A stretch of 64,000 nucleotides of DNA from Narcine bancroftii. Taxonomy: Eukaryota. The stretch covers positions 305,350,001-305,414,000 of the forward strand of contig NC_091469.1 in NCBI RefSeq assembly GCF_036971445.1, in the 5' to 3' direction. The notes beneath the pieces were generated by a model. It was not told where the DNA came from. It made no database searches and was given only the letters and a program-made list of their open reading frames with translations. Positions 1 to 64,000 of the stretch are shown in pieces (within the stretch, counting starts at the first letter, position 1; the number at the start of each line of letters is the position of its first letter). The position numbers and the translations under genes are program-made.

Positions 1-530
1 ATGTGGATTGTGGAGGGTCATGTGGCCTCTCTGTCTGGAACCTGATAAGAGTGTGGATTGTCGATAATGTGGCCTCTCTGGAATCTGGTGGGAATGTGGA
101 TTGCTGAGAGCCATGTGACCTCTCTGGCTGGACCCTAATCGGATGTAGCTCACTTGCCAATCAAGTGTCACATCAACCCAGGTGAAGCTGATGCACAATT
201 GATCCTGACAGGATCCTGACAAAATCTGAGTATGTTCAGTCTCTGCTCTCTTTTTCTGTTTGTTGCTGATGCATGAAGACCATCATTGAACTCCAGGCTA
301 CAGGCCATGGGCAGATCTGAAGGGCCGAATGCAATGGGCCCGTCCAGGATCCCATGCTGAAGAAGTTAAACCCTCGTTTCTCAGTGTACACAAGTAAATG
401 CTATATACGTTAATTGGAGTGAGTGTGTGCTCTTTTGTGAATTCCCCTGTATGTAAATAAAGCCCATTGTTTGTTAATAACACATGTCCAACCTTGATTC
501 TCTTTGAACCCATCAAACCTATTCTTGAAC
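1..530 (+). repeat. Probable LTR-like remnant with three ~45-bp degenerate tandem units
   Basis: Repeated gtggattg...atgtg(g/a)cctctctg units at 1-135, AATAAA near 457 and an ...AACA end; truncated by the window edge. Confidence 0.4.
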
Positions 531-799
531 ACAGCATCAATGCACATAAATAAGAAAATCATCTGTTTAAAAAAGAGATTTTACAATATGCTTACCGATT
601 CACCGTACTGACACATTTTACCATTCATAACTTTCAACAGAGTAGATTTAACTCCCTTCCTATTCCTAATTTCAATTCAAGGGATAACAATTCATCCTTT
701 AAATATTGTGCTAAATATAGAAACCTATGCATGTTGAACACGACATTTATTTCCATTGATTTTACAGAGAAAAAATGTGGAGGGTATGAATAAATTATA

Positions 800-1148
800 G
801 GGAGATTTGATAGAGGTATACAAAATTATGATGGCTATTGATAGTGTAAATGCAGGCAAGCTTTTTCAACTGAGATTAAAAACTAGAGGGGATGGGTCAA
901 GAGTGAGAGGGGAAAGTTTAAAGGGAGCATTAGGGGGAATTTCTTCTCGCAGAGTGGTGGGTGTGTGGAACAAGCTGCCAGCTGAAGTAGTAAATGCAGG
1001 CTTAATTTTTGACGTTTAAGAAAAATGTGGGCAGGTACATGGATGGGAGGGATATGGACTAGGTGAAGGTTAGCGGGATGAGGCAGAATAATAGTACAGC
1101 AGAGATTAGAAGGGCTGAATGGCCTGTTTCTGTGCTGTAGTGTTCTAT
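800..1148 (+). mobile_element. CR1-type LINE 3' end
   Basis: LIEVYKIM...KTRG...RVVGVWNKLPAEVV and typical agggctgaatggcctgtttctgtgctgta tail. Confidence 0.85.
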
Positions 1149-2121
1149 ACTGTATAGTCCTCCATGTTACGCATGGTCATAACAGGTCAAGTTGCTTCCT
1201 TCTGTTCTATAAGTTTTGATAATTCCACCTGGTTATTCCAGTTCCTTGTAAATTTTTTATGTATTTGGGATAATAAGGTTGTGATTTCTTGAATCAACTG
1301 TTAAATCAAGAGCATCTGATTTGTAAGCAAGTGACAAAGAAAGGGTGCATCAATGTAGCAATAAACTTTCATCGTCACAACATTCTGATGAAAGCTAAGT
1401 GATCTGACACATTGATTCTCTTCCATAGATCCTGCATCACTTGCTGAGTATTTCCAGCACAGTTTTTGTTTCAGATTTCCAGCATCTGCATTATTTCTAC
1501 TCTTCATCATAATACAAGATTGCCATCATGTGGTGCAACTTAAAAGAGCTGCTTTTCTGCGCAAGAACTGTAGTCGAAATCAATGGATGGCCCTTTACCC
1601 AAGCTTGCTCTTATCTCAAAATTTTTAGCAGGTAATATACAGTGTCTTTTGACTTTGAGAGAAGATTTACTTTCAAACAGGAAATCTAAGGCTATTTATA
1701 TTATGAATCCTTGTGATTTTTCTTCTGCAGCTTTACATCAATTATGGAGAAGAAATGAATGTAGATTGAAATGGGACTGAGGTTAGATAATGTATTTCAG
1801 TCAAAGCTCTCTCATTCTATAATGAAGCCTTCAGGCTGAATATTAGATTAGACTAGTAGAATACTAGAGGAAATGATCTTGGGGCTAGTTCTGAGAAGGC
1901 AAGGAAGGATTTTGTTTATTTTCTACTGTCCACTGTAATAGGACGTGTCGCTCTGTCACATTGGTAATGTACGAGTTGAGTTTAACCATCAATTGAATCC
2001 CTCATGCATTTACTTGTGATCAAATATAAATCCCAGTAACAAACCTGATCCAATTTCAACCTGATCAGATTTAAACCTGAAAACTTGACGTTATGCCACA
2101 CGTGGGAAATGTGTTGCCAAT

Positions 2122-2500
2122 CAGTGGTTCTCCACCTTTTTCTTTCCACTCTCGTGCCACTGTAAGTAATCCCTATGCCATTGGAGTTCTGTGATTAGTA
2201 ACGGATTGTTTAAGGCAGTCTGTGAGTGGGAAGGGAAGGTTGAGAATCACTCCTCTCGACCCAAATGTAACTGAAATAGTTTGCTTGAGAAAAACCGTCA
2301 TTGGCCCATTTCCTTCAGAGTTATGAAACCGTGCACATAAATGAGTCACTTTGGTACAATGAAAACAGTGGCTTTCAACTTTTTTCTTTCCACCCACATA
2401 CAATACAATAAGCAATCACTTACTAATCACAGACTACCTATGGCATAGGGAATACTTCAAGTGGTATGTGAGTGAAAAGAGAAAAGGTTGATAATCACTG
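2122..2500. mobile_element. Composite hAT MITE, copy 1
   Basis: Two palindromic ~130-bp modules (CAGTGGTTCTC...GAGAATCACT) in inverted orientation around a shared spacer; homologous to the copies at 14888 and 57016. Confidence 0.85.
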
Positions 2501-2590
2501 TTGGACAGTGTGACTTCCCCACACTCACAACGTCACTGATATTCCTCATTTCCCGAAGAGTCAAACACATTACAGATTTATAGTCTAAAC

Positions 2591-3778
2591 CAGGGGTGTC
2601 AAACTCAAATTCACGGAGGGCCAAAATTAAAAACTTGGACTAAGTCGAGGGCCGAACTAAATATTTATTGAAAATTTTCAACAACATCTGCATGTTTTCT
2701 CTTCTTTCAACAGATGTAATGTTAAACTTTAGGATATAACTTTAGGAGGATAATGTTACAGGTCAGGAGTAGGTAGCTCAAGTTCACCCTTTGCTTGACC
2801 TGAGGGAAACATATTTGGTCCCTGTGGAGATGTAGTCAGCATTCACAGGCTGTGTCCATTTTGGCCTGCATCAGGACTCAGCATTTCCTGCTCACTCCTC
2901 AGGCTCTAGGCCTCTATTCACCCTCGACCCACCATCCCTCTACCTGACCAGTCTTTTACCCAACCTCTACTCACCCCTCACTCCATTCGCTCTGCCTCTA
3001 CCCACCCCATCCTATACATGCCCCTTTACTGCCTCTCCCCTCAACCTGTTCCTCCCTCTACCCATCTCTCACCCTCTAATCACCCCTCCCCTACTCACCC
3101 TGCCCCTCCCCTTTTACCTCTTCCCTATCCACCCCTCCTTCTACTCATCCCTCCCTCTAACTGCCCCTCGCACCACCATAACCTCCCCTGCCCATTACTC
3201 CTCACCTACACCCTCTGCCCACCCCTGCTTACCCACCCACTCAGGCCCAGCGTGCTGCCGATCAGCCTTTGCGGACAGCCACCATCTCTCTCTTCACGTG
3301 CAGGGCTGAACCAGCCATCCCTGGTGTCCGCACGGGTGCAAGCGCTGAAGGCCGTGGCGACCGGGAGAAGTGTGCTCGCGTTGTGGAAGGGCCGTCCGGT
3401 GCCAGTTGCGCGGGGCTCGTGCTGCCCGGGGGCCGTGCGCAGCCTGCCATGCCCATCGCGCCGACAGGAAACCACAGGCGCTCGCCCATCCGCCGCACCG
3501 CTCGACAGGTGGGAGAAGTGACTGGTTGTGCGGGGAGCCTTCCAACTGGCTTGCCGGCTGATGACATCGACACTTCTCGTGTTACAATTTCTCATGTTAC
3601 AATGGGGAAGGATGTGCAATGAAGGGCGAGGATGGTGGGGGTGACATGACCAAAAAACAGCATCGGCTCTCGCTGCAGGGCGGGCCACCTCTAATACATT
3701 TTTGAAATGATCTTGCGGGCCAAATATAATTATATCGCGGGCCAAATTTGGCCCGCGGGCCAGAGTTTGACATGTGTG
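2591..3778. mobile_element. Non-autonomous hAT (Charlie-like) element
   Basis: Perfect 8-bp TSD GTCTAAAC (2583-2590, 3779-3786); TIRs CAGGGGTGTCAAACTC / CACACATGTCAAACTC; subterminal GCGGGCC repeats. Confidence 0.9.
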
Positions 3779-3995
3779 GTCTAAACCCTAAAATTCTGCA
3801 AGAAATGAAACCCACTGGACTTCAAAAAAGATCAATTACTGCCTTGTGCTCATGATACTTGATTTTTTTTGAGAAGGGGTATTGGATCACAGTTAGGATT
3901 TAAACTTAAATCATTTAATTTTTGAGACCAAATTTTCAAATACAAGTATATTCACAATTAAATGACAGGTCACCAACGTGTAGTTTGAGAAATTC

Positions 3996-4390
3996 CAGGA
4001 CAACACCGATTATCCGAGTGGTCGGGACGGGGCCCATTTCACATAAACGGGAGTTTTCTTTCCGGAGAACCGGTCACGTTTTAGAAACAGCCGAGCAGCA
4101 AATCACCTGTAAAAGCGTCTCCGCAGCAACAGGGTAAGGCTTTTAAAGCATTAAAGTAAAGTTTAATTCTCACCAAAAACAATGTTGGCCGCCGCCCATC
4201 AACGACACTTCCCCACCGAGGCCCCGCTCCTGCCCGGGGGCCCCAGGTCCGCTGCTGCCGGCGCCGGGGCGGGGGGGGGGGGGTGCGAGGTCCACAGTCA
4301 GTTCGGCTCCGAAAAATTTCGGATAATTGAGACTTTCAGATATCCTGAGGATTTCGAAGAATCCGATTTCGGATATTCAGAGTTGTACTG
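3996..4390. mobile_element. Tigger-like MITE
   Basis: Termini cag(g/t)acaac...tatccga and inverted tcggatattcagagttgtactg followed by TA. Confidence 0.65.
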
Positions 4391-7300
4391 TATGCCATTG
4401 TAAATTGAAAGTTTTCAGCGAGAATCAGAAGGCACCTTTACAGAATCACTATTTTTCATACGGTATATTTATGTCTAAGCCTCTGTGATATCCAACTAGT
4501 GATCTCCAGTTCAAATTCACATTTATTACCTCATGTACCAAAATGCAATTATAGAGGTTGGTGTTGTTGGAACTGCTGTAATGACAGCATTGCCCCTGGT
4601 ACAGACCAGAGACACAGCGCTGCTCCGATGGTTTCAACCACCCCAACTATGGGGTTCTGTGCCCATGATGTACTCGGCAGTGGCCAGGAGGGGTTGTAGG
4701 CTCTGGGAGGGTAGCGGACCAGCGCAGGGCATCAGAAATGGGGAGAACACCCTCCAGTTGGGAAGGAGAAGTCAAGGAGATGACCCTACAGGACAGTGAC
4801 CATGGCAGCAAACCAACAGCTCAGAAGCTGAAGGGCCCTACAGGAAAGGTCACCACCATGGCAGCAGGCAGGGCTGCTGAGACATAGAGCACGGCAACAG
4901 GCCCTTTCAGACAACAAGCTTGCGCTGCCTAATTGCATCTGTATGACCTACAACCCCGATTCATTTTAAAAGGTTGGGAGGAAGGCAGAGTACCTGGGGG
5001 GAACCCACGCAAGCACAAAGAGAACATACAAACTCCTTACTGACTGAGCCCGATTCGAACCCCTGTCACTGGCGCTGTGACAGTGTTACACTAACCTCCA
5101 TGCAAACTGTGCTGCATGTTTGCCAATGAGGTAAATGGCATAATTTAGATGTGTTTGAGAGAGAACAAATAACAGTAGAGACGAAGAGGTTGTCTCAGGC
5201 AGTCCCTTGGGTAGCGAGCGAGTTGATTCAAATTCAGATTCATAGATTCTGAAAAGGATGAGAGCACTACAGACTCTTCCATAGGTGAGGCAGGAGGGTG
5301 GCAAGGTGGTTTGCTCCTTCTCCCATTTGCACACACCTACTTGCTTGCACAGCACATAGATGGAATTCTTGCTACAATTTGGAATGTCATGGGCCAGAGA
5401 TTCCCAGAGTGAGTTTTCAACACATTTGAGTCAGTTTCTCTTTCTGCTCAGTAATATCCTCTCATTTGCATTTATTTTGGGAGTATGGCATCAAGCATCC
5501 CAATGACAAGCCCACCTAACAGAGACATGCAATTAAACCGTCTTGTTCTGGGAAACGGCCAATGGGAGAGTACATCACAGGCTGCATGGTTAGTGTAGCA
5601 ACTCTGTTACAGTGCCGGCAACCCAGATTTGAGCTGTCAGGAGTTTATCCACTCTTCATGTGATCTGCATGGATTTGCCATGAGTACTCTGGTTTCTTCT
5701 CATCCACTTAAAAATAAGGGTTGTAGATTGGGCGGCACAGATTTCAATGGCCAGATGGACAAAGTCATAAATTTAAAAAAAATAAAAATAATAAAAATTA
5801 AATTTCTGCAGTAATCTTCAAAAGTCACAGCAAGGATAAGCAAATCAATGTTGGTGGTATTGTTCATGTGCCAAGTTACTTACGGTAGGGTGCCCAACTC
5901 TCCGAGACATTTCCAAGGGCAGAAATCAGTGCTTCTGGTACTCCATGATTTTCATGCTGGGCCTGAGGTTTTGATCTTCATAACCTTTTTCATAAATTAA
6001 CCAAAATCCATGCTGCCCAATTGAATTTGATAATAAATTGTATCATTGCCATTTGACTTTTCCAAGAGATGACTCCCAAGGTAATGGGCAAGATTCCATA
6101 TATTCTAGAGTAGAGCAGGGACAAAGTGATAGAAGACTTCAAACTTGAAGATGTTGAACATAAAGCCTATTCTCTCATATGCCCCAGTAATGGCTTGGTG
6201 GTCAGATCCTAATAAAGACACACACAGAGCTCAGGAGCTCAGCTGTTCACACAGCGTCCATGGGAGGTAAAGATATATTACCGACATTTTGGTCCTGAGC
6301 CCTTCTTCAAGGCTCTCCATCTGCACTCCCTCATTCAGATCTTAAGCACGTGGAAATGCAAACATTATTTGCATGCTACTATCTTGAATACTGGGGATTC
6401 ATTGACCTTTGTTCTAATGCATAGTCAAAATAACAAGGAATAACATAATATTAAATTCATGTCTGGTTCACACACAAGAATGGTGGTAATCACCAGGATT
6501 AGGTATTTGGAAAATTTTTCATGAAGATTTTAAAGAACTATGGAAGCCAGTAAAGTTGAAGTAGGTAAAAGTGACAACAGTTCAGAGTCTGTTGTGAAAT
6601 CTGGAAATGTTTTAACATTTGGACCATTACAATAAAAGACACAAATCTGTAGGGCTTAAGGGATAAGACATTTTGTGGGTTTAAAGGCCTGGATTTAAAT
6701 TAAACATGAAAAGTAACAAGTAGAGTAATAACATGGAATAACTTAATCGTAATAGGGTAGTGATTGTGGTTGAGGAAGCTTGCATTCTGGTCAAGCAGTA
6801 ATTTGAGGTTTAGAAAGAAGCCAGAAAAGAAGACTTGGCATTAGTCTTTAGCACATTACAGTTATTTTGTAGGGAAGTGCTGTAAGAGCCTTGGGATTCT
6901 GCGTTAACTGTCACAAAAGCAGAGTCCATGTTGCTTTATATCATAAAAAAATAAATTATTGCTAAAAAAATAAACAGTGAACATATACGCCATTGGGCAT
7001 GATAGAATGCTTGCATTAAAGTAACTCTGAATGGAAGCAAGAAGGTGTAATGCCATATGGAGAGCAGTGGAAGTGTTAAAGGAAATCACCATGAACAACT
7101 GTCTTGACCATCAATGATGACAGGCAGCGTCGCAAGGGATAGTCAAGGTTACAAAAAAAAGAAAAATTCTTTGTATAATGGATATTTTTATGAACTAATG
7201 TACAAAATTAGAAGTTTAAAAATAATTACTAAGGATCTGAATGCAACATTAATTTAACTTCTGAAAGTTGAAGAGTTTTGTCAGTGCTCTTCTCAGCCAC

Positions 7301-8049
7301 TAGATGGAGGATGTCGCATTAATAACCAAGATGATTCAGTTCATCATGTTCAATTTGTGACTTCACTGATCAGAAAAATGCTCTTCCCAATCAAATGGTG
7401 GAGGGGAAAATGGGAGGTTTAGGTGCAGATGGGCAAAAGAAAGGCTCAAGGAAAATGTTAGGAAATGTTATCATAAGAAACAATACTGACATTATAATGT
7501 CTTCTAAATGTAATATAGTCAATGTCAAGTTGAATTTGGAAATGTAAAACTAAAACTCCTGAGCTATGGAAAAACAGCACTGCAACTTTTAATCAAAACC
7601 CCATCAGGATACTTTCAGAACATATTTGCATCTGTATTTGCAATGTTGACTTTATTAAATAAAAACCAGCCTGTTAAAAAAAATCATAAATTTGAATTAC
7701 TGGTACACACACTTATTGAAAGTGCTTCACATGCCAAGAAAACAAAATTGCAGGTACCAATAATGTGATTACTTAATATTTCAGTACTGAATATAATTGC
7801 TCTGTGGCCATCATGAATGTCAATATCAACCATCCTTTGCTCCGGCTTTTCTCTCTCAGAGATTAATGTTCACAAAGTTCCCTTTAGTTATTCTTATTTT
7901 GTTCCAGTAAGGCCTTTATTCTCAAAAAATAGGATTTATTTTGGTTATATGATGCAAATAAGCAACAAAATGCAGAAGATGTTCAGTTAAAGGAAAGGAG
8001 GGAAGGTAGCAAAAAATTATGTGTGCCTTTTCAGCAGTTTTGGGTTACA

Positions 8050-8256
8050 CAGTAAAATCCCTGGTATCTGGCACCTATGACCATTGGTAGATGCCGGATA
8101 AGTAAATTTCCTGATTGCTTGAGACTGTGTGTTGCATGAATGGAGAACTAACAGTGAGGCGTGCCAATTTTAAACTTTCGTATTGTTTACCCATTTATTT
8201 TCCATGACTTTTTTTTTTGCTGGTTGCTTGAATTCCAGATGACTGGAATTTTACTG
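8050..8256. mobile_element. Tc1/mariner-type MITE
   Basis: TIR CAGTAAAAT...ATTTTACTG followed by TA; homologous to 12459-12655. Confidence 0.7.
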
Positions 8257-8364
8257 TAGTGAGTCACATTTTAAGACATGCTTCATTTAGGATTTGACTA
8301 ACAAGATCATTCAAGTAAATGCTTAATTTTATTGAAACAAAGATATCTGCAACTCAGTTCCTAA

Positions 8365-8740
8365 AGTTCGGGCAACATTCTTGTAAATCTTCTCTGCACT
8401 CTTTCAAACTTATTGATATATTTCATGTAGTTAGGTAACCAAAACTGCACACAATACTCCAAACTTGGTCTCACCAATGTCTTATACAACTTTACCATAA
8501 CATCCCAACTCATATATTCAATACTTTGATTATGAAGGCCAATATCTCTTTACAACCTTATCCATCTGTGACATCACTTTCAGGGCATTATGAATCTGTA
8601 TTCCCAGACCCCTCTGTTCTACCACACTTCTCGGTGACCTATTCATCGTGTAGGTCCTTTCTTTGTTTATCTTTCTGAAATGCAACACCTCACACTTGTC
8701 TGCATTAAATTCCAGCTGCCATTTTTCAGCCTATTTTTCC
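8365..8740 (-). mobile_element. CR1-type LINE fragment
   Basis: Homologous to the 16.5-16.9 kb copy (accaaaactgcacacaatactcc). Confidence 0.8.
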
Positions 8741-9899
8741 ATCCTTGTTCAGGACTGCTAAGAGGCAAACAATATTTGCAAAGTACATTCCTGGTTTATG
8801 CTTGCCTTCCTTTCTCTGAATTTATCCTTCCTGGTCACTGCTGCTTCCAAGATTTGACAAAAGCCAACAATAAGCCATCTCTGGATACCTAACACATCAC
8901 AGCATTTAAGAATTTCTATGCTCTGCAACAGGCACTCGGGTATTGTTTATAACAGGTTTAGCAAAATGACACAGCCTTTGTGATATTCTTCCCAACAATT
9001 TCCTCATATCCTTTCTGAACAAAATTTGAATATATAAACTTCTTTACAACCTTTTCCATCTGGTTTATGATTCCAACTTGCTTAAACGTTACTGCAAAAT
9101 TATTGGATTGCCCTCTGGAGCTTCAGGCTTGGTTTAAATTACCCCCAAAATGGCTGTCCTTGAAGATCATTGCACAGTGACACTTTCATCCCATTTGTAA
9201 AATGATCTAGAAATATTAGCACTGAAGATATAGAGGAAATTAGATGGGGTTATGACATAAATTTTCAGCAACTCTGTAACTAAGATTCCTTTCTTAAACT
9301 TCTCAATAAATTCAAACATACTGCCCCGATCCAGTCTTTGTTGTGGGTATTTTAAGAACATTGCTCTGATATCCCAAGAAATGTGCCCACATCGTTCCTA
9401 TTAGGGCAGCACAGATGGCGCAGCGGTTAGCACAATACTGTTACAATGCCAGCAACTGGGACCAGGGAATGAATCCTGCACTGTCTGCAGGGAGTTTGTA
9501 CATTCTCTTCGTTTCTGCATGGGTTTTCCCTGGGAGCTCTGGTTTCCTCCCACTGCTTGAAGCATACTGGGGATTATAAGTTAATTACGTGTCATTGGGA
9601 GGCATGGGCTCGTGGGCTGTATGTCTAAATGAAAATATCAAATCCCACAATCATATGGATGCTACTTTGAGCCTATAATAAAGTTGAAGATTTTAATTTG
9701 AAAAGGATCTATGTTAATATTTTAGATGGCTTCGCTTGACACAAGGAACGGCTTTGGCAAAACAAAAACTAATCTTGCTCAGAAAGAAAATGCTGAGCTT
9801 TAACACGCTGAACAGTGAGCACCTGAAATTGTTGGATGCAATTTTTTCGAATGGCCTAGAAATTATCCAATCACAGTAAAGCATCCTTAACTTGAGGTA

Positions 9900-10100
9900 A
9901 TTCTTACCGCACATGCTATACCTTCGCCCACCTGTGGCAACTGTCATTTCAACCCACATCTAAACTGCTTGGAGTGGGAAAGCCCATATCACATAGACAT
10001 CTTTGTGGTACACTTAACTGAAACTCATGTGGTCTTCTCTTTGGCTTTCAGCTTCTTTGCTTCAATTATAAGCTTGAACCATCTGTGACTAGCTGATAAC
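9900..10100. promoter_or_regulatory. Candidate lymphoid enhancer (RUNX/E-box/MYB/GATA/Ikaros cluster)
   Basis: ACCGCA 9906, CACCTG 9929, CAACTG 9938, TGGGAA 9975, TGTGGT 10004 and 10028, TAACTG 10015, CATCTG 10080, TGATAA 10094 in non-repeat DNA; motif evidence only. Confidence 0.35.
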
Positions 10101-11579
10101 TCTGTGTTTAAAGAAAAACTGCAGAGTTTAGTAGTATGAACTAAAAGAGATGCAAAAATCTTAGCAACAATGCTTTTAACTGCAAATTCCTCTTTCTAAC
10201 ACTTTGCTTTCAGTTAATATAAAATTGTCCATTGTAATTAAAATACATGCTATGGTTTATGTCATGTCACAAGTACTCACGAAAGAAAGTGAATTGTGTC
10301 AAAATATGGATTTTAAAAATTAAACTTGTAAATCTGGTTACCAAAGCAACAACTTCAGTGCAATACAATAAGATGTTGCTAACACATAGCTGAGAGAAGA
10401 ATATGACTGTCATTATATTGCACCTTTTTATGACAGAGATGGTCAAGGTCGCTCGGAAATAATCTGATTTTCTGTTTCATAAGCATCCTTGCCTGATTGC
10501 ACGAGGCTTAACTGTCATGGTAGCCAATGAACCACAGACACTACCTCACTTTCTCTTATTTTGGCATTAATTTATTTATTTTTTAATTAAATGTTATAGC
10601 ATGTTTACGACAATAAATTCTGAGTCTGTATTGTCAGTGTAAATGCAGGCAACCAGGACACTACTCACATGCCCTTGCCAACATTAGCTCCTGGCTAATC
10701 AACACCTTGATTGCAAGAATCTTGCCTGTTTTCAGAACATTGACCCTCCTCATATCTGCAATCCCTTCCAACTTTACAAACCTCCAAAATATTGGAATTC
10801 CTTCCATTTTATCTTCTTAAGCTTTCCACGTTAATTGCAACCCTATTTACAATAGAGTTTGGCTTCTCGATGATCGAAAAACACTGATAAATGTATATTA
10901 TATCTTTGTATATACTGTATATATGATTATATTATGTATGTGTGTGTGCTATGGTCAGGAGAAATGGTGTATGTGTACAGTCGATGATTAAAAAAGAAAA
11001 CTGAACTTGAATCATGGGGATTAAAGATGACTCCCCACTGGAGCAGGCCAGAGTCTATGTTAAACTCTGTATGAAAGCTGTGGACTTATTTAACTAAGTG
11101 CCCATTTCTTGTTTCATATTTTCCATTGTCTGAGAATTAACTCCTTTAAGAATTAATTGGACAGGTCTAAATGCTATAAACCAGATGTGTTAGTCAACTT
11201 GCATAACCTCATTTTAAATCAAGTCATTGGACTGGTGGGCACCTTTATGTGATGATACGTCTTGATGATACCTGTATTAAGCATAGGCAGGGGGTCAGCA
11301 TCAACACAAATGATAATGCGCACTCTATGACCATCACCATGTTGTTATCTTGTCTGAGTAGCTTGAGGGCACTCCTCCAACTTAACTCTTTTGATGGAAA
11401 CCTCGATTTGCTTTTCAATCTAGATCACAGATGAACTTCTAAAGGCATAAAAGTCAGAAAGTTACCTGCGACTGTCAAATATGATTTACGAACCGGGATT
11501 AGTGTCATATGACTACCAGTCAGCATTAACTCAGTGGGTTGATGCAAGCATTTTTACAGCTTATCTAAAACTCTAGAAT

Positions 11580-12388
11580 AGAATTAGAATTTGTTGTCAT
11601 GAACAAGACATGAAATTTTCGGTGTCTTGCAGCAGCATCCATAGTGTAAACATTCATATTTTAACCATCTTACAGCGTTACTATAAATTTTAAAAAAATT
11701 AAAAATAGTGCACAAAAAGTAAGAGAGTGTCTTTGGTTCATTGATTATTCAGGAATCTGAAGAAACTGTCCTGGTGCCGCTGAGTGCTCGTCTTTAGGCT
11801 CCTGTACCTTTTTCCCAATGGTAGCAGAGTGAAGAGGGCATGGCCTGGGTGGTGGGGGTCTTTGAGGATAGAGGCATTTTTTTTAAGACATTACCTCTTA
11901 TAGGTGTCCTCGATAGAATGAAGCCTGGTGCCTGTGATGTCGCAGGCCGAGTTAACAACCCTCTGGAGTTTTATTTCTTCTCCTGAGAGTGGGTGCCTCC
12001 ATACCAGACAGTGATGCAACCAACCAGAATGCTCTCCACCTGTAGAAGTTTTAGAGAGTTTTCAGTGGCATACGAATCTCCTCAGACACCTCACAAAGTA
12101 TAGCCACTGGTGAGCCTTCTGTGTGATTGCATCGACATGGAGGCTCCAGGACAGATCCTCGGAGATGTTGACACCCAAGAATTTGAAGGACGGAGCACTT
12201 AACGGCACAAGGACAGCTTCTTCCCTGCTGGCATCAGATTCCTGAATAATCAATGAACCTAAGATACTGCCTTACATTTTTAAAAATTTATTGTTGTAGG
12301 GTGATTTATATGAATGTTTGCACTGTGAGGCTGCCACAAAACAACGAATGTTATGACTTGTTCATGACAATAAATTGTGATTCTGATC
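11580..12388. mobile_element. Two abutting head-to-head Rex1-type 3' fragments (11580-12190 minus, 12191-12388 plus)
   Basis: FKFLGVNISEDLSWSLHVDAITQKAHQWLYF on the minus strand; both outer ends carry the catgacaa(t/c)aaatt...attct tail. Confidence 0.8.
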
Positions 12389-12458
12389 TCAGCCTCAGTA
12401 CACCTGTGCTTCTGCCTTCATCTCAGGTGCAACAATTTTCAACTGCTTCCTTCGATCA

Positions 12459-12655
12459 TAGTAAAACCCCAGGTATCCAGCAGGTATGCCAGATAAGTGA
12501 ATTTTCCGGTTGCTTGAGATTGTGCATTGTTTGGACTGGCAAACTAATGCCAATTTTAAACTTTCGTATTTTTTACCTATTCATTTTCCATGATATTTTT
12601 GCTGGTTGTTTGAGGATCCCAGTGGCTTGAATTCTGCATAACAGGGGCTTTACTG
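12459..12655. mobile_element. Tc1/mariner-type MITE (same family as 8050-8256)
   Basis: Shared core gccaattttaaactttcgtatt; termini agtaaaacccc / ggggctttactg. Confidence 0.7.
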
Positions 12656-13149
12656 TGTATTGAAAGTAGGAATGTTCACAGTTCCATTTCCAAGAGCTTG
12701 TGTTACAAGCGTCTCTACAAAATGGAAAAAGAAAATAAGTCTCACAGGGCAATGATCATTTCCAGCGATGAGGAATCATTTTCTAACGATACTCAACAGC
12801 ACGGTTGTCATCTAATCCACCACCATCAACAACATCACAGGGGTCATGACTGACCAAAAGAATAGTGTATTCCTTGACGACGCGATCAGGGCAGAAACAG
12901 GGATTTCTGATCTGTGATTCACTTCCTGGCTCACCAAAGTCTTTCCACACTCCAAAAGATGCATCAGAAGTGCGATGATACCTTGATTGGTATCCGCACA
13001 ACATCTAAATTTTTGTCTCAATTACAGGTCATCTATTTGTATTTATCAATCAGCAAGTATGCAACATTTCATTCCTGTGATTGATCTTCAGTGGGTTCAT
13101 TTTTTTAAAATTTTGGCTTGGACCTGTGGTAAATTCAGTCTTACCTCCA

Positions 13150-13527
13150 TGATTTGAGGTGTGGGGCACTTGGATAGGAGGGTGGCCAGCCAGTATCAGG
13201 TGGTAAGACTGCATTCGGGGAGGCCGGGAGCTCAGATGGGTGGGTGGCTGGGGCCTACGTGAGAGCCCACAGTCAAGGCATCAGAAGCTCCGGTGGGCAG
13301 ACATCCTAAGCCTAAGCGAGAGTCCACAATCGAGGCATCGGGAGCTACGCTGGGTGGGCAGGCTGAAACCACAGTCAGGGTGTCGTTAGCTCCAGTGAGC
13401 AGGCGGTCATGGCCAAAAATATGGGGAGGTTGCCTTACACACAATATATGGAAAATACCAAACTTCTGGGCCAAAATTCGGAGGTTGACTTTAACACAGT
13501 ATCAACTATTATATACATATATTTGGT
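13150..13527. mobile_element. Decayed non-autonomous DNA element with internal ~55-60 bp degenerate tandem repeat
   Basis: Three related units (ccacagtcaaggcatcagaagctc; ccacaatcgaggcatcgggagcta; ccacagtcagggtgtcgttagctc) followed by a Tigger-like end. Confidence 0.4.
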
Positions 13528-14887
13528 AATAGCAGAAAATATTTAATTTCTGATCATGTGCTGTCAGAGCTTCATGTCATCCAACATGTGATGAGTGGCT
13601 GGCACCAGTTAAAGAAGATACATGAAGTGATGTCTGCACATCAATCCAAATATTCAGAAAGATGGGAGCAAATCAAGGGCATTTCAGGCATGGCTTGGAC
13701 CCCCCCCCCCCCCCTTATTAACAAGATGAAGAAAAATAGAGGGACTTGAGCCACTGTAACTATGTCAGCCCACAGGTCCAAGCCAAAAATTTTTTTTTAA
13801 TTAACCCACAGAAGGTTGCTCTTAAGAGCAATCGCAGGAATGAAATCCTAAGAGCATTGTTACAGTGAATAATGTTCAGGTCAAGTCAAATTTATTTTCA
13901 TCTGATTGTACAAGCAGTTCATCAATGCAAATAAATAGAGTTTTGTACAAATGAGTATCTCGGATGGTGAGTGTGAGCAGTTCCTTTGATTGTTCAGCAT
14001 TCTCACTGCCCATGGGATAAAGCTGTTCCTCAGCCTGGTGGTGCTGAATCTCTTCCCTGACTGGAGCAGCTGAAAGAAGGGTCCTCAATGATTTTGCGTG
14101 CCCTCTTCAGACAATGATTCCAGGAGATCACATCGATGAGGGGGAGGGATCACATAGATACTGTGAAGATCATATCCCAATTCATAACAAGTGCCCCATA
14201 CCACTCATGAACACAGCTGTAATGGAATTAGGTACCATATTTTCTGCAAGCAACATGCCAAAGAATTTCTTTGACAGCGCTTCCCATAAGACAACCAGGA
14301 ACTCAAGGACAGTAGACATGAGAATGCCATTTTTTTTTGTAATTCATTTTCAGCTACTGACAAGGCCAGCATTTATTACCCATTCCTATCTTCCTGTGAA
14401 AAGATGGTGTTGAGCTGCCTTCTTAAACCACTGTTAGTCCATCTAAAGAGTACTGTGGGTTAAGGAATTCCAGGATCTAGACAAACTATGATGAAGGACC
14501 AGAGGTACACTTACAAGTCAGGATTAAATGCGACCAAGAGAGCACCAACCTACAGGTGGTGTCGTGCCCGTGCACCTATTGTCCTTAACTGTCTTGGTGG
14601 TAGAGATTGTAGGATTGAAAGATATTGTCGGAATAGTTTGTATGATAACTGCAGTGCATTTTATAACCCAAATCTGGATGGCTTTGTCCTGAATGGAGTA
14701 AAGGATCTTAAGAGTAGTTGGCAGAGCACTCATCCAGGCAATTTTCAAAATTCCATCATGCTTCTAACATCCCTTGTAGATGGAGGAAAAGCCTCCAAAT
14801 CACATTCCAAATCACTCAGCTCCTTGACTTGGGAATATATGATTCCTTCAAAGCAATTGGCCAAATTCATGTATTTATTACTTAGAC

Positions 14888-15254
14888 CAGTGATTCTCAG
14901 CCTTTTTCTTTCCACTCACATACCATCCCTATGCCATCAGGGCTCTGTGATGAGTAAGGGATTGCTTAAGGTGGCCTGTGGGTGGGAAGGGAAGGTTGAG
15001 AATCACTGCTCTAGACCCAAATGTTACTGAAATATTTTGCTTCAGAAAAATTGCCATTGGCCTGTTTCCTTTGGAGTTATGAAACCGTGCATATAACAAG
15101 TCAATGAGGTACGATTAAAACAGTTGGTTTTCCAACTTTTTCTTTCCACCCACAGACCACCTTAAGCCATCCCCTTACTCATCACAGAGCACCTATGGCA
15201 TAGGGATGACTTAAAGTGGTCTGTGAGTGGAAAGAAAAAGGTTGCGAACCACTA
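14888..15254. mobile_element. Composite hAT MITE, copy 2
   Basis: Same structure; perfect 8-bp TSD ACTTAGAC (14880-14887, 15255-15262). Confidence 0.9.
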
Positions 15255-15899
15255 ACTTAGACTGTTATAGGACCCTAGCATGCCATAGACAACCATAGTT
15301 CAAGAGAAAAGGCCACCGCTAGACAAAGACATTAAATTTCTGCCATGACGCCACTTACCATTCTGGAAAAGTTATTTCACTCAATTAATTACTCTTGTAC
15401 CAACAGGAAAAAACTGCAATTATCAAAGGTCTAAATAGCAAAAAATTCTCAACACAAAAATGCATAAATCCAGTGTAATTGATAAGCATTTTGATTCCTG
15501 TTTTGAAAAAGTATAAAATCAGTACATGAAACAAGGCTTACATCATAAATGCCCCACCTATAACATTGCCAAATTCCTGAGACAGTAAGCATATTCACTA
15601 TTCAGGTCTGCTGTTTTGCTACTTATCTGCCCAGCTGTAGTTTAATGAGCTGTACCAGTGCAGAACAGTCCATTCTGAAACAACTGTGGCACAGCAGGGA
15701 CTGTCCCAAGCTAGCAGTCATCATTATTCTTATTGTGGATAATTTGCAATTAAATACCAAAGATCACACAAAATACATTCTGCCATTGAAAAATACATTT
15801 TATTTTGAAATAATTGCAAATAGAGGGTCTCAAAGGCAAGCATTTTAAAGGGAAGAATTTACAAGCAAATACACGAAAACAGTTTGTGATCGATTATTG

Positions 15900-16128
15900 G
15901 GACAGCAGGGTTGGTGTAGCGGTTAGCGCCACGCCTTTACAGTGCCAGTGATCGGGACTGGGAATCGAATCCCATGCCATCTGTAAAGAGTTGGTATGGT
16001 CTCCCTTTGTCTGTGTGGGTTTTCCCTAGGGGTTCTGGTTTCATCCCACCGTTCGAAACGTACTGGATGTAAATTGGGCAGCACGGACTCATGAGCTGAA
16101 ATGGCCTGTTACCGTGCTGTATGTTCAA
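15900..16128 (+). mobile_element. tRNA-derived SINE (representative; others at about 5580-5765+, 9406-9630+, 27247-27480+, 63205-63432+, 4880-5117-, 27993-28187-, 56680-56900-)
   Basis: A-box TGGTGTAGCGGTTAG, B-box-like GAATCGAATCCC, shared core (aaggagtttgtac...ggtttcctccca) and CR1-like tail ggcctgttaccgtgctgta. Confidence 0.8.
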
Positions 16129-16164
16129 ATTAAAAATTAATACAGTATATTTGTACTCATGGAA

Positions 16165-17025
16165 TTAGAACCATTGACCATTACAGCACAGGTTCAGGCC
16201 TTCTCGCCTGTGCCAAACTATTATTCTGCCTAATCCCACTGATCTCCAAGCAGTCCATAGCCCTCTATACCCTTACCTGTCCACATTCTCCTTAAATGAT
16301 CAAATTAAGACCACAGTTGGCAGCTCATTCCACACTTCCACCACCCTCTGTGTGAAGAAGTTCCCCCTAATGTTTCCCCGGAACTTTTTCCCTTTTCACT
16401 CTTATCCCATGTCCCCTGGTTTGTATCTCACCTACCCTCAGTGAAAAAGCCGACCTACATTTACTCTGTTTCAGCCCCTCATAATTGCAAATACCTCTAT
16501 CAAATTTCTCTTCATTCTTCTATGCTCCAAAGAATAAAGTCCTAACCAGGCAACATCCTAGTAAATCTTCTCCGCACTCTTTCAATCTTATCGATATCAA
16601 GTTAGGTGACCAAAACTGCACACAATACTCCAAATTTGGCTTCACCAATATATTATACAACTTAACCATAACATCCAAACTCCAATACTGGATATTTTGA
16701 TTTATGAAGGCCAATATGCCAAAAGCTCTCCTTACAACCCTATCCACTTGTGACACCACTTGCATCTGTATTCCTCCGATCCCTCAGTTCTACCGCACTC
16801 CTCAGTGCTCTAATATTTACCTTTCTTGGTATGTCCTTCCAAAATGTAACACCTCACACATGTCTGCATTAAATTCCATCTGCCATTTTTCAGCCCATTT
16901 TTCCAATTGGTGCAGATCGTTCTGCAAGCTTTGAAAATGTTCTTCAGTGTCCAATCTTAGGGTCATCTGCGGATCTGCAGATCCAATTAGCACACTATCA
17001 TCCAGATCATTGATACAGATGACAA
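16165..17025 (-). mobile_element. CR1-type LINE fragment
   Basis: LQNDLHQLEKWAEKWQMEFNADMCEVLHFG; LVKPNLEYCVQFWSP. Confidence 0.85.
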
Positions 17026-18460
17026 ACATGGCGGCACTGCTGGACCCACAATAGCACTGTAGCAGTACTGGTGCGGACCCACAGGGAGTGAGGGAGCGGA
17101 GATGCAGAATCCAGCCGCCCAGTCGACTGCTGTTGGCTCCACGTGGGCCTTGAATGGCCCATCAAGGGAGCCAACTGTGGTTTTAGCTGAAATCCTGCAT
17201 CGGGAGGTGTGCACCCAAGATGGTGGAGCTTATTAATCAGCAGCCACGAGGAGCTGAAGATTCTTTGTCATTTTCTATGTCCTCAATGTCAGAACAATTC
17301 ACTACCTTAAAGGCAAACACAATGTGAATTATCACCAGACATCTTTAATAGCAAACTATAAATGTTAATTTAATTTGTAATCAATTATTTACAGTTCTTC
17401 TAGATGAACAGAATAATAAATTAAGCCTTTAGAACATACAGTTTGAAAAACAGAGGAAGTCTGATTAGAAAACATCATTATATCCTATGATAAGATAATC
17501 AAACCCCACTCTACAATTTTCCAAGAAAGATACATGCACAAGAAGAATCCGACAGGGAATGCGGAGCAAGCAATAATGAAATAAAATATTTCCAAATAAT
17601 TTTGCAAATACCAAGCGCTATTTAAATGATATCAAAATAACTATATGAACAACTTTAAAAATATTCCCTGAAAGTTTCATTTCTTATTTTCCTCAGAGAT
17701 AATGGCAGAATGTGACTAGGAAACCATGAAATATTTGGAAGATGTTGAAATTCAGCCAGTTTAATTAGAGTATTTTTCATTCCTGGCAGCTGGAGAGGGT
17801 TTAAAAGTGACCAATAGATTGGCAATACCGAGCAATGATTGTTAGAAAGGGGGGGGGGGGGGGGGAGAATAAAGCAGAAATATGAGGAACGGAGGAGAAT
17901 ATTGCAAAAGGCGATGAAATTACAAGAGAGACCAGAAGATTGCAGAGAATGAAGAATTACGATAGATTTGCCATATAAAGCAGTATCACCCACATGTCCT
18001 GGCCAATAAACTAGATGAGAAAAGCACTCAAACAGCTGGATCTGGCAACTACAATCACACTTCAGCTGCTGGCATTTAAAGATCCTGGGAAATAGAGTTC
18101 TTGCCCATCAAGTTCAAATGGATCCCAAAATTGAAAGAAAAAAACAATTTAAATATTATAACCTCTTTTTCACCTCTCCAGTGGAATGTTTCATGATCAC
18201 ACTGGAAATAGTACTAGTTGTTTGGTCCTACATTTTGAAACATCTGTTAATCTGTCATAGGTTGGACTGGTTCACATCCCTGAACCAGTTAAACTCAATC
18301 AGTTAGACATTTTAACAAAATGGAAATGAGGGAGTGAATCGACAAAACAAACATAAAATTATAAATGCTTCATTCCTTTGCACACAGTAATGTAGGAAAG
18401 TAAAAGTGTAGAAAAAAATTACAGCAAATCATTTATTCTTTCTGTTACAAGCTTCTCAAG

Positions 18461-19055
18461 GATGGCTTGACTTCGCGAACAAAGATTTAGGAAGGAGGCT
18501 GTCCAGGTCTGCTGCAAGCTCACTCGTGCCTGACGAGGCCAATGTGGGACAGACATGCCTGGCCGCAGCGGCTGCAAGGAAAATTCTTCCTCTGTCTCCT
18601 TTTGTCCTCAGGCCAGCCCTGCATATGTTCTCGAAGGAGGAGGCAAGCTGATGAATAGTGTGTCTCCAGGCCATGCGATCGGAAGCTAGAGCAGACCACT
18701 GACAATGTGACAGGCACCAAGGGATTTCTTCAGAGAGTCCTTGTACCTCTTTTTTGGACCCCCTCTGTCATGGTAGCCAGTGGAGTTTGCCATACAGTAC
18801 AATCTTGGGCAGGCAATTATCTTCCATCCTAGCTGCATCTTCATCAGCATGGTCTCAATTATGGTAATCTCCTCCTGTTTGAGGACTTCAATGTTAGTGA
18901 CGGTCACTCCAGTGGATGTTGAGGATGGAACAGAGGCAGCGTTGTTCGAAATGCTCAAGGAGTTGTCGGTGGTGACGGTAGGTGACCCACGATTCAGAGC
19001 TGTACCTTAGGGTGGTCAGTATAATGGTTCTGTTCACACTGATCTTTGTGCCTTT
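18461..19055 (-). mobile_element. Older, distinct RTE subfamily 3' fragment
   Basis: Frameshifted SESWVTYRHH...LLEHF.QRCL.SILNIHW, PKKRYKDSLKKSLGACHI, AWRHTIHQ.ASSFEN, CSRCGQACLSHIGLV; tail ctttg-ttcg-cgaag. Confidence 0.85.
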
Positions 19056-19378
19056 CTTAGGATGCCTAATAAACAGATCCCATCCCAACAATGGAAACCC
19101 ATCACAGGTAGGTCCCCTTTAATCTATCTTCAGCCCTAACATCTCTCCTCAGGCCTCAAAGTCTTTACATCTACCACTATCTTTGGCTATCCTCTCCCCA
19201 TGCTATCTTACCAGTCCTTCTCATCCCCTCAGGCTCCAATTGCCAACTTTCTCCCACAACAGGCTTAAGCCTTCAAGCAACTCTACACAAGGCTCTCGGT
19301 GACTCCAACCTCTGGTACCACTTACCGTTACTGTCACAAGCCCCAAACTTCAGCTAACCAAGCCCTGATTTGATCAGG

Positions 19379-19381
<3 letters not shown>

Positions 19382-19416
<35 letters not shown>
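19382..19416. repeat. (CT)n microsatellite
   Basis: Direct observation. Confidence 0.95.
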
Positions 19417-19419
<3 letters not shown>

Positions 19420-19502
19420 AATCCCAGAATTAGAATTTGGTTCGAGACTCACCAATTTCAACCTGTGCCCTCCATAAGCAAAAATAAATGTGCAACAGAT
19501 AA

Positions 19503-20072
19503 CATTGGACAACAGTTTTCTTTCCTGAAAAATAAATTGGAGATTATAATAGGCAACTTCAACATGAATACAAAGATAATTTCAGATTTGCTTTATCATG
19601 TAGGAAGTTGGAGAAACATTAAATTAACTTTTATTGAAATTAGTATGCTTAATCTCATAATGATGCTGAAACATTGTTAGTTCAACTGACCTAAAAAGGT
19701 TTTGTCACTGATTTTCATTTGTACTCAGCATCTGATGCCTCTTGTGTGAGTGTCCAACAATAACTGACCAGCATTGATGGATTCCAGTTGCCCTGATGGA
19801 TGCAATGTCCTGGTGAAACCTTTCACCATGTTCGTCTCTGACTGCACCATGATCAGCAGGGAAGAAGTCCAAGTGTGAATACAGAAAATGAATTTTCATG
19901 ATTTTGATTGCTTGAAGTAGATTTAAAATACGATCGGAAATCACAAAAAATGTTATATCTAAAAGTTGGTATGTGAAAGGAAATGTTTAAGGTGATTTTC
20001 ATGATCAGTGGCCTAAAATCCATAAAATTACACCCAAAAGTGTTCAGGAAGCAAAATCTTCATTGTCCAGTA
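19503..20072 (-). mobile_element. Non-autonomous Chapaev3-type (CMC superfamily) DNA transposon
   Basis: Imperfect TIRs CATTGGACAAC...TTCCTGAA / TACTGGACAAT...TTCCTGAA and 3-bp TSD TAA (19500-19502, 20073-20075). Transposase C-terminus KIHFLYSHLDFFPADHGAVRDEHGERFHQDI, then a frameshift, then QGNWNPSMLVSYCWTL. Confidence 0.8.
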
Positions 20073-20089
20073 TAATTAATAGCACTTTA

Positions 20090-20411
20090 TACAAGGACTG
20101 CCTAAAGAAAGCTCTTGGTGCCTGCCACATTGACCATCGCCAGTGGGCTGATATCGCCTCAAACCGTGCATCTTGGCACCTCACAGTTCGGCGGGCAGCA
20201 ATCTCCTTTGAAGAAGACCGCAGAGCCCACCTCACTGTCAAAAGACAAAGGAGGAAAAACCCAACACCCAACCCCAACCAACCAATTTTCCCTTGCAACC
20301 GCTGCAACCGTGTCTGCCTGTCCCGCATCGGACTTGTCAGCCACAAACGAGCCTGCAGCTGACGTGGACATTACCCCTCCATAAATCTTCGTCCGCGAAC
20401 CCAAGCCAAAG
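20090..20411 (+). mobile_element. RTE-clade LINE 3' fragment
   Basis: YKDCLKKALGACHIDHRQW...SHKRACS plus 3' tail. Confidence 0.93.
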
Positions 20412-21279
20412 ATAACATAGTGGAATTTTTTAGGCATTTTAATTCATTGCCTTAAATTGAACCATAGTCTAAGAACAAACTAAGTTATTTTTTTTAAAAA
20501 CATTCCAATCACAATGAGTTCTGTGGTACCATTCACATTATTTCCAAATATTTCTTCTAGTTTATTAATTAATCACAGGACCCATGTGTAAATAGCATAT
20601 TTCCCAATAAAATCAGTTTCAAGCCAATTTCATTCACTTTATTCTTGTAGCTAAAATGTTATTGCACATTGATGGACATAATAGCATCACTGTAGCATTA
20701 ATTTCCAAACCTCTAAATCACATTCTGCTGTTCTGAATCTACCAATGCAAGGGTCATGAAGAAAAAGTAGTTTCAGATAGAAACTGCTAGCACTAACAAT
20801 TGATAGAAACTAGAAACAATTCTCATAGATAACCACACCACCAATTCTTTTAGCTCTGTAATTATTTTCAATTTCGATTTGGTCAAAAGAGGTCACAAAC
20901 TGTTTGTAATGAATGAGTTACCTGGTACCTTTTTAACTTACCAAAGTTACTTCCTTTGACCACACACTGCTTTGGATCTGACTGTAGGGGGCATAACTGT
21001 ACTAGCAAAGCTGTAGGTGACTTTGCATCACAACCCCTGATCACAGCATCTGCAGACTTTCGTGCTTTACCCCCTGGACAAGCAGCCATGGTAGTCAGTT
21101 GTCCTGGAGTAATGAATGAGTAAAGGGAGAAATGGAAACAGCTCATTTGGCATGTAGATTAATGTTGTGGCACCGAGTATCCTTTGAAATGTATTTGATT
21201 GTTTCTGGATGAAAATATTAATCACATTATGAAAAGAAACAATCATAAGATGGGCAAAACACATTACTTCAAATTGTAT

Positions 21280-21932
21280 CTCTAGCTTACTTAATGATGA
21301 GTCTGCTTACAGAGAGGAGGTTGGGAGGATCATCAGATAGTGTGAGACAAACAACCCAAGTGACCACATGGACAAGATAAAGGAGATGATTGTGGACATC
21401 AGGAGGATGAAGGTTGACCATTCTCCACTATACATCAATGGTTGTCAGCTTTGTCATGGTATGGTAGCTGCAAAGCATCAGACTGGAAGTCAATACGTCA
21501 AAACAGTCAAGAAGATCACTGCCATCCCATATTCTCTATTGGCATTTACCCAGAGCATTGCTTCAAAAGGGCTCAAAGAATTGTTGAACATCCCTACCAT
21601 CCATCACACAGGATCTTTGACCTACTACCATCAGAAAGGAAGTATAGGAATATCAAAATCAGGACTGCCAGGCTGGAAAATAGCTTCTTCCCGCAAGCTG
21701 TGCTATTGATAAATTGTATGCCCTAACCTTGGGTCTCTTGTAAATAAAACAGAACAAATTATTCAGAATATTTATACATATTTAATTTATATTATATTTT
21801 TATGTATGTATGTGATTATTATGTGCTGTGTGAGAAATGTATGATATGTGTATGTGTGTACATCTTGGTCTGAAAAAATGCTGTTTTGTTTGGTTGTAAA
21901 TGTACAGTCAGATGATAATAAACCTGAACTTA
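21280..21932 (+). mobile_element. Rex1/Babar-type LINE fragment
   Basis: KIKEMIVDIRR; HPSHRIFDLLPSERKYRNIKIRTARLENSFFPQAV; GAACTT-type tail. Confidence 0.8.
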
Positions 21933-23184
21933 AATGCAATTTAGGATATCTAGTAAATTCAACAAAATGCAAATAAAAATGGCAGGAAATAATATATTTT
22001 GTTCCAAACAGCAAATAATAAGTGCATTCTGTTCACTCTACCATTAACAAAATGACAAATGTTAGCAAAAACAGGAAACATTTGTTACAAGTAACATATG
22101 GTTGTATGTGACATATCACACAAGGAAATCCAGAACACAGGACTAATGTGCTCTCAGTTACTTAACAGAACTGCAATCATTAAATTTCGATTTTTTTAAA
22201 AATCACATTTTGGGTGTATAGAGTGCTTCACTTCTTTGAAGAATCCACATGGTACCCTTAACATCCAGGCATTATTTAAGGAAAGCAAAACATTCACAGC
22301 ATAAAATCACAGAAAAATTATTTTGAGAAAGAAGGAAACTTATTGCAGGTTACATTTTTTTCAAAAACACAAATTCTTTTAAAATGCAGTGAAGGTTTAT
22401 AACTCTACCCTTTTTCAGGCAACAACAATAAGAGCATAGTTCTTTTAATCCCAATCTAATGAACTTTTAGCAAAGCTATTGATACACATTTATTTGAAAT
22501 GTAATATTTCAGATATTAAGGCACGGATGAATTTTATCGCATTACAATTGGTCTACAATGGTCACAGCAAGGAGTAAAAAGATGGAAGCTGTTATTTTTA
22601 CATAAATGGGGAGATTTAATTGATGTGCATAAAATCACAAGTTTTAATAGGATAAATGCAAAGGACTCATTTCCTTTAGTTGCAATGTCAGTGGCAAGAG
22701 AATATAAATTTGTTAAGTAGCAAAATTGGTCAGGAATTAAGAAAATTTTATTTTACTGGAATTCATTGCCTGAAATGGCAAGAGAGGCTAAGGTGCTCAA
22801 AAAAATGTGCAGACTTGAATCTCACATTATGCGGACTTACTGAATACGTTTCATACCTTGGGAATCAGCTAGTTACAGCTGATACCAAGCCTCCAGCTCT
22901 TAAAGAGGAACTACTAATTGAATCAAAACATTTCTGTGCAACACAGCACACCTCAAATGTAGCTCCAGGGTACAGCTACTGGCAAATGGATGGGAATGCC
23001 TGCCAAATCCATAGATGCTCACCTTTTGGAATTTCAACAGGACACAAACACCACAGACCAAGATCAAACCACATTGAGATGTACTAGGACTGATTAAAAA
23101 AAAAACAGAGATGAGATAGACCAGACCTAGCCCCATTGTTGAAATGTTAATTTATCACTCTCATCTCGTCAAGGTTAGTGAAGA

Positions 23185-23250
23185 CAGCCACAAACCCTAA
23201 CTGTGATAATGTGCCTTCAGCAGGTGTTCATGCATCCATCTGACAGCTGA
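23185..23250. promoter_or_regulatory. Candidate E-protein enhancer (three E-boxes in 29 bp)
   Basis: CAGGTG 23221, CATCTG 23237, CAGCTG 23244, with TGATAA and GCCACA just upstream; motif evidence only. Confidence 0.35.
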
Positions 23251-23659
23251 CACCAACTTTAATAGTAGAGCAGTTCAACTCTAAGATAGGTAACAATATA
23301 TGTTAAATAGCATGATTAAACTATTAAGCCCTCATGTCTGTTCTACCATTCAATAAGACAGTGCCTTTTCATACAATAATCCCTTATTCTGGATTTCAAA
23401 AATATTTCTCCAGATCTGGACACAATATGATGTGGTCTTTCCAGGTCCTTGTCTAAATAGAGAAACATTTCTTATGTTTCAATCTTCCTGCAATGAAGAC
23501 CCTCATCTTGTTTGCCTTCCTAATTGCTTCTAACTTTCAATTTACAAGGGCAAACAAATCCCTCTAAAAACTGACACCTTCTCATTTTTCAGCACTTAAA
23601 ATGTACTCAGTGTATTTTTTTTCTCCCAAAGTGGATGATGTAAAGAGTACCACACCAAA

Positions 23660-23870
23660 TACACTAAATGAAGCAGATTAGGTTGGACAATGCTCTGCCT
23701 CACCTGGAAGGTCTGTTTTTGGCCCAGGATGGAGACAAGGGAGGAGATGTAAGGATAAGTTTTGCACTTTTCGATCACAGAGGTGAAAGATGGATGGGTA
23801 AGGAAGAGCAGACCAGGGAGTTTTATAAACTGTCAGAAATAGCAGGAGACCTGTGAATTGGGAATGTTAT
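23660..23870 (-). mobile_element. Penelope-like fragment
   Basis: CKTYPYISSLVSILGQKQTFQVRQ matches the Cys-rich linker before the Penelope GIY-YIG domain. Confidence 0.65.
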
Positions 23871-23929
23871 GGAGCGCAGTAAACCCAATAAATTGATCTT
23901 AAAGAAGACAAGATAAAATATGTAAGTAA

Positions 23930-24560
23930 AAACAGAATGCAAGATCTCCTAAAAGAATGTAAAAAAAACAAAAAGCCAATAAGGTTAAATGTGGCTCCTT
24001 TGATGAGGAGAGATTTCATAACAGGGAATAAGGAAGTGGCAAAGAAGTCAAATAATTACTGAATGTTTATCTTTATAGAAGGTATAAGAATCATGCCAAA
24101 ATTACTGCAGTTTTGTAGGGCCTAGGCGAATCTGCTCCAGGAGTTTTGGATTCCAGTGAAGTGATACACGGAGGGAGTACAGTGAAGATTCATTCAACTG
24201 CATCCAGGGATAACAGGCTTGCCATGAGAGGAAAGATCAAGTCGGCTAGGCCCATGTTCTCTTGAGTTTCAAAGAAATAGAGGAGATTTAATTGAAACAT
24301 AAATTTCCTACAGAGCAAAAAAGATATGGGGAAAGGATTTTCCCATGCCTCGAGAGCCTAGAACCAGGGATACATACTCAGAATAAAGCAGGCTGTCTCG
24401 ATCTGAGATGAGTAGAAATGTCTTCATTAAGTGGTAAATCTTTGGAATTCTCTACCCCCAAGAAAATGTGGAAGCTAAATATTTGAGTTCATTCAAAACT
24501 AAGACCAATAGATATGTGAATATCCATTGGAAAACAGAATTAAGGTAGCCTCATCTTTCT
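23930..24560 (+). mobile_element. Old CR1-type LINE fragments
   Basis: Decayed gagggagtacagtgaagattcatt...gaggagatttaattgaaacat...tggaattctctacccc. Confidence 0.65.
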
Positions 24561-24774
24561 CTTATTTCCTATGTTATTTTGGTGATCCCTTTGTTGAAGA
24601 ACTGCCTCTGTGTAATCTGTGTTATGTCCTCAGTTGTACAATCGGAGGTCTTAAAAAACTTTAAGAAAGGCTTGTAGGTTTAGAAGCACAAATCTTTACT
24701 CACATCAGGTACTGGTCATGTATTGGTACACTCACACTGAGCATGCTCACCATCAAGTGTGATGCGGCTCTTAC

Positions 24775-24835
24775 AGTCTTGCAGTGTTCATGCTCCAGCA
24801 TAAAATAGTCCCAAGTTTCCTCTGTATATAACAAT
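24775..24835 (-). pseudogene. IFTAP: Probable decayed small IFTAP exon (IVMDEG...GDLNRAG type)
   Basis: Acceptor tttttatcAG and donor GTAAGA. Reads IVIYRGNLGLFYAG, then after a 1-nt shift MNTAR, resembling a recalled rodent NWC segment IVMDEGQKVGSSFQGDLNRAG. Similarity is weak and from memory. Confidence 0.45.
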
Positions 24836-24876
24836 CTGATAAAAATCAAAACACATGTAACTCGATATGTTAAACT

Positions 24877-25035
24877 CTGCATTTCAGGGTCCAAACGCAT
24901 TTTCATCATCCTTAAATAACTGTCCTCCCTTTTCAAGATAGTATGTCACTACTTCCCTCATATCCAGGCATTTTCTAGCATCTTCTGCTATCTTCATAAA
25001 GGCAGGAGGTGACAGGTTTTGTTTCTTCAGGTCTT
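24877..25035 (-). pseudogene. IFTAP: IFTAP/NWC next exon, frameshifted and lacking a donor
   Basis: Strong acceptor ttttttatttccAG. The phase-1 join gives EDLKKQNLSPPAF..., open until TGA at 24886-24884. The +1 frame ends ...LDPEMQ, like the EEQ end of the orthologous exon, but no GT follows. Length 159 nt is one more than a phase-1-to-phase-0 length. Confidence 0.6.
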
Positions 25036-25126
25036 CTGGAAATAAAAAAAACACCATCATTACATTGAAACTTTAAACTATTTTTGTTCACAAGTCAAAA
25101 GGTTTGGCATTAGTTTCATCAAGAAG

Positions 25127-25128
<2 letters not shown>

Positions 25129-25159
<31 letters not shown>
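25129..25159. repeat. (AT)n microsatellite
   Basis: Direct observation. Confidence 0.95.
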
Positions 25160-25164
<5 letters not shown>

Positions 25165-25750
25165 TTCCCAACAGTATCAGATAGATGTTTTCGCTGTAAG
25201 AAGGAAATGGGAAAACAGTACATGCAATTTGGGCATGTGAGAAAGTGGAAAATTTTTGAAAAGATCTAAATCAGGTATTAAATAAAATTACAAAAAGCAA
25301 CATACCAAAAAATCCAGAGATATTTCTTCGAAGTAATATAAGAAGTAAAGAATTAGGTCTCAAACTGGATGAAGCGCAAAAAAAGATTTATTATGATAGC
25401 CTTAGCTGTAGCAAAAAAATGTATTAATGTCAACCTGGAAATCAGAAGAGAGCCTAAGAGTACAGCAATGGTACATTGAGAAGAATAAATGTATTCCATT
25501 GGAAAAAATAACATATAATTAAAAAAATAAAGTCACATTATTTGAACAAATTTGGGAACCGTACATGGAACACAACAGAGAGGGCTTGCCTCGGACCTCC
25601 ACCCCCTAAAATGAAAGAATGAGAAGAAGACGAAATGAACTGACCCAGTGTGTAAAAGTAGATGACACAATTTTCTTGCTTATTTTCATTGTGTGATGAC
25701 ATTGTTTAATGGGTTTATTGTATTGTATATGTTGTATGTTTAATGGGTTA
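25160..25750 (+). mobile_element. L1/Tx1-type LINE 3' end
   Basis: Decayed ORF2 C-terminus PEIFL...FIMIALAVAKKC...WK...PLEK...FEQIWEPYM plus 3'UTR. Confidence 0.7.
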
Positions 25751-25989
25751 TATATTTTATTGAGTAATCTGTGTGAAGGAAGATCATAGCGGCATCTGAA
25801 CCTGCACTCAAAAACATGAAATTCTATATGTGTTAGGACTTTTGCATAGATTCCTCAATGCAATATTGGTACAAACAATCTTTTGTTGCACAATTGACTT
25901 AAAAAAATCCCCTCTCATTTTACTTGCTGCCACTTAGAACATCAAGCACATGTACAGCCAAACAATACATTTGTAGGGCAAGTCTTTAG

Positions 25990-27020
25990 CTATACAAAAA
26001 TAAATAAATAAATAAATAGATACTGTTTTGTGAATATGAGCATTTCGGTAGGCCAGTGGGCACAGTTCCTTTGGTCATTCAGCATTCTCTGGGAAGAAGC
26101 TGTTCCTCGGCCTGGTGGTGCTGGCTCTGATACTCCTGTATCTCTTTCCTGCTGGGAGCAGCTGAAAGATGCTGTGTGCAGGGTAGAAGGGAACCTCAAT
26201 GATTTTGCATGCCCTCTTCAGACAAAGATCCAGCAGTTAGATCATATTGATGGGGGAAGGGAGACTCTAGTGATCCTCTATGCCACTCCTATATTCCTGT
26301 GGATTATCTTCCAATCCATTTCTCAGCAACAACCGAACCAAACGCTCTTGAGAGAGCCGGCCAGCACGCTCTCGATAAAGCTCCTATAGAAGGTTCACAT
26401 AATTGTGGCTGGTAGCTTTGGCCACTTCATTCTTCTCAGGAAGTGTTGTTATGCCTTCCTGGCAAGTGAGGAGATGTTGAGTGTTCACTAGTTAAGTGAA
26501 CTCCAAGGAACTCAGTGCTCTCCACTCTCTCTACTACCATAATGTTGATGTATAGTGGAGGGTGGTCATTCATGGTCCTCCTGAAGCCCACGATCATTTC
26601 CTTCATCTTGCCTATGTTGAGACTCAGGTTGTTATTCTCGCACCATTTCATGAGATTTTCCAATTCCTCTCTGTACTCTTCATTGTTGCTTATGAGGCCG
26701 GCTACTGTTGTACCATCCACAAACTTGATGACACTGTTAGAGCTGGAGATGTGTTAGTAGCATGAGCACACAGCCTGAGGTGCACTAGTACTCAGCATGA
26801 TGGTGCTCGATTCTCTGCTACTGACCCGGACAGACTGAAGCCCAGAATCCAGTTACAAAGAGGGGGAGTTGTCCCAGTGAGGAGAGTTTATCCACCAGCT
26901 CTGGGGAATGATTGCATTAAACACCAAGCTGAAATCAATGAAGAGCAAGCAGCCTGTTCTCCAGGTGGATCAGGATGGATTGAAGGGACAAGGCTATAGC
27001 ATCATCTGTGGAACAGTTTC
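25990..27020 (-). mobile_element. Rex1/Babar-type LINE fragment
   Basis: DGTTVAGLISNNEEYREELENLMKWCENNNLSLNIGKMKEMIVGFRR. Confidence 0.85.
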
Positions 27021-30000
27021 TTCTATATTCTTCAGGTTGGTCAGGAAAGAAGGAAATCAAATTGAGTCCTCCTTGAGACAAGTCCCTCATAACAAGTCCG
27101 AAGATCAATTCTTCAATAGCAGCTGGGAAAGGTCAACAAGGATAGCAATTCACTGGGGAGGATGTGGGGAGTTTAGATGCCCATTTGTGAAGACTAATAA
27201 ACCCTGAGCACAGCTACAAAAAAAACACACAAAAATGCGAATGAACGGCGACACAGTTGGTGCAGCTGTTAGCGCAACGCCTTTACAGCACCAGCGATTG
27301 GGGACCAGGATTCAAATCCCACGATGTCTGTAAGGAGTTTGTACATTTTCCCGTGTCTATGAAGATTTTTTCCTCGGGGCTCCAGTTTCCTCCCACTGTT
27401 CAAAATGTACCAGGGGTGTTGGTTAATTGAGCGGCACAGACTCGTGGGCTGAAAATGGCCTGTTGTCGTGCTGTATTTTGGCTTTACATCAAGAAAGCTG
27501 AAATCCATAAATTGTACACAATTTGGATGAGATCCCTTGGTTGTTTTCCATTAGCTTTTCTGATTGCCTTTTCATCTCTGCTGATTTTCACAATAACAGA
27601 TAAATCCCTATCCTCCTTCGAAATTGGACATACCATCAAAAGAATATTCAATTTGTTTTCTCAGCTCATAATGATTGGCATCATATTCTGCACTAAAATG
27701 TATCTGCCATCATTACACTCTTTCAGTTACTCTGCACTTTTCTAACTTCCTGCCGCAATACACACTGGCTTCTAACTCTCCGTTTCCAACTTGTTTATAC
27801 TATTATACATGCCATCATTCAAAACTTTAGTATGATGAAAAGATATGATTTCACTACGTTTCTAGGTAACATTACTTATTACATCCAATATGCAGAAAAT
27901 AAACTATTTATTCCTTTCTCTACTTAACATGCAACAAGTTTACTCCAATTCGGATTGCTCTTTTTCACATTCTTCTCATCTTCAGACAAGGGTAGACATA
28001 CGGCACAGTTACAGGGCCTTTCAGCCCACGTCCCCATGCCACCCAATTACACCCAATTGACCTACGTGTTTTGAATGGTGGGAGAAACAGACACTGGGAA
28101 AACGAACAAATTCCTTTCAGACAGCACCGGATTCTAACCCGTGTCGCTGGCTCTGTGGCAGCGTGGCACTAACCACTATGCTAACTATTCCATCCTTCTC
28201 TTTGCAAGTACCATAAATCTATTTCCTCTCACTTTTAATGCGGAATGAAATTAAGGGATCATAAACTCTATGAGCCAAATGGCCTCCTTTGGTGTTGTAA
28301 ATATGATCATTAGAGAGCAATGATACTTAAATACACTTAAATATGCTGCCCAATTGCGTTTGTTAATTGCAGATTTGAACTGGTGACACGCAAATAATTT
28401 TGGGAAAAACTCAATTTGAAGAAATACACTTTTTAAAAGTTTGCCATTTTAGCTACAAATTGTGCCAGAGTTGCCTTTTACACTTAATGTAGAATATTTG
28501 TTTTTTTTTTTCTGCCATAAGGGAGCATAGTAGACTAGCTGCAGAACTCGTTATCCTCTGAGATAGACTTGATTCCTCTTTAGTTATGTGGGGTCTGACA
28601 TAACAGCTGAGGTAAATGCAAAACCCACAGGTGAAGCAGGTTGGGAGGAGGTGCACACCTTCCACTACTCATGTTGAGCTTCTGTGTGCTTATGAAGAAT
28701 TTACTCAAGGTTCTCAATAGCCACTTAAATTATTTTTCTATTTATTTAGTCAGTCATGGATCAGTATTCCCCCATGTTAGGTTCATTCAAACGTTCAAAG
28801 AGATTTTGGTGCCTGTTCCAAGAATCTGCCACCATGGTCTGCCCATCAAGTCAATTCAATGCAATTAGGATCTCAATGCTGGGAGAGAATTATAACTGGG
28901 GTTTGCTTATGCTGCCTGTGTTTTGAAGGATTTTGCAAAGACCTTATTGGTGATTTCTGCATGATTTGAGATACCTGCTGCAGATAGTCCTTGTCTTAGA
29001 GATAGAAACTCATTGCAGCCAGGAAATGTAAAAGTCACCCATGACACAAATACCAAGAATCCTGCCTCAGCTAAAGCCATAAATGAGGATGAACTCTTCA
29101 GTGAGTTAACATCCACAGGAAGGAACACTTGGAAGACCTTCTCAATTCTGACTCTGTCCTCGACACAAAGCCCTTTGATTCCACCGCACAAAAAACCCAT
29201 TTAAGCCAGCATGGCTACCACTTCAGATTAACAAGAAGTTGAAAAAAATATCTTAAAAGAGAGTTTCAAACAGGAATCTACAATCTGGTAAGAGCAGGAG
29301 AGGCCAGAAGAATTATGGATAGGATCATCTTAATCACCATTTTAAAAAAAAAGGAGACAATTCTGGTAACCATAAAGGAATCTCTCTCCTGTCTGCTACA
29401 ATGTAAGTTATTGTCAGGGTTCTTTTGAACTGTCTCCTTCCAGTGGGTGAAGAGATGCTTACGAACTACATTGTTAATTATCATGTCCTTCTCTAGGCAC
29501 AATGGACAAGACCTTCATGCACAATTCTCAGAAAAATTCAAATAGCAGCAACAGCCTCAATACACAGCCTTATTTAACCTTCTCTTTCCTTTTAAAATAT
29601 TTTTATTGATTTTAATAAATAACATACAAACAATAAAGATATAATTCAGTAAGATTATATGGATAGTTACACAAACAAAATAAGACATTCCATTTAACAC
29701 TAACATACATAAATTGTAAATCATATCCATGATTCATATTCGAAATACTATCTACCTTTTTTTGGAAAAAAAAACCTCTAATAATGCAAAAAAAAGTGAA
29801 AGAAAATAGAAAAGGAGAAAACTAAAACTCCTTACCTATAACCACATTGCCAGATGCTTATAGGATTGGTATTAAAATAAAAACAAAGGTAAAAAAAATT
29901 AATATAAAGAACGTGGAAAAGATACAATTAAACAATTTAATATTATTTAACCTTATCAAACCCTTTGAATCTATCTATCACAAGAGACTGTGGAACACAC

Positions 30001-30289
30001 TCCTCAAATTCAGATCCTCACAGAAATTGGTCGGCCACTGATACAATCTCAGTCCTACATCCCCAGCATCGATGCTCTGCTACACCCAGACCACTACACT
30101 GGGCATGTCACTTGCAGGCCCAATTTTAGACTCCATTACCACCTGACCTGGCTTATTGAAGATTCCACTCCACAACATTAGTCAGCCACTCCGTTCAGAA
30201 GCGGTCAGTAAGTGTTGGCTGAGATAGCGATCCCCAAATAAATAAAATAAATTCTACCTTTTTTAATTCAATCTAACAGAACTGCTTAC

Positions 30290-30434
30290 CTTCTCTGAGG
30301 TGTACAAATGACTTCAGAAATTGCTCATACGCTTGCTCATGGCTCTTGCAGAACTTTTCCGATGCATCACAGGTTATTCCTTTCTTCTCCGTAATTCATA
30401 CTCTTGACATGAATAGCATATCTAATGCATTTTT
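30290..30434 (-). pseudogene. IFTAP: IFTAP/NWC (C11orf74) first coding exon with in-frame stop
   Basis: Acceptor ttgcAG and donor G|GTAAGC (phase 1). Translates MLFMSRV*ITEKKGITCDASEKFCKSHEQAYEQFLKSFVHLRE, matching the recalled IFTAP motif [36 protein letters not shown]. Syntenic: antisense to and upstream of RAG2. TGA at 30398-30396; ACG at 30392-30390 where orthologues have Met. Confidence 0.85.
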
Positions 30435-32914
30435 CTGCAATAAAAAGAAAGTATAACAAATTATACTGTATAATACCTATAATCATTTCATATCAAAGAT
30501 ACAAATATTTTCAGTAAATGAGTAAATTCAAGGCAAATAGAATGAGGGGAAGAAATTCTTTAAGTCAAATCAAATAACATGTGCTGAGCTAGCATATTTT
30601 AATTCCAAGCAGTTCAATGAAACTTGATATTTAATAGGAATTGATAATTGGTTATGTTTTTAATTGACAGTGTTATAGATAACTTGCAAATGAATGAAGA
30701 ACAAACTTGTGCTTATCCTGCTCTCAAGTACAAATAAATTATAAGTGCACAGCATTGCAGTCACCTCTGTTGTGTAAGTAAATCTAGTGTCAATTTGGAC
30801 TCAATAATTTCTCACAAACTCCAAAATAGATGAATAAATTAATTAATCCAATTTTGTTGCCATTCATGGCGCCACATATTGCTCCTTCAAATTTTGCAAC
30901 CAATTGGATATACGGGCAACCCATTCTGATCCTATTATTTTCTAAATGCTCAAAATTCAAGAATTATGGAGAAACATATTTATGTTAAAGTATGGAAATG
31001 AACGCTAGTGAACCAAGAAAAAAAGTTTTCAGAGAGCTGGAATGTAAAGGGAATGAACTTAAGTGACAGTTAGAGATAAAATCACAAAGTACTGAATCAA
31101 GTTTGAGACACCATATCTTTGGATTGATGTATGAAGCTATATTGACCTTGGGAGTTTTGGGGCGAGATGGAGGGCCATGCTGGTGCACACAGGTTTACCC
31201 AAACAATATAGGGATGAAGACAGAATGTACAGCTCAAGCTTGGTGATCTGATTGATCTGTCTGATATAAATTAAAGGTGTATCACAGAGCATAACTTTAA
31301 AATTACAGCTGTGCCATCAAGGATGGTATCAGGAAAGAAAATCAAAAATAGTAGTAGCCCATACATTTCAACAGGGCTGGGGTTTTTTTCATTGAATAAG
31401 ATCATGTTCGAACTTTTACATCAACTTCATTTTCCCACTTCAAATATTGGGCAGCTTGCCACCAGAAATCTACAGACACTAGCTGAGTTGAAAATGTTAA
31501 AACCAAAATCATTAGACTGGTGTTAAGTAAGGTATTACAGGATGATACTGGACTAAAGATATAGATCAATTTTGATCAAGCTAAATGGAGCATCATGCAT
31601 TAAGGTTTCAATAAAGCAGAATATCATCAAATAATATTTTTCATTTAGATTTTTTATTGAAAATATAGGTTACCCTATTTTGTGATCATGACTTCTAATA
31701 AGGATTAAAATAACTGTTTATAAATGTCTAATGTTTTAATCAGAAACAAAAAAACATCAAATTGTGAACCTGAATATAGTTGATATTTTCAAAATGATTT
31801 ACTTTTCAACAATGAAACCAGGATTCTACATCACAAACACTTCAAAACATAACAGTTAAAATCTGTAACACAGCATGCATTCAACTTCTGCAAATGTGTT
31901 CTTCGGGGAATTGTGGATGAACCAGCACAAGATGTTTACACAAGGCAACCTCAATGATTTATGCAAAACTTAGCGGTTTGGTAACAGGAAACATAATTAT
32001 CTATTGTTCTGACTTCTACCATGGATAACTACATTGGGATACCTACAAGCTGCTGCAGTATTTTAAATTTGTCTGAAAACGTTGTAGGTAATACCCTTTG
32101 AGTAATCACACAATTTATTTGTTGACATAATAACTGACATCAAGAAGTGAACATGATCCCTTGGGGAACACTCAAGTTATCAAGTAAGTGTTCATATTAT
32201 TTGTTCATAATGTGACTGTGTTATACAAATAATTGTGCGAGAATGCGAACAGAGCTACAGCAGATTGTAATCTTTCATAGGTCTTTGATAAAAATGAACA
32301 AAATCAATTTCCTCAAATGCAATGAAGAGATACAATTGTGTTTTTCATGCTCTATGATGGCATAAAATATGCCTCTACTAACAAAGTATAACTTCCACAA
32401 ACAGTGATTGAGATGTAGTAACCTGCTGTTGTGTGGTTTATAGTGGAAGAAAAATACTGGTGAGGAAACCAGGAGAACACACCACTCTAATAAAGAGTCA
32501 CGGTAACTTTCAAATCTATGAAGTTGGTCATATGACCCACCAAGTCCTCGTCAAACATCAAGCACCCACCAGTCTACTCAAATCTCTCTTTTATACACCA
32601 TTTCTCCATTCAACTCTGCTGTGATTCTACAACTCACCATATACTCAGGCCAATTAACCTACTAACGTGTGTGTTTTTGGAATGTTTGGGGGTAACTGAA
32701 GTCACGGAAGGAAATGAGGAAACCCATTCAGTCATATGGGAGAAAATGCTAACTCCACCCTACAGTGCAGAAAATCTGGGCTGAAGCTGGGCTGCTGGAT
32801 CTGCTTGGCAGAGCCCTTCTAGTTTGCCAGTGATACACTGGTGGACAATTATTAGCCCAAAAGTCCCCTTAATTTCAAAATCTGCCATATATTATAATTT
32901 AGAAAATAGTAATA

Positions 32915-33815
32915 CATAATGCAGAAGGGGCAGGACTGGCAGCTCAATGTTTCTAGGTTCCATTGTTTCAGACTTGATAGAGGAGGAGGGAAGAGATGGG
33001 GAGAACTGGCATTGCTAGTCAGGGAAAATATCACAGCTGTGCTTAGACAGGACAGCCCAGAGGGCTGGTCTACAGAGGTCATATGGGTGGAGGTGAGGAA
33101 TGGGAAAGGTATGACCATGCTATAGGGTTGTAGTCAGAGAGAATTGGAGGATAAAATATGTAGAGAGATAGTGGACTGATGTAAGAAACAGAAAGTTGTG
33201 ATGGTAGGAGATTTTAACTTTCCACATATTGATTTAGACTCCCATACTGTAAAAGGGCTGGATGGCTTGGAGTTTGTCAAATGTGTTCAGGAATGTTTTC
33301 TAAATCAATATATAGAGGTACCAACAAGAGAGGATGAATACTTGATCTCCTACTAGGTGACAGGTGGAAGAAGTATGTGTAGGAGAACATTTTGGGACCA
33401 GTGGACATAATGTCTTAGTTTCATTTCTGGATAAGGATAGGTGTGGTCCTCAAGTTGAGGTTCTAAATTGGAGAAAGGACAATTTTGTGGAAATGAGAAA
33501 GGATCTAGGAAGAGTAAATGTGAGTAGGCTCTTTCCACTTAGATAGGAGAGGTAAATACAAGAGTTGATGGTTTTAGGGTGAAAGGGGAAAGGTCAAATA
33601 TTGGGGGAACTTTTTCACTCAGAGTGGTGGGAGTGTGGAATGAATTGCCATCTGATTTGGTAAATGCAGTTTTAAAAATACACTAGATAGATGCATTGAT
33701 ACGTGAGGTCTGGAGGGTTATGGAATGGGTGCAGGTCAGTGGGACTAGCGGTATGATGTTTTTAAGACAGACTAGAAGGGCCAAATGGCATGTTTTTCTG
33801 TGTTGTAATATTCTA
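32915..33815 (+). mobile_element. CR1-type LINE: endonuclease region fused to the 3' terminus
   Basis: GQDWQLNV..FHCFR.DR.GG...VMVGDFNFP.ID...LDL (APE endonuclease) joined at about 33530 to the CR1 3' end. Confidence 0.8.
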
Positions 33816-34480
33816 TGTTACTATCATGGCCCAGGTTCGCACCACCAGGTTCAGGAAGAGCTGCTACCCCTCCACCATCAGACTCCTCGACAACAAACTC
33901 AATCAGGGACTCATTTAAGGGCTCTTGTGCACTTTATATTTTTCTTTCGGTATTGCACAGTCAGTTTGTTTACATTTCTTTATTATTTACATGTGTATGT
34001 AGAGTGCACATATTTTTTACTCTATCAATAAGTGGTAATTCTGCCTTGCCCGCAGGAAAACTAATCTCAGATTTGTATGTGATGTCATGTATGTACTCTG
34101 ACAATAAATCTGAAATACTTTCCTGTCTGTTTGCACCATTCCTACACACAGGTTAAGGGTCTTATATGCAGCCATATTCCATAAGTAGCATCATGTAATC
34201 ATTTTTACTGATGATGGTCAAGAAACAAATGTTCAAGATGATATTAGGACAACTTGCTGTCCATCAAACACTTTTGTGCCAACCCATGAGGACATCAACA
34301 GATTTTGTTCCATGTTTCCACCTTGCAGCACCTTCATAAATGTAGCATTTCCTCAGTAATGCATGGTATTATCAATCTAATACTAGCAATGTCGCACAAT
34401 GAATCACATGGCTTGTACCATCAAATTCAGGAACAGTTACTACCCCTCCATCATCAGACTCCTCAACAACAAACTCAGAG

Positions 34481-34800
34481 TCTCGTTTAAGTGCTCTTTT
34501 GTCAACTAGGGGTACTGCGCCTAAAGCGAAGCTGGAGCAGCCTCTGCAGGTTGCAAGCCAGGGCAGAGTTGATATGGGGATTCATCTGTTGCCCATGCAG
34601 TGGAAACCTACCCACCCCAACTTCATGCGAATATCGATGCAGTTTGGCACCAGCAGTATCGCAGGAGTTGCTGTGCCCGTGCTGGTGCTGGGTACAGCAG
34701 TCAGCCATCTTCGGAACTCCAACTCCAGATTTTTCCTTGGGGTTTACTCCCAATGACCAGGTACAGCCACAAGGCCACAGAGGTTTGAAATCGGAGTTTT
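34481..34800 (-). mobile_element. RTE-type 5'UTR fragment inserted in a Rex1-like 3' end
   Basis: Minus strand reads aaaactccgatttcaaacctctgtggccttgtggc...gggagtaaaccccaaggaaaaatc, typical of RTE 5' regions (from recall). Flanked by direct repeat ACTCAGAG at 34473-34480 and 34801-34808. Confidence 0.55.
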
Positions 34801-37193
34801 ACTCAGAGTAAGGATTCTTACTTTGCCCATTATTTATTACTGATTTTTTTTCCCAATTGCAGCTTGTTGACATTTCTCTCTTTTGCATACTTATCTTTTC
34901 TTGATACGGTTTTTGCACTACCGATATATAGAAATTCTGCAGGGCCTGCAGGAAAAAGAATCTTGCAGTTGTATCTGATGTGTCATGTATGTAGTCTGAC
35001 AATAAATCTGAACTTGGAACAATGTCACTTGAATCACTGATCTTCTAATAAACTGAAGAGCCTGTACTTTGTGCTGTAAGTGCTCTTACATTATGCTTTT
35101 AGATAAGTCATTTCAGGATTTTGACATTGCAACAAGAAAATCATTAGGCTGCGACAACATGCTGGAAACTATGGCAATGGCAGTCATCAGAGAGGTTATA
35201 CCTTTGGAAGATGGTGCTGAGTAAGTTACTGTGGTGTATTTAGTAAATGGTACACAATGCATCTCTAGAGAGGAGGAAGTTCGGGAAGATAAAGAACAGA
35301 GTTGTGGAGGGGGAGCCAAGTTGCTTTGTGCTGGATGGTTCTGAAAATCTTAGCATCCTTAGAGCCCACTCCTCCAAGTAAAAAGGAAATTACTTTATCA
35401 TGTTGTTCCTTGAATATGGTAGAAATTACATTAATTACCCCTCATAACAGATACCCACTGTATACTTCCCAACCCCAGGATATTGATGGTGGGAATTTAA
35501 TTATGGTATGGCCATTGATTGTAAGGGAGGGTGGCAGCAGCTTTAGATTCTGTCCTATTGGAGGTATGATTGCCTGGTACTCATGTGGTGTGATTGGTAC
35601 ATGCCAATTCAAGCTTGAATGCTGCCAGATCTCAATGCATGCGATAACTATCTGCTTCATTATGCAATGAGCAATTTACTTTTTAGACAATCTTTAAAAA
35701 TAAGTTTAACAGTTTCCAGTCCTTCACCAATTTGATCAACTGCTAATACTCTCCCTTCAGTTGAGCATTGTTCCTCAGTTAGTAGTACTGAGCCCGGAGT
35801 CAGAAAGTTGTAATGAACAAAGATTCTGCTCCAGAGATTCAATGCAAAATTCGTGGCTGAGGCCACAATACACAACCATAGAAGTTCTGCAATGTTGGAA
35901 ATGCTATCCTTCAAATGCGATTCTAAGGAATAGCCTCATCCATCTTCATAAAAGTCTACTTATGATTACTTTCAGAATTTCTTATTCTCACCGATGTCCT
36001 GGCTAATATTTACTCCTCAATCAATTTATTCTGATATAGATTGCTGCAGGTGGGAATTGTATATTTAGAAAAATGAATTACTGCAAAAGTGATCTCACAA
36101 TATAAATAGTTCTTCTTTGACTGTAAAGAATCATGTGACACAAGAACTAGCAGCCATCAACTTTAAAAACGCTCACATTTACTCCACCATTTAAAGAAAT
36201 AATAGCTGGTCCAATCTTTGTATCAACACTAAATTTATTCATGTCAGACAAACTTTCTCTAAGTATCTACTTTTCAGGCTCTCTCTCAGGATGAAAGATG
36301 GTACAATTTTACTCAAAATCCATGGATCCAGATGACTGATGCATCCAAATGAATCTGCAGACTTGGCCATAAATGGGACACATAGCGTTTTACGGGGTAG
36401 GTAGATAAGTACAGTCGTTGAAGATGTTGTGCAGTCTCCACTGTCTGCATTTGGCCTCTGCTTGCAGCCGTTCCAGAAACTCAAGTGACCACTGGATGCC
36501 CCTCCTCCGTTTTATCTGGATAAAGGCCTGGAATTCCCATGAGTCAGCACACATTTCATTTTATCAAAGAGAATTTTATGTGTCCCTCAAGTATACACTC
36601 TTCTTTGGGAAGACACTTGGACATGGTGTATCTCAGGATAGGATTTTGATTTGGCTTCCAATGTCCGTCACACAGACTTTGTGGTCACTTATTGGAACTG
36701 GTTGATTTGGAGAGGAAACTGACATTAGTTCACCTATCTTTTCAGTGGATTTTGCAGAAACAGTTTTGTACTTACTTCTCCAATACTGTAAGGATGCACA
36801 TTGCTGGTTTTCTGTATGTTCAAAGTATACACGTGGGTTGGATCACTGCTGTTCATTATGCTCGGTGACAGGTTTAAGGACTGTGTCTTTAAACATTTTG
36901 CCGAAGCACTGGAAGATGTTGTCACCAATGCTGAGAAATTACCCCAAAAAATGGAAAGTGAAATCTCTTTGAGTCTGCGACAATGACTAGCAGTTGCTCA
37001 TTGACAAAGTGAGAGAAGTATGTTAGGGAGTGCCTAGTAATGTACCTGCGTGACTTGCCTCACTTGGATAAATAGCTGTAAACATCTTTAATGTGTGCAA
37101 GTAAGTTTTGAAATAGTGGCAAAGTGAGTTTTGGGAAAATGTATGTTAAACAGTGAGAGCTGAATGATATAGATTGGTGTTTATTAACAGTAG

Positions 37194-38118
37194 AGAGCCA
37201 GCTCTTCAGCGCTGGACGTCCTGTTTTGCGGAAACTGCCAAAATGTTTGGCCTGGAAGTCAGCCTGAAGAAAACTGAGGTCCTCCATCAGCCAGCTCCCC
37301 ACCATGACTACCAGACCCCCACATCTCCATCGGGCACACAAAACTCAAAACGGTCAACCAGTTTACCTATCTCGGCTGCACCATTTCATCGGATGCAAGG
37401 ATCGACAACGAGATAGACAACAGACTCGCCAAGGCAAATAGCTCCTTTGGAAGACTACACAAAAGAGTCTGGAAAAACAACCAACTGAAAAACCTCACAA
37501 AGATTAGCGTATACAGAGCCGTTGTCATACCCACACTCCTGTTCGGCTCTGAATCATGGGTCCTCTACCGGCATCACTTACGGCTCCTAGAACGCTTCCA
37601 CCAGCGTTGTCTCCGCTCCATCCTCAACATTCATTGGAGCGACTTCATCCCTAATATCGAAATACTCGAGATGGCAGAGGCTGACAGCATCGAATCCACG
37701 CTGCTGAAGATCCAACTGCGCTGGGTAGGTCATGTCTCTAGAATGGAGGACCATCGTCTTCACAAGATCGTGTTATATGGCGAGCTCTCCACTGGCCACC
37801 GTGACAGAGGTGCACCAAAGAAGAGGTACAAGGACTGCCTAAAGAAATCTCTTGGTACCTGCCACATTGACCACCGCCAGTGGGCTGATATTGCCTCAAA
37901 CCGTGCATCTTGGCGCCTCACAGTTCGGCGGGCAGCAACCTCCTTTGAAGAAGGCCGCAGAGCCCACCTCACTGACAAAAGACAAAGGTGGAAAAACCCA
38001 ACACCCAACCCCAACCAACCAATTTTGCCCTGCAACCGCTGCAACCGTGTCTGCCTGTCCCGCATTGGACTTGTCAGCCACAAACGAGCCTGCAGCTGAT
38101 GTGGACATTTACCCATAA
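37194..38118 (+). mobile_element. RTE-clade LINE 3' fragment (tail missing)
   Basis: Same RT C-terminus (AEADSIESTLLKIQLRWVGHVSRM...SHKRACS); stops before the terminal hairpin. Confidence 0.93.
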
Positions 38119-39171
38119 GTAAAGCAGATACCCACGCAACTAAAATCATTGTTTGTTTAGCTCCGAGACTGGAAACTAAGACTACGAATTAAGATTAGAT
38201 TGTAAGGACGTCACTCCCTTTCTTCGGCTCCCTGATGGCCCAGCTTATGACTCTACATCTCAAGCATAGGCAGTCCTGGTCCCTTAACTACACAGTTATC
38301 ACTGTCTTGGAATCCACTGCTATGTGTATTTTGAGGTCAGCCTTTTGCCAATGTCTGGCTTCTCACAATTTCTCTAAATAGTCACCAAACAGTGCGATAA
38401 ATGACACCAGTGGCTATAGGCAGCGAGCTTCCTTCCTTTAAGAAATGCATGCATGCTCTCAATTAATACAGGTTACTTTCAGTGTAGCTCAAAACTCCTG
38501 AAATTGATCCCTGTTACAGACTAACACTGAAAAATTTGCAAGATTGCTACTACCACATCAAGTCAAACTGGCATGGATCCCAGCACAACCATTTTAGCAT
38601 GTGGTTTGCTGCATGGACATATTAACCATATAACCATATAACCGTTTACAGCACGGAAAAAGGCCATGTCGGCCCTTCAAGTCCGAACCGGTTCACTTGA
38701 ACAACTCCACTAGCTCCTCCGCAAACTCCTGAGGAAGTAGAGGCTTTCTTCAATGTCGCACATCAGAGGTAATAATCAGAAGACTAATAAAAGAAAATAT
38801 TTAAAATTTAAAACAATTATATTAATCAATCATTTGGATCTCCCCTAGAATATGAACATTTATCCCACTTGTAGCGAGTCCTGAAAATTATCCAAAAACA
38901 CAATCAAGGACAATTCTCATTATGGATCAAACACAAAAAAAAAAATTAAAGCAATAATTATTTCACAATCCTTTTTCCATATAAGTACATGTTTCTTAGG
39001 ATTTACAAGCCCTTTTTTATCTCTTAGCAATGACGATCTGTAAGATAATTTTGGGGACAAAATATTTTTTACAATGAGCTGATCTCACATTCATTGCATC
39101 TTGTATTTGTACAACAATCATAATTACCTTGATTATATAAGGCTTCCATTTTATAATTTTAAAAAATCATA

Positions 39172-39563
39172 TTCTTCTCTTTGGCTTGGCTTCGCGGACG
39201 AAGATTTATGGAGGGGTAATGTCCACGTCAGCTGCAGGCTCATTGGTGGCTGACAAGTCCGATGCGGGACAGGCAGACACAGTTGCAGCGGTTGCAAGGG
39301 AAAATGGGTGGGTTTGGGTTGGATGTTGGGTTTTTCCTCCTTTGTCTTTTGTCAATGAGGTGGGCTCTGCGGTCTTCTTCCAAGGAGGTTGCTGCCCGCC
39401 GAACTGTGAGGCGCCAAGATGCATGGTTGGAGGCGAGATCAGCCCACTGGCGGTGGTCAATGTGGCAGGCACCAAGAGCTTTCTTTAGGCAGTCCTTGTA
39501 CCTCTTCTTTGGTGCACCTCTGTCTTGGTGGCCAGTGGAGGGCTCGCCATATAACACAATCTT
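39172..39563 (-). mobile_element. RTE-clade LINE 3' fragment
   Basis: KIVLYGE...CLSRIGLVSH plus hairpin and tail; AATCATA repeated in both flanks. Confidence 0.93.
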
Positions 39564-39909
39564 TAAAACACAATCATAAGCTACAAGCATACGGAGTAAA
39601 ATTTCCAGAGAAGCATTTCATAAATGATGAATTAAAGACTGCCTGGAACTTCTCTTCATTCTCTTTTCATTTTGTGGTTTGATCTGATGAATCATAAACA
39701 TCTGTCAACCACTTTTCTGAGAAGAACTTTTATACAATAATAACCACAAAGAATTGTTTGGTAAAGTACAACATGAAGAAAATGAAGTGATCAGAGAAAG
39801 TTAGTATATGCTCTTTACAGTCACAATTGAAATAGTTCTCCTTGACCTCATTGTCAGTGATTAGTTCATCAAATATCATGCAATTGCATTGCCTCATTTT
39901 TTTTTGTAG

Positions 39910-40066
39910 GTCCGTTTGAGATAATTCACAGAAGAACGGTTGAATGACAATACTTTCATGATAGCAGTACGTAGTTTGGAAGAAAATTTATTCAAACACG
40001 GACCATGTTCGAAATTCCAGATTATCAGTACACCGGCCACCTACATCGCTCTGAGCAAGAAATAAG
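39910..40066 (+). other. Candidate internal non-coding exon (possible RAG2 5'UTR exon)
   Basis: Strong acceptor (T-run + gtAG at 39897-39909) and strong donor AAG|GTATGT around 157 nt of non-repeat sequence, same strand as RAG2 and about 11 kb upstream. No transcript evidence available. Confidence 0.45.
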
Positions 40067-40301
40067 GTATGTTCTCTTTTAAGTGAAGTGGAGAAACAAC
40101 ATTCTACTTTCTAAAAAAAAATCACATTGTAAGATTGCAAAGGAAAAAGGCAAGCAACAAAGTATATTTGCTTCTGCTTCTCCTTGAATTTTTTAAAGGA
40201 TTAGTTGAATACTTTAAGACAACTGTGTCTGTGCTAGCTCAGTGCCCCACATTTCTACATTTCATTTTAAAAAATGATCAACACTTTTGCAAAGCATACA
40301 A

Positions 40302-40670
40302 AGCTCTCCACTGGCCTCCGTGACAGAAGTGCACCAAAGAAGAGGTACAAGGACTGCCTAAAGAAAGCTCTTGGTGCCTCCCCCATTGACCACCGCCAGT
40401 GGGCTGATCTCGCCTCCAACCGCGCATCTTGGTGCCTCACAGTTCGGCGGGCAGCAACCTCCTTGGAAAAAGACCGCAGAGCCCACCTCACTGATGAAAG
40501 ACAAAGGAGGAAAAACCCAAAACCCAACCCCAACCCACCCATTTTCCCTTGCAACCGCTGCAACCGTGTCTGCCTGTCCCGCATCGGACTTGTCAGCCAC
40601 AAATGAGCCTGCAGCTGACGTGGACATTACCCCTCCATAAATCTTCGTCCGCGAAGCCAAGCCAAAGAAG
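40302..40670 (+). mobile_element. RTE-clade LINE 3' fragment
   Basis: LSTG...RYKDCLKKAL...CLSRIGLVSHK plus hairpin and tail. Confidence 0.93.
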
Positions 40671-41126
40671 ACAATATCCTGTGCCACAAATACTAAAACA
40701 TGATTTATTCCAGCAGCCTTTTCCATGAAACAATTTCTTCCAACATTTGTTCTCACTTTCCAAACAGTGTTTAAGTTGATAACTCCTCTTACGGATTTAC
40801 CAGTTTGTGGAAGTATAACTCATCTTAGCTCTACAAAAATCAAATAGGCTCAGTACATCTGGCATCAGTGGCCTAGATGTTACGGCATAACGCATAGAAC
40901 ACATGCCTAACCTAAGTTTGAATTCTATATCTGAGAATTTGCCTAACAGACTGGTTAAAGTTTGAAAGAATTTAAAAGAAATCCTTAGCCTTGTTCCTGA
41001 TAATTCATTGAATCTAATAAAATTTCCAGTGAAAGGGAGTCTTCTTCAATCAGTACGCCAATGATTGCAGTCAATAAAAATTAGGAGATTGCCTACAGAG
41101 TGCTGCCTTCCACATGTATGTGAGTG

Positions 41127-41289
41127 NNNNNNNNNNNNNNNNNNNNNNNNNNNNNNNNNNNNNNNNNNNNNNNNNNNNNNNNNNNNNNNNNNNNNNNNNN
41201 NNNNNNNNNNNNNNNNNNNNNNNNNNNNNNNNNNNNNNNNNNNNNNNNNNNNNNNNNNNNNNNNNNNNNNNNNNNNNNNNNNNNNNNNN
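41127..41289. other. Assembly gap (163 N)
   Basis: N run. Confidence 1.
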
Positions 41290-41669
41290 TAAGGTAAGAT
41301 AAATTCAAATAGAAACATAAGATTCCAGGAGTGAGTGCTGTGAAGCTACTTCTTGGTGAAATCTATAATTAGGGAACACATAATGGACCATCCTTTTAAG
41401 AGAACTGAATTTCTTATTTTGAACAACTGAAAGCCTTTGGACGTCTCATTTCAGAGTGCTGTGAATGCTGAGTTATTAGGTGTATTTAAAGTTTGCAAAT
41501 AGGTCCATTTTTAACAACATTGGAATTAACAGTAATGGGGAAATCTGACAGGAAGTTGGAGTAAAAGCCAACATGCAGATCAGTCATAATCTTAAGGAAC
41601 TGCTGAGTAAAAGATGAGGGCCTTCAGCCTCCTGTCACTCCTGTTTTATATTTTATCATCAGATATACT

Positions 41670-42175
41670 CTCCATGCACAACAAAAGCAACCTCCCCATA
41701 GCCAACCATTCTAATTCTGAGTCACACTCTCAAGCTCACATCTGTCCATGGCCTTTCACACAACACCGCCCTGACCACAACATCTCATTTTTTTGTCTGG
41801 GCACCCTCCAACCCCACAGCATGAATATTGAGTTCATAGCATTCCACTAATCAGCTTGCCTCCCCCCCCCTCCCCCGCCCCCTTAACTCGTTATTCCAGT
41901 TCCTACTTCCTTTCTCTCCTCCCCCTCCTGCGGTGTTTCCCCCCCTCAACCTATCATCTCCCACCCTCACCACCTCCCCTCCCCCCCCACCCCATTCCCC
42001 CTTTTGTTCAGACATCTCTAATGTTCCCCCACACCTTGATGAAGGGCTCAAGCCCGAAATGTTGGTGATGTATCTTCAACTTTGCTACATAAAGGCACTG
42101 TTTGACCTGCTGAGTTTCTCCAGCATTTGTGCATTTTTTCACTGAACCACGGTGTCAACAGAATCCTGTGTTTTA
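41670..42175 (+). mobile_element. Penelope-like element 3' fragment
   Basis: LPIANHSNSESHS...HLIFCLGTLQPHSMNIEF (GIY-YIG tail) followed by the gatgaagggctcaagcccgaaatgttg...gacctgctgagtttctccagca terminal repeat; related terminal pieces at about 1380-1500, 6215-6310 and 54880-55025. Confidence 0.75.
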
Positions 42176-44085
42176 CCCCTACATAATTTTATGGATTGAT
42201 ATTATATCTCAATTTTCATTTCATGGATTCTGTTCAGTATAGGAACAATTCTACGTGAAATATTCTATTATAAATAACCATAGTGTAACTGTTAACCAAG
42301 AACTGATGAACTCATCACATCACTATAAAAGCCATGAGCAATAGAAGTTACGGATTAGAGATTTGAATAGCAAAATCAGAGCTAGGTCATAATTCATCAA
42401 TTGTTTTATGCTGATTTAACAAATTCTTTATAGATTGCAAGGATGGCATAGATGTAAATATACAGAACTTCAATACCCAGAGTTAAGGATTTAGTCTTAA
42501 TTCAGGATGAGATGTCCAAGAGATTCCACATGCTAATAAAGGGCAAGGCTAGGTACTAGTATTTTCAGTAATTTATACATAAACATATTCATTATCTTCC
42601 ACATTTGAAATGCACTACGTCATTGATGCATCTGCTATGCACTAGTATTTGATCTCAACAAGAAAGTGCTTTGTATCATCTCCACCAGCTGTAAATGCTC
42701 TTTAAAATATCCTACATTGCTTCTGTACTGCACATTTACCAAGTGTTCTGCAACTTCTAGTTCTGCAAGCAATCCCAGTCTCCTCAACTTTTTGCACTGT
42801 ACAGGTAATATTATTTTGCTGTAATGATCATATAAAAGGCAAGCATACTCTATTGTTTTGGTAGTCATTCTAACTAACGGCTATCGTGTATGTAAAATTG
42901 ATTTCTATTATTGAATGCAAAACAAGTATTTTCAGGAAAATTAATTCTTGTCTCTTATTTGCTACTATCATTTGATGCTCAATGATTTAAATAGCTGGAT
43001 TCCATATCGAGTTAACTTACTAAACTTTAGAACAATATTAATTAACTTTATCCATTAAGCTTCAGGTTAAATAACGTTACTGTTATTCTGCAAAGGAATA
43101 AACTGCTAAGAAATAAAGATCATGTTTCATTGTGAATAAGTCATTTCCTAAACACCAATTAAAAATGAGGAACCCCTAGAAGTAGTAGTTATTCAATATA
43201 TCTACATTAAGGACAAGGAAGGTCTATGTACGAAAATGATACAGATTACAATAGTCAATCAAGTGCAACTGGACTAATGGTTATGTAATTGAAAATGCAG
43301 ATTTAGAAAAGGTGCTGAATTAAAATATGTGAGTCATCTTACTGGCAAAAGGTTAAGGTGACTTGAAATACATCAATAAACAAAGAGAAAAGGTTAAAAA
43401 AAAAAGCACATTTAGGTGGGGTTTTTCTCATTCATCTTCTGAAGTCCAAAAGTTATTTATATCTGCAAGAGTATTTCTTGAGCAACGTGGAAAATTATTT
43501 ACTGAAACGTAAAAATTAACAATTCAGAAGTGGGCTCAATATATCTGTGCCACCAAAAGAAAAGCAATCAGTTTAGTCCCATCTTCTGGTTCAATCTGTT
43601 ATCTTACAGGCAGTGGCTCTTTCAAGTGTTCTTCTGGGCAAAGTTTTAATGTGATTAAAGTTATTGCCACCACCGTTCTTTGCATGGAAAAATCTATTCA
43701 TTTGTAGTTCTTTCCCCAATTACCTTAAATCTATCTTCCCTAACTGAACATATCTGCCAAAGGAAATTAACCTTCTTTGACATCCTCTCCTCATTTTATA
43801 TATCTCAAATCTACAAAGAATGGTCAGAATATGCAAAGGACTAATGAACAACTTGAAGTCAATCTGAATCTCTGTGGAAGCAAATGAAAGACAAAATGTG
43901 CCCAAAACTAACATTGGTTTATATCACAACTACAGTTAACAATGGCTTAGTAACAGTTGGTTTTTTGTAAGAAAAAATATATAAAGTATTGCTAAACTCT
44001 TCTTAGAAGCCAAAATAAATATAAGAATAAATACTTAAATATTAAAAGTTAATGCCAAGTTATATTAACTAATAAGAACTTGTAA

Positions 44086-45700
44086 TACAAAAACAAAGGC
44101 GAGAAATCAGACTGCTCAAACTACAGGGGAATCACATTGCTCTCCATTGCAGGCAAAATCTTCGCTAGGATTCTACTAAATAGAATAATACCTAGTGTCG
44201 CCAAGAATATTCTCCCAGAATCACAGTGCGGCTTTCGCGCAAACAGAGGAACCACTGACATGGTCTTTGCCCTCAGACAGCTCCAAGAAAAGTGCAGAGA
44301 ACAAAACAAAGGACTCTACATCACCTTTGTTGACCTCACCAAAGCCTTCGACACCGTGAGCAGGAAAGGGCTTTGGCAAATACTAGAGCGCATCGGATGT
44401 CCCCCAAAGTTCCTCAACATGATTATCCAACTGCACGAAAACCAACAAGGTCGGGTCAGATACAGCAATGAGCTCTCTGAACCCTTCTCCATTAACAATG
44501 GCGTGAAGCAAGGCTGTGTTCTCGCACCAACCCTCTTTTCAATCTTCTTCAGCATGATGCTGAACCAAGCCATGAAAGACCCCAACAATGAAGACGCTGT
44601 TTACATCCGGTACCGCATGGATGGCAGTCTCTTCAATCTGAGGCGCCTGCAAGCTCACACCAAGACACAAGAGAAACTTGTCCGTGAACTACTCTTTGCA
44701 GATGATGCCGCTTTAGTTGCCCATTCAGAGCCAGCTCTTCAGCGCTTGACGTCCTGCTTTGCGGAAACTGCCAAAATGTTTGGCCTGGAAGTCAGCATGA
44801 AGAAAACTGAGGTCCTCCATCAGCCAGCTCCCCACCATGACTACCAGCCCCCCCCACATCTCCATCGGGCACACAAAACTCAAAACGGTCAACCAGTTTA
44901 CCTATCTCGGCTGCACCATTTCATCAGATGCAAGGATCGACAATGAGATAGACAACAGACTCGCCAAGGCAAATAGCGCCTTTGGAAGACTACACAAAAG
45001 AGTCTGGAAAAACAACCAACTGAAAAACCTCACAAAGATAAGCGTATACAGAGCCGTTGTCATACCCACACTCCTGTTCGGCTCCGAATCATGGGTCCTC
45101 TACCGGCACCACCTACGGCTCCTAGAACGCTTCCACCAGCGTTGTCTCCGCTCCATCCTCAACATCCATTGGAGCGCTTTCATCCCTAACGTCGAAGTAC
45201 TCGAGATGGCAGAGGTCGACAGCATCGAGTCCACGCTGCTGAAGATCCAGCTGCGCTGGGTGGGTCACGTCTCCAGAATGGAGGACCATCGCCTTCCCAA
45301 GATCGTGTTATATGGCGAGCTCTCCACTGGCCACCGTGACAGAGGTGCACCAAAGAAAAGGTACAAGGACTGCCTAAAGAAATCTCTTGGTGCCTGCCAC
45401 ATTGACCACCGCCAGTGGGCTGATAACGCCTCAAACCGTGCATCTTGGCGCCTCACAGTTTGGCGGGCAGCAACCTCCTTTGAAGAAGACCGCAGAGCCC
45501 ACCTCACTGACAAAAGGCAAAGGAGGAAAAACCCAACACCCAACCCCAACCAACCAATTTTCCCTTGCAACCGCTGCAATCGTGTCTGCCTGTCCCGCAT
45601 CGGACTGGTCAGCCACAAACGAGCCTGCAGCTGACGTGGACTTTTTACCCCCTCCATAAATCTTCGTCCGCGAAGCCAAGCCAAAGAAAGAAAAAAGAAG
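44086..45700 (+). mobile_element. Young RTE-clade LINE copy with one +1 frameshift
   Basis: Near-identical to the 49.1-50.8 kb copy. A C8 run (C7 in the other copy) at about 44848-44855 splits the ORF. Candidate TSD AATACA at 44084-44089 and 45701-45706. Confidence 0.95.
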
Positions 45701-45807
45701 AATACATTTTAAATGGGTGAAAATGGTACCACGTTTACCTCATTTATTGTGAACCATAAAAATGATTTTTAAAAATCAGTTTCAATATTTCTCTGATTTT
45801 CCATATA

Positions 45808-46528
45808 CAGGCACATAATCTTTTATCCAAAACCAATGAGACCAGACACTTTTCAGAATTTGGAATTTTTCAGATAATAGAATAATAGTAACGTTGGTAC
45901 ATTAAGTAATCGTGCTGATTTCAGATTCACATAAAAGAAAGACACACTCCAACTAGAAGGGTTTCTGGACGGTGGGGGGGGTGTTGCAACAGCACTGGGT
46001 GGGGGGGGTATTGTGATGGCGTTGGATGGGGGATGTTGGTGGCGCTGGACGGGGGGGGGGGGTTTCGAACCCACTCAACATACAGTGAAGATCTGCGTTT
46101 TTTGCGCAATGCTATGTTTTCCTATTTTCCATTGGTTTCTGGTCATCACTGTCACTATGTACATGATGGTAATTTCCACTCCATAACCTTCAGTAAGGCA
46201 CCGCACAGATACACCATGATCAAGCTTCTGCAAAGGTTTCACTTTCTGTGCTATCGATAATGACAGATTCTTCCTTTTCTGTTACCTTTAGGGGACTCTG
46301 CAGCTCTTCTTGAAATTTTCACAGTCTTCAAATTCCGTGAGCAGCAGAGGCCTGTCTGACTGGTAGGAGCACTGAGACATGCTGAACAGGTTGGGGGGGG
46401 GGGTGTCGCATCGGATCATGTAGGGCGCCAAACGCGAGCTTTGGTGTGCAGACGACATCCATGGAAAAAAATGTTTGGTGTTCGGAGGTTTCAGATTTTA
46501 GAATTTTGGATAAAAGATTAAGTACCTG
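45808..46528 (-). mobile_element. Tigger/pogo (Tc1-mariner) deletion derivative
   Basis: TIRs CAGG(C/T)AC(A/T)TAATCTTTTATCCAAAA with TA on both flanks; internal remnant KRKNLSLSIAQKVKPLQKLDHGVSVRCLTEGYGV resembles a CENP-B/Jerky-type N-terminal HTH. Confidence 0.85.
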
Positions 46529-47007
46529 TATTACCACTTTATTCAACTACTGATGTTAAAAAGTCATGAATAGATCATTAATGTACTGAAAGACCCACAC
46601 CAAATTACCAGATATGATGCCAATAATTGAAATTCATCATAAGTACAGACATTTCTCATTGTTGATTCAAGAGTAAGTCCCAATTTCAGATGTTATTACG
46701 TCCTGCATAAGGCAACTTCACTATGCACAGGATTCATATTTTAAAAACTGTAAAATCTTCTTTAACTTACCATGAAGTTAAGTGACTTAAAATATTTAAG
46801 ATATGGATGTAATTATGCTGCAAGTTGACCTACTATGCATATAGGATTTAAATTTACAACTGTTGTATTTTAATATGACACAAATCAAGTGCCAATTACA
46901 AGGGGTCAACATTATTTACTTTGACTTCCAAACAATGAACAAAAGCCAAAACCATAAATAAAAACAATGGAACATTATATGTAAATTCAGAATGAATAAC
47001 ATTAATA

Positions 47008-47351
47008 TTTACTCCATCGAGGACATCTACATGAGGCAATGTCTTAAAAAAGCAACCACTATCCTCAAAGACCCCCACCACCCAGGCCATGCCCTCTTCA
47101 CTCTGCTCCCATCGGAAAAAAGGTTCAGGAATCTAAAGACGAGCACTCAGCGGCACAAGCACAGACTCTTCCCCACTGCCATCAGATCATCAATGAACCA
47201 AAGACACTGCCTTTCTTTTTGTGCATTATTATTTTTTTGTTTATAGTAATGTTGTAAGATGGTTATAATATGAATGTTTGCTCTATGATGCTGCGGCAAA
47301 CCATCAAATATCATGACTTGTTTATGGCAATAAATTCTGATTCTGATTCTA
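47008..47351 (+). mobile_element. Rex1-type 3' fragment
   Basis: SIEDIY..QCLKKATTILKDPHHPGHALFTLLPS and (ATTCTG)n tail. Confidence 0.8.
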
Positions 47352-49132
47352 ATATCAGAATATTCTGTCCCTGTCCCTATATTAATATCTAATATTCAGT
47401 CCCTACTTGAAATTACTGAAAGATTTATAAGCAACAAGTCATCAAAATTGCTCAGTGGTCAATAATAGCTAAGAATGGAACATATAACTAGCTTATTCAC
47501 CACTTGGATCTTACAAATTCAAATATTAAAACCAAGTGAACAACATTCAGGTGCCAGTCCGGACTCGTGCTCAAGTATCAGTAGAGGTGTTTGAACAAAC
47601 AAAACTTGTGAATCAGGAGAGCATTAGGAACTGAGCTATGGCTAACACCTAATTACAGAAACACACAATAAATCCAAACCACTCATCCTGCCAATCTCAT
47701 TAAAATTCCTGCAGATTTTTCACATCTATTGCTAAAAATAAATACATCTATTCAATTAAACCCCTTTAGCACCTCAGGTGTTATAATAATCTTATTCCAC
47801 CTGAAAATAAATGTAAACATAATTCTGGGGTAATCATCTGGTTATACTAATAGAAATTATTTTTCCACTTTTAAAATTACAATGAAGAATCAAATGCCCA
47901 TTGCTTAATTTTACATGATATTTATGAATCATGGGGTTCTATGACAAGAATAATCAGTGAAACAGATGCATGTCCATCTAAGTTTCAGATTAAAATTAAA
48001 TTCGAGGAGGAGAATATAAAATTTTGGAAAGAATAATGTCAGTAACATTTGATCAATAGATTTTTAAATATTAAGAAAATCAAGAAATATGAGGCTCGTA
48101 GAAAAATAGCACTAAGGTAACATGATCTTTCTGAATGGAAAAACAGGCAAGAGAAGCCAAGCCTTTTATTCCAGCTTTGACTTTTTTTTTGCTCCTATTT
48201 TCAAATTCACTCTCTCATTAGATGGTGTCAATTTCTTCCAGCAGTGAAATGAAAAATGAGAAAACAATGATCCCAAGCCATCTGATGAGTAATAACCATT
48301 TGTGAAAAAAATAATACCCGTATTAATAGAGGAAATGCAGAGGGAATGGGTTGTTGGGTGATACTGATTTGTAGAGGAAAGGTGGCATAAATATTAAATG
48401 AGAAAATGGAATTAAATATATGTGGGGGTAAAGGGTAGAGGGAAAATACATGGGAATTAGATCAAAATGACCATTCTTTCAGAAACATAATTTGACATTA
48501 AATCTTCCCCAGTATTTAGATTTAGAATCTTCTTTGGGAATTATATAATTTTACACCTAATTTTAAAGGATTGTTTTTTGCCTTTTATAGATTACTTCTA
48601 AGATCTAGGGATAGTTTCCTAGGTGATATTCAGAAAGTATGGGAACAAGATTTTCAACAACCATTTGCCGTAACCATTTTGAAATGTGTCCACATTTTGT
48701 GCTAGGCATTCATTAATACAATTTCCATCATGCACACTTTTCTAAGGTTCAGTTAACCAATTTTCTCCTAATTTTTCTTCTAAACAAAGGTTAAGGCCTG
48801 CATTCTGACTTTACCTTTCACATTAGCAGATGACTAATGGGTCCAGAAATTCAATGGTGCCCTGTCAGCTTTTCAGTCCAAGAAGTTACGTTGCCCTTCC
48901 TGACCCCAGATTTAAGACCATGAGATAGTTCTTAATGAATACCAGACACGACTAAACTTTTCTTCCTGGTTAGTTTACCCAACCATCTAGAATATTTCTC
49001 TCCCATTTCTGTTCCACAATCAATTCTCCTCTATCTTGATCAACCCAACCTCTCTCTGTTCTTTCTTTTCCCTTTCCTAGGACCAACCATGGGAATGCCT
49101 AGCAATGATCTCAGGTTAACAGCCCCTTCTAT

Positions 49133-50823
49133 CTCTTTCTTCTTTCTTCTTTGGCTTGGCTTCGCGGACGAAGATTTATGGAGGGGGTAAAAAAGTCCAC
49201 GTCAGCTGCAGGCTCGTTTGTGGCTGACCAGTCCGATGCGGGACAGGCAGACACGATTGCAGCGGTTGCAAGGGAAAATTGGTTGGTTGGGGTTGGGTGT
49301 TGGGTTTTTCCTCCTTTGCCTTTTGTCAGTGAGGTGGGCTCTGCGGTCTTCTTCAAAGGAGGCTGCTGCCCGCCAAACTGTGAGGTGCCAAGATGCACGG
49401 TTTGAGGCGTTATCAGCCCACTGGCGGTGGTCAATGTGGCAGGCACCAAGAGATTTCTTTAGGCAGTCCTTGTACCTTTTCTTTGGTGCACCTCTGTCAC
49501 GGTGGCCAGTGGAGAGCTCGCCATATAATACGATCTTGGGAAGGCGATGGTCCTCCATTCTGGAGACGTGACCCATCCAGCGCAGCTGGATCTTCAGCAG
49601 CGTGGACTCGATGCTGTCGACCTCTGCCATCTCGAGTACCTCGACGTTAGGGGTGTGAGCGCTCCAATGGATGTTGAGGATGGAGCGGAGACAACGCTGG
49701 TGGAAGCGTTCTAGGAGCCGTAGGTGGTGCCGGTAGAGGACCCATGATTCGGAGCCGAACAGGAGTGTGGGTATGACAACGGCTCTGTATACGCTTATCT
49801 TTGTGAGGTTTTTCAGTTGGTTGTTTTTCCAGACTCTTTTGTGTAGTCTTCCAAAGGCGCTATTTGCCTTGGCGAGTCTGTTGTCTATCTCATTGTCGAT
49901 CCTTGCATCTGATGAAATGGTGCAGCCGAGATAGGTAAACTGGTTGACCGTTTTGAGTTTTGTGTGCCCGATGGAGATGTGGGGGGGCTGGTAGTCATGG
50001 TGGGGAGCTGGCTGATGGAGGACCTCAGTTTTCTTCAGGCTGACTTCCAGGCCAAACATTTTGGCAGATTCCGCAAAGCAGGACGTCAAGCGCTGAAGAG
50101 CTGGCTCTGAATGGGCAACTAAAGCGGCATCATCTGCAAAGAGTAGTTCACGGACAAGTTTCTCTTGTGTCTTGGTGTGAGCTTGCAGGCGCCTCAGATT
50201 GAAGAGACTGCCATCCGTGCGGTACCGGATGTAAACAGCGTCTTCATTGTTGGGGTCTTTCATGGCTTGGTTCAGCATCATGCTGAAGAAGATTGAAAAG
50301 AGGGTTGGTGCGAGAACACAGCCTTGCTTCACGCCATTGTTAATGGAGAAGGGTTCAGAGAGCTCATTGCTGTATCTGACCCGACCTTGTTGGTTTTCGT
50401 GCAGTTGGATAATCATGTTGAGGAACTTTGGGGGACATCCGATGCGCTCTAGTATTTGCCAAAGCCCTTTCCTGCTCACGGTGTCGAAGGCTTTGGTGAG
50501 GTCAACAAAGGTGATGTAGAGTCCTTTGTTTTGTTCTCTGCACTTTTCTTGGAGCTGTCTGAGGGCAAAGACCATGTCAGTGGTTCCTCTGTTTGCGCGA
50601 AAGCCGCACTGTGATTCTGGGAGAATATTCTCAGCGACACTAGGTATTATTCTATTTAGTAGAATCCTAGCGAAGATTTTGCCTGCAATGGAGAGCAACG
50701 TGATTCCCCTGTAGTTTGAGCAGTCTGATTTCTCGCCTTTGTTTTTGTACAGGGTGATGATGGTGGCATCACGAAGATCCTGAGGCAGTTTACCTTGGTC
50801 CCAACAAAGCTTGAAAAACTCAT
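49133..50823 (-). mobile_element. Young RTE-clade LINE (AviRTE-like), 5'-truncated, RT frame open
   Basis: RT motifs NYRGITLL, QCGFR, FVDLTKAFD, GVKQGC, LFADD; C-terminal CCHC finger CNRCNRVCLSRIGLVSHKRAC; 3' hairpin CTTCG-TCCG-CGAAG and GAA/GAAA tail. Endonuclease absent. Confidence 0.95.
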
Positions 50824-51256
50824 CCCACCATGAATTAATCTCTAGTTGAAGTACACTCAACCCCACACAGGCCTCTAAAGATTTAAAAATTCCTTTGATT
50901 CTATACCCACTGATGTTCTGAAGGAAGAACAATACTCAAAATCAGAAAAATACCCTGAGCTAGAATTCCAAAGATATGGAGTCTACAGTATGAATATTTA
51001 TTGAAAATGAATTCTTGTAACAATGTGGGAATACAATGACAGTGTGTATTGTTAAGAAGTCAATTTGCTTGATACTCTCATGAATAGCACAAAGCAAAAC
51101 TGTAAGTAATTCAGTTTTAAAATATCTTATTAATCATCAGTTTATAGCTAAGTAACAGCATTTATACACGTAATGTCAAAGAATGATCAGCTCACCATCC
51201 TTACATTCTGTAATAATCAGTATGTCTTGATTTTCTTTTCATTTCTAACCTAATTT

Positions 51257-51303
51257 TACATTCAGTTTCCTTTCAGAGGTCCAACCAGAATTCTACTGCA
51301 ACA
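51257..51303 (+). other. RAG2: Splice acceptor and 27-nt 5'UTR part of the RAG2 coding exon
   Basis: Polypyrimidine tract ttcagtttcctttcAG; exon starts at 51277, 27 nt before the ATG. This matches the acceptor position I recall for mammalian RAG2 and implies upstream non-coding exon(s). Confidence 0.8.
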
Positions 51304-52863
51304 ATGATTCTGCAAATGGTTTCAGAGAAGACCACTACGAACCTCATCCACCCAGGATTCTCCTTATTGAATTTTCACAATGAAATCTTTCTTTTTGGAC
51401 AGAAAGGGTGGCCTAGAAGATCCTGCACCACAGGTGTTTTCCTTCTTCATCTCAAGGGTCATCAAATGAAGCTTAAACCCGTTTCATTTTCATCTGACTC
51501 ATGCTACCTTCCACCATTGTGTCGGCCTGCAATAACTCATTACTCTGATCCCTCAGAAACAGGAAGCCTTTTTTATCTGATTCATGGAGGGAGAACTCCA
51601 AATAATGAGCTGCTTAATTCACTATATGTCATGGTGGTTCATGACAATTCTGCCAAAAAGAGAACATCTCTTTGTTGCAGCGAAAAGAACATAAAAGGAA
51701 ATGTCCCCAAAGGAAGATATGGCCACACCATCAATGTGATTCAAAACAAGGGACAAACTATATGTGTCTTGCTTGGAGGTAGAACCTACCTTCCTCCTGG
51801 TCAAAGAACCACAGAAAACTGGAACAGCTTAGTGGATTGTTTGCCTGAGATTTACCTTATTGATATGAACACTGGCCTTTGCACATCCCACAGGCTTCCA
51901 GAAATAGAAGAAGGTTTTTCATTCCATGTTTCCATTTCAAAAATTGATACTGTCTATGTATTAGGTGGACATTCCATTAAAAACAATTATCGCCCTGCAA
52001 GGTTACTGAGTCTGAAAGTAGATCTTTCAGATGATTGTCCAAGTGTAAAATGTACAATACTGGATGGAGGCATCTCTGTATCAAGCGCTATAGTGACCCA
52101 GTCGGGTAGAGATGAGTTCATCATTGTTGGTGGCTATGAATCTGAGAGTCAGAAGCGTATGATTTGTAACACCATCGCTTTGGAGAATGATAACATTCAA
52201 ATTTTAGAAAAGGATCCCCCAGTATGGACTTGCGATATCAAAGCAAGCAAAAGCTGGTTTGGCAGTGATATGGGAAGCAGTAAAGTGTTAATAGGAATTC
52301 CAGGAGAAACAAAGCAAAATGTATCAGATGCAAACTACTTCTATATAGCAAATTTTGGAGAGCCAAAAGAAGAGAGCCAAATGTCTGCCAGCCAGGAATC
52401 CTTTACCGATCCCGAGGAATGCAGCACATTTGAAGATTCAGAAGAATTTCATTTTGAAGTGGATGCAGGTCCCTCTGATGATATGGAAAACTTGGACGAC
52501 GGTGATGAAGAAGGATACTGGATCAAATGCAGTTCCATCTGCAATCTAAATATCAAGATCTGGGTGCCTTATTACTCGACAGAATTCAATAAACCCGCAA
52601 TGATCTTCTGTTCGAATACAGGTGATGACGGACACTGGGTCCATGCTCAGTGCATGAATCTTACCGAATCACAGCTCATTCAATTCTCTCAAGAGAACAT
52701 AAAGTACTTTTGCAATGAGCATTATATTGACAGAGGAATTAAAACTCCACACAAGAAGAAGCAGCTAAAGCGAACACCAATAAAATCCCCACGCAAGAAG
52801 TCACCAGCAACATTGAAAAGGACACCAATGAAGAAGAGCTTTCTCAAGAGACTGTTTGATTGA
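51304..52863 (+). CDS. RAG2: V(D)J recombination-activating protein 2 (519 aa, single coding exon)
   Basis: Intact ORF with RAG2 hallmarks: LFGQKGWPRRSC, IHGGRTPNNE, GRYGHTINV, LLGGRTYLPPGQRTTENWNSLVDC (kelch propeller), acidic hinge (FEDSEEF...DDGDEEG), PHD finger (GYWIKC..C...KPAMIFCS...GHWVHAQC...YFCNEH) and C-terminal TP sites ending KKSFLKRLFD. Confidence 0.99.
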   Translation: MILQMVSEKTTTNLIHPGFSLLNFHNEIFLFGQKGWPRRSCTTGVFLLHLKGHQMKLKPVSFSSDSCYLPPLCRPAITHYSDPSETGSLFYLIHGGRTPNNELLNSLYVMVVHDNSAKKRTSLCCSEKNIKGNVPKGRYGHTINVIQNKGQTICVLLGGRTYLPPGQRTTENWNSLVDCLPEIYLIDMNTGLCTSHRLPEIEEGFSFHVSISKIDTVYVLGGHSIKNNYRPARLLSLKVDLSDDCPSVKCTILDGGISVSSAIVTQSGRDEFIIVGGYESESQKRMICNTIALENDNIQILEKDPPVWTCDIKASKSWFGSDMGSSKVLIGIPGETKQNVSDANYFYIANFGEPKEESQMSASQESFTDPEECSTFEDSEEFHFEVDAGPSDDMENLDDGDEEGYWIKCSSICNLNIKIWVPYYSTEFNKPAMIFCSNTGDDGHWVHAQCMNLTESQLIQFSQENIKYFCNEHYIDRGIKTPHKKKQLKRTPIKSPRKKSPATLKRTPMKKSFLKRLFD

Positions 52864-53818
52864 AATTCTAAAATTTACAACAGTAATTCTGCATGTGGAA
52901 ATTTTTAAACAATGGAGCATTTTAAATATTGATAATTGAGATAATAGAAATATTTCAACATTTTGATTTTAGCTTATTTTAGGGTTATTACTGTGCAAAG
53001 ATAGCCATCGTCGTTTTATGAAATACAAATGTCGTATTCACCAAGCCAAAACCTAATTCTAGATTAGCTTTATATCACTTATGGTGATTATAAGGTGTGA
53101 ATTATTTCTTTTTACACAAATATGTAAATAATCTGATTCCATAAGAGATACTGACTGGTCACTGTGATGCAGAAGATTCGTAGATTAGTACAAGTCACAG
53201 CACAACACATTAAAATGCAATTAACCCTGTTGAATAATGGGAACCCATGTTTGAAGGATGTGTGCAAAGACTGTGAGGCTGTTGTGGTTTGATCTTAAGC
53301 TATTTTGCAACATTAGCTTTAGTATTTATTAGGAGTTACTGCCTTGAAGTCAACATTTGATGCTCAAATGGATTTTTTTTTAACTGATTGGAAGTCTTAT
53401 TTTGTTGCGAGGCAATGATTATCAAGACAATGTTTATTAAATGTACAACTGTGGTGCTATGTAATAAAGAAACAAAAATGCTGGAATTGAGACTTTTGGA
53501 GACTTGCACAATAACCTTCATTCATTGCCAAGAAGTAAGTCAATGTGACAAACCTTAACATTTATGTTCCATCCCTTGTCCCATTTTTCTCAGAGTATGT
53601 CTTTTTTCGTGGATTCCAGTTTCAGATCATGTATTATAGTTGTCCGCATTCAATCTGGATATTTTCGGGTATTTAGTTGGCAAGCAGGTATTGTACCCTC
53701 ACAATCTAAACCATTTAGACATACATTAATAACAAACTCTGGTATCAAATCCTAACTTGGACCAATTCACATTCACCGATCAAATGCAATCACTGACCTA
53801 GTATATCCTCCTAGCAAT

Positions 53819-54167
53819 AGCCCCTTTTGCACTAGCACTGTCCCAGGAATTAATGGGAATTTACTGGGACAGGGAACACTCTCTGAACGCCGGCGTCAAA
53901 TGACGTCATTTCATGTTGGGGATTAAACGCCTCTACCCCTACTCATAACTCTAGCATTTGCTGACACTGGTGCGTGCTGATAAAACCAGTGAAAAAGGGG
54001 CAGCAGAAAGTCACCCATTTCCATTTGAAGGTGGAACACTCCGATCCCCGGGGATGAGTTATGTTCAGTGGAAAAGCAATTAGTGGCCCAGTGGAAACAG
54101 CACAAAGGGCTTCCTATCCCGGGACACTTCACAGCCAATTAACTGAGATGCCAGTGGAAAAGGGGTT
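53819..54167. mobile_element. TIR MITE, PIF/Harbinger-like
   Basis: Termini agccccttttgcactagca / tgccagtggaaaaggggtt with internal CAGTGGAAA repeats; superfamily tentative. Confidence 0.6.
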
Positions 54168-54289
54168 ATAGATTCAACATCTTGGAATATATATTGTGTT
54201 CTGTGGAGAAAAATACCTTGGATTCATTAGTCTCTGAGTGAATAATTTTCTTACCTTATTTATAAGTCATTTAATTTGAGACTAGGGCC

Positions 54290-54830
54290 TTTGGTTTTAC
54301 TTCACCTCCTGGGCCATCGGAAACATCCTTCCCTGCGTCCCATCTGTTAAGCCTTGTCAATTTCATTGAAATCTCCACTTGTTTTTCTAAGCCGTAGTGA
54401 GTGTCAGCCTAATCAACCCAATTTTTCTTCATGCAGCAGTCCTGCCATCCAAGGACTGTCTAATAAACTTTCATTGTACATTTTCATTGCCATGTATATT
54501 CTTCCTTCAATAAGGAGGCCGAAACTGAATGCAGTGCTCCAGATGTGGTCTCACCAAAGCCCTGCACAATGGTAGCTAGACATCCTTGTTCATGCACACA
54601 AAACCTCAAAGCCAATGAAAGCCAACACAATTCTTAACTGCTTGCTGCACCTGCAAACCTGCTTTCAGTGATAGGTGTACAAGATCTCCAAGGTCGATTT
54701 GTATCAATCTAAACTTCCTCATCTATCATGAGTTAAATCATTCACTACCTCTCTGCTTTGCCAACCAATGTGACAACTTTGCATTCTTCCCACATTATAA
54801 TGCAGTGATTTGCCACCCTCCATTCAAATG
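54290..54830 (-). mobile_element. Old CR1-type LINE fragment
   Basis: aactgaatgcagtgctccagatgtggtctcaccaaagccctg encodes LVRPHLEHCIQF on the minus strand. Confidence 0.65.
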
Positions 54831-55024
54831 GAGCAAATCCATAATCTATCGAATTTTGGAAGGTAACAAGTAGACAAGAATGAAACACAAAACTATACAG
54901 ATGCTGTGATTGTAGTAAAAACACAGAAATGCTGGAGGAACTCAGCTGGGCTCGCAGTATGCATAGGAGGTAAATATATGTTATCAATATTTTGGGCCTA
55001 AGCCCTTCTTCATATCTTGAAGGT

Positions 55025-56177
55025 ATGAACCCACTGCAATTCGGCCATCATCACAATCACTCCATAGCAAATGCAATATTGCTGGCTCTCCACTCAGCTT
55101 TGGATCACCTAGAAAACAGAAATGCATACATATGGCTGCTCTTCTTCGACTACAGATCAGCCTTCATTATTCCTCAGTGCAGGTCAAAAAGCTTCAAACT
55201 CTTAGCTTCTACACCCCTTCTGCAACTGGATCCTTGACTTCCTCATTGGAAGACTATAGTCAGTACAAATTGGAAACATTGTCTCCTCCACACAGGTGCA
55301 CCTCGAGGATGCGTACTTAGCCCACAGCTCTATTCATTATACACCCATGACTGTGAAGCCAACCACAATTCCAATGCCATCTACAAATTTGCTGATGACA
55401 TCACAGTTGTCAGCAAAATCACAAATGGCAATGAGGGATCAAGCAGGAAGGAGATAGATCAGCTCGTTTAGTGGTGTCATGCCAACAACCTTGAGCTTAA
55501 TGTTAGCAAAACCAAGGAAATGATTGTTGACTTCAGGAGGAAGTCAGGGATACATGACCCAGGCCTCATTGAGGGCTCAGTAGTGGAGAAGGTCAAGAAC
55601 TTCAAATTCCTGGGTGTCAGCATCTCCAATGATCTGTCCTAAAACCTTCATGTCGATGCAATCACGAAGAAGGCTCACCAGTGGCTATACTTTGTGAGGT
55701 GTTTGAAGAGACAGAGGCTCTCAGAAACTTCTTCAGGAGTACCGTGGAGAGCATTCTGGCCGGTTGCATCACTGTCTGGTAAGGAGGTCCCAACTCTCAG
55801 GACAAAAATAAACTCCAGAGGGTTGTTAACTCAGCCTGCGACATAACAGGCACCAGAATTCACTCCATCGAGGACATCTACGAGGAGGTGTCTTAAAAAA
55901 GCAGCCTCTATCCTCAAAGACCCCCATAACCCAGGCCATGCCCTCTTCACTCTGCTACTATTGGGAAAAAGGTACAGGAGCCTAAAGACGAGCACTCAGC
56001 AGCACAAGGACAGTTTCTTCCCCGCTGCCATCAGATTCCTGAAGACACTGCCTTACTTTTTGTGCACTACTTTTTTTATTTATTGTTGTAAGGTGGTCTA
56101 TATGAATGTTTGCACTATTACGTTGCCACAAAACAACAATTTTTGTGATTTGTTCGTGATAAAAAATTCTGATTCTG
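55025..56177 (+). mobile_element. Rex1/Babar-type LINE 3' half
   Basis: Decayed RT (ALHSALDHLE...LFFDY.SAF; YTHDC...NAIYKFADD; KTKEMIVDFRR; FKFLGVSIS) and ATTCTG tail. Confidence 0.85.
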
Positions 56178-57015
56178 CTTCTAAAACCTCATGGGATCCA
56201 GAGTCAATGTTGAAGGTTCCCTGGAGCTTTCATCCTCAATTGCATACAATTGTGCCACCATCTCTGGTGGATCAGTTTGCTGTAGAACAGGATTTATTGC
56301 TGAGACATTGGATGAAAAGTAGGACTTCATTATTTTGACTAGATTAGACTTTTACTGACCAGTCTGTTGGACAGCTCTTCTAATTTAGATCGCAAACTCT
56401 TGATATTTGTGAGGAGGACACTGCAAATCGAACTCGGCACAAGCAACTGCACTGCTCAAATATAGTGCCAAGGTCAGTTAATTGGTATGCTTTAATCATA
56501 ATCCTTTGTTAGGACAATTTAGAGGGCAGATAAGAGTCAAAAACATTGGTATGAGTCTGGAGTCACATGTGGACCTGTTATAAGTGAGCCAGATGAGTTT
56601 TAACAACATTCTGATAACTTCAGGATCATTGGGGCCAGCCTTTTATTAAACAGTTACAATATCTGTTATCCTGTTTAAATTTAGACATACAGCACAGTTA
56701 CAAGCCCTTCTGGCCCAGAAGCCTGTGCCACCCAGTTACATCCAATTGACCTTCAACCCCCGGGTATGTATTGAAGGATGGGAGGAAACCTATGCTGATA
56801 CAGGGAGAATGTACAAACTCCTTATAGATAGCTCCAGATTCGAACCTGGGTAACACACACTGTAATTGCCTTGTGCGAACCACTATGCTAACTGTGCTGC
56901 TCCTTTTAACCACCCCTCTCCCAATTTTAATGGCAGAGTTTGCCATTAAAAGATCAAAAGGATTGAACATTCATCCTTTTTATTCCACCAAGTGTTGAAT
57001 ATCTTACCTCTGGAG

Positions 57016-57379
57016 CAGTGATTCTCAACCTTTTTCTTTCACTCACATACCACTTTAAGTAATCCCTATGCCATTGGTGCTCTGCGATTAGTAAGGAATT
57101 GTTTAAAGTGGTATTTGAGTGGGAAGGGAAGGTTGAGAATCACTGCTTTAGAACAAATTGTTGCTGAAATATTTTGCATGAGAAAAATTGTCATTGGCTC
57201 ATTTTCTTTGGAGTTATGAAACCGAGCACATAACAAGGCAATTAGGTACAATTAAAACAGTGGTTTTCAAACTTTTTCTTCACACCAATTAGTAAGCAAT
57301 TGCTTACTAATCACAGACCAACTATGGCATAGGGAATACTAGTGGTATGTGAGGGAAAGAAAATGATTGACAACCACTG
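57016..57379. mobile_element. Composite hAT MITE, copy 3 (RAG2-RAG1 intergenic)
   Basis: Same structure; degenerate TSD CTCTGGAG / CTCTAGTG. Confidence 0.88.
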
Positions 57380-59130
57380 CTCTAGTGCTTTAATGTGATT
57401 CCTGAAAGATGCTTCAAAAAGCATGCATTCAAACTCAACTTTGGTGCCCATCGGCTGTGTGGGAGCTTTTGTACTGGATTCACAGGAAAATCATTATCCC
57501 ATTTGATGTTCCCCATGTCTCCTGCTCCTGCCTTGTGATCGTCTTCTTTTCCAAACCTGGGGGTTTGGGTCCAACTAATTCCTTTCCCACAGAGCCAGTC
57601 CGCAGCAGCTGAGTAGTTAGACAGCAACTGCAAATCACCATTGGCAGTTAAATGAGGCCGAAAGCAAACCCTTTTCAGGACATGACAAATAAGCCCTCAA
57701 GCCAGTTCCAGTGGTCTGATGTATTGGTTTTAGTCACTTGAATTGCAGTGGCACTGAATTTAAATAACTGTTAAGTGTAAAATACAAATTACACATCACC
57801 ATCAGTTTGAAAGCTTGAAATTTTTATTTTGAAAAGAAGCAGAAAAAAATATTTGACAAGGTACATTTCCAATCTTTACAAAGAATTCAAAGACTTGGAG
57901 TTATTTAACCACAACACTCTCCACAACTGCAAAGTGTAGTAAAATTACGACCAAGCATTCTTGATTTGAGACATTTGCACTACTTCTCTGTCCTTTACAG
58001 TCTGTCTGATAAGTATTCCAGGATGTTAGTATTTTTAGTAGTTGTTTAACCTCTTGGTATGACCCTTAAGTAAATAGGTACTGTGATTGAGCAAAGATCT
58101 TTTTAAACAATTTTTGAACTGGCTTATTGAAAGCACAGAGTTTATTTGATATCAAAATTTGCTTTTTATACCAGCCAAATACAGAAAATTGACTTGATTG
58201 AATCAAACTGCAGCTTGAAATGCAACTGTATCTAGTCTGACTCATATAAGCCCTGTAATATGAGAAATTAACAATGCACAAAAACTGATTTAAATTCCAT
58301 GTAGAATATAAAAAGGATAATGATTTGACAAAATAAAAATTCAATTTTAAATGAACACATTCTACCCATGATCAAAACACTTACATTTCAGTTAAGTCAT
58401 ATTTGAATCTGCTTTAACCTCAATCAATTAAAATATAGCTCTTCCTTCATCATATTTTTCTTCTTCAGTTGAGAGGGAAATAACGTTAGCTTATATGAGC
58501 AACATATGTCATCGTTTCCTTCCAGCTTTTTGATGGCAATATAGTACTGCTGCCAAACACACCCATAAGGATTGCAATAGCTGCATTTGGCAAGTCCCTG
58601 ATTTTACATTGCAGCAGAGAGTTAAACATCAAAGCAGTTGTGTCCATTCTTTGGGATCTTGTACTTTCATATATTATTTATTTCAAAAGTAAGGAAAATG
58701 CATTGGTATTGAAAGAATAAATCTTATGCATTTATGAAACACAAGTTATACATTTGTGACACAATTTATTGCAGACTAATCCCATTCCTGTGACATGACA
58801 ATGTACGATTTTCTTTTATATTTTGACAATGGAAAATAAATCACACCCGGCCATGAAACCAATGTTATATGTTCCCTGTAATTTATTGTGTCTGTAGAAA
58901 ACTATCAATATAAAGCACAACCTGGCTTTCACTTGCCAAAAATGATGTAGCAATGATCATCATTGGAAAAGAAAACAGCGTCTGCACAGTGACAAAACTA
59001 ATGATGCATATACTTAGGTAAGAAGATAAACTACAATGTTTTTTTTATACCTAATAAAAACCACCAGTAACCAATAAAACAAGATGTTCCAAGGGTAAAA
59101 CGGTTATATGGTGGCATCAGAAGTTACAGT

Positions 59131-59197
59131 TTCTTTGGCTTGGCTTCGCGGACGAAGATTTATGGAGGGGTAAAGTCCATGTCAGCTGCAGGCTCGT
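59131..59197 (-). mobile_element. 67-bp RTE 3' terminus downstream of the RAG1 stop
   Basis: ttctttggcttggcttcgcggacgaagatttatggagggg... matches the termini of the other copies. Confidence 0.9.
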
Positions 59198-59961
59198 ACT
59201 GGACAGTAGAACTACGTAAAAGAACTAAGGGATGTACACTTTATGCTGCCTACTTTGAGGTTCAGACTCAACAGCTTACATCCACGAAAGAGGCCTGAGT
59301 ACTGGAAAAACTCATTTAGCAGGAGTGATCTGGATGACTATGACGAGCTGTCAGTATACCATACGCTTTCACAGGCAGCTCTCTCATTGGGAAATAATTT
59401 GAGCCACTGCATTGGTTGCAAAAATCACTGGATGCATTTTACCTCCCATCTTCAATGTAATAAACAACCTTGAAGTTTAAAATTAGACAAATACATTTTT
59501 TTCAAAGCGATCAGCAAAGCACAGCAAAGCATTACAATTAATTTAGTGGCATTACGTGACTCACATGGGTTGGTGATTGTCATTTTATCCCAACAAGAAA
59601 CATGCTCTTGTTGCTTTTCAAAAGGTTTTCATTTAGCATTCATAAAATTAAACAAACTCCTTCATTTGAAAAATTTTCTCTTTCAACCGGAGAACTTAAC
59701 CAATGTTCTGTGATAATCTAACAAGATCCAAACAATCCAGCAAGGTTCACTGATGTGCGGTTGCTTTCCACTTGGGCTGCAGTTGGTACATACATACATA
59801 TATCAACTGGCCTTGTCCACCATATCCTGATCATATTCTCTTCATCACACCACTGAGACTTCATCAACACCAACACTGCTTCTTGGTGTTGGCTACAATA
59901 AGCCACCACTGTACAGACTTCTATGGTTAAAAATTCTTTGAACCAAATTCAGCCCTAGAAC

Positions 59962-62900
59962 TCAAAATAAATCATTATCATCTATTGGGTTATTTTTGCT
60001 TATTATTGCATCGGGGTCAAATGGAACTGTTAAATTTTCCAATGTTTTCTGCATGTACATGAACCTCTGTAAATACTTTGAAGTATACAACCAGTGGTGC
60101 TTCAGAATATCTTCTAACTCATAGCTCTTGGACTGCCTTGCATTCATCTTTCTGAAACGCCGGAAGAGCTTATTGCCTGATTCATTCCCTTCACTTGCCC
60201 ACGCCCCTATTGAGCCATCTCTTTCAATGATCTCAGGGACATGAGCCAAAGTCTTATGAAGGTAGTTGGTGATCTTCCCATCATATCGGTACTTGAATTT
60301 GGTGCAAAGAAGTTCGGCAAATCTCTGGGAATGAAAGCTGTACTGGCAAAGAAGATCAGGGCACTCTCTGTTTGGGAATGTGGATCGCCACACAGGTTTC
60401 ATGAGAATGTAAAGTTGCATCAGCTCTCTGAGAATCTCTCGTCTTTCTGCAGAGGGAATCAACTCGCACACTGCTTCCACAGTCTCTTTAGTCATTAATT
60501 TCCTTGCAAAGTTTCCATTCAGCCTCATGATGGGTTTCAGGTTCATCCTCTTCCGAAGATGCTTATCGAGCATTGTTTGCCACCTTTTCCTTTCCTCCTT
60601 AGACGGGTGGGGATTTTTGTGCATCTCTCCAATCTCATCCTGGAACAGCTTGTAGAATTCAGTTGCATTCCCAATGTCACAGTGCAGGGCATCAATGGAG
60701 GGCTGTGTCTCGATGAATGGTTTTGCAGAAACCCCCTTCACTCTATCGCGTAACTCCTCAGCTGTCTCATGATATGGATTTGTACGCCAAATCTCATAGC
60801 GTTCCAAATTCTCTTCATGGCTCCTTGTTATGGAATGAAGGATCAAATTTTGTGAAGCCTCCGCTCGAGTGGCATCACATAATGTGCACACGTACATAGA
60901 GCCTGAGGCTTCAAGGCCTTCGATTTCACGGACCAGCTTTTCGTCATACCCCGTGCCTTTGAAAATAAACTGAAAGGACCTGAGCAAATCCCCAATTTCA
61001 AGGATTAAATCACTGTTTTTCATTGCTTCCCGTTCTGCAACTACTGGACCCAGTATGGCTGTCAAGGTTTCGTGGTCAGATTCATCTGCCAGCATCAGGC
61101 AAAGTGGCTTGCAGCACAACTCAGAATTTGGCTTTAACTCTTCAAAGATCTTTACTATTTCATTATTTTCATTCACCACACTTATAGTCATGATCGTAAA
61201 AGAATACCTCACTGCCTTTTCTGGAACTGAAGGGCCACATCCATGTTTTTCACTAACATCCCCCATTCCATCACAGGACTCTTTGATTGTCACAGTAAAT
61301 GGTCCACCAAAACATTCATCTATATTTTGGCTTTTTAAACCTTCCAAAATGTTATCCTCAAGATCTTTCAGCGCCGAAACAATTGCCACATCATATCTAA
61401 ATCGTCTTGAAATTGTTTCCATTGAGCAATCATCAATATAACGTGGCCAGCCACATGTGCCATCTATTATTCCCACGTCTGCTTTGGTGGAGACATTTGC
61501 TAGAGGAGGTTCCCATTCAAATGAATAATAACCTGGCAACAATGTCTTCTCTGTGCTTCGGAGTACATGCAGTGGTTGGAAGATTTGCTTCCCAGTAGCT
61601 GCTTTAACGGTTTTGTACATTTTATGGTACTGACTGCAACTCAGAAATGTACTGACCCTGATGGCAAGAGAGACTGCTGGTTTCAGCGTCGATCCTTGTC
61701 CTTGCATGAGAGCTTCCAGTTCATCTGCTTGTCTGTGCTCATTTCCAGCTCTCAATACTAACAGAAACAGAGTGAGGCACACTGATTTCACATCACCACC
61801 TTCCTCCTTATCCGCAAATGCCTTCACCTGAAGTTTGAGCTTTCGTAGACGGTGTTTCTGAGCCCTGCGTGTGAGAGAGAGTAAATGTTGCCGTGGCCGG
61901 CCACCCTTGTTTATTGGTGAGTAGGCATGCAACATTCTTGTTTCTTTGTGATTCTTGGCATGATTGGGATATTCACCAAGTCTCACCTCCTCTCCACAGT
62001 CTGTCACTGGGCACTTTAGAACTAATAAACTGAGGACACTTAAGAAAGATTTCACTGGGCTTTTGAAGTCTGAAGAATCACAGGGAAACCAACAAACTGG
62101 ACAATATTTTCCTAACACTGTGGTACATTTGAGAATGCATGTTCTGCAGAAAAGGTGCTTGCAGGGTGTCTGCACAGGATCAGCCAGCAAGTGCTCGCAG
62201 GCCTGGCATGTCACAGACTGAATAAAGTTATTGGGATAATCAAGCACAAGAAGCTTTGAATTTAGATGGCACTTCTTGCAGTTCACAATCTTTTTAGCCA
62301 GTGAAATGCTCACTGAATTTATTTGATCTTGTCTTTTAACAATCCTTGATCTAATTGGTATATCAACTGTTATTTTGGGCTTCTTAGCGACTGGAGGACT
62401 TCGCTTAAGAACTTTACGTTTGCGAGGGCCACTAGGAATATTGCACATGCTGCAAAAAGTGGAGTGTGGTTTCCACTGCACAGTCGTGCCAATGGGAAAG
62501 AATGCATCTTCGTTGGTTGTGTTGTTGATTGTCTGAATAATAATACGCCAACAATTGTAGCAAAAGTGGGTGGGATGCCTGGCTTCCAAATCCGTCCTGA
62601 CATCTATGTTAAATGTGTTGTGGATGAGTTCTGGCCAAAAACTGTTTCCGAATCCCATTTTTCGCAGAACCTCTTGGGTGACCTCATCAACAGAGCCATT
62701 GACTGGGTATTTCATGTCATAACTGTTAGTATCAAAGGAAACTCCACAGATGCGGCAGAGATTTTGCAATCTTAACATATGTTCTTCTGAAGATTTTGTT
62801 TCCATTTGCCTATATTCATAAAATTTGGCTTTTGGTGGGCCGACCTCTGAGGACATATGTTCCAGGGATTTATCTTCCAAAGTCTTCTTGTCCAAGGGCA

Positions 62901-63096
62901 ATGTTTCCAAGGACATAACTCCCAGTGGCTTGATCTGAGGGGATGACATTTGCCACATTGGACTATGAACTGGCAGAACAGCCTGAGACTCAAAAGCCTC
63001 TGCTGCAGAAATGTTGGCTTTCTTTGGGACATTATCTGCTAGTCTGGTTTCTGAATTCCTGAAATATTCAGGAATTATTTGCATAGGCATTTCCAT
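59962..63096 (-). CDS. RAG1: V(D)J recombination-activating protein 1 (about 1044 aa, intronless CDS)
   Basis: CND (LCRICG...[10 protein letters not shown]...WKPH), C3HC4 RING (CQACEH...CKHLFCRTC...CPVC), [14 protein letters not shown], catalytic ESCDGMGD / GTGYDEK / SEGNESGNK. The ORF track starts at 63165, but a splice acceptor (ctccattAG; exon starts 63115) lies 19 nt before the ATG at 63096, so M24 is the likely start. Confidence 0.99.
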
Positions 63097-64000
63097 TTCC
63101 ACGAGAAAGTGATATCTAATGGAGACATAAGAGTGATTATTGATTAAAATGGGATCACTGTTCATCCTCTTAGTTTAAGACAGTATGCTTTACATTCAAC
63201 GTTAACATGGTTAGCACACCAGTCAGTCCAATGTTGTTACATCGCCAGCAACTTGGGTTTGAATCCAGTGCTGTCTCTAAGGAGTTCTCCCTGTGTCTGC
63301 ATGGATTTCCTCTGAGTGTTCTCATTTCCTACCACCATTCAAATGCATACCAGAGGTATAAGTCAATTGGGTGTAATTGGGCAGCACAGACTCGTGGTCT
63401 GAAAGGGCCTGTACTATTGTCTACGTCTAAATCTTTAAAAAATTTAATTCAAAATGTAAAAACAACATTCTCATTTCAATGCTAACATTGTGCTTTTCAT
63501 TCCAAGTGGTATCGATCATAAAGTTAATCAAATCTAATTCAATATGAGAAAGTGAAATATAATTTAACTTGCTTGGCAGGAAACTGCAGAGTTAAGTAAT
63601 CCACTCTGTCAGGGTGTGAAACAGTCCCCTATGAGTAGATTAAATTAAAGTCACCTCTAGCATTTGATGGTGATAGGGGAAAAAATGAACCTGGGCCTTA
63701 CAAACTAATTCTGCTTAACCTTGGTGATGGAAAGACTTTGAAAAATAAATAATCCCAAAGAAACTTAGCAGGACTTGGTTAAATATATGGTAATAATGGA
63801 AAACTAATACAGAGTTAAAGACAAATCATGTGACAATTTTATTGCATTTACTTTTGATGAGGCAACAGAGAAGATGGGTGAGAACCGCAGAGCTGATGTT
63901 TTGAATGTAGACATTAAAATTATCTTTCAATTAGCCTGTTAACCTAATCCTTCAATTCGTATTAAACTATTTGAACTAAATTGAAGACCATGGAATAGAA

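What the first reader, a model, noticed from the sequence alone, without database searches (positions are those of the whole stretch)
24775..30434. IFTAP/NWC, the conserved third gene of the RAG locus, is present but looks pseudogenised
Seen: minus-strand exons with canonical splice signals, absent from the ORF track, encoding EKFCKSHEQAYEQFLKSFVHLRE|EDLKK. Lesions: in-frame TGA at 30398-30396 after the only upstream ATGs; ACG at the position of the conserved internal Met; a +1 frameshift and stop in the next exon (24886); no GT donor after ...PEMQ, with only 41 nt to the next acceptor; and a further 1-nt shift in the following small exon. Established: IFTAP (NWC/C11orf74) lies antisense to RAG2, with its promoter in the RAG2 5' intron, and has been proposed as the host gene whose bidirectional promoter aided RAG transposon domestication. 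Inference: this lineage lost the IFTAP protein while keeping intact RAG1 and RAG2, a natural test of whether the RAG-NWC linkage is kept for the protein or for cis-elements in its introns.
Basis: partly seen in the sequence, partly recalled or inferred. Interest (0 to 1): 0.82.

Follow-up and report, generated by a model that had tools for sequence, protein, structure and literature searches.

The report
Decaying IFTAP gene beside ray RAG2
An electric-ray genome still carries recognisable pieces of IFTAP/NWC, the conserved neighbour of the RAG genes, but it has lost its start codon and two splice donors, so it is most likely a dying gene, which is a modest finding because IFTAP already goes unretrieved in squamates.

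Summary
The window holds intact, convergent RAG2 (51304-52863 +) and RAG1 (59962-63165 -). It is most likely Narcine bancroftii, because the RAG2 protein matches exactly.

Three collinear minus-strand IFTAP exon remnants lie upstream of RAG2: A 30434-30290, B 25035-~24896 and C 17305-17258.

Confirmed lesions, identical in read contigs of the same species:
- The TGA at 30398-30396 is real. A diverged relative appears to share it while keeping ATG two codons later, so it probably lies in the 5' leader.
- ACG replaces the conserved Met (30392-30390). The relative and the horn shark both have ATG, so this is the real start loss.
- Exon B runs into TGA (24886-24884) and has no usable donor.

- The '+1 frameshift': similarity to IFTAP simply ends after KDDE.
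- The 'small exon' 24838-24775: it lies mostly in a high-copy repeat.

New here:
- Exon C also lacks a donor and hits a stop.
- The conserved C-terminal half is absent from the 17 kb downstream.
- Exons diverge from the relative as fast as introns.
- One probable RNA run shows no transcript contig on exon A and none listed on exon B.

Verdict: probable lineage-specific pseudogene (about 0.6). Only one mis-modelled orthologue could be retrieved, and sequence left of the window was not visible. IFTAP is already listed as unretrieved in squamates.

The parts
30290..30434 (-). IFTAP exon A: 5' leader, ancestral start region and conserved domain 1. Strong acceptor (ttattgcag|) and donor (AAG|GTAAGC).
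   Evidence: Pfam IFTAP 11-43, E 1.7e-6; tblastn 30389-30291 to Heterodontus IFTAP, 61%; donor 10.9 bits.
30417..30419 (-). ATG that aligns without gaps to Met1 of the Heterodontus model. Here it opens only a 7-codon ORF.
   Evidence: register: query 3-34 = P0002 11-42.
30396..30398 (-). In-frame TGA at codon 8 of the Heterodontus numbering. Real in reads, and apparently shared with the diverged relative C.
   Evidence: X1 contig identical; the X6 contig covers the site, with differences listed at 30391 and 30401 but none at 30396-30398.
30390..30392 (-). ACG (Thr) at the conserved Met10. The relative C and Heterodontus have ATG. Context is A at -3 and G at +4.
   Evidence: (30391 G>A on the + strand in X6).
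24896..25035 (-). IFTAP exon B (EDLKK...KDDENA), phase 1, strong acceptor. Its 3' end is undefined because no donor is present.
   Evidence: (tblastn 25048-24896, 47%).
24884..24886 (-). In-frame TGA three codons after the tblastn alignment ends (five after KDDE, where the similarity ends). Confirmed in two independent read sets.
   Evidence: X1 24809-25119 and X5 24866-25016, 0 differences.
24840..24901 (-). 61-62 nt unique stretch that replaces the expected exon end and donor. The relative's contig stops matching at 24902.
   Evidence: table 8: X6 record 17 is laid on 24902-25077 only, with 243 further letters unlaid. Also.
24633..24833 (.).
   Evidence: depth about 4300 against about 10 for unique sequence; X7 record 23 is a 914-nt contig matching only 24633-24833; the X1 unique contig ends at 24809.
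17258..17305 (-). IFTAP exon C remnant (VVNCSDIEDIENDKES, matching Heterodontus 348-363, profile about 122-137). There is no donor, and an in-frame TGA lies at 17239-17237.
51304..52863 (+). RAG2 coding exon, intact.
   Evidence: PF03089 1.6e-145 plus PHD; exact match to an NCBI protein on the same 494-Mb contig that carries a Narcine bancroftii RAG2 isoform.
59962..63165 (-). RAG1 coding exon, intact and convergent with RAG2.
   Evidence: PF12940, 1231 bits.

Best explanation
This is the syntenic IFTAP/NWC locus of an electric ray (most likely Narcine bancroftii), and it is in the course of becoming a unitary pseudogene.

Shown:
- Three exon remnants sit in the right order and strand upstream of RAG2.
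- The conserved initiator ATG is now ACG, and the only upstream in-frame ATG is closed by TGA after 7 codons. No AUG-started ORF can therefore include conserved domain 1.
- Exons B and C each lose similarity, lack a usable GT donor and reach an in-frame stop within 5-7 codons.
- The C-terminal half that defines the family is not in the 17 kb downstream.

Inferred:
- The start loss and the loss of the exon B 3' end arose on the Narcine branch, because a relative at about 9% divergence keeps ATG and has different sequence after KDDE.
- The repeat-rich stretch at 24633-24901 reflects an insertion or rearrangement that removed the donor.
- No full-length IFTAP protein is made, while RAG1 and RAG2 stay intact.
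For: - Identity: Pfam IFTAP hit on exon A. Collinear tblastn and Smith-Waterman hits of Heterodontus IFTAP XP_067901970.1 at 30389-30291, 25048-24896 and 17305-17258.
- Lesions in reads: X1 and X5 contigs show 0 differences over the lesions.
- Polarity: the relative X6 has ATG at 30392-30390 and Leu, Pro and Val where Heterodontus has them. Both non-synonymous differences in the known CDS stretch are derived in this genome.
- Donors: none better than 2.4 bits after exons B and C, against 10.9 for exon A.
- C-terminal half: no match by motif, tblastn or Smith-Waterman, nor by Pfam on all 402 minus-strand stop-free segments of at least 20 aa in 1-25100.
- Rate: the two X6 pieces that span exons A and B (336 nt, about 73 of them flanking intron) differ from the relative at 31 of 336 sites (9.2%), against 72 of 848 (8.5%) for unique intron pieces (table 8).
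- Transcription: a probable RNA run (X7) has depth 0 on exon A, and none of its listed pieces lies on exon B.
- Promoter: no non-repeat CpG island lies between exon A and the RAG2 exon. Every CpG-rich window there is a copy of one LINE 3' end.
Against: - Only one orthologue could be retrieved, and its middle is a poor gene model (479 aa with TE-like filler). The true ends of exons B and C in elasmobranchs are therefore unknown.
- Within exons A and B, 84 codons remain open, and three of the four flanking splice sites are strong, so any decay is recent or partial.
- ACG in a good Kozak context can initiate at a low level.
- The 3' exons may simply lie left of coordinate 1 in this very large genome.
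- An intact copy elsewhere could not be searched for.
- X7 is only guessed to be RNA, and its tissue is unknown.
- The intron divergence is biased low by the 85% filter, and the per-site differences in exon B were not listed.
- That the relative shares the TGA is inferred from the absence of a listed difference.
Confidence: 0.6

Rival explanations
1. The gene is alive but unconventional. Translation starts at the ACG near-cognate codon (or by re-initiation after the 7-codon uORF). Elasmobranch IFTAP has a different middle structure, so the apparent missing donors reflect our ignorance of the real exon ends. The C-terminal exons lie beyond the left edge of the window.
For: - Exons A and B are open over 84 codons with strong splice sites at three junctions.
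- The ACG has A at -3 and G at +4.
- The relative also seems to have the TGA and must start at the codon that is ACG here.
- The Heterodontus model is itself odd in the middle.
- Pfam cannot see exons B and C even where the Heterodontus alignment is clear, so profile negatives in the middle of the gene are weak.
Against: - No in-frame continuation or donor follows exons B and C.
- The exons diverge at the intronic rate.
- There is a structural break against the relative exactly at the end of exon B.
- The strongly conserved C-terminal domains are absent from 17 kb, although the two known introns are 5.2 and 7.6 kb.
- No transcript contig is seen in X7.
Confidence: 0.27
2. IFTAP was already dead or dying in the common ancestor of this ray and the relative C, or more widely in the order. 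The TGA would be the first hit and ATG>ACG a later neutral change.
For: - The TGA is apparently shared with the relative.
- Exon divergence between the two species equals intron divergence, which fits neutrality on both branches.
Against: - The relative keeps ATG and three Heterodontus-like residues, and both polarised non-synonymous changes fall on this genome's branch.
- The repeat at the end of exon B is nearly absent in the relative.
- The numbers are very small.
Confidence: 0.1
3. The lesions are assembly errors.
For: None was found. X1 may be the sample the assembly was built from, so it is not fully independent.
Against: X1 contigs are identical over both exons. X5, from another sample and study, is identical over 24866-25016, which includes the stop.
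Confidence: 0.03

Closest known systems
IFTAP / NWC / C11orf74 (Pfam PF17722), the third gene of the vertebrate RAG locus
   Same: - It lies upstream of and antisense to RAG2, next to convergent RAG1 and RAG2, as described for vertebrates (PMC3439442, PMC4157847).
- N-terminal conserved domain 1 is recognisable.
- Exon order and strand fit.
   Different: - There is no AUG start for domain 1.
- Two exons have no donor.
- The C-terminal domains 2 and 3, which are conserved down to Trichoplax (PMC4939155), are not found in the window.
- No non-repeat CpG island lies where the mammalian promoter sits near the RAG2 coding exon.
Heterodontus francisci 'uncharacterized protein iftap' XP_067901970.1 (P0002)
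   Same: It is the closest retrievable relative: 61% identity over exon A, 47% over exon B and 10 of 16 residues over exon C. Its N-terminus lines up without gaps, including its Met1 with the ATG at 30419-30417.
   Different: The horn shark has Gln where this genome has TGA, and Met where it has ACG. It also has a complete C-terminal IFTAP domain (Pfam 2.4e-42). Its residues from about 95 to 345 look like a mis-modelled, TE-derived filler.
IFTAP among unretrieved or putatively lost orthologues in squamates (PMC13005343)
   Same: This is another jawed-vertebrate lineage with working RAG genes in which IFTAP is not recovered.
   Different: There the gene is simply not found, and high divergence is not excluded. 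Here, identifiable exon remnants with specific lesions remain at the syntenic site.

Membership tests
IFTAP/NWC (PF17722) | N-terminal conserved domain 1 (FC.SHEQ.Y..FL..F region) | tested here: met
   Pfam IFTAP positions 11-43, E 1.7e-6, 28.5 bits against a 29.3 cut-off for a 35-aa piece. tblastn to Heterodontus IFTAP gives E 4e-8.
IFTAP/NWC (PF17722) | C-terminal conserved domains 2 and 3 (profile 119-234; PF.LDEDFDYD and KPKY motifs) | tested here: not met
   Only a 16-aa remnant at the start of this region (17305-17258) is present. Motif, tblastn, Smith-Waterman and Pfam scans of 1-25100 are all negative. These exons could lie outside the window.
IFTAP/NWC (PF17722) | Position antisense to and upstream of RAG2 within the RAG locus | tested here: met
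   RAG2 lies at 51304-52863 (+) and RAG1 at 59962-63165 (-). The IFTAP exons are on the minus strand at 30434, 25035 and 17305. The literature layout is in PMC3439442.
IFTAP/NWC (PF17722) | Continuous AUG-initiated reading frame across spliced exons | tested here: not met
   The start codon is ACG and the upstream ATG is closed by TGA. Exons B and C end in stops without donors.
IFTAP/NWC (PF17722) | CpG-island promoter with a non-coding exon 1 in the RAG2 intron | tested here: inconclusive
   No non-repeat CpG island lies in 30500-51300, and the CpG-rich windows there are LINE copies. A 163-N gap (41127-41289) was left untouched, and elasmobranch promoters need not be CpG islands.
Unitary pseudogene (lineage-specific gene loss) | Disabling changes at the orthologous locus, verified in reads | tested here: met
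   X1 and X5 contigs are identical over the lesions.
Unitary pseudogene (lineage-specific gene loss) | Neutral evolution of the former coding sequence | tested here: inconclusive
   Exon pieces diverge 9.2% and intron pieces 8.5% from the relative. In the itemised stretch there are 2 synonymous and 2 non-synonymous differences. The counts are too small and the intron set is filtered.
Unitary pseudogene (lineage-specific gene loss) | No intact copy elsewhere in the genome | not testable with these tools
   No tool here searches the whole assembly. The scan's notes hold nothing on IFTAP.
Unitary pseudogene (lineage-specific gene loss) | No functional spliced transcript | tested here: inconclusive
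   X7 (guessed to be RNA) has no contig on exon A and shows no exon A-B joint. The tissue is unknown, and contigs cannot prove absence.

The most novel reading that the evidence does not exclude
Electric rays of the Narcine lineage have lost the IFTAP/NWC protein outright, by start loss, donor loss and deletion of the C-terminal exons, while RAG1 and RAG2 stay intact and in place. This would show that in at least one cartilaginous fish the half-billion-year RAG-NWC linkage does not depend on the NWC protein. A less likely variant is that the protein is still made from an ACG start after a 7-codon uORF.
Probability: 0.55. Interest if true: 0.45.

Novelty: new member of a known kind. Interest (0 to 1): 0.36.

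Why it matters
NWC/IFTAP has been proposed as the host gene whose CpG-island bidirectional promoter sheltered the incoming RAG transposon, and its linkage to RAG2 is described as conserved among jawed vertebrates (PMC3439442). A lineage with working RAG genes but a dead IFTAP would argue that the linkage is not maintained by the protein. It would also give a natural knockout of a ciliary and sperm-associated protein.

The weight of this is limited for three reasons:
- The mouse knockout has only a mild sperm-competition phenotype (PMC4939155, PMC6283527).
- IFTAP is already unretrieved in squamates (PMC13005343).
- The loss here is probable, not proven.

Tried and rejected
**Searches for more orthologues**
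- An exhaustive HMMER search with the exon A peptide gave one true hit, Heterodontus IFTAP.
- The three word-index searches found no further orthologue. The length window (263-838 aa for the 479-aa model) excludes normal IFTAPs of about 220-260 aa, and the exon B ORF shares no words with anything.
- The ESM Atlas and the PDB gave nothing.

**Ideas rejected**
- The small exon as IFTAP: it has no similarity and lies mostly in a high-copy repeat.
- Alternative acceptors between the TGA and domain 1: only AG dinucleotides in purine-rich context are present (read).
- CpG-rich windows at 20.1, 37.5, 40.4, 45 and 49.5 kb as a promoter: all are copies of one LINE 3' end.
- A ZNF143-site regular expression found nothing, but that test is weak.
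- The ORFs in the CpG island at 3.2-4.5 kb have no Pfam family.

The N run at 41127-41289 was left as it is.
Full report
**Layout and organism**

The window carries RAG2 as a single 519-codon exon (51304-52863, +) and RAG1 as a 1067-codon exon (59962-63165, -). They are convergent, and both give full-length Pfam matches.

The RAG2 protein is letter for letter an NCBI protein on a 494-Mb contig. That same contig carries the Narcine bancroftii RAG2 isoform X1, and isoform X1 maps to 51247-52860. The genome is therefore most likely the lesser electric ray.

**Is IFTAP there?**

Yes. There are three collinear remnants on the minus strand.

- **Exon A.** It begins after a strong acceptor (ag at 30436-30435) and ends at a strong donor (AAG|GTAAGC, 10.9 bits). 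Its peptide matches Pfam IFTAP PF17722 positions 11-43 (E 1.7e-6, 28.5 bits).
- **The one orthologue.** An exhaustive HMMER search with this 35-aa piece returned one true relative, P0002. This is XP_067901970.1, 'uncharacterized protein iftap' of Heterodontus francisci. It has a complete C-terminal IFTAP domain (Pfam 2.4e-42).
- **Hits of P0002 on the window.** tblastn and Smith-Waterman find exactly three collinear minus-strand hits:
  - 30389-30291, 61% identity.
  - 25048-24896, 47% identity (exon B, after the acceptor at 25037-25036).
  - 17305-17258 (exon C, 10 of 16 residues identical).
The joined model was not built or searched.

**The start region**

The alignment to Heterodontus runs without gaps. 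The ATG at 30419-30417 matches its Met1, the TGA at 30398-30396 matches its Gln8, and the ACG at 30392-30390 matches its Met10.

- A read-derived contig of the same organism (X1) is identical from 29898 to 30500.
- A diverged relative (X6, about 9% different) covers 30306-30465.
  - Its listed differences turn ACG into ATG (Met).
  - They also turn Ser into Leu, Leu into Pro and Met into Val, each time to the Heterodontus residue.
  - Three further differences are synonymous.
  - No difference is listed at the TGA, although its neighbours at 30391 and 30401 are. I infer that the relative shares the TGA, but seven of that contig's sixteen differences were not itemised.

My reading is as follows. 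In this group of rays the ORF starts at 'Met10', and the short upstream ORF lies in the leader. The disabling change in this genome is therefore ATG>ACG. No other in-frame ATG precedes conserved domain 1; the next one is 14 codons into exon B.

The ACG has A at -3 and G at +4, so weak near-cognate initiation cannot be excluded.

**Exon B**

The frame reads EDLKK...KDDENAFGP and then TGA at 24886-24884.

- X1 (24809-25119) and X5, a different sample and study (24866-25016), are identical to the window. The stop is therefore real.
- No GT between 25035 and 24833 scores above 2.2 bits.
- Beyond KDDE(NA), no frame resembles the orthologue better than shuffled controls do (observed 21-28, shuffles 24 ± 3.6). 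A '+1 frameshift' therefore cannot be claimed.
- The relative's contig matches 24902-25077 and then stops matching, with 243 letters left over. This is a structural difference exactly at the end of the exon.
- The stretch 24633-24833 is a repeat:
  - Summed contig depth is about 4300, against about 10 for unique sequence.
  - It is nearly absent in the relative.
  - The unique X1 contig ends at 24809.

**Exon C and the 3' half**

After ...DKES, the frame runs six more unrelated codons to TGA at 17239-17237. No donor there scores above 2.4 bits.

The C-terminal domains are the family's best conserved part, kept even in Trichoplax (PMC4939155). They were not found in four tests:

- Motif search.
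- tblastn.
- Smith-Waterman on all stop-free segments.
- Pfam on all 402 minus-strand segments of at least 20 aa in 1-25100.

The two known introns are 5.2 and 7.6 kb, so 17 kb without these exons is suggestive. In a genome of this size it is not proof.

**Rate, expression and promoter**

- **Rate.** The two X6 pieces spanning exons A and B (336 nt, about 73 of them flanking intron) differ from the relative at 31 of 336 sites. Unique intron pieces differ at 72 of 848 (table 8). This shows no sign of constraint, but the 85% filter trims the introns and the exon B differences were not itemised.
- **Expression.** The probable RNA run X7 has zero depth on exon A and no listed exon A-B joint. This is weak evidence.
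- **Promoter.** Every CpG-rich window between exon A and RAG2 is a copy of one LINE 3' end. No mammalian-type CpG-island promoter (PMC3439442) is visible. The N run at 41127-41289 was left untouched.

**Verdict**

This is a real IFTAP locus with several independent defects, at least two of which arose on this lineage. A unitary pseudogene is the best explanation, at about 0.6.

The main rival (about 0.27) is a live gene with an ACG start, an unfamiliar exon structure and its 3' exons outside the window. Assembly error is essentially excluded.

Novelty is modest. IFTAP is already among the unretrieved orthologues in squamates (PMC13005343), and mouse knockouts are nearly normal (PMC4939155, PMC6283527).

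Limits of this work:

- The length window of the word search kept normal-length IFTAPs out of reach.

Noticed in passing
window:3200-4500: This is the only non-repeat CpG island in the window (GC up to 0.69, CpG observed/expected 0.8-0.9). It lies about 13 kb downstream of IFTAP exon C. The ORFs across it have no Pfam family. It may be the promoter of an unannotated neighbouring gene, and if so it would bound the space left for the IFTAP 3' exons.
   Followed up: partly
window:20090-20432, 37764-38114, 39169-39563, 40302-40677, 45299-45692, 49145-49537: There are six copies, 92-94% alike, of one CpG-rich LINE 3' end (the end of the RT ORF plus its tail). Two of them belong to the inverted pair just upstream of the RAG2 exon. 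This indicates recent activity of the family around the RAG locus.
   Followed up: partly
window:25078-25750: The relative's 683-nt contig joins 25750-25946 to 24902-25077 with only about 54 nt between them. The roughly 670-nt high-copy repeat block just upstream of exon B, which includes the (AT)n run at 25120-25170, is therefore an insertion specific to this lineage.
   Followed up: no
P0002 residues ~95-345: The NCBI model of Heterodontus IFTAP (479 aa) has a middle with no IFTAP similarity and with TE-like motifs. The gene may be mis-modelled, or itself altered, in the horn shark.
   Followed up: no
window:49202-50932: A 576-codon open reverse-transcriptase ORF (PF00078, 1.2e-35) lies on the minus strand, 370 nt upstream of the RAG2 start codon.
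   Followed up: partly
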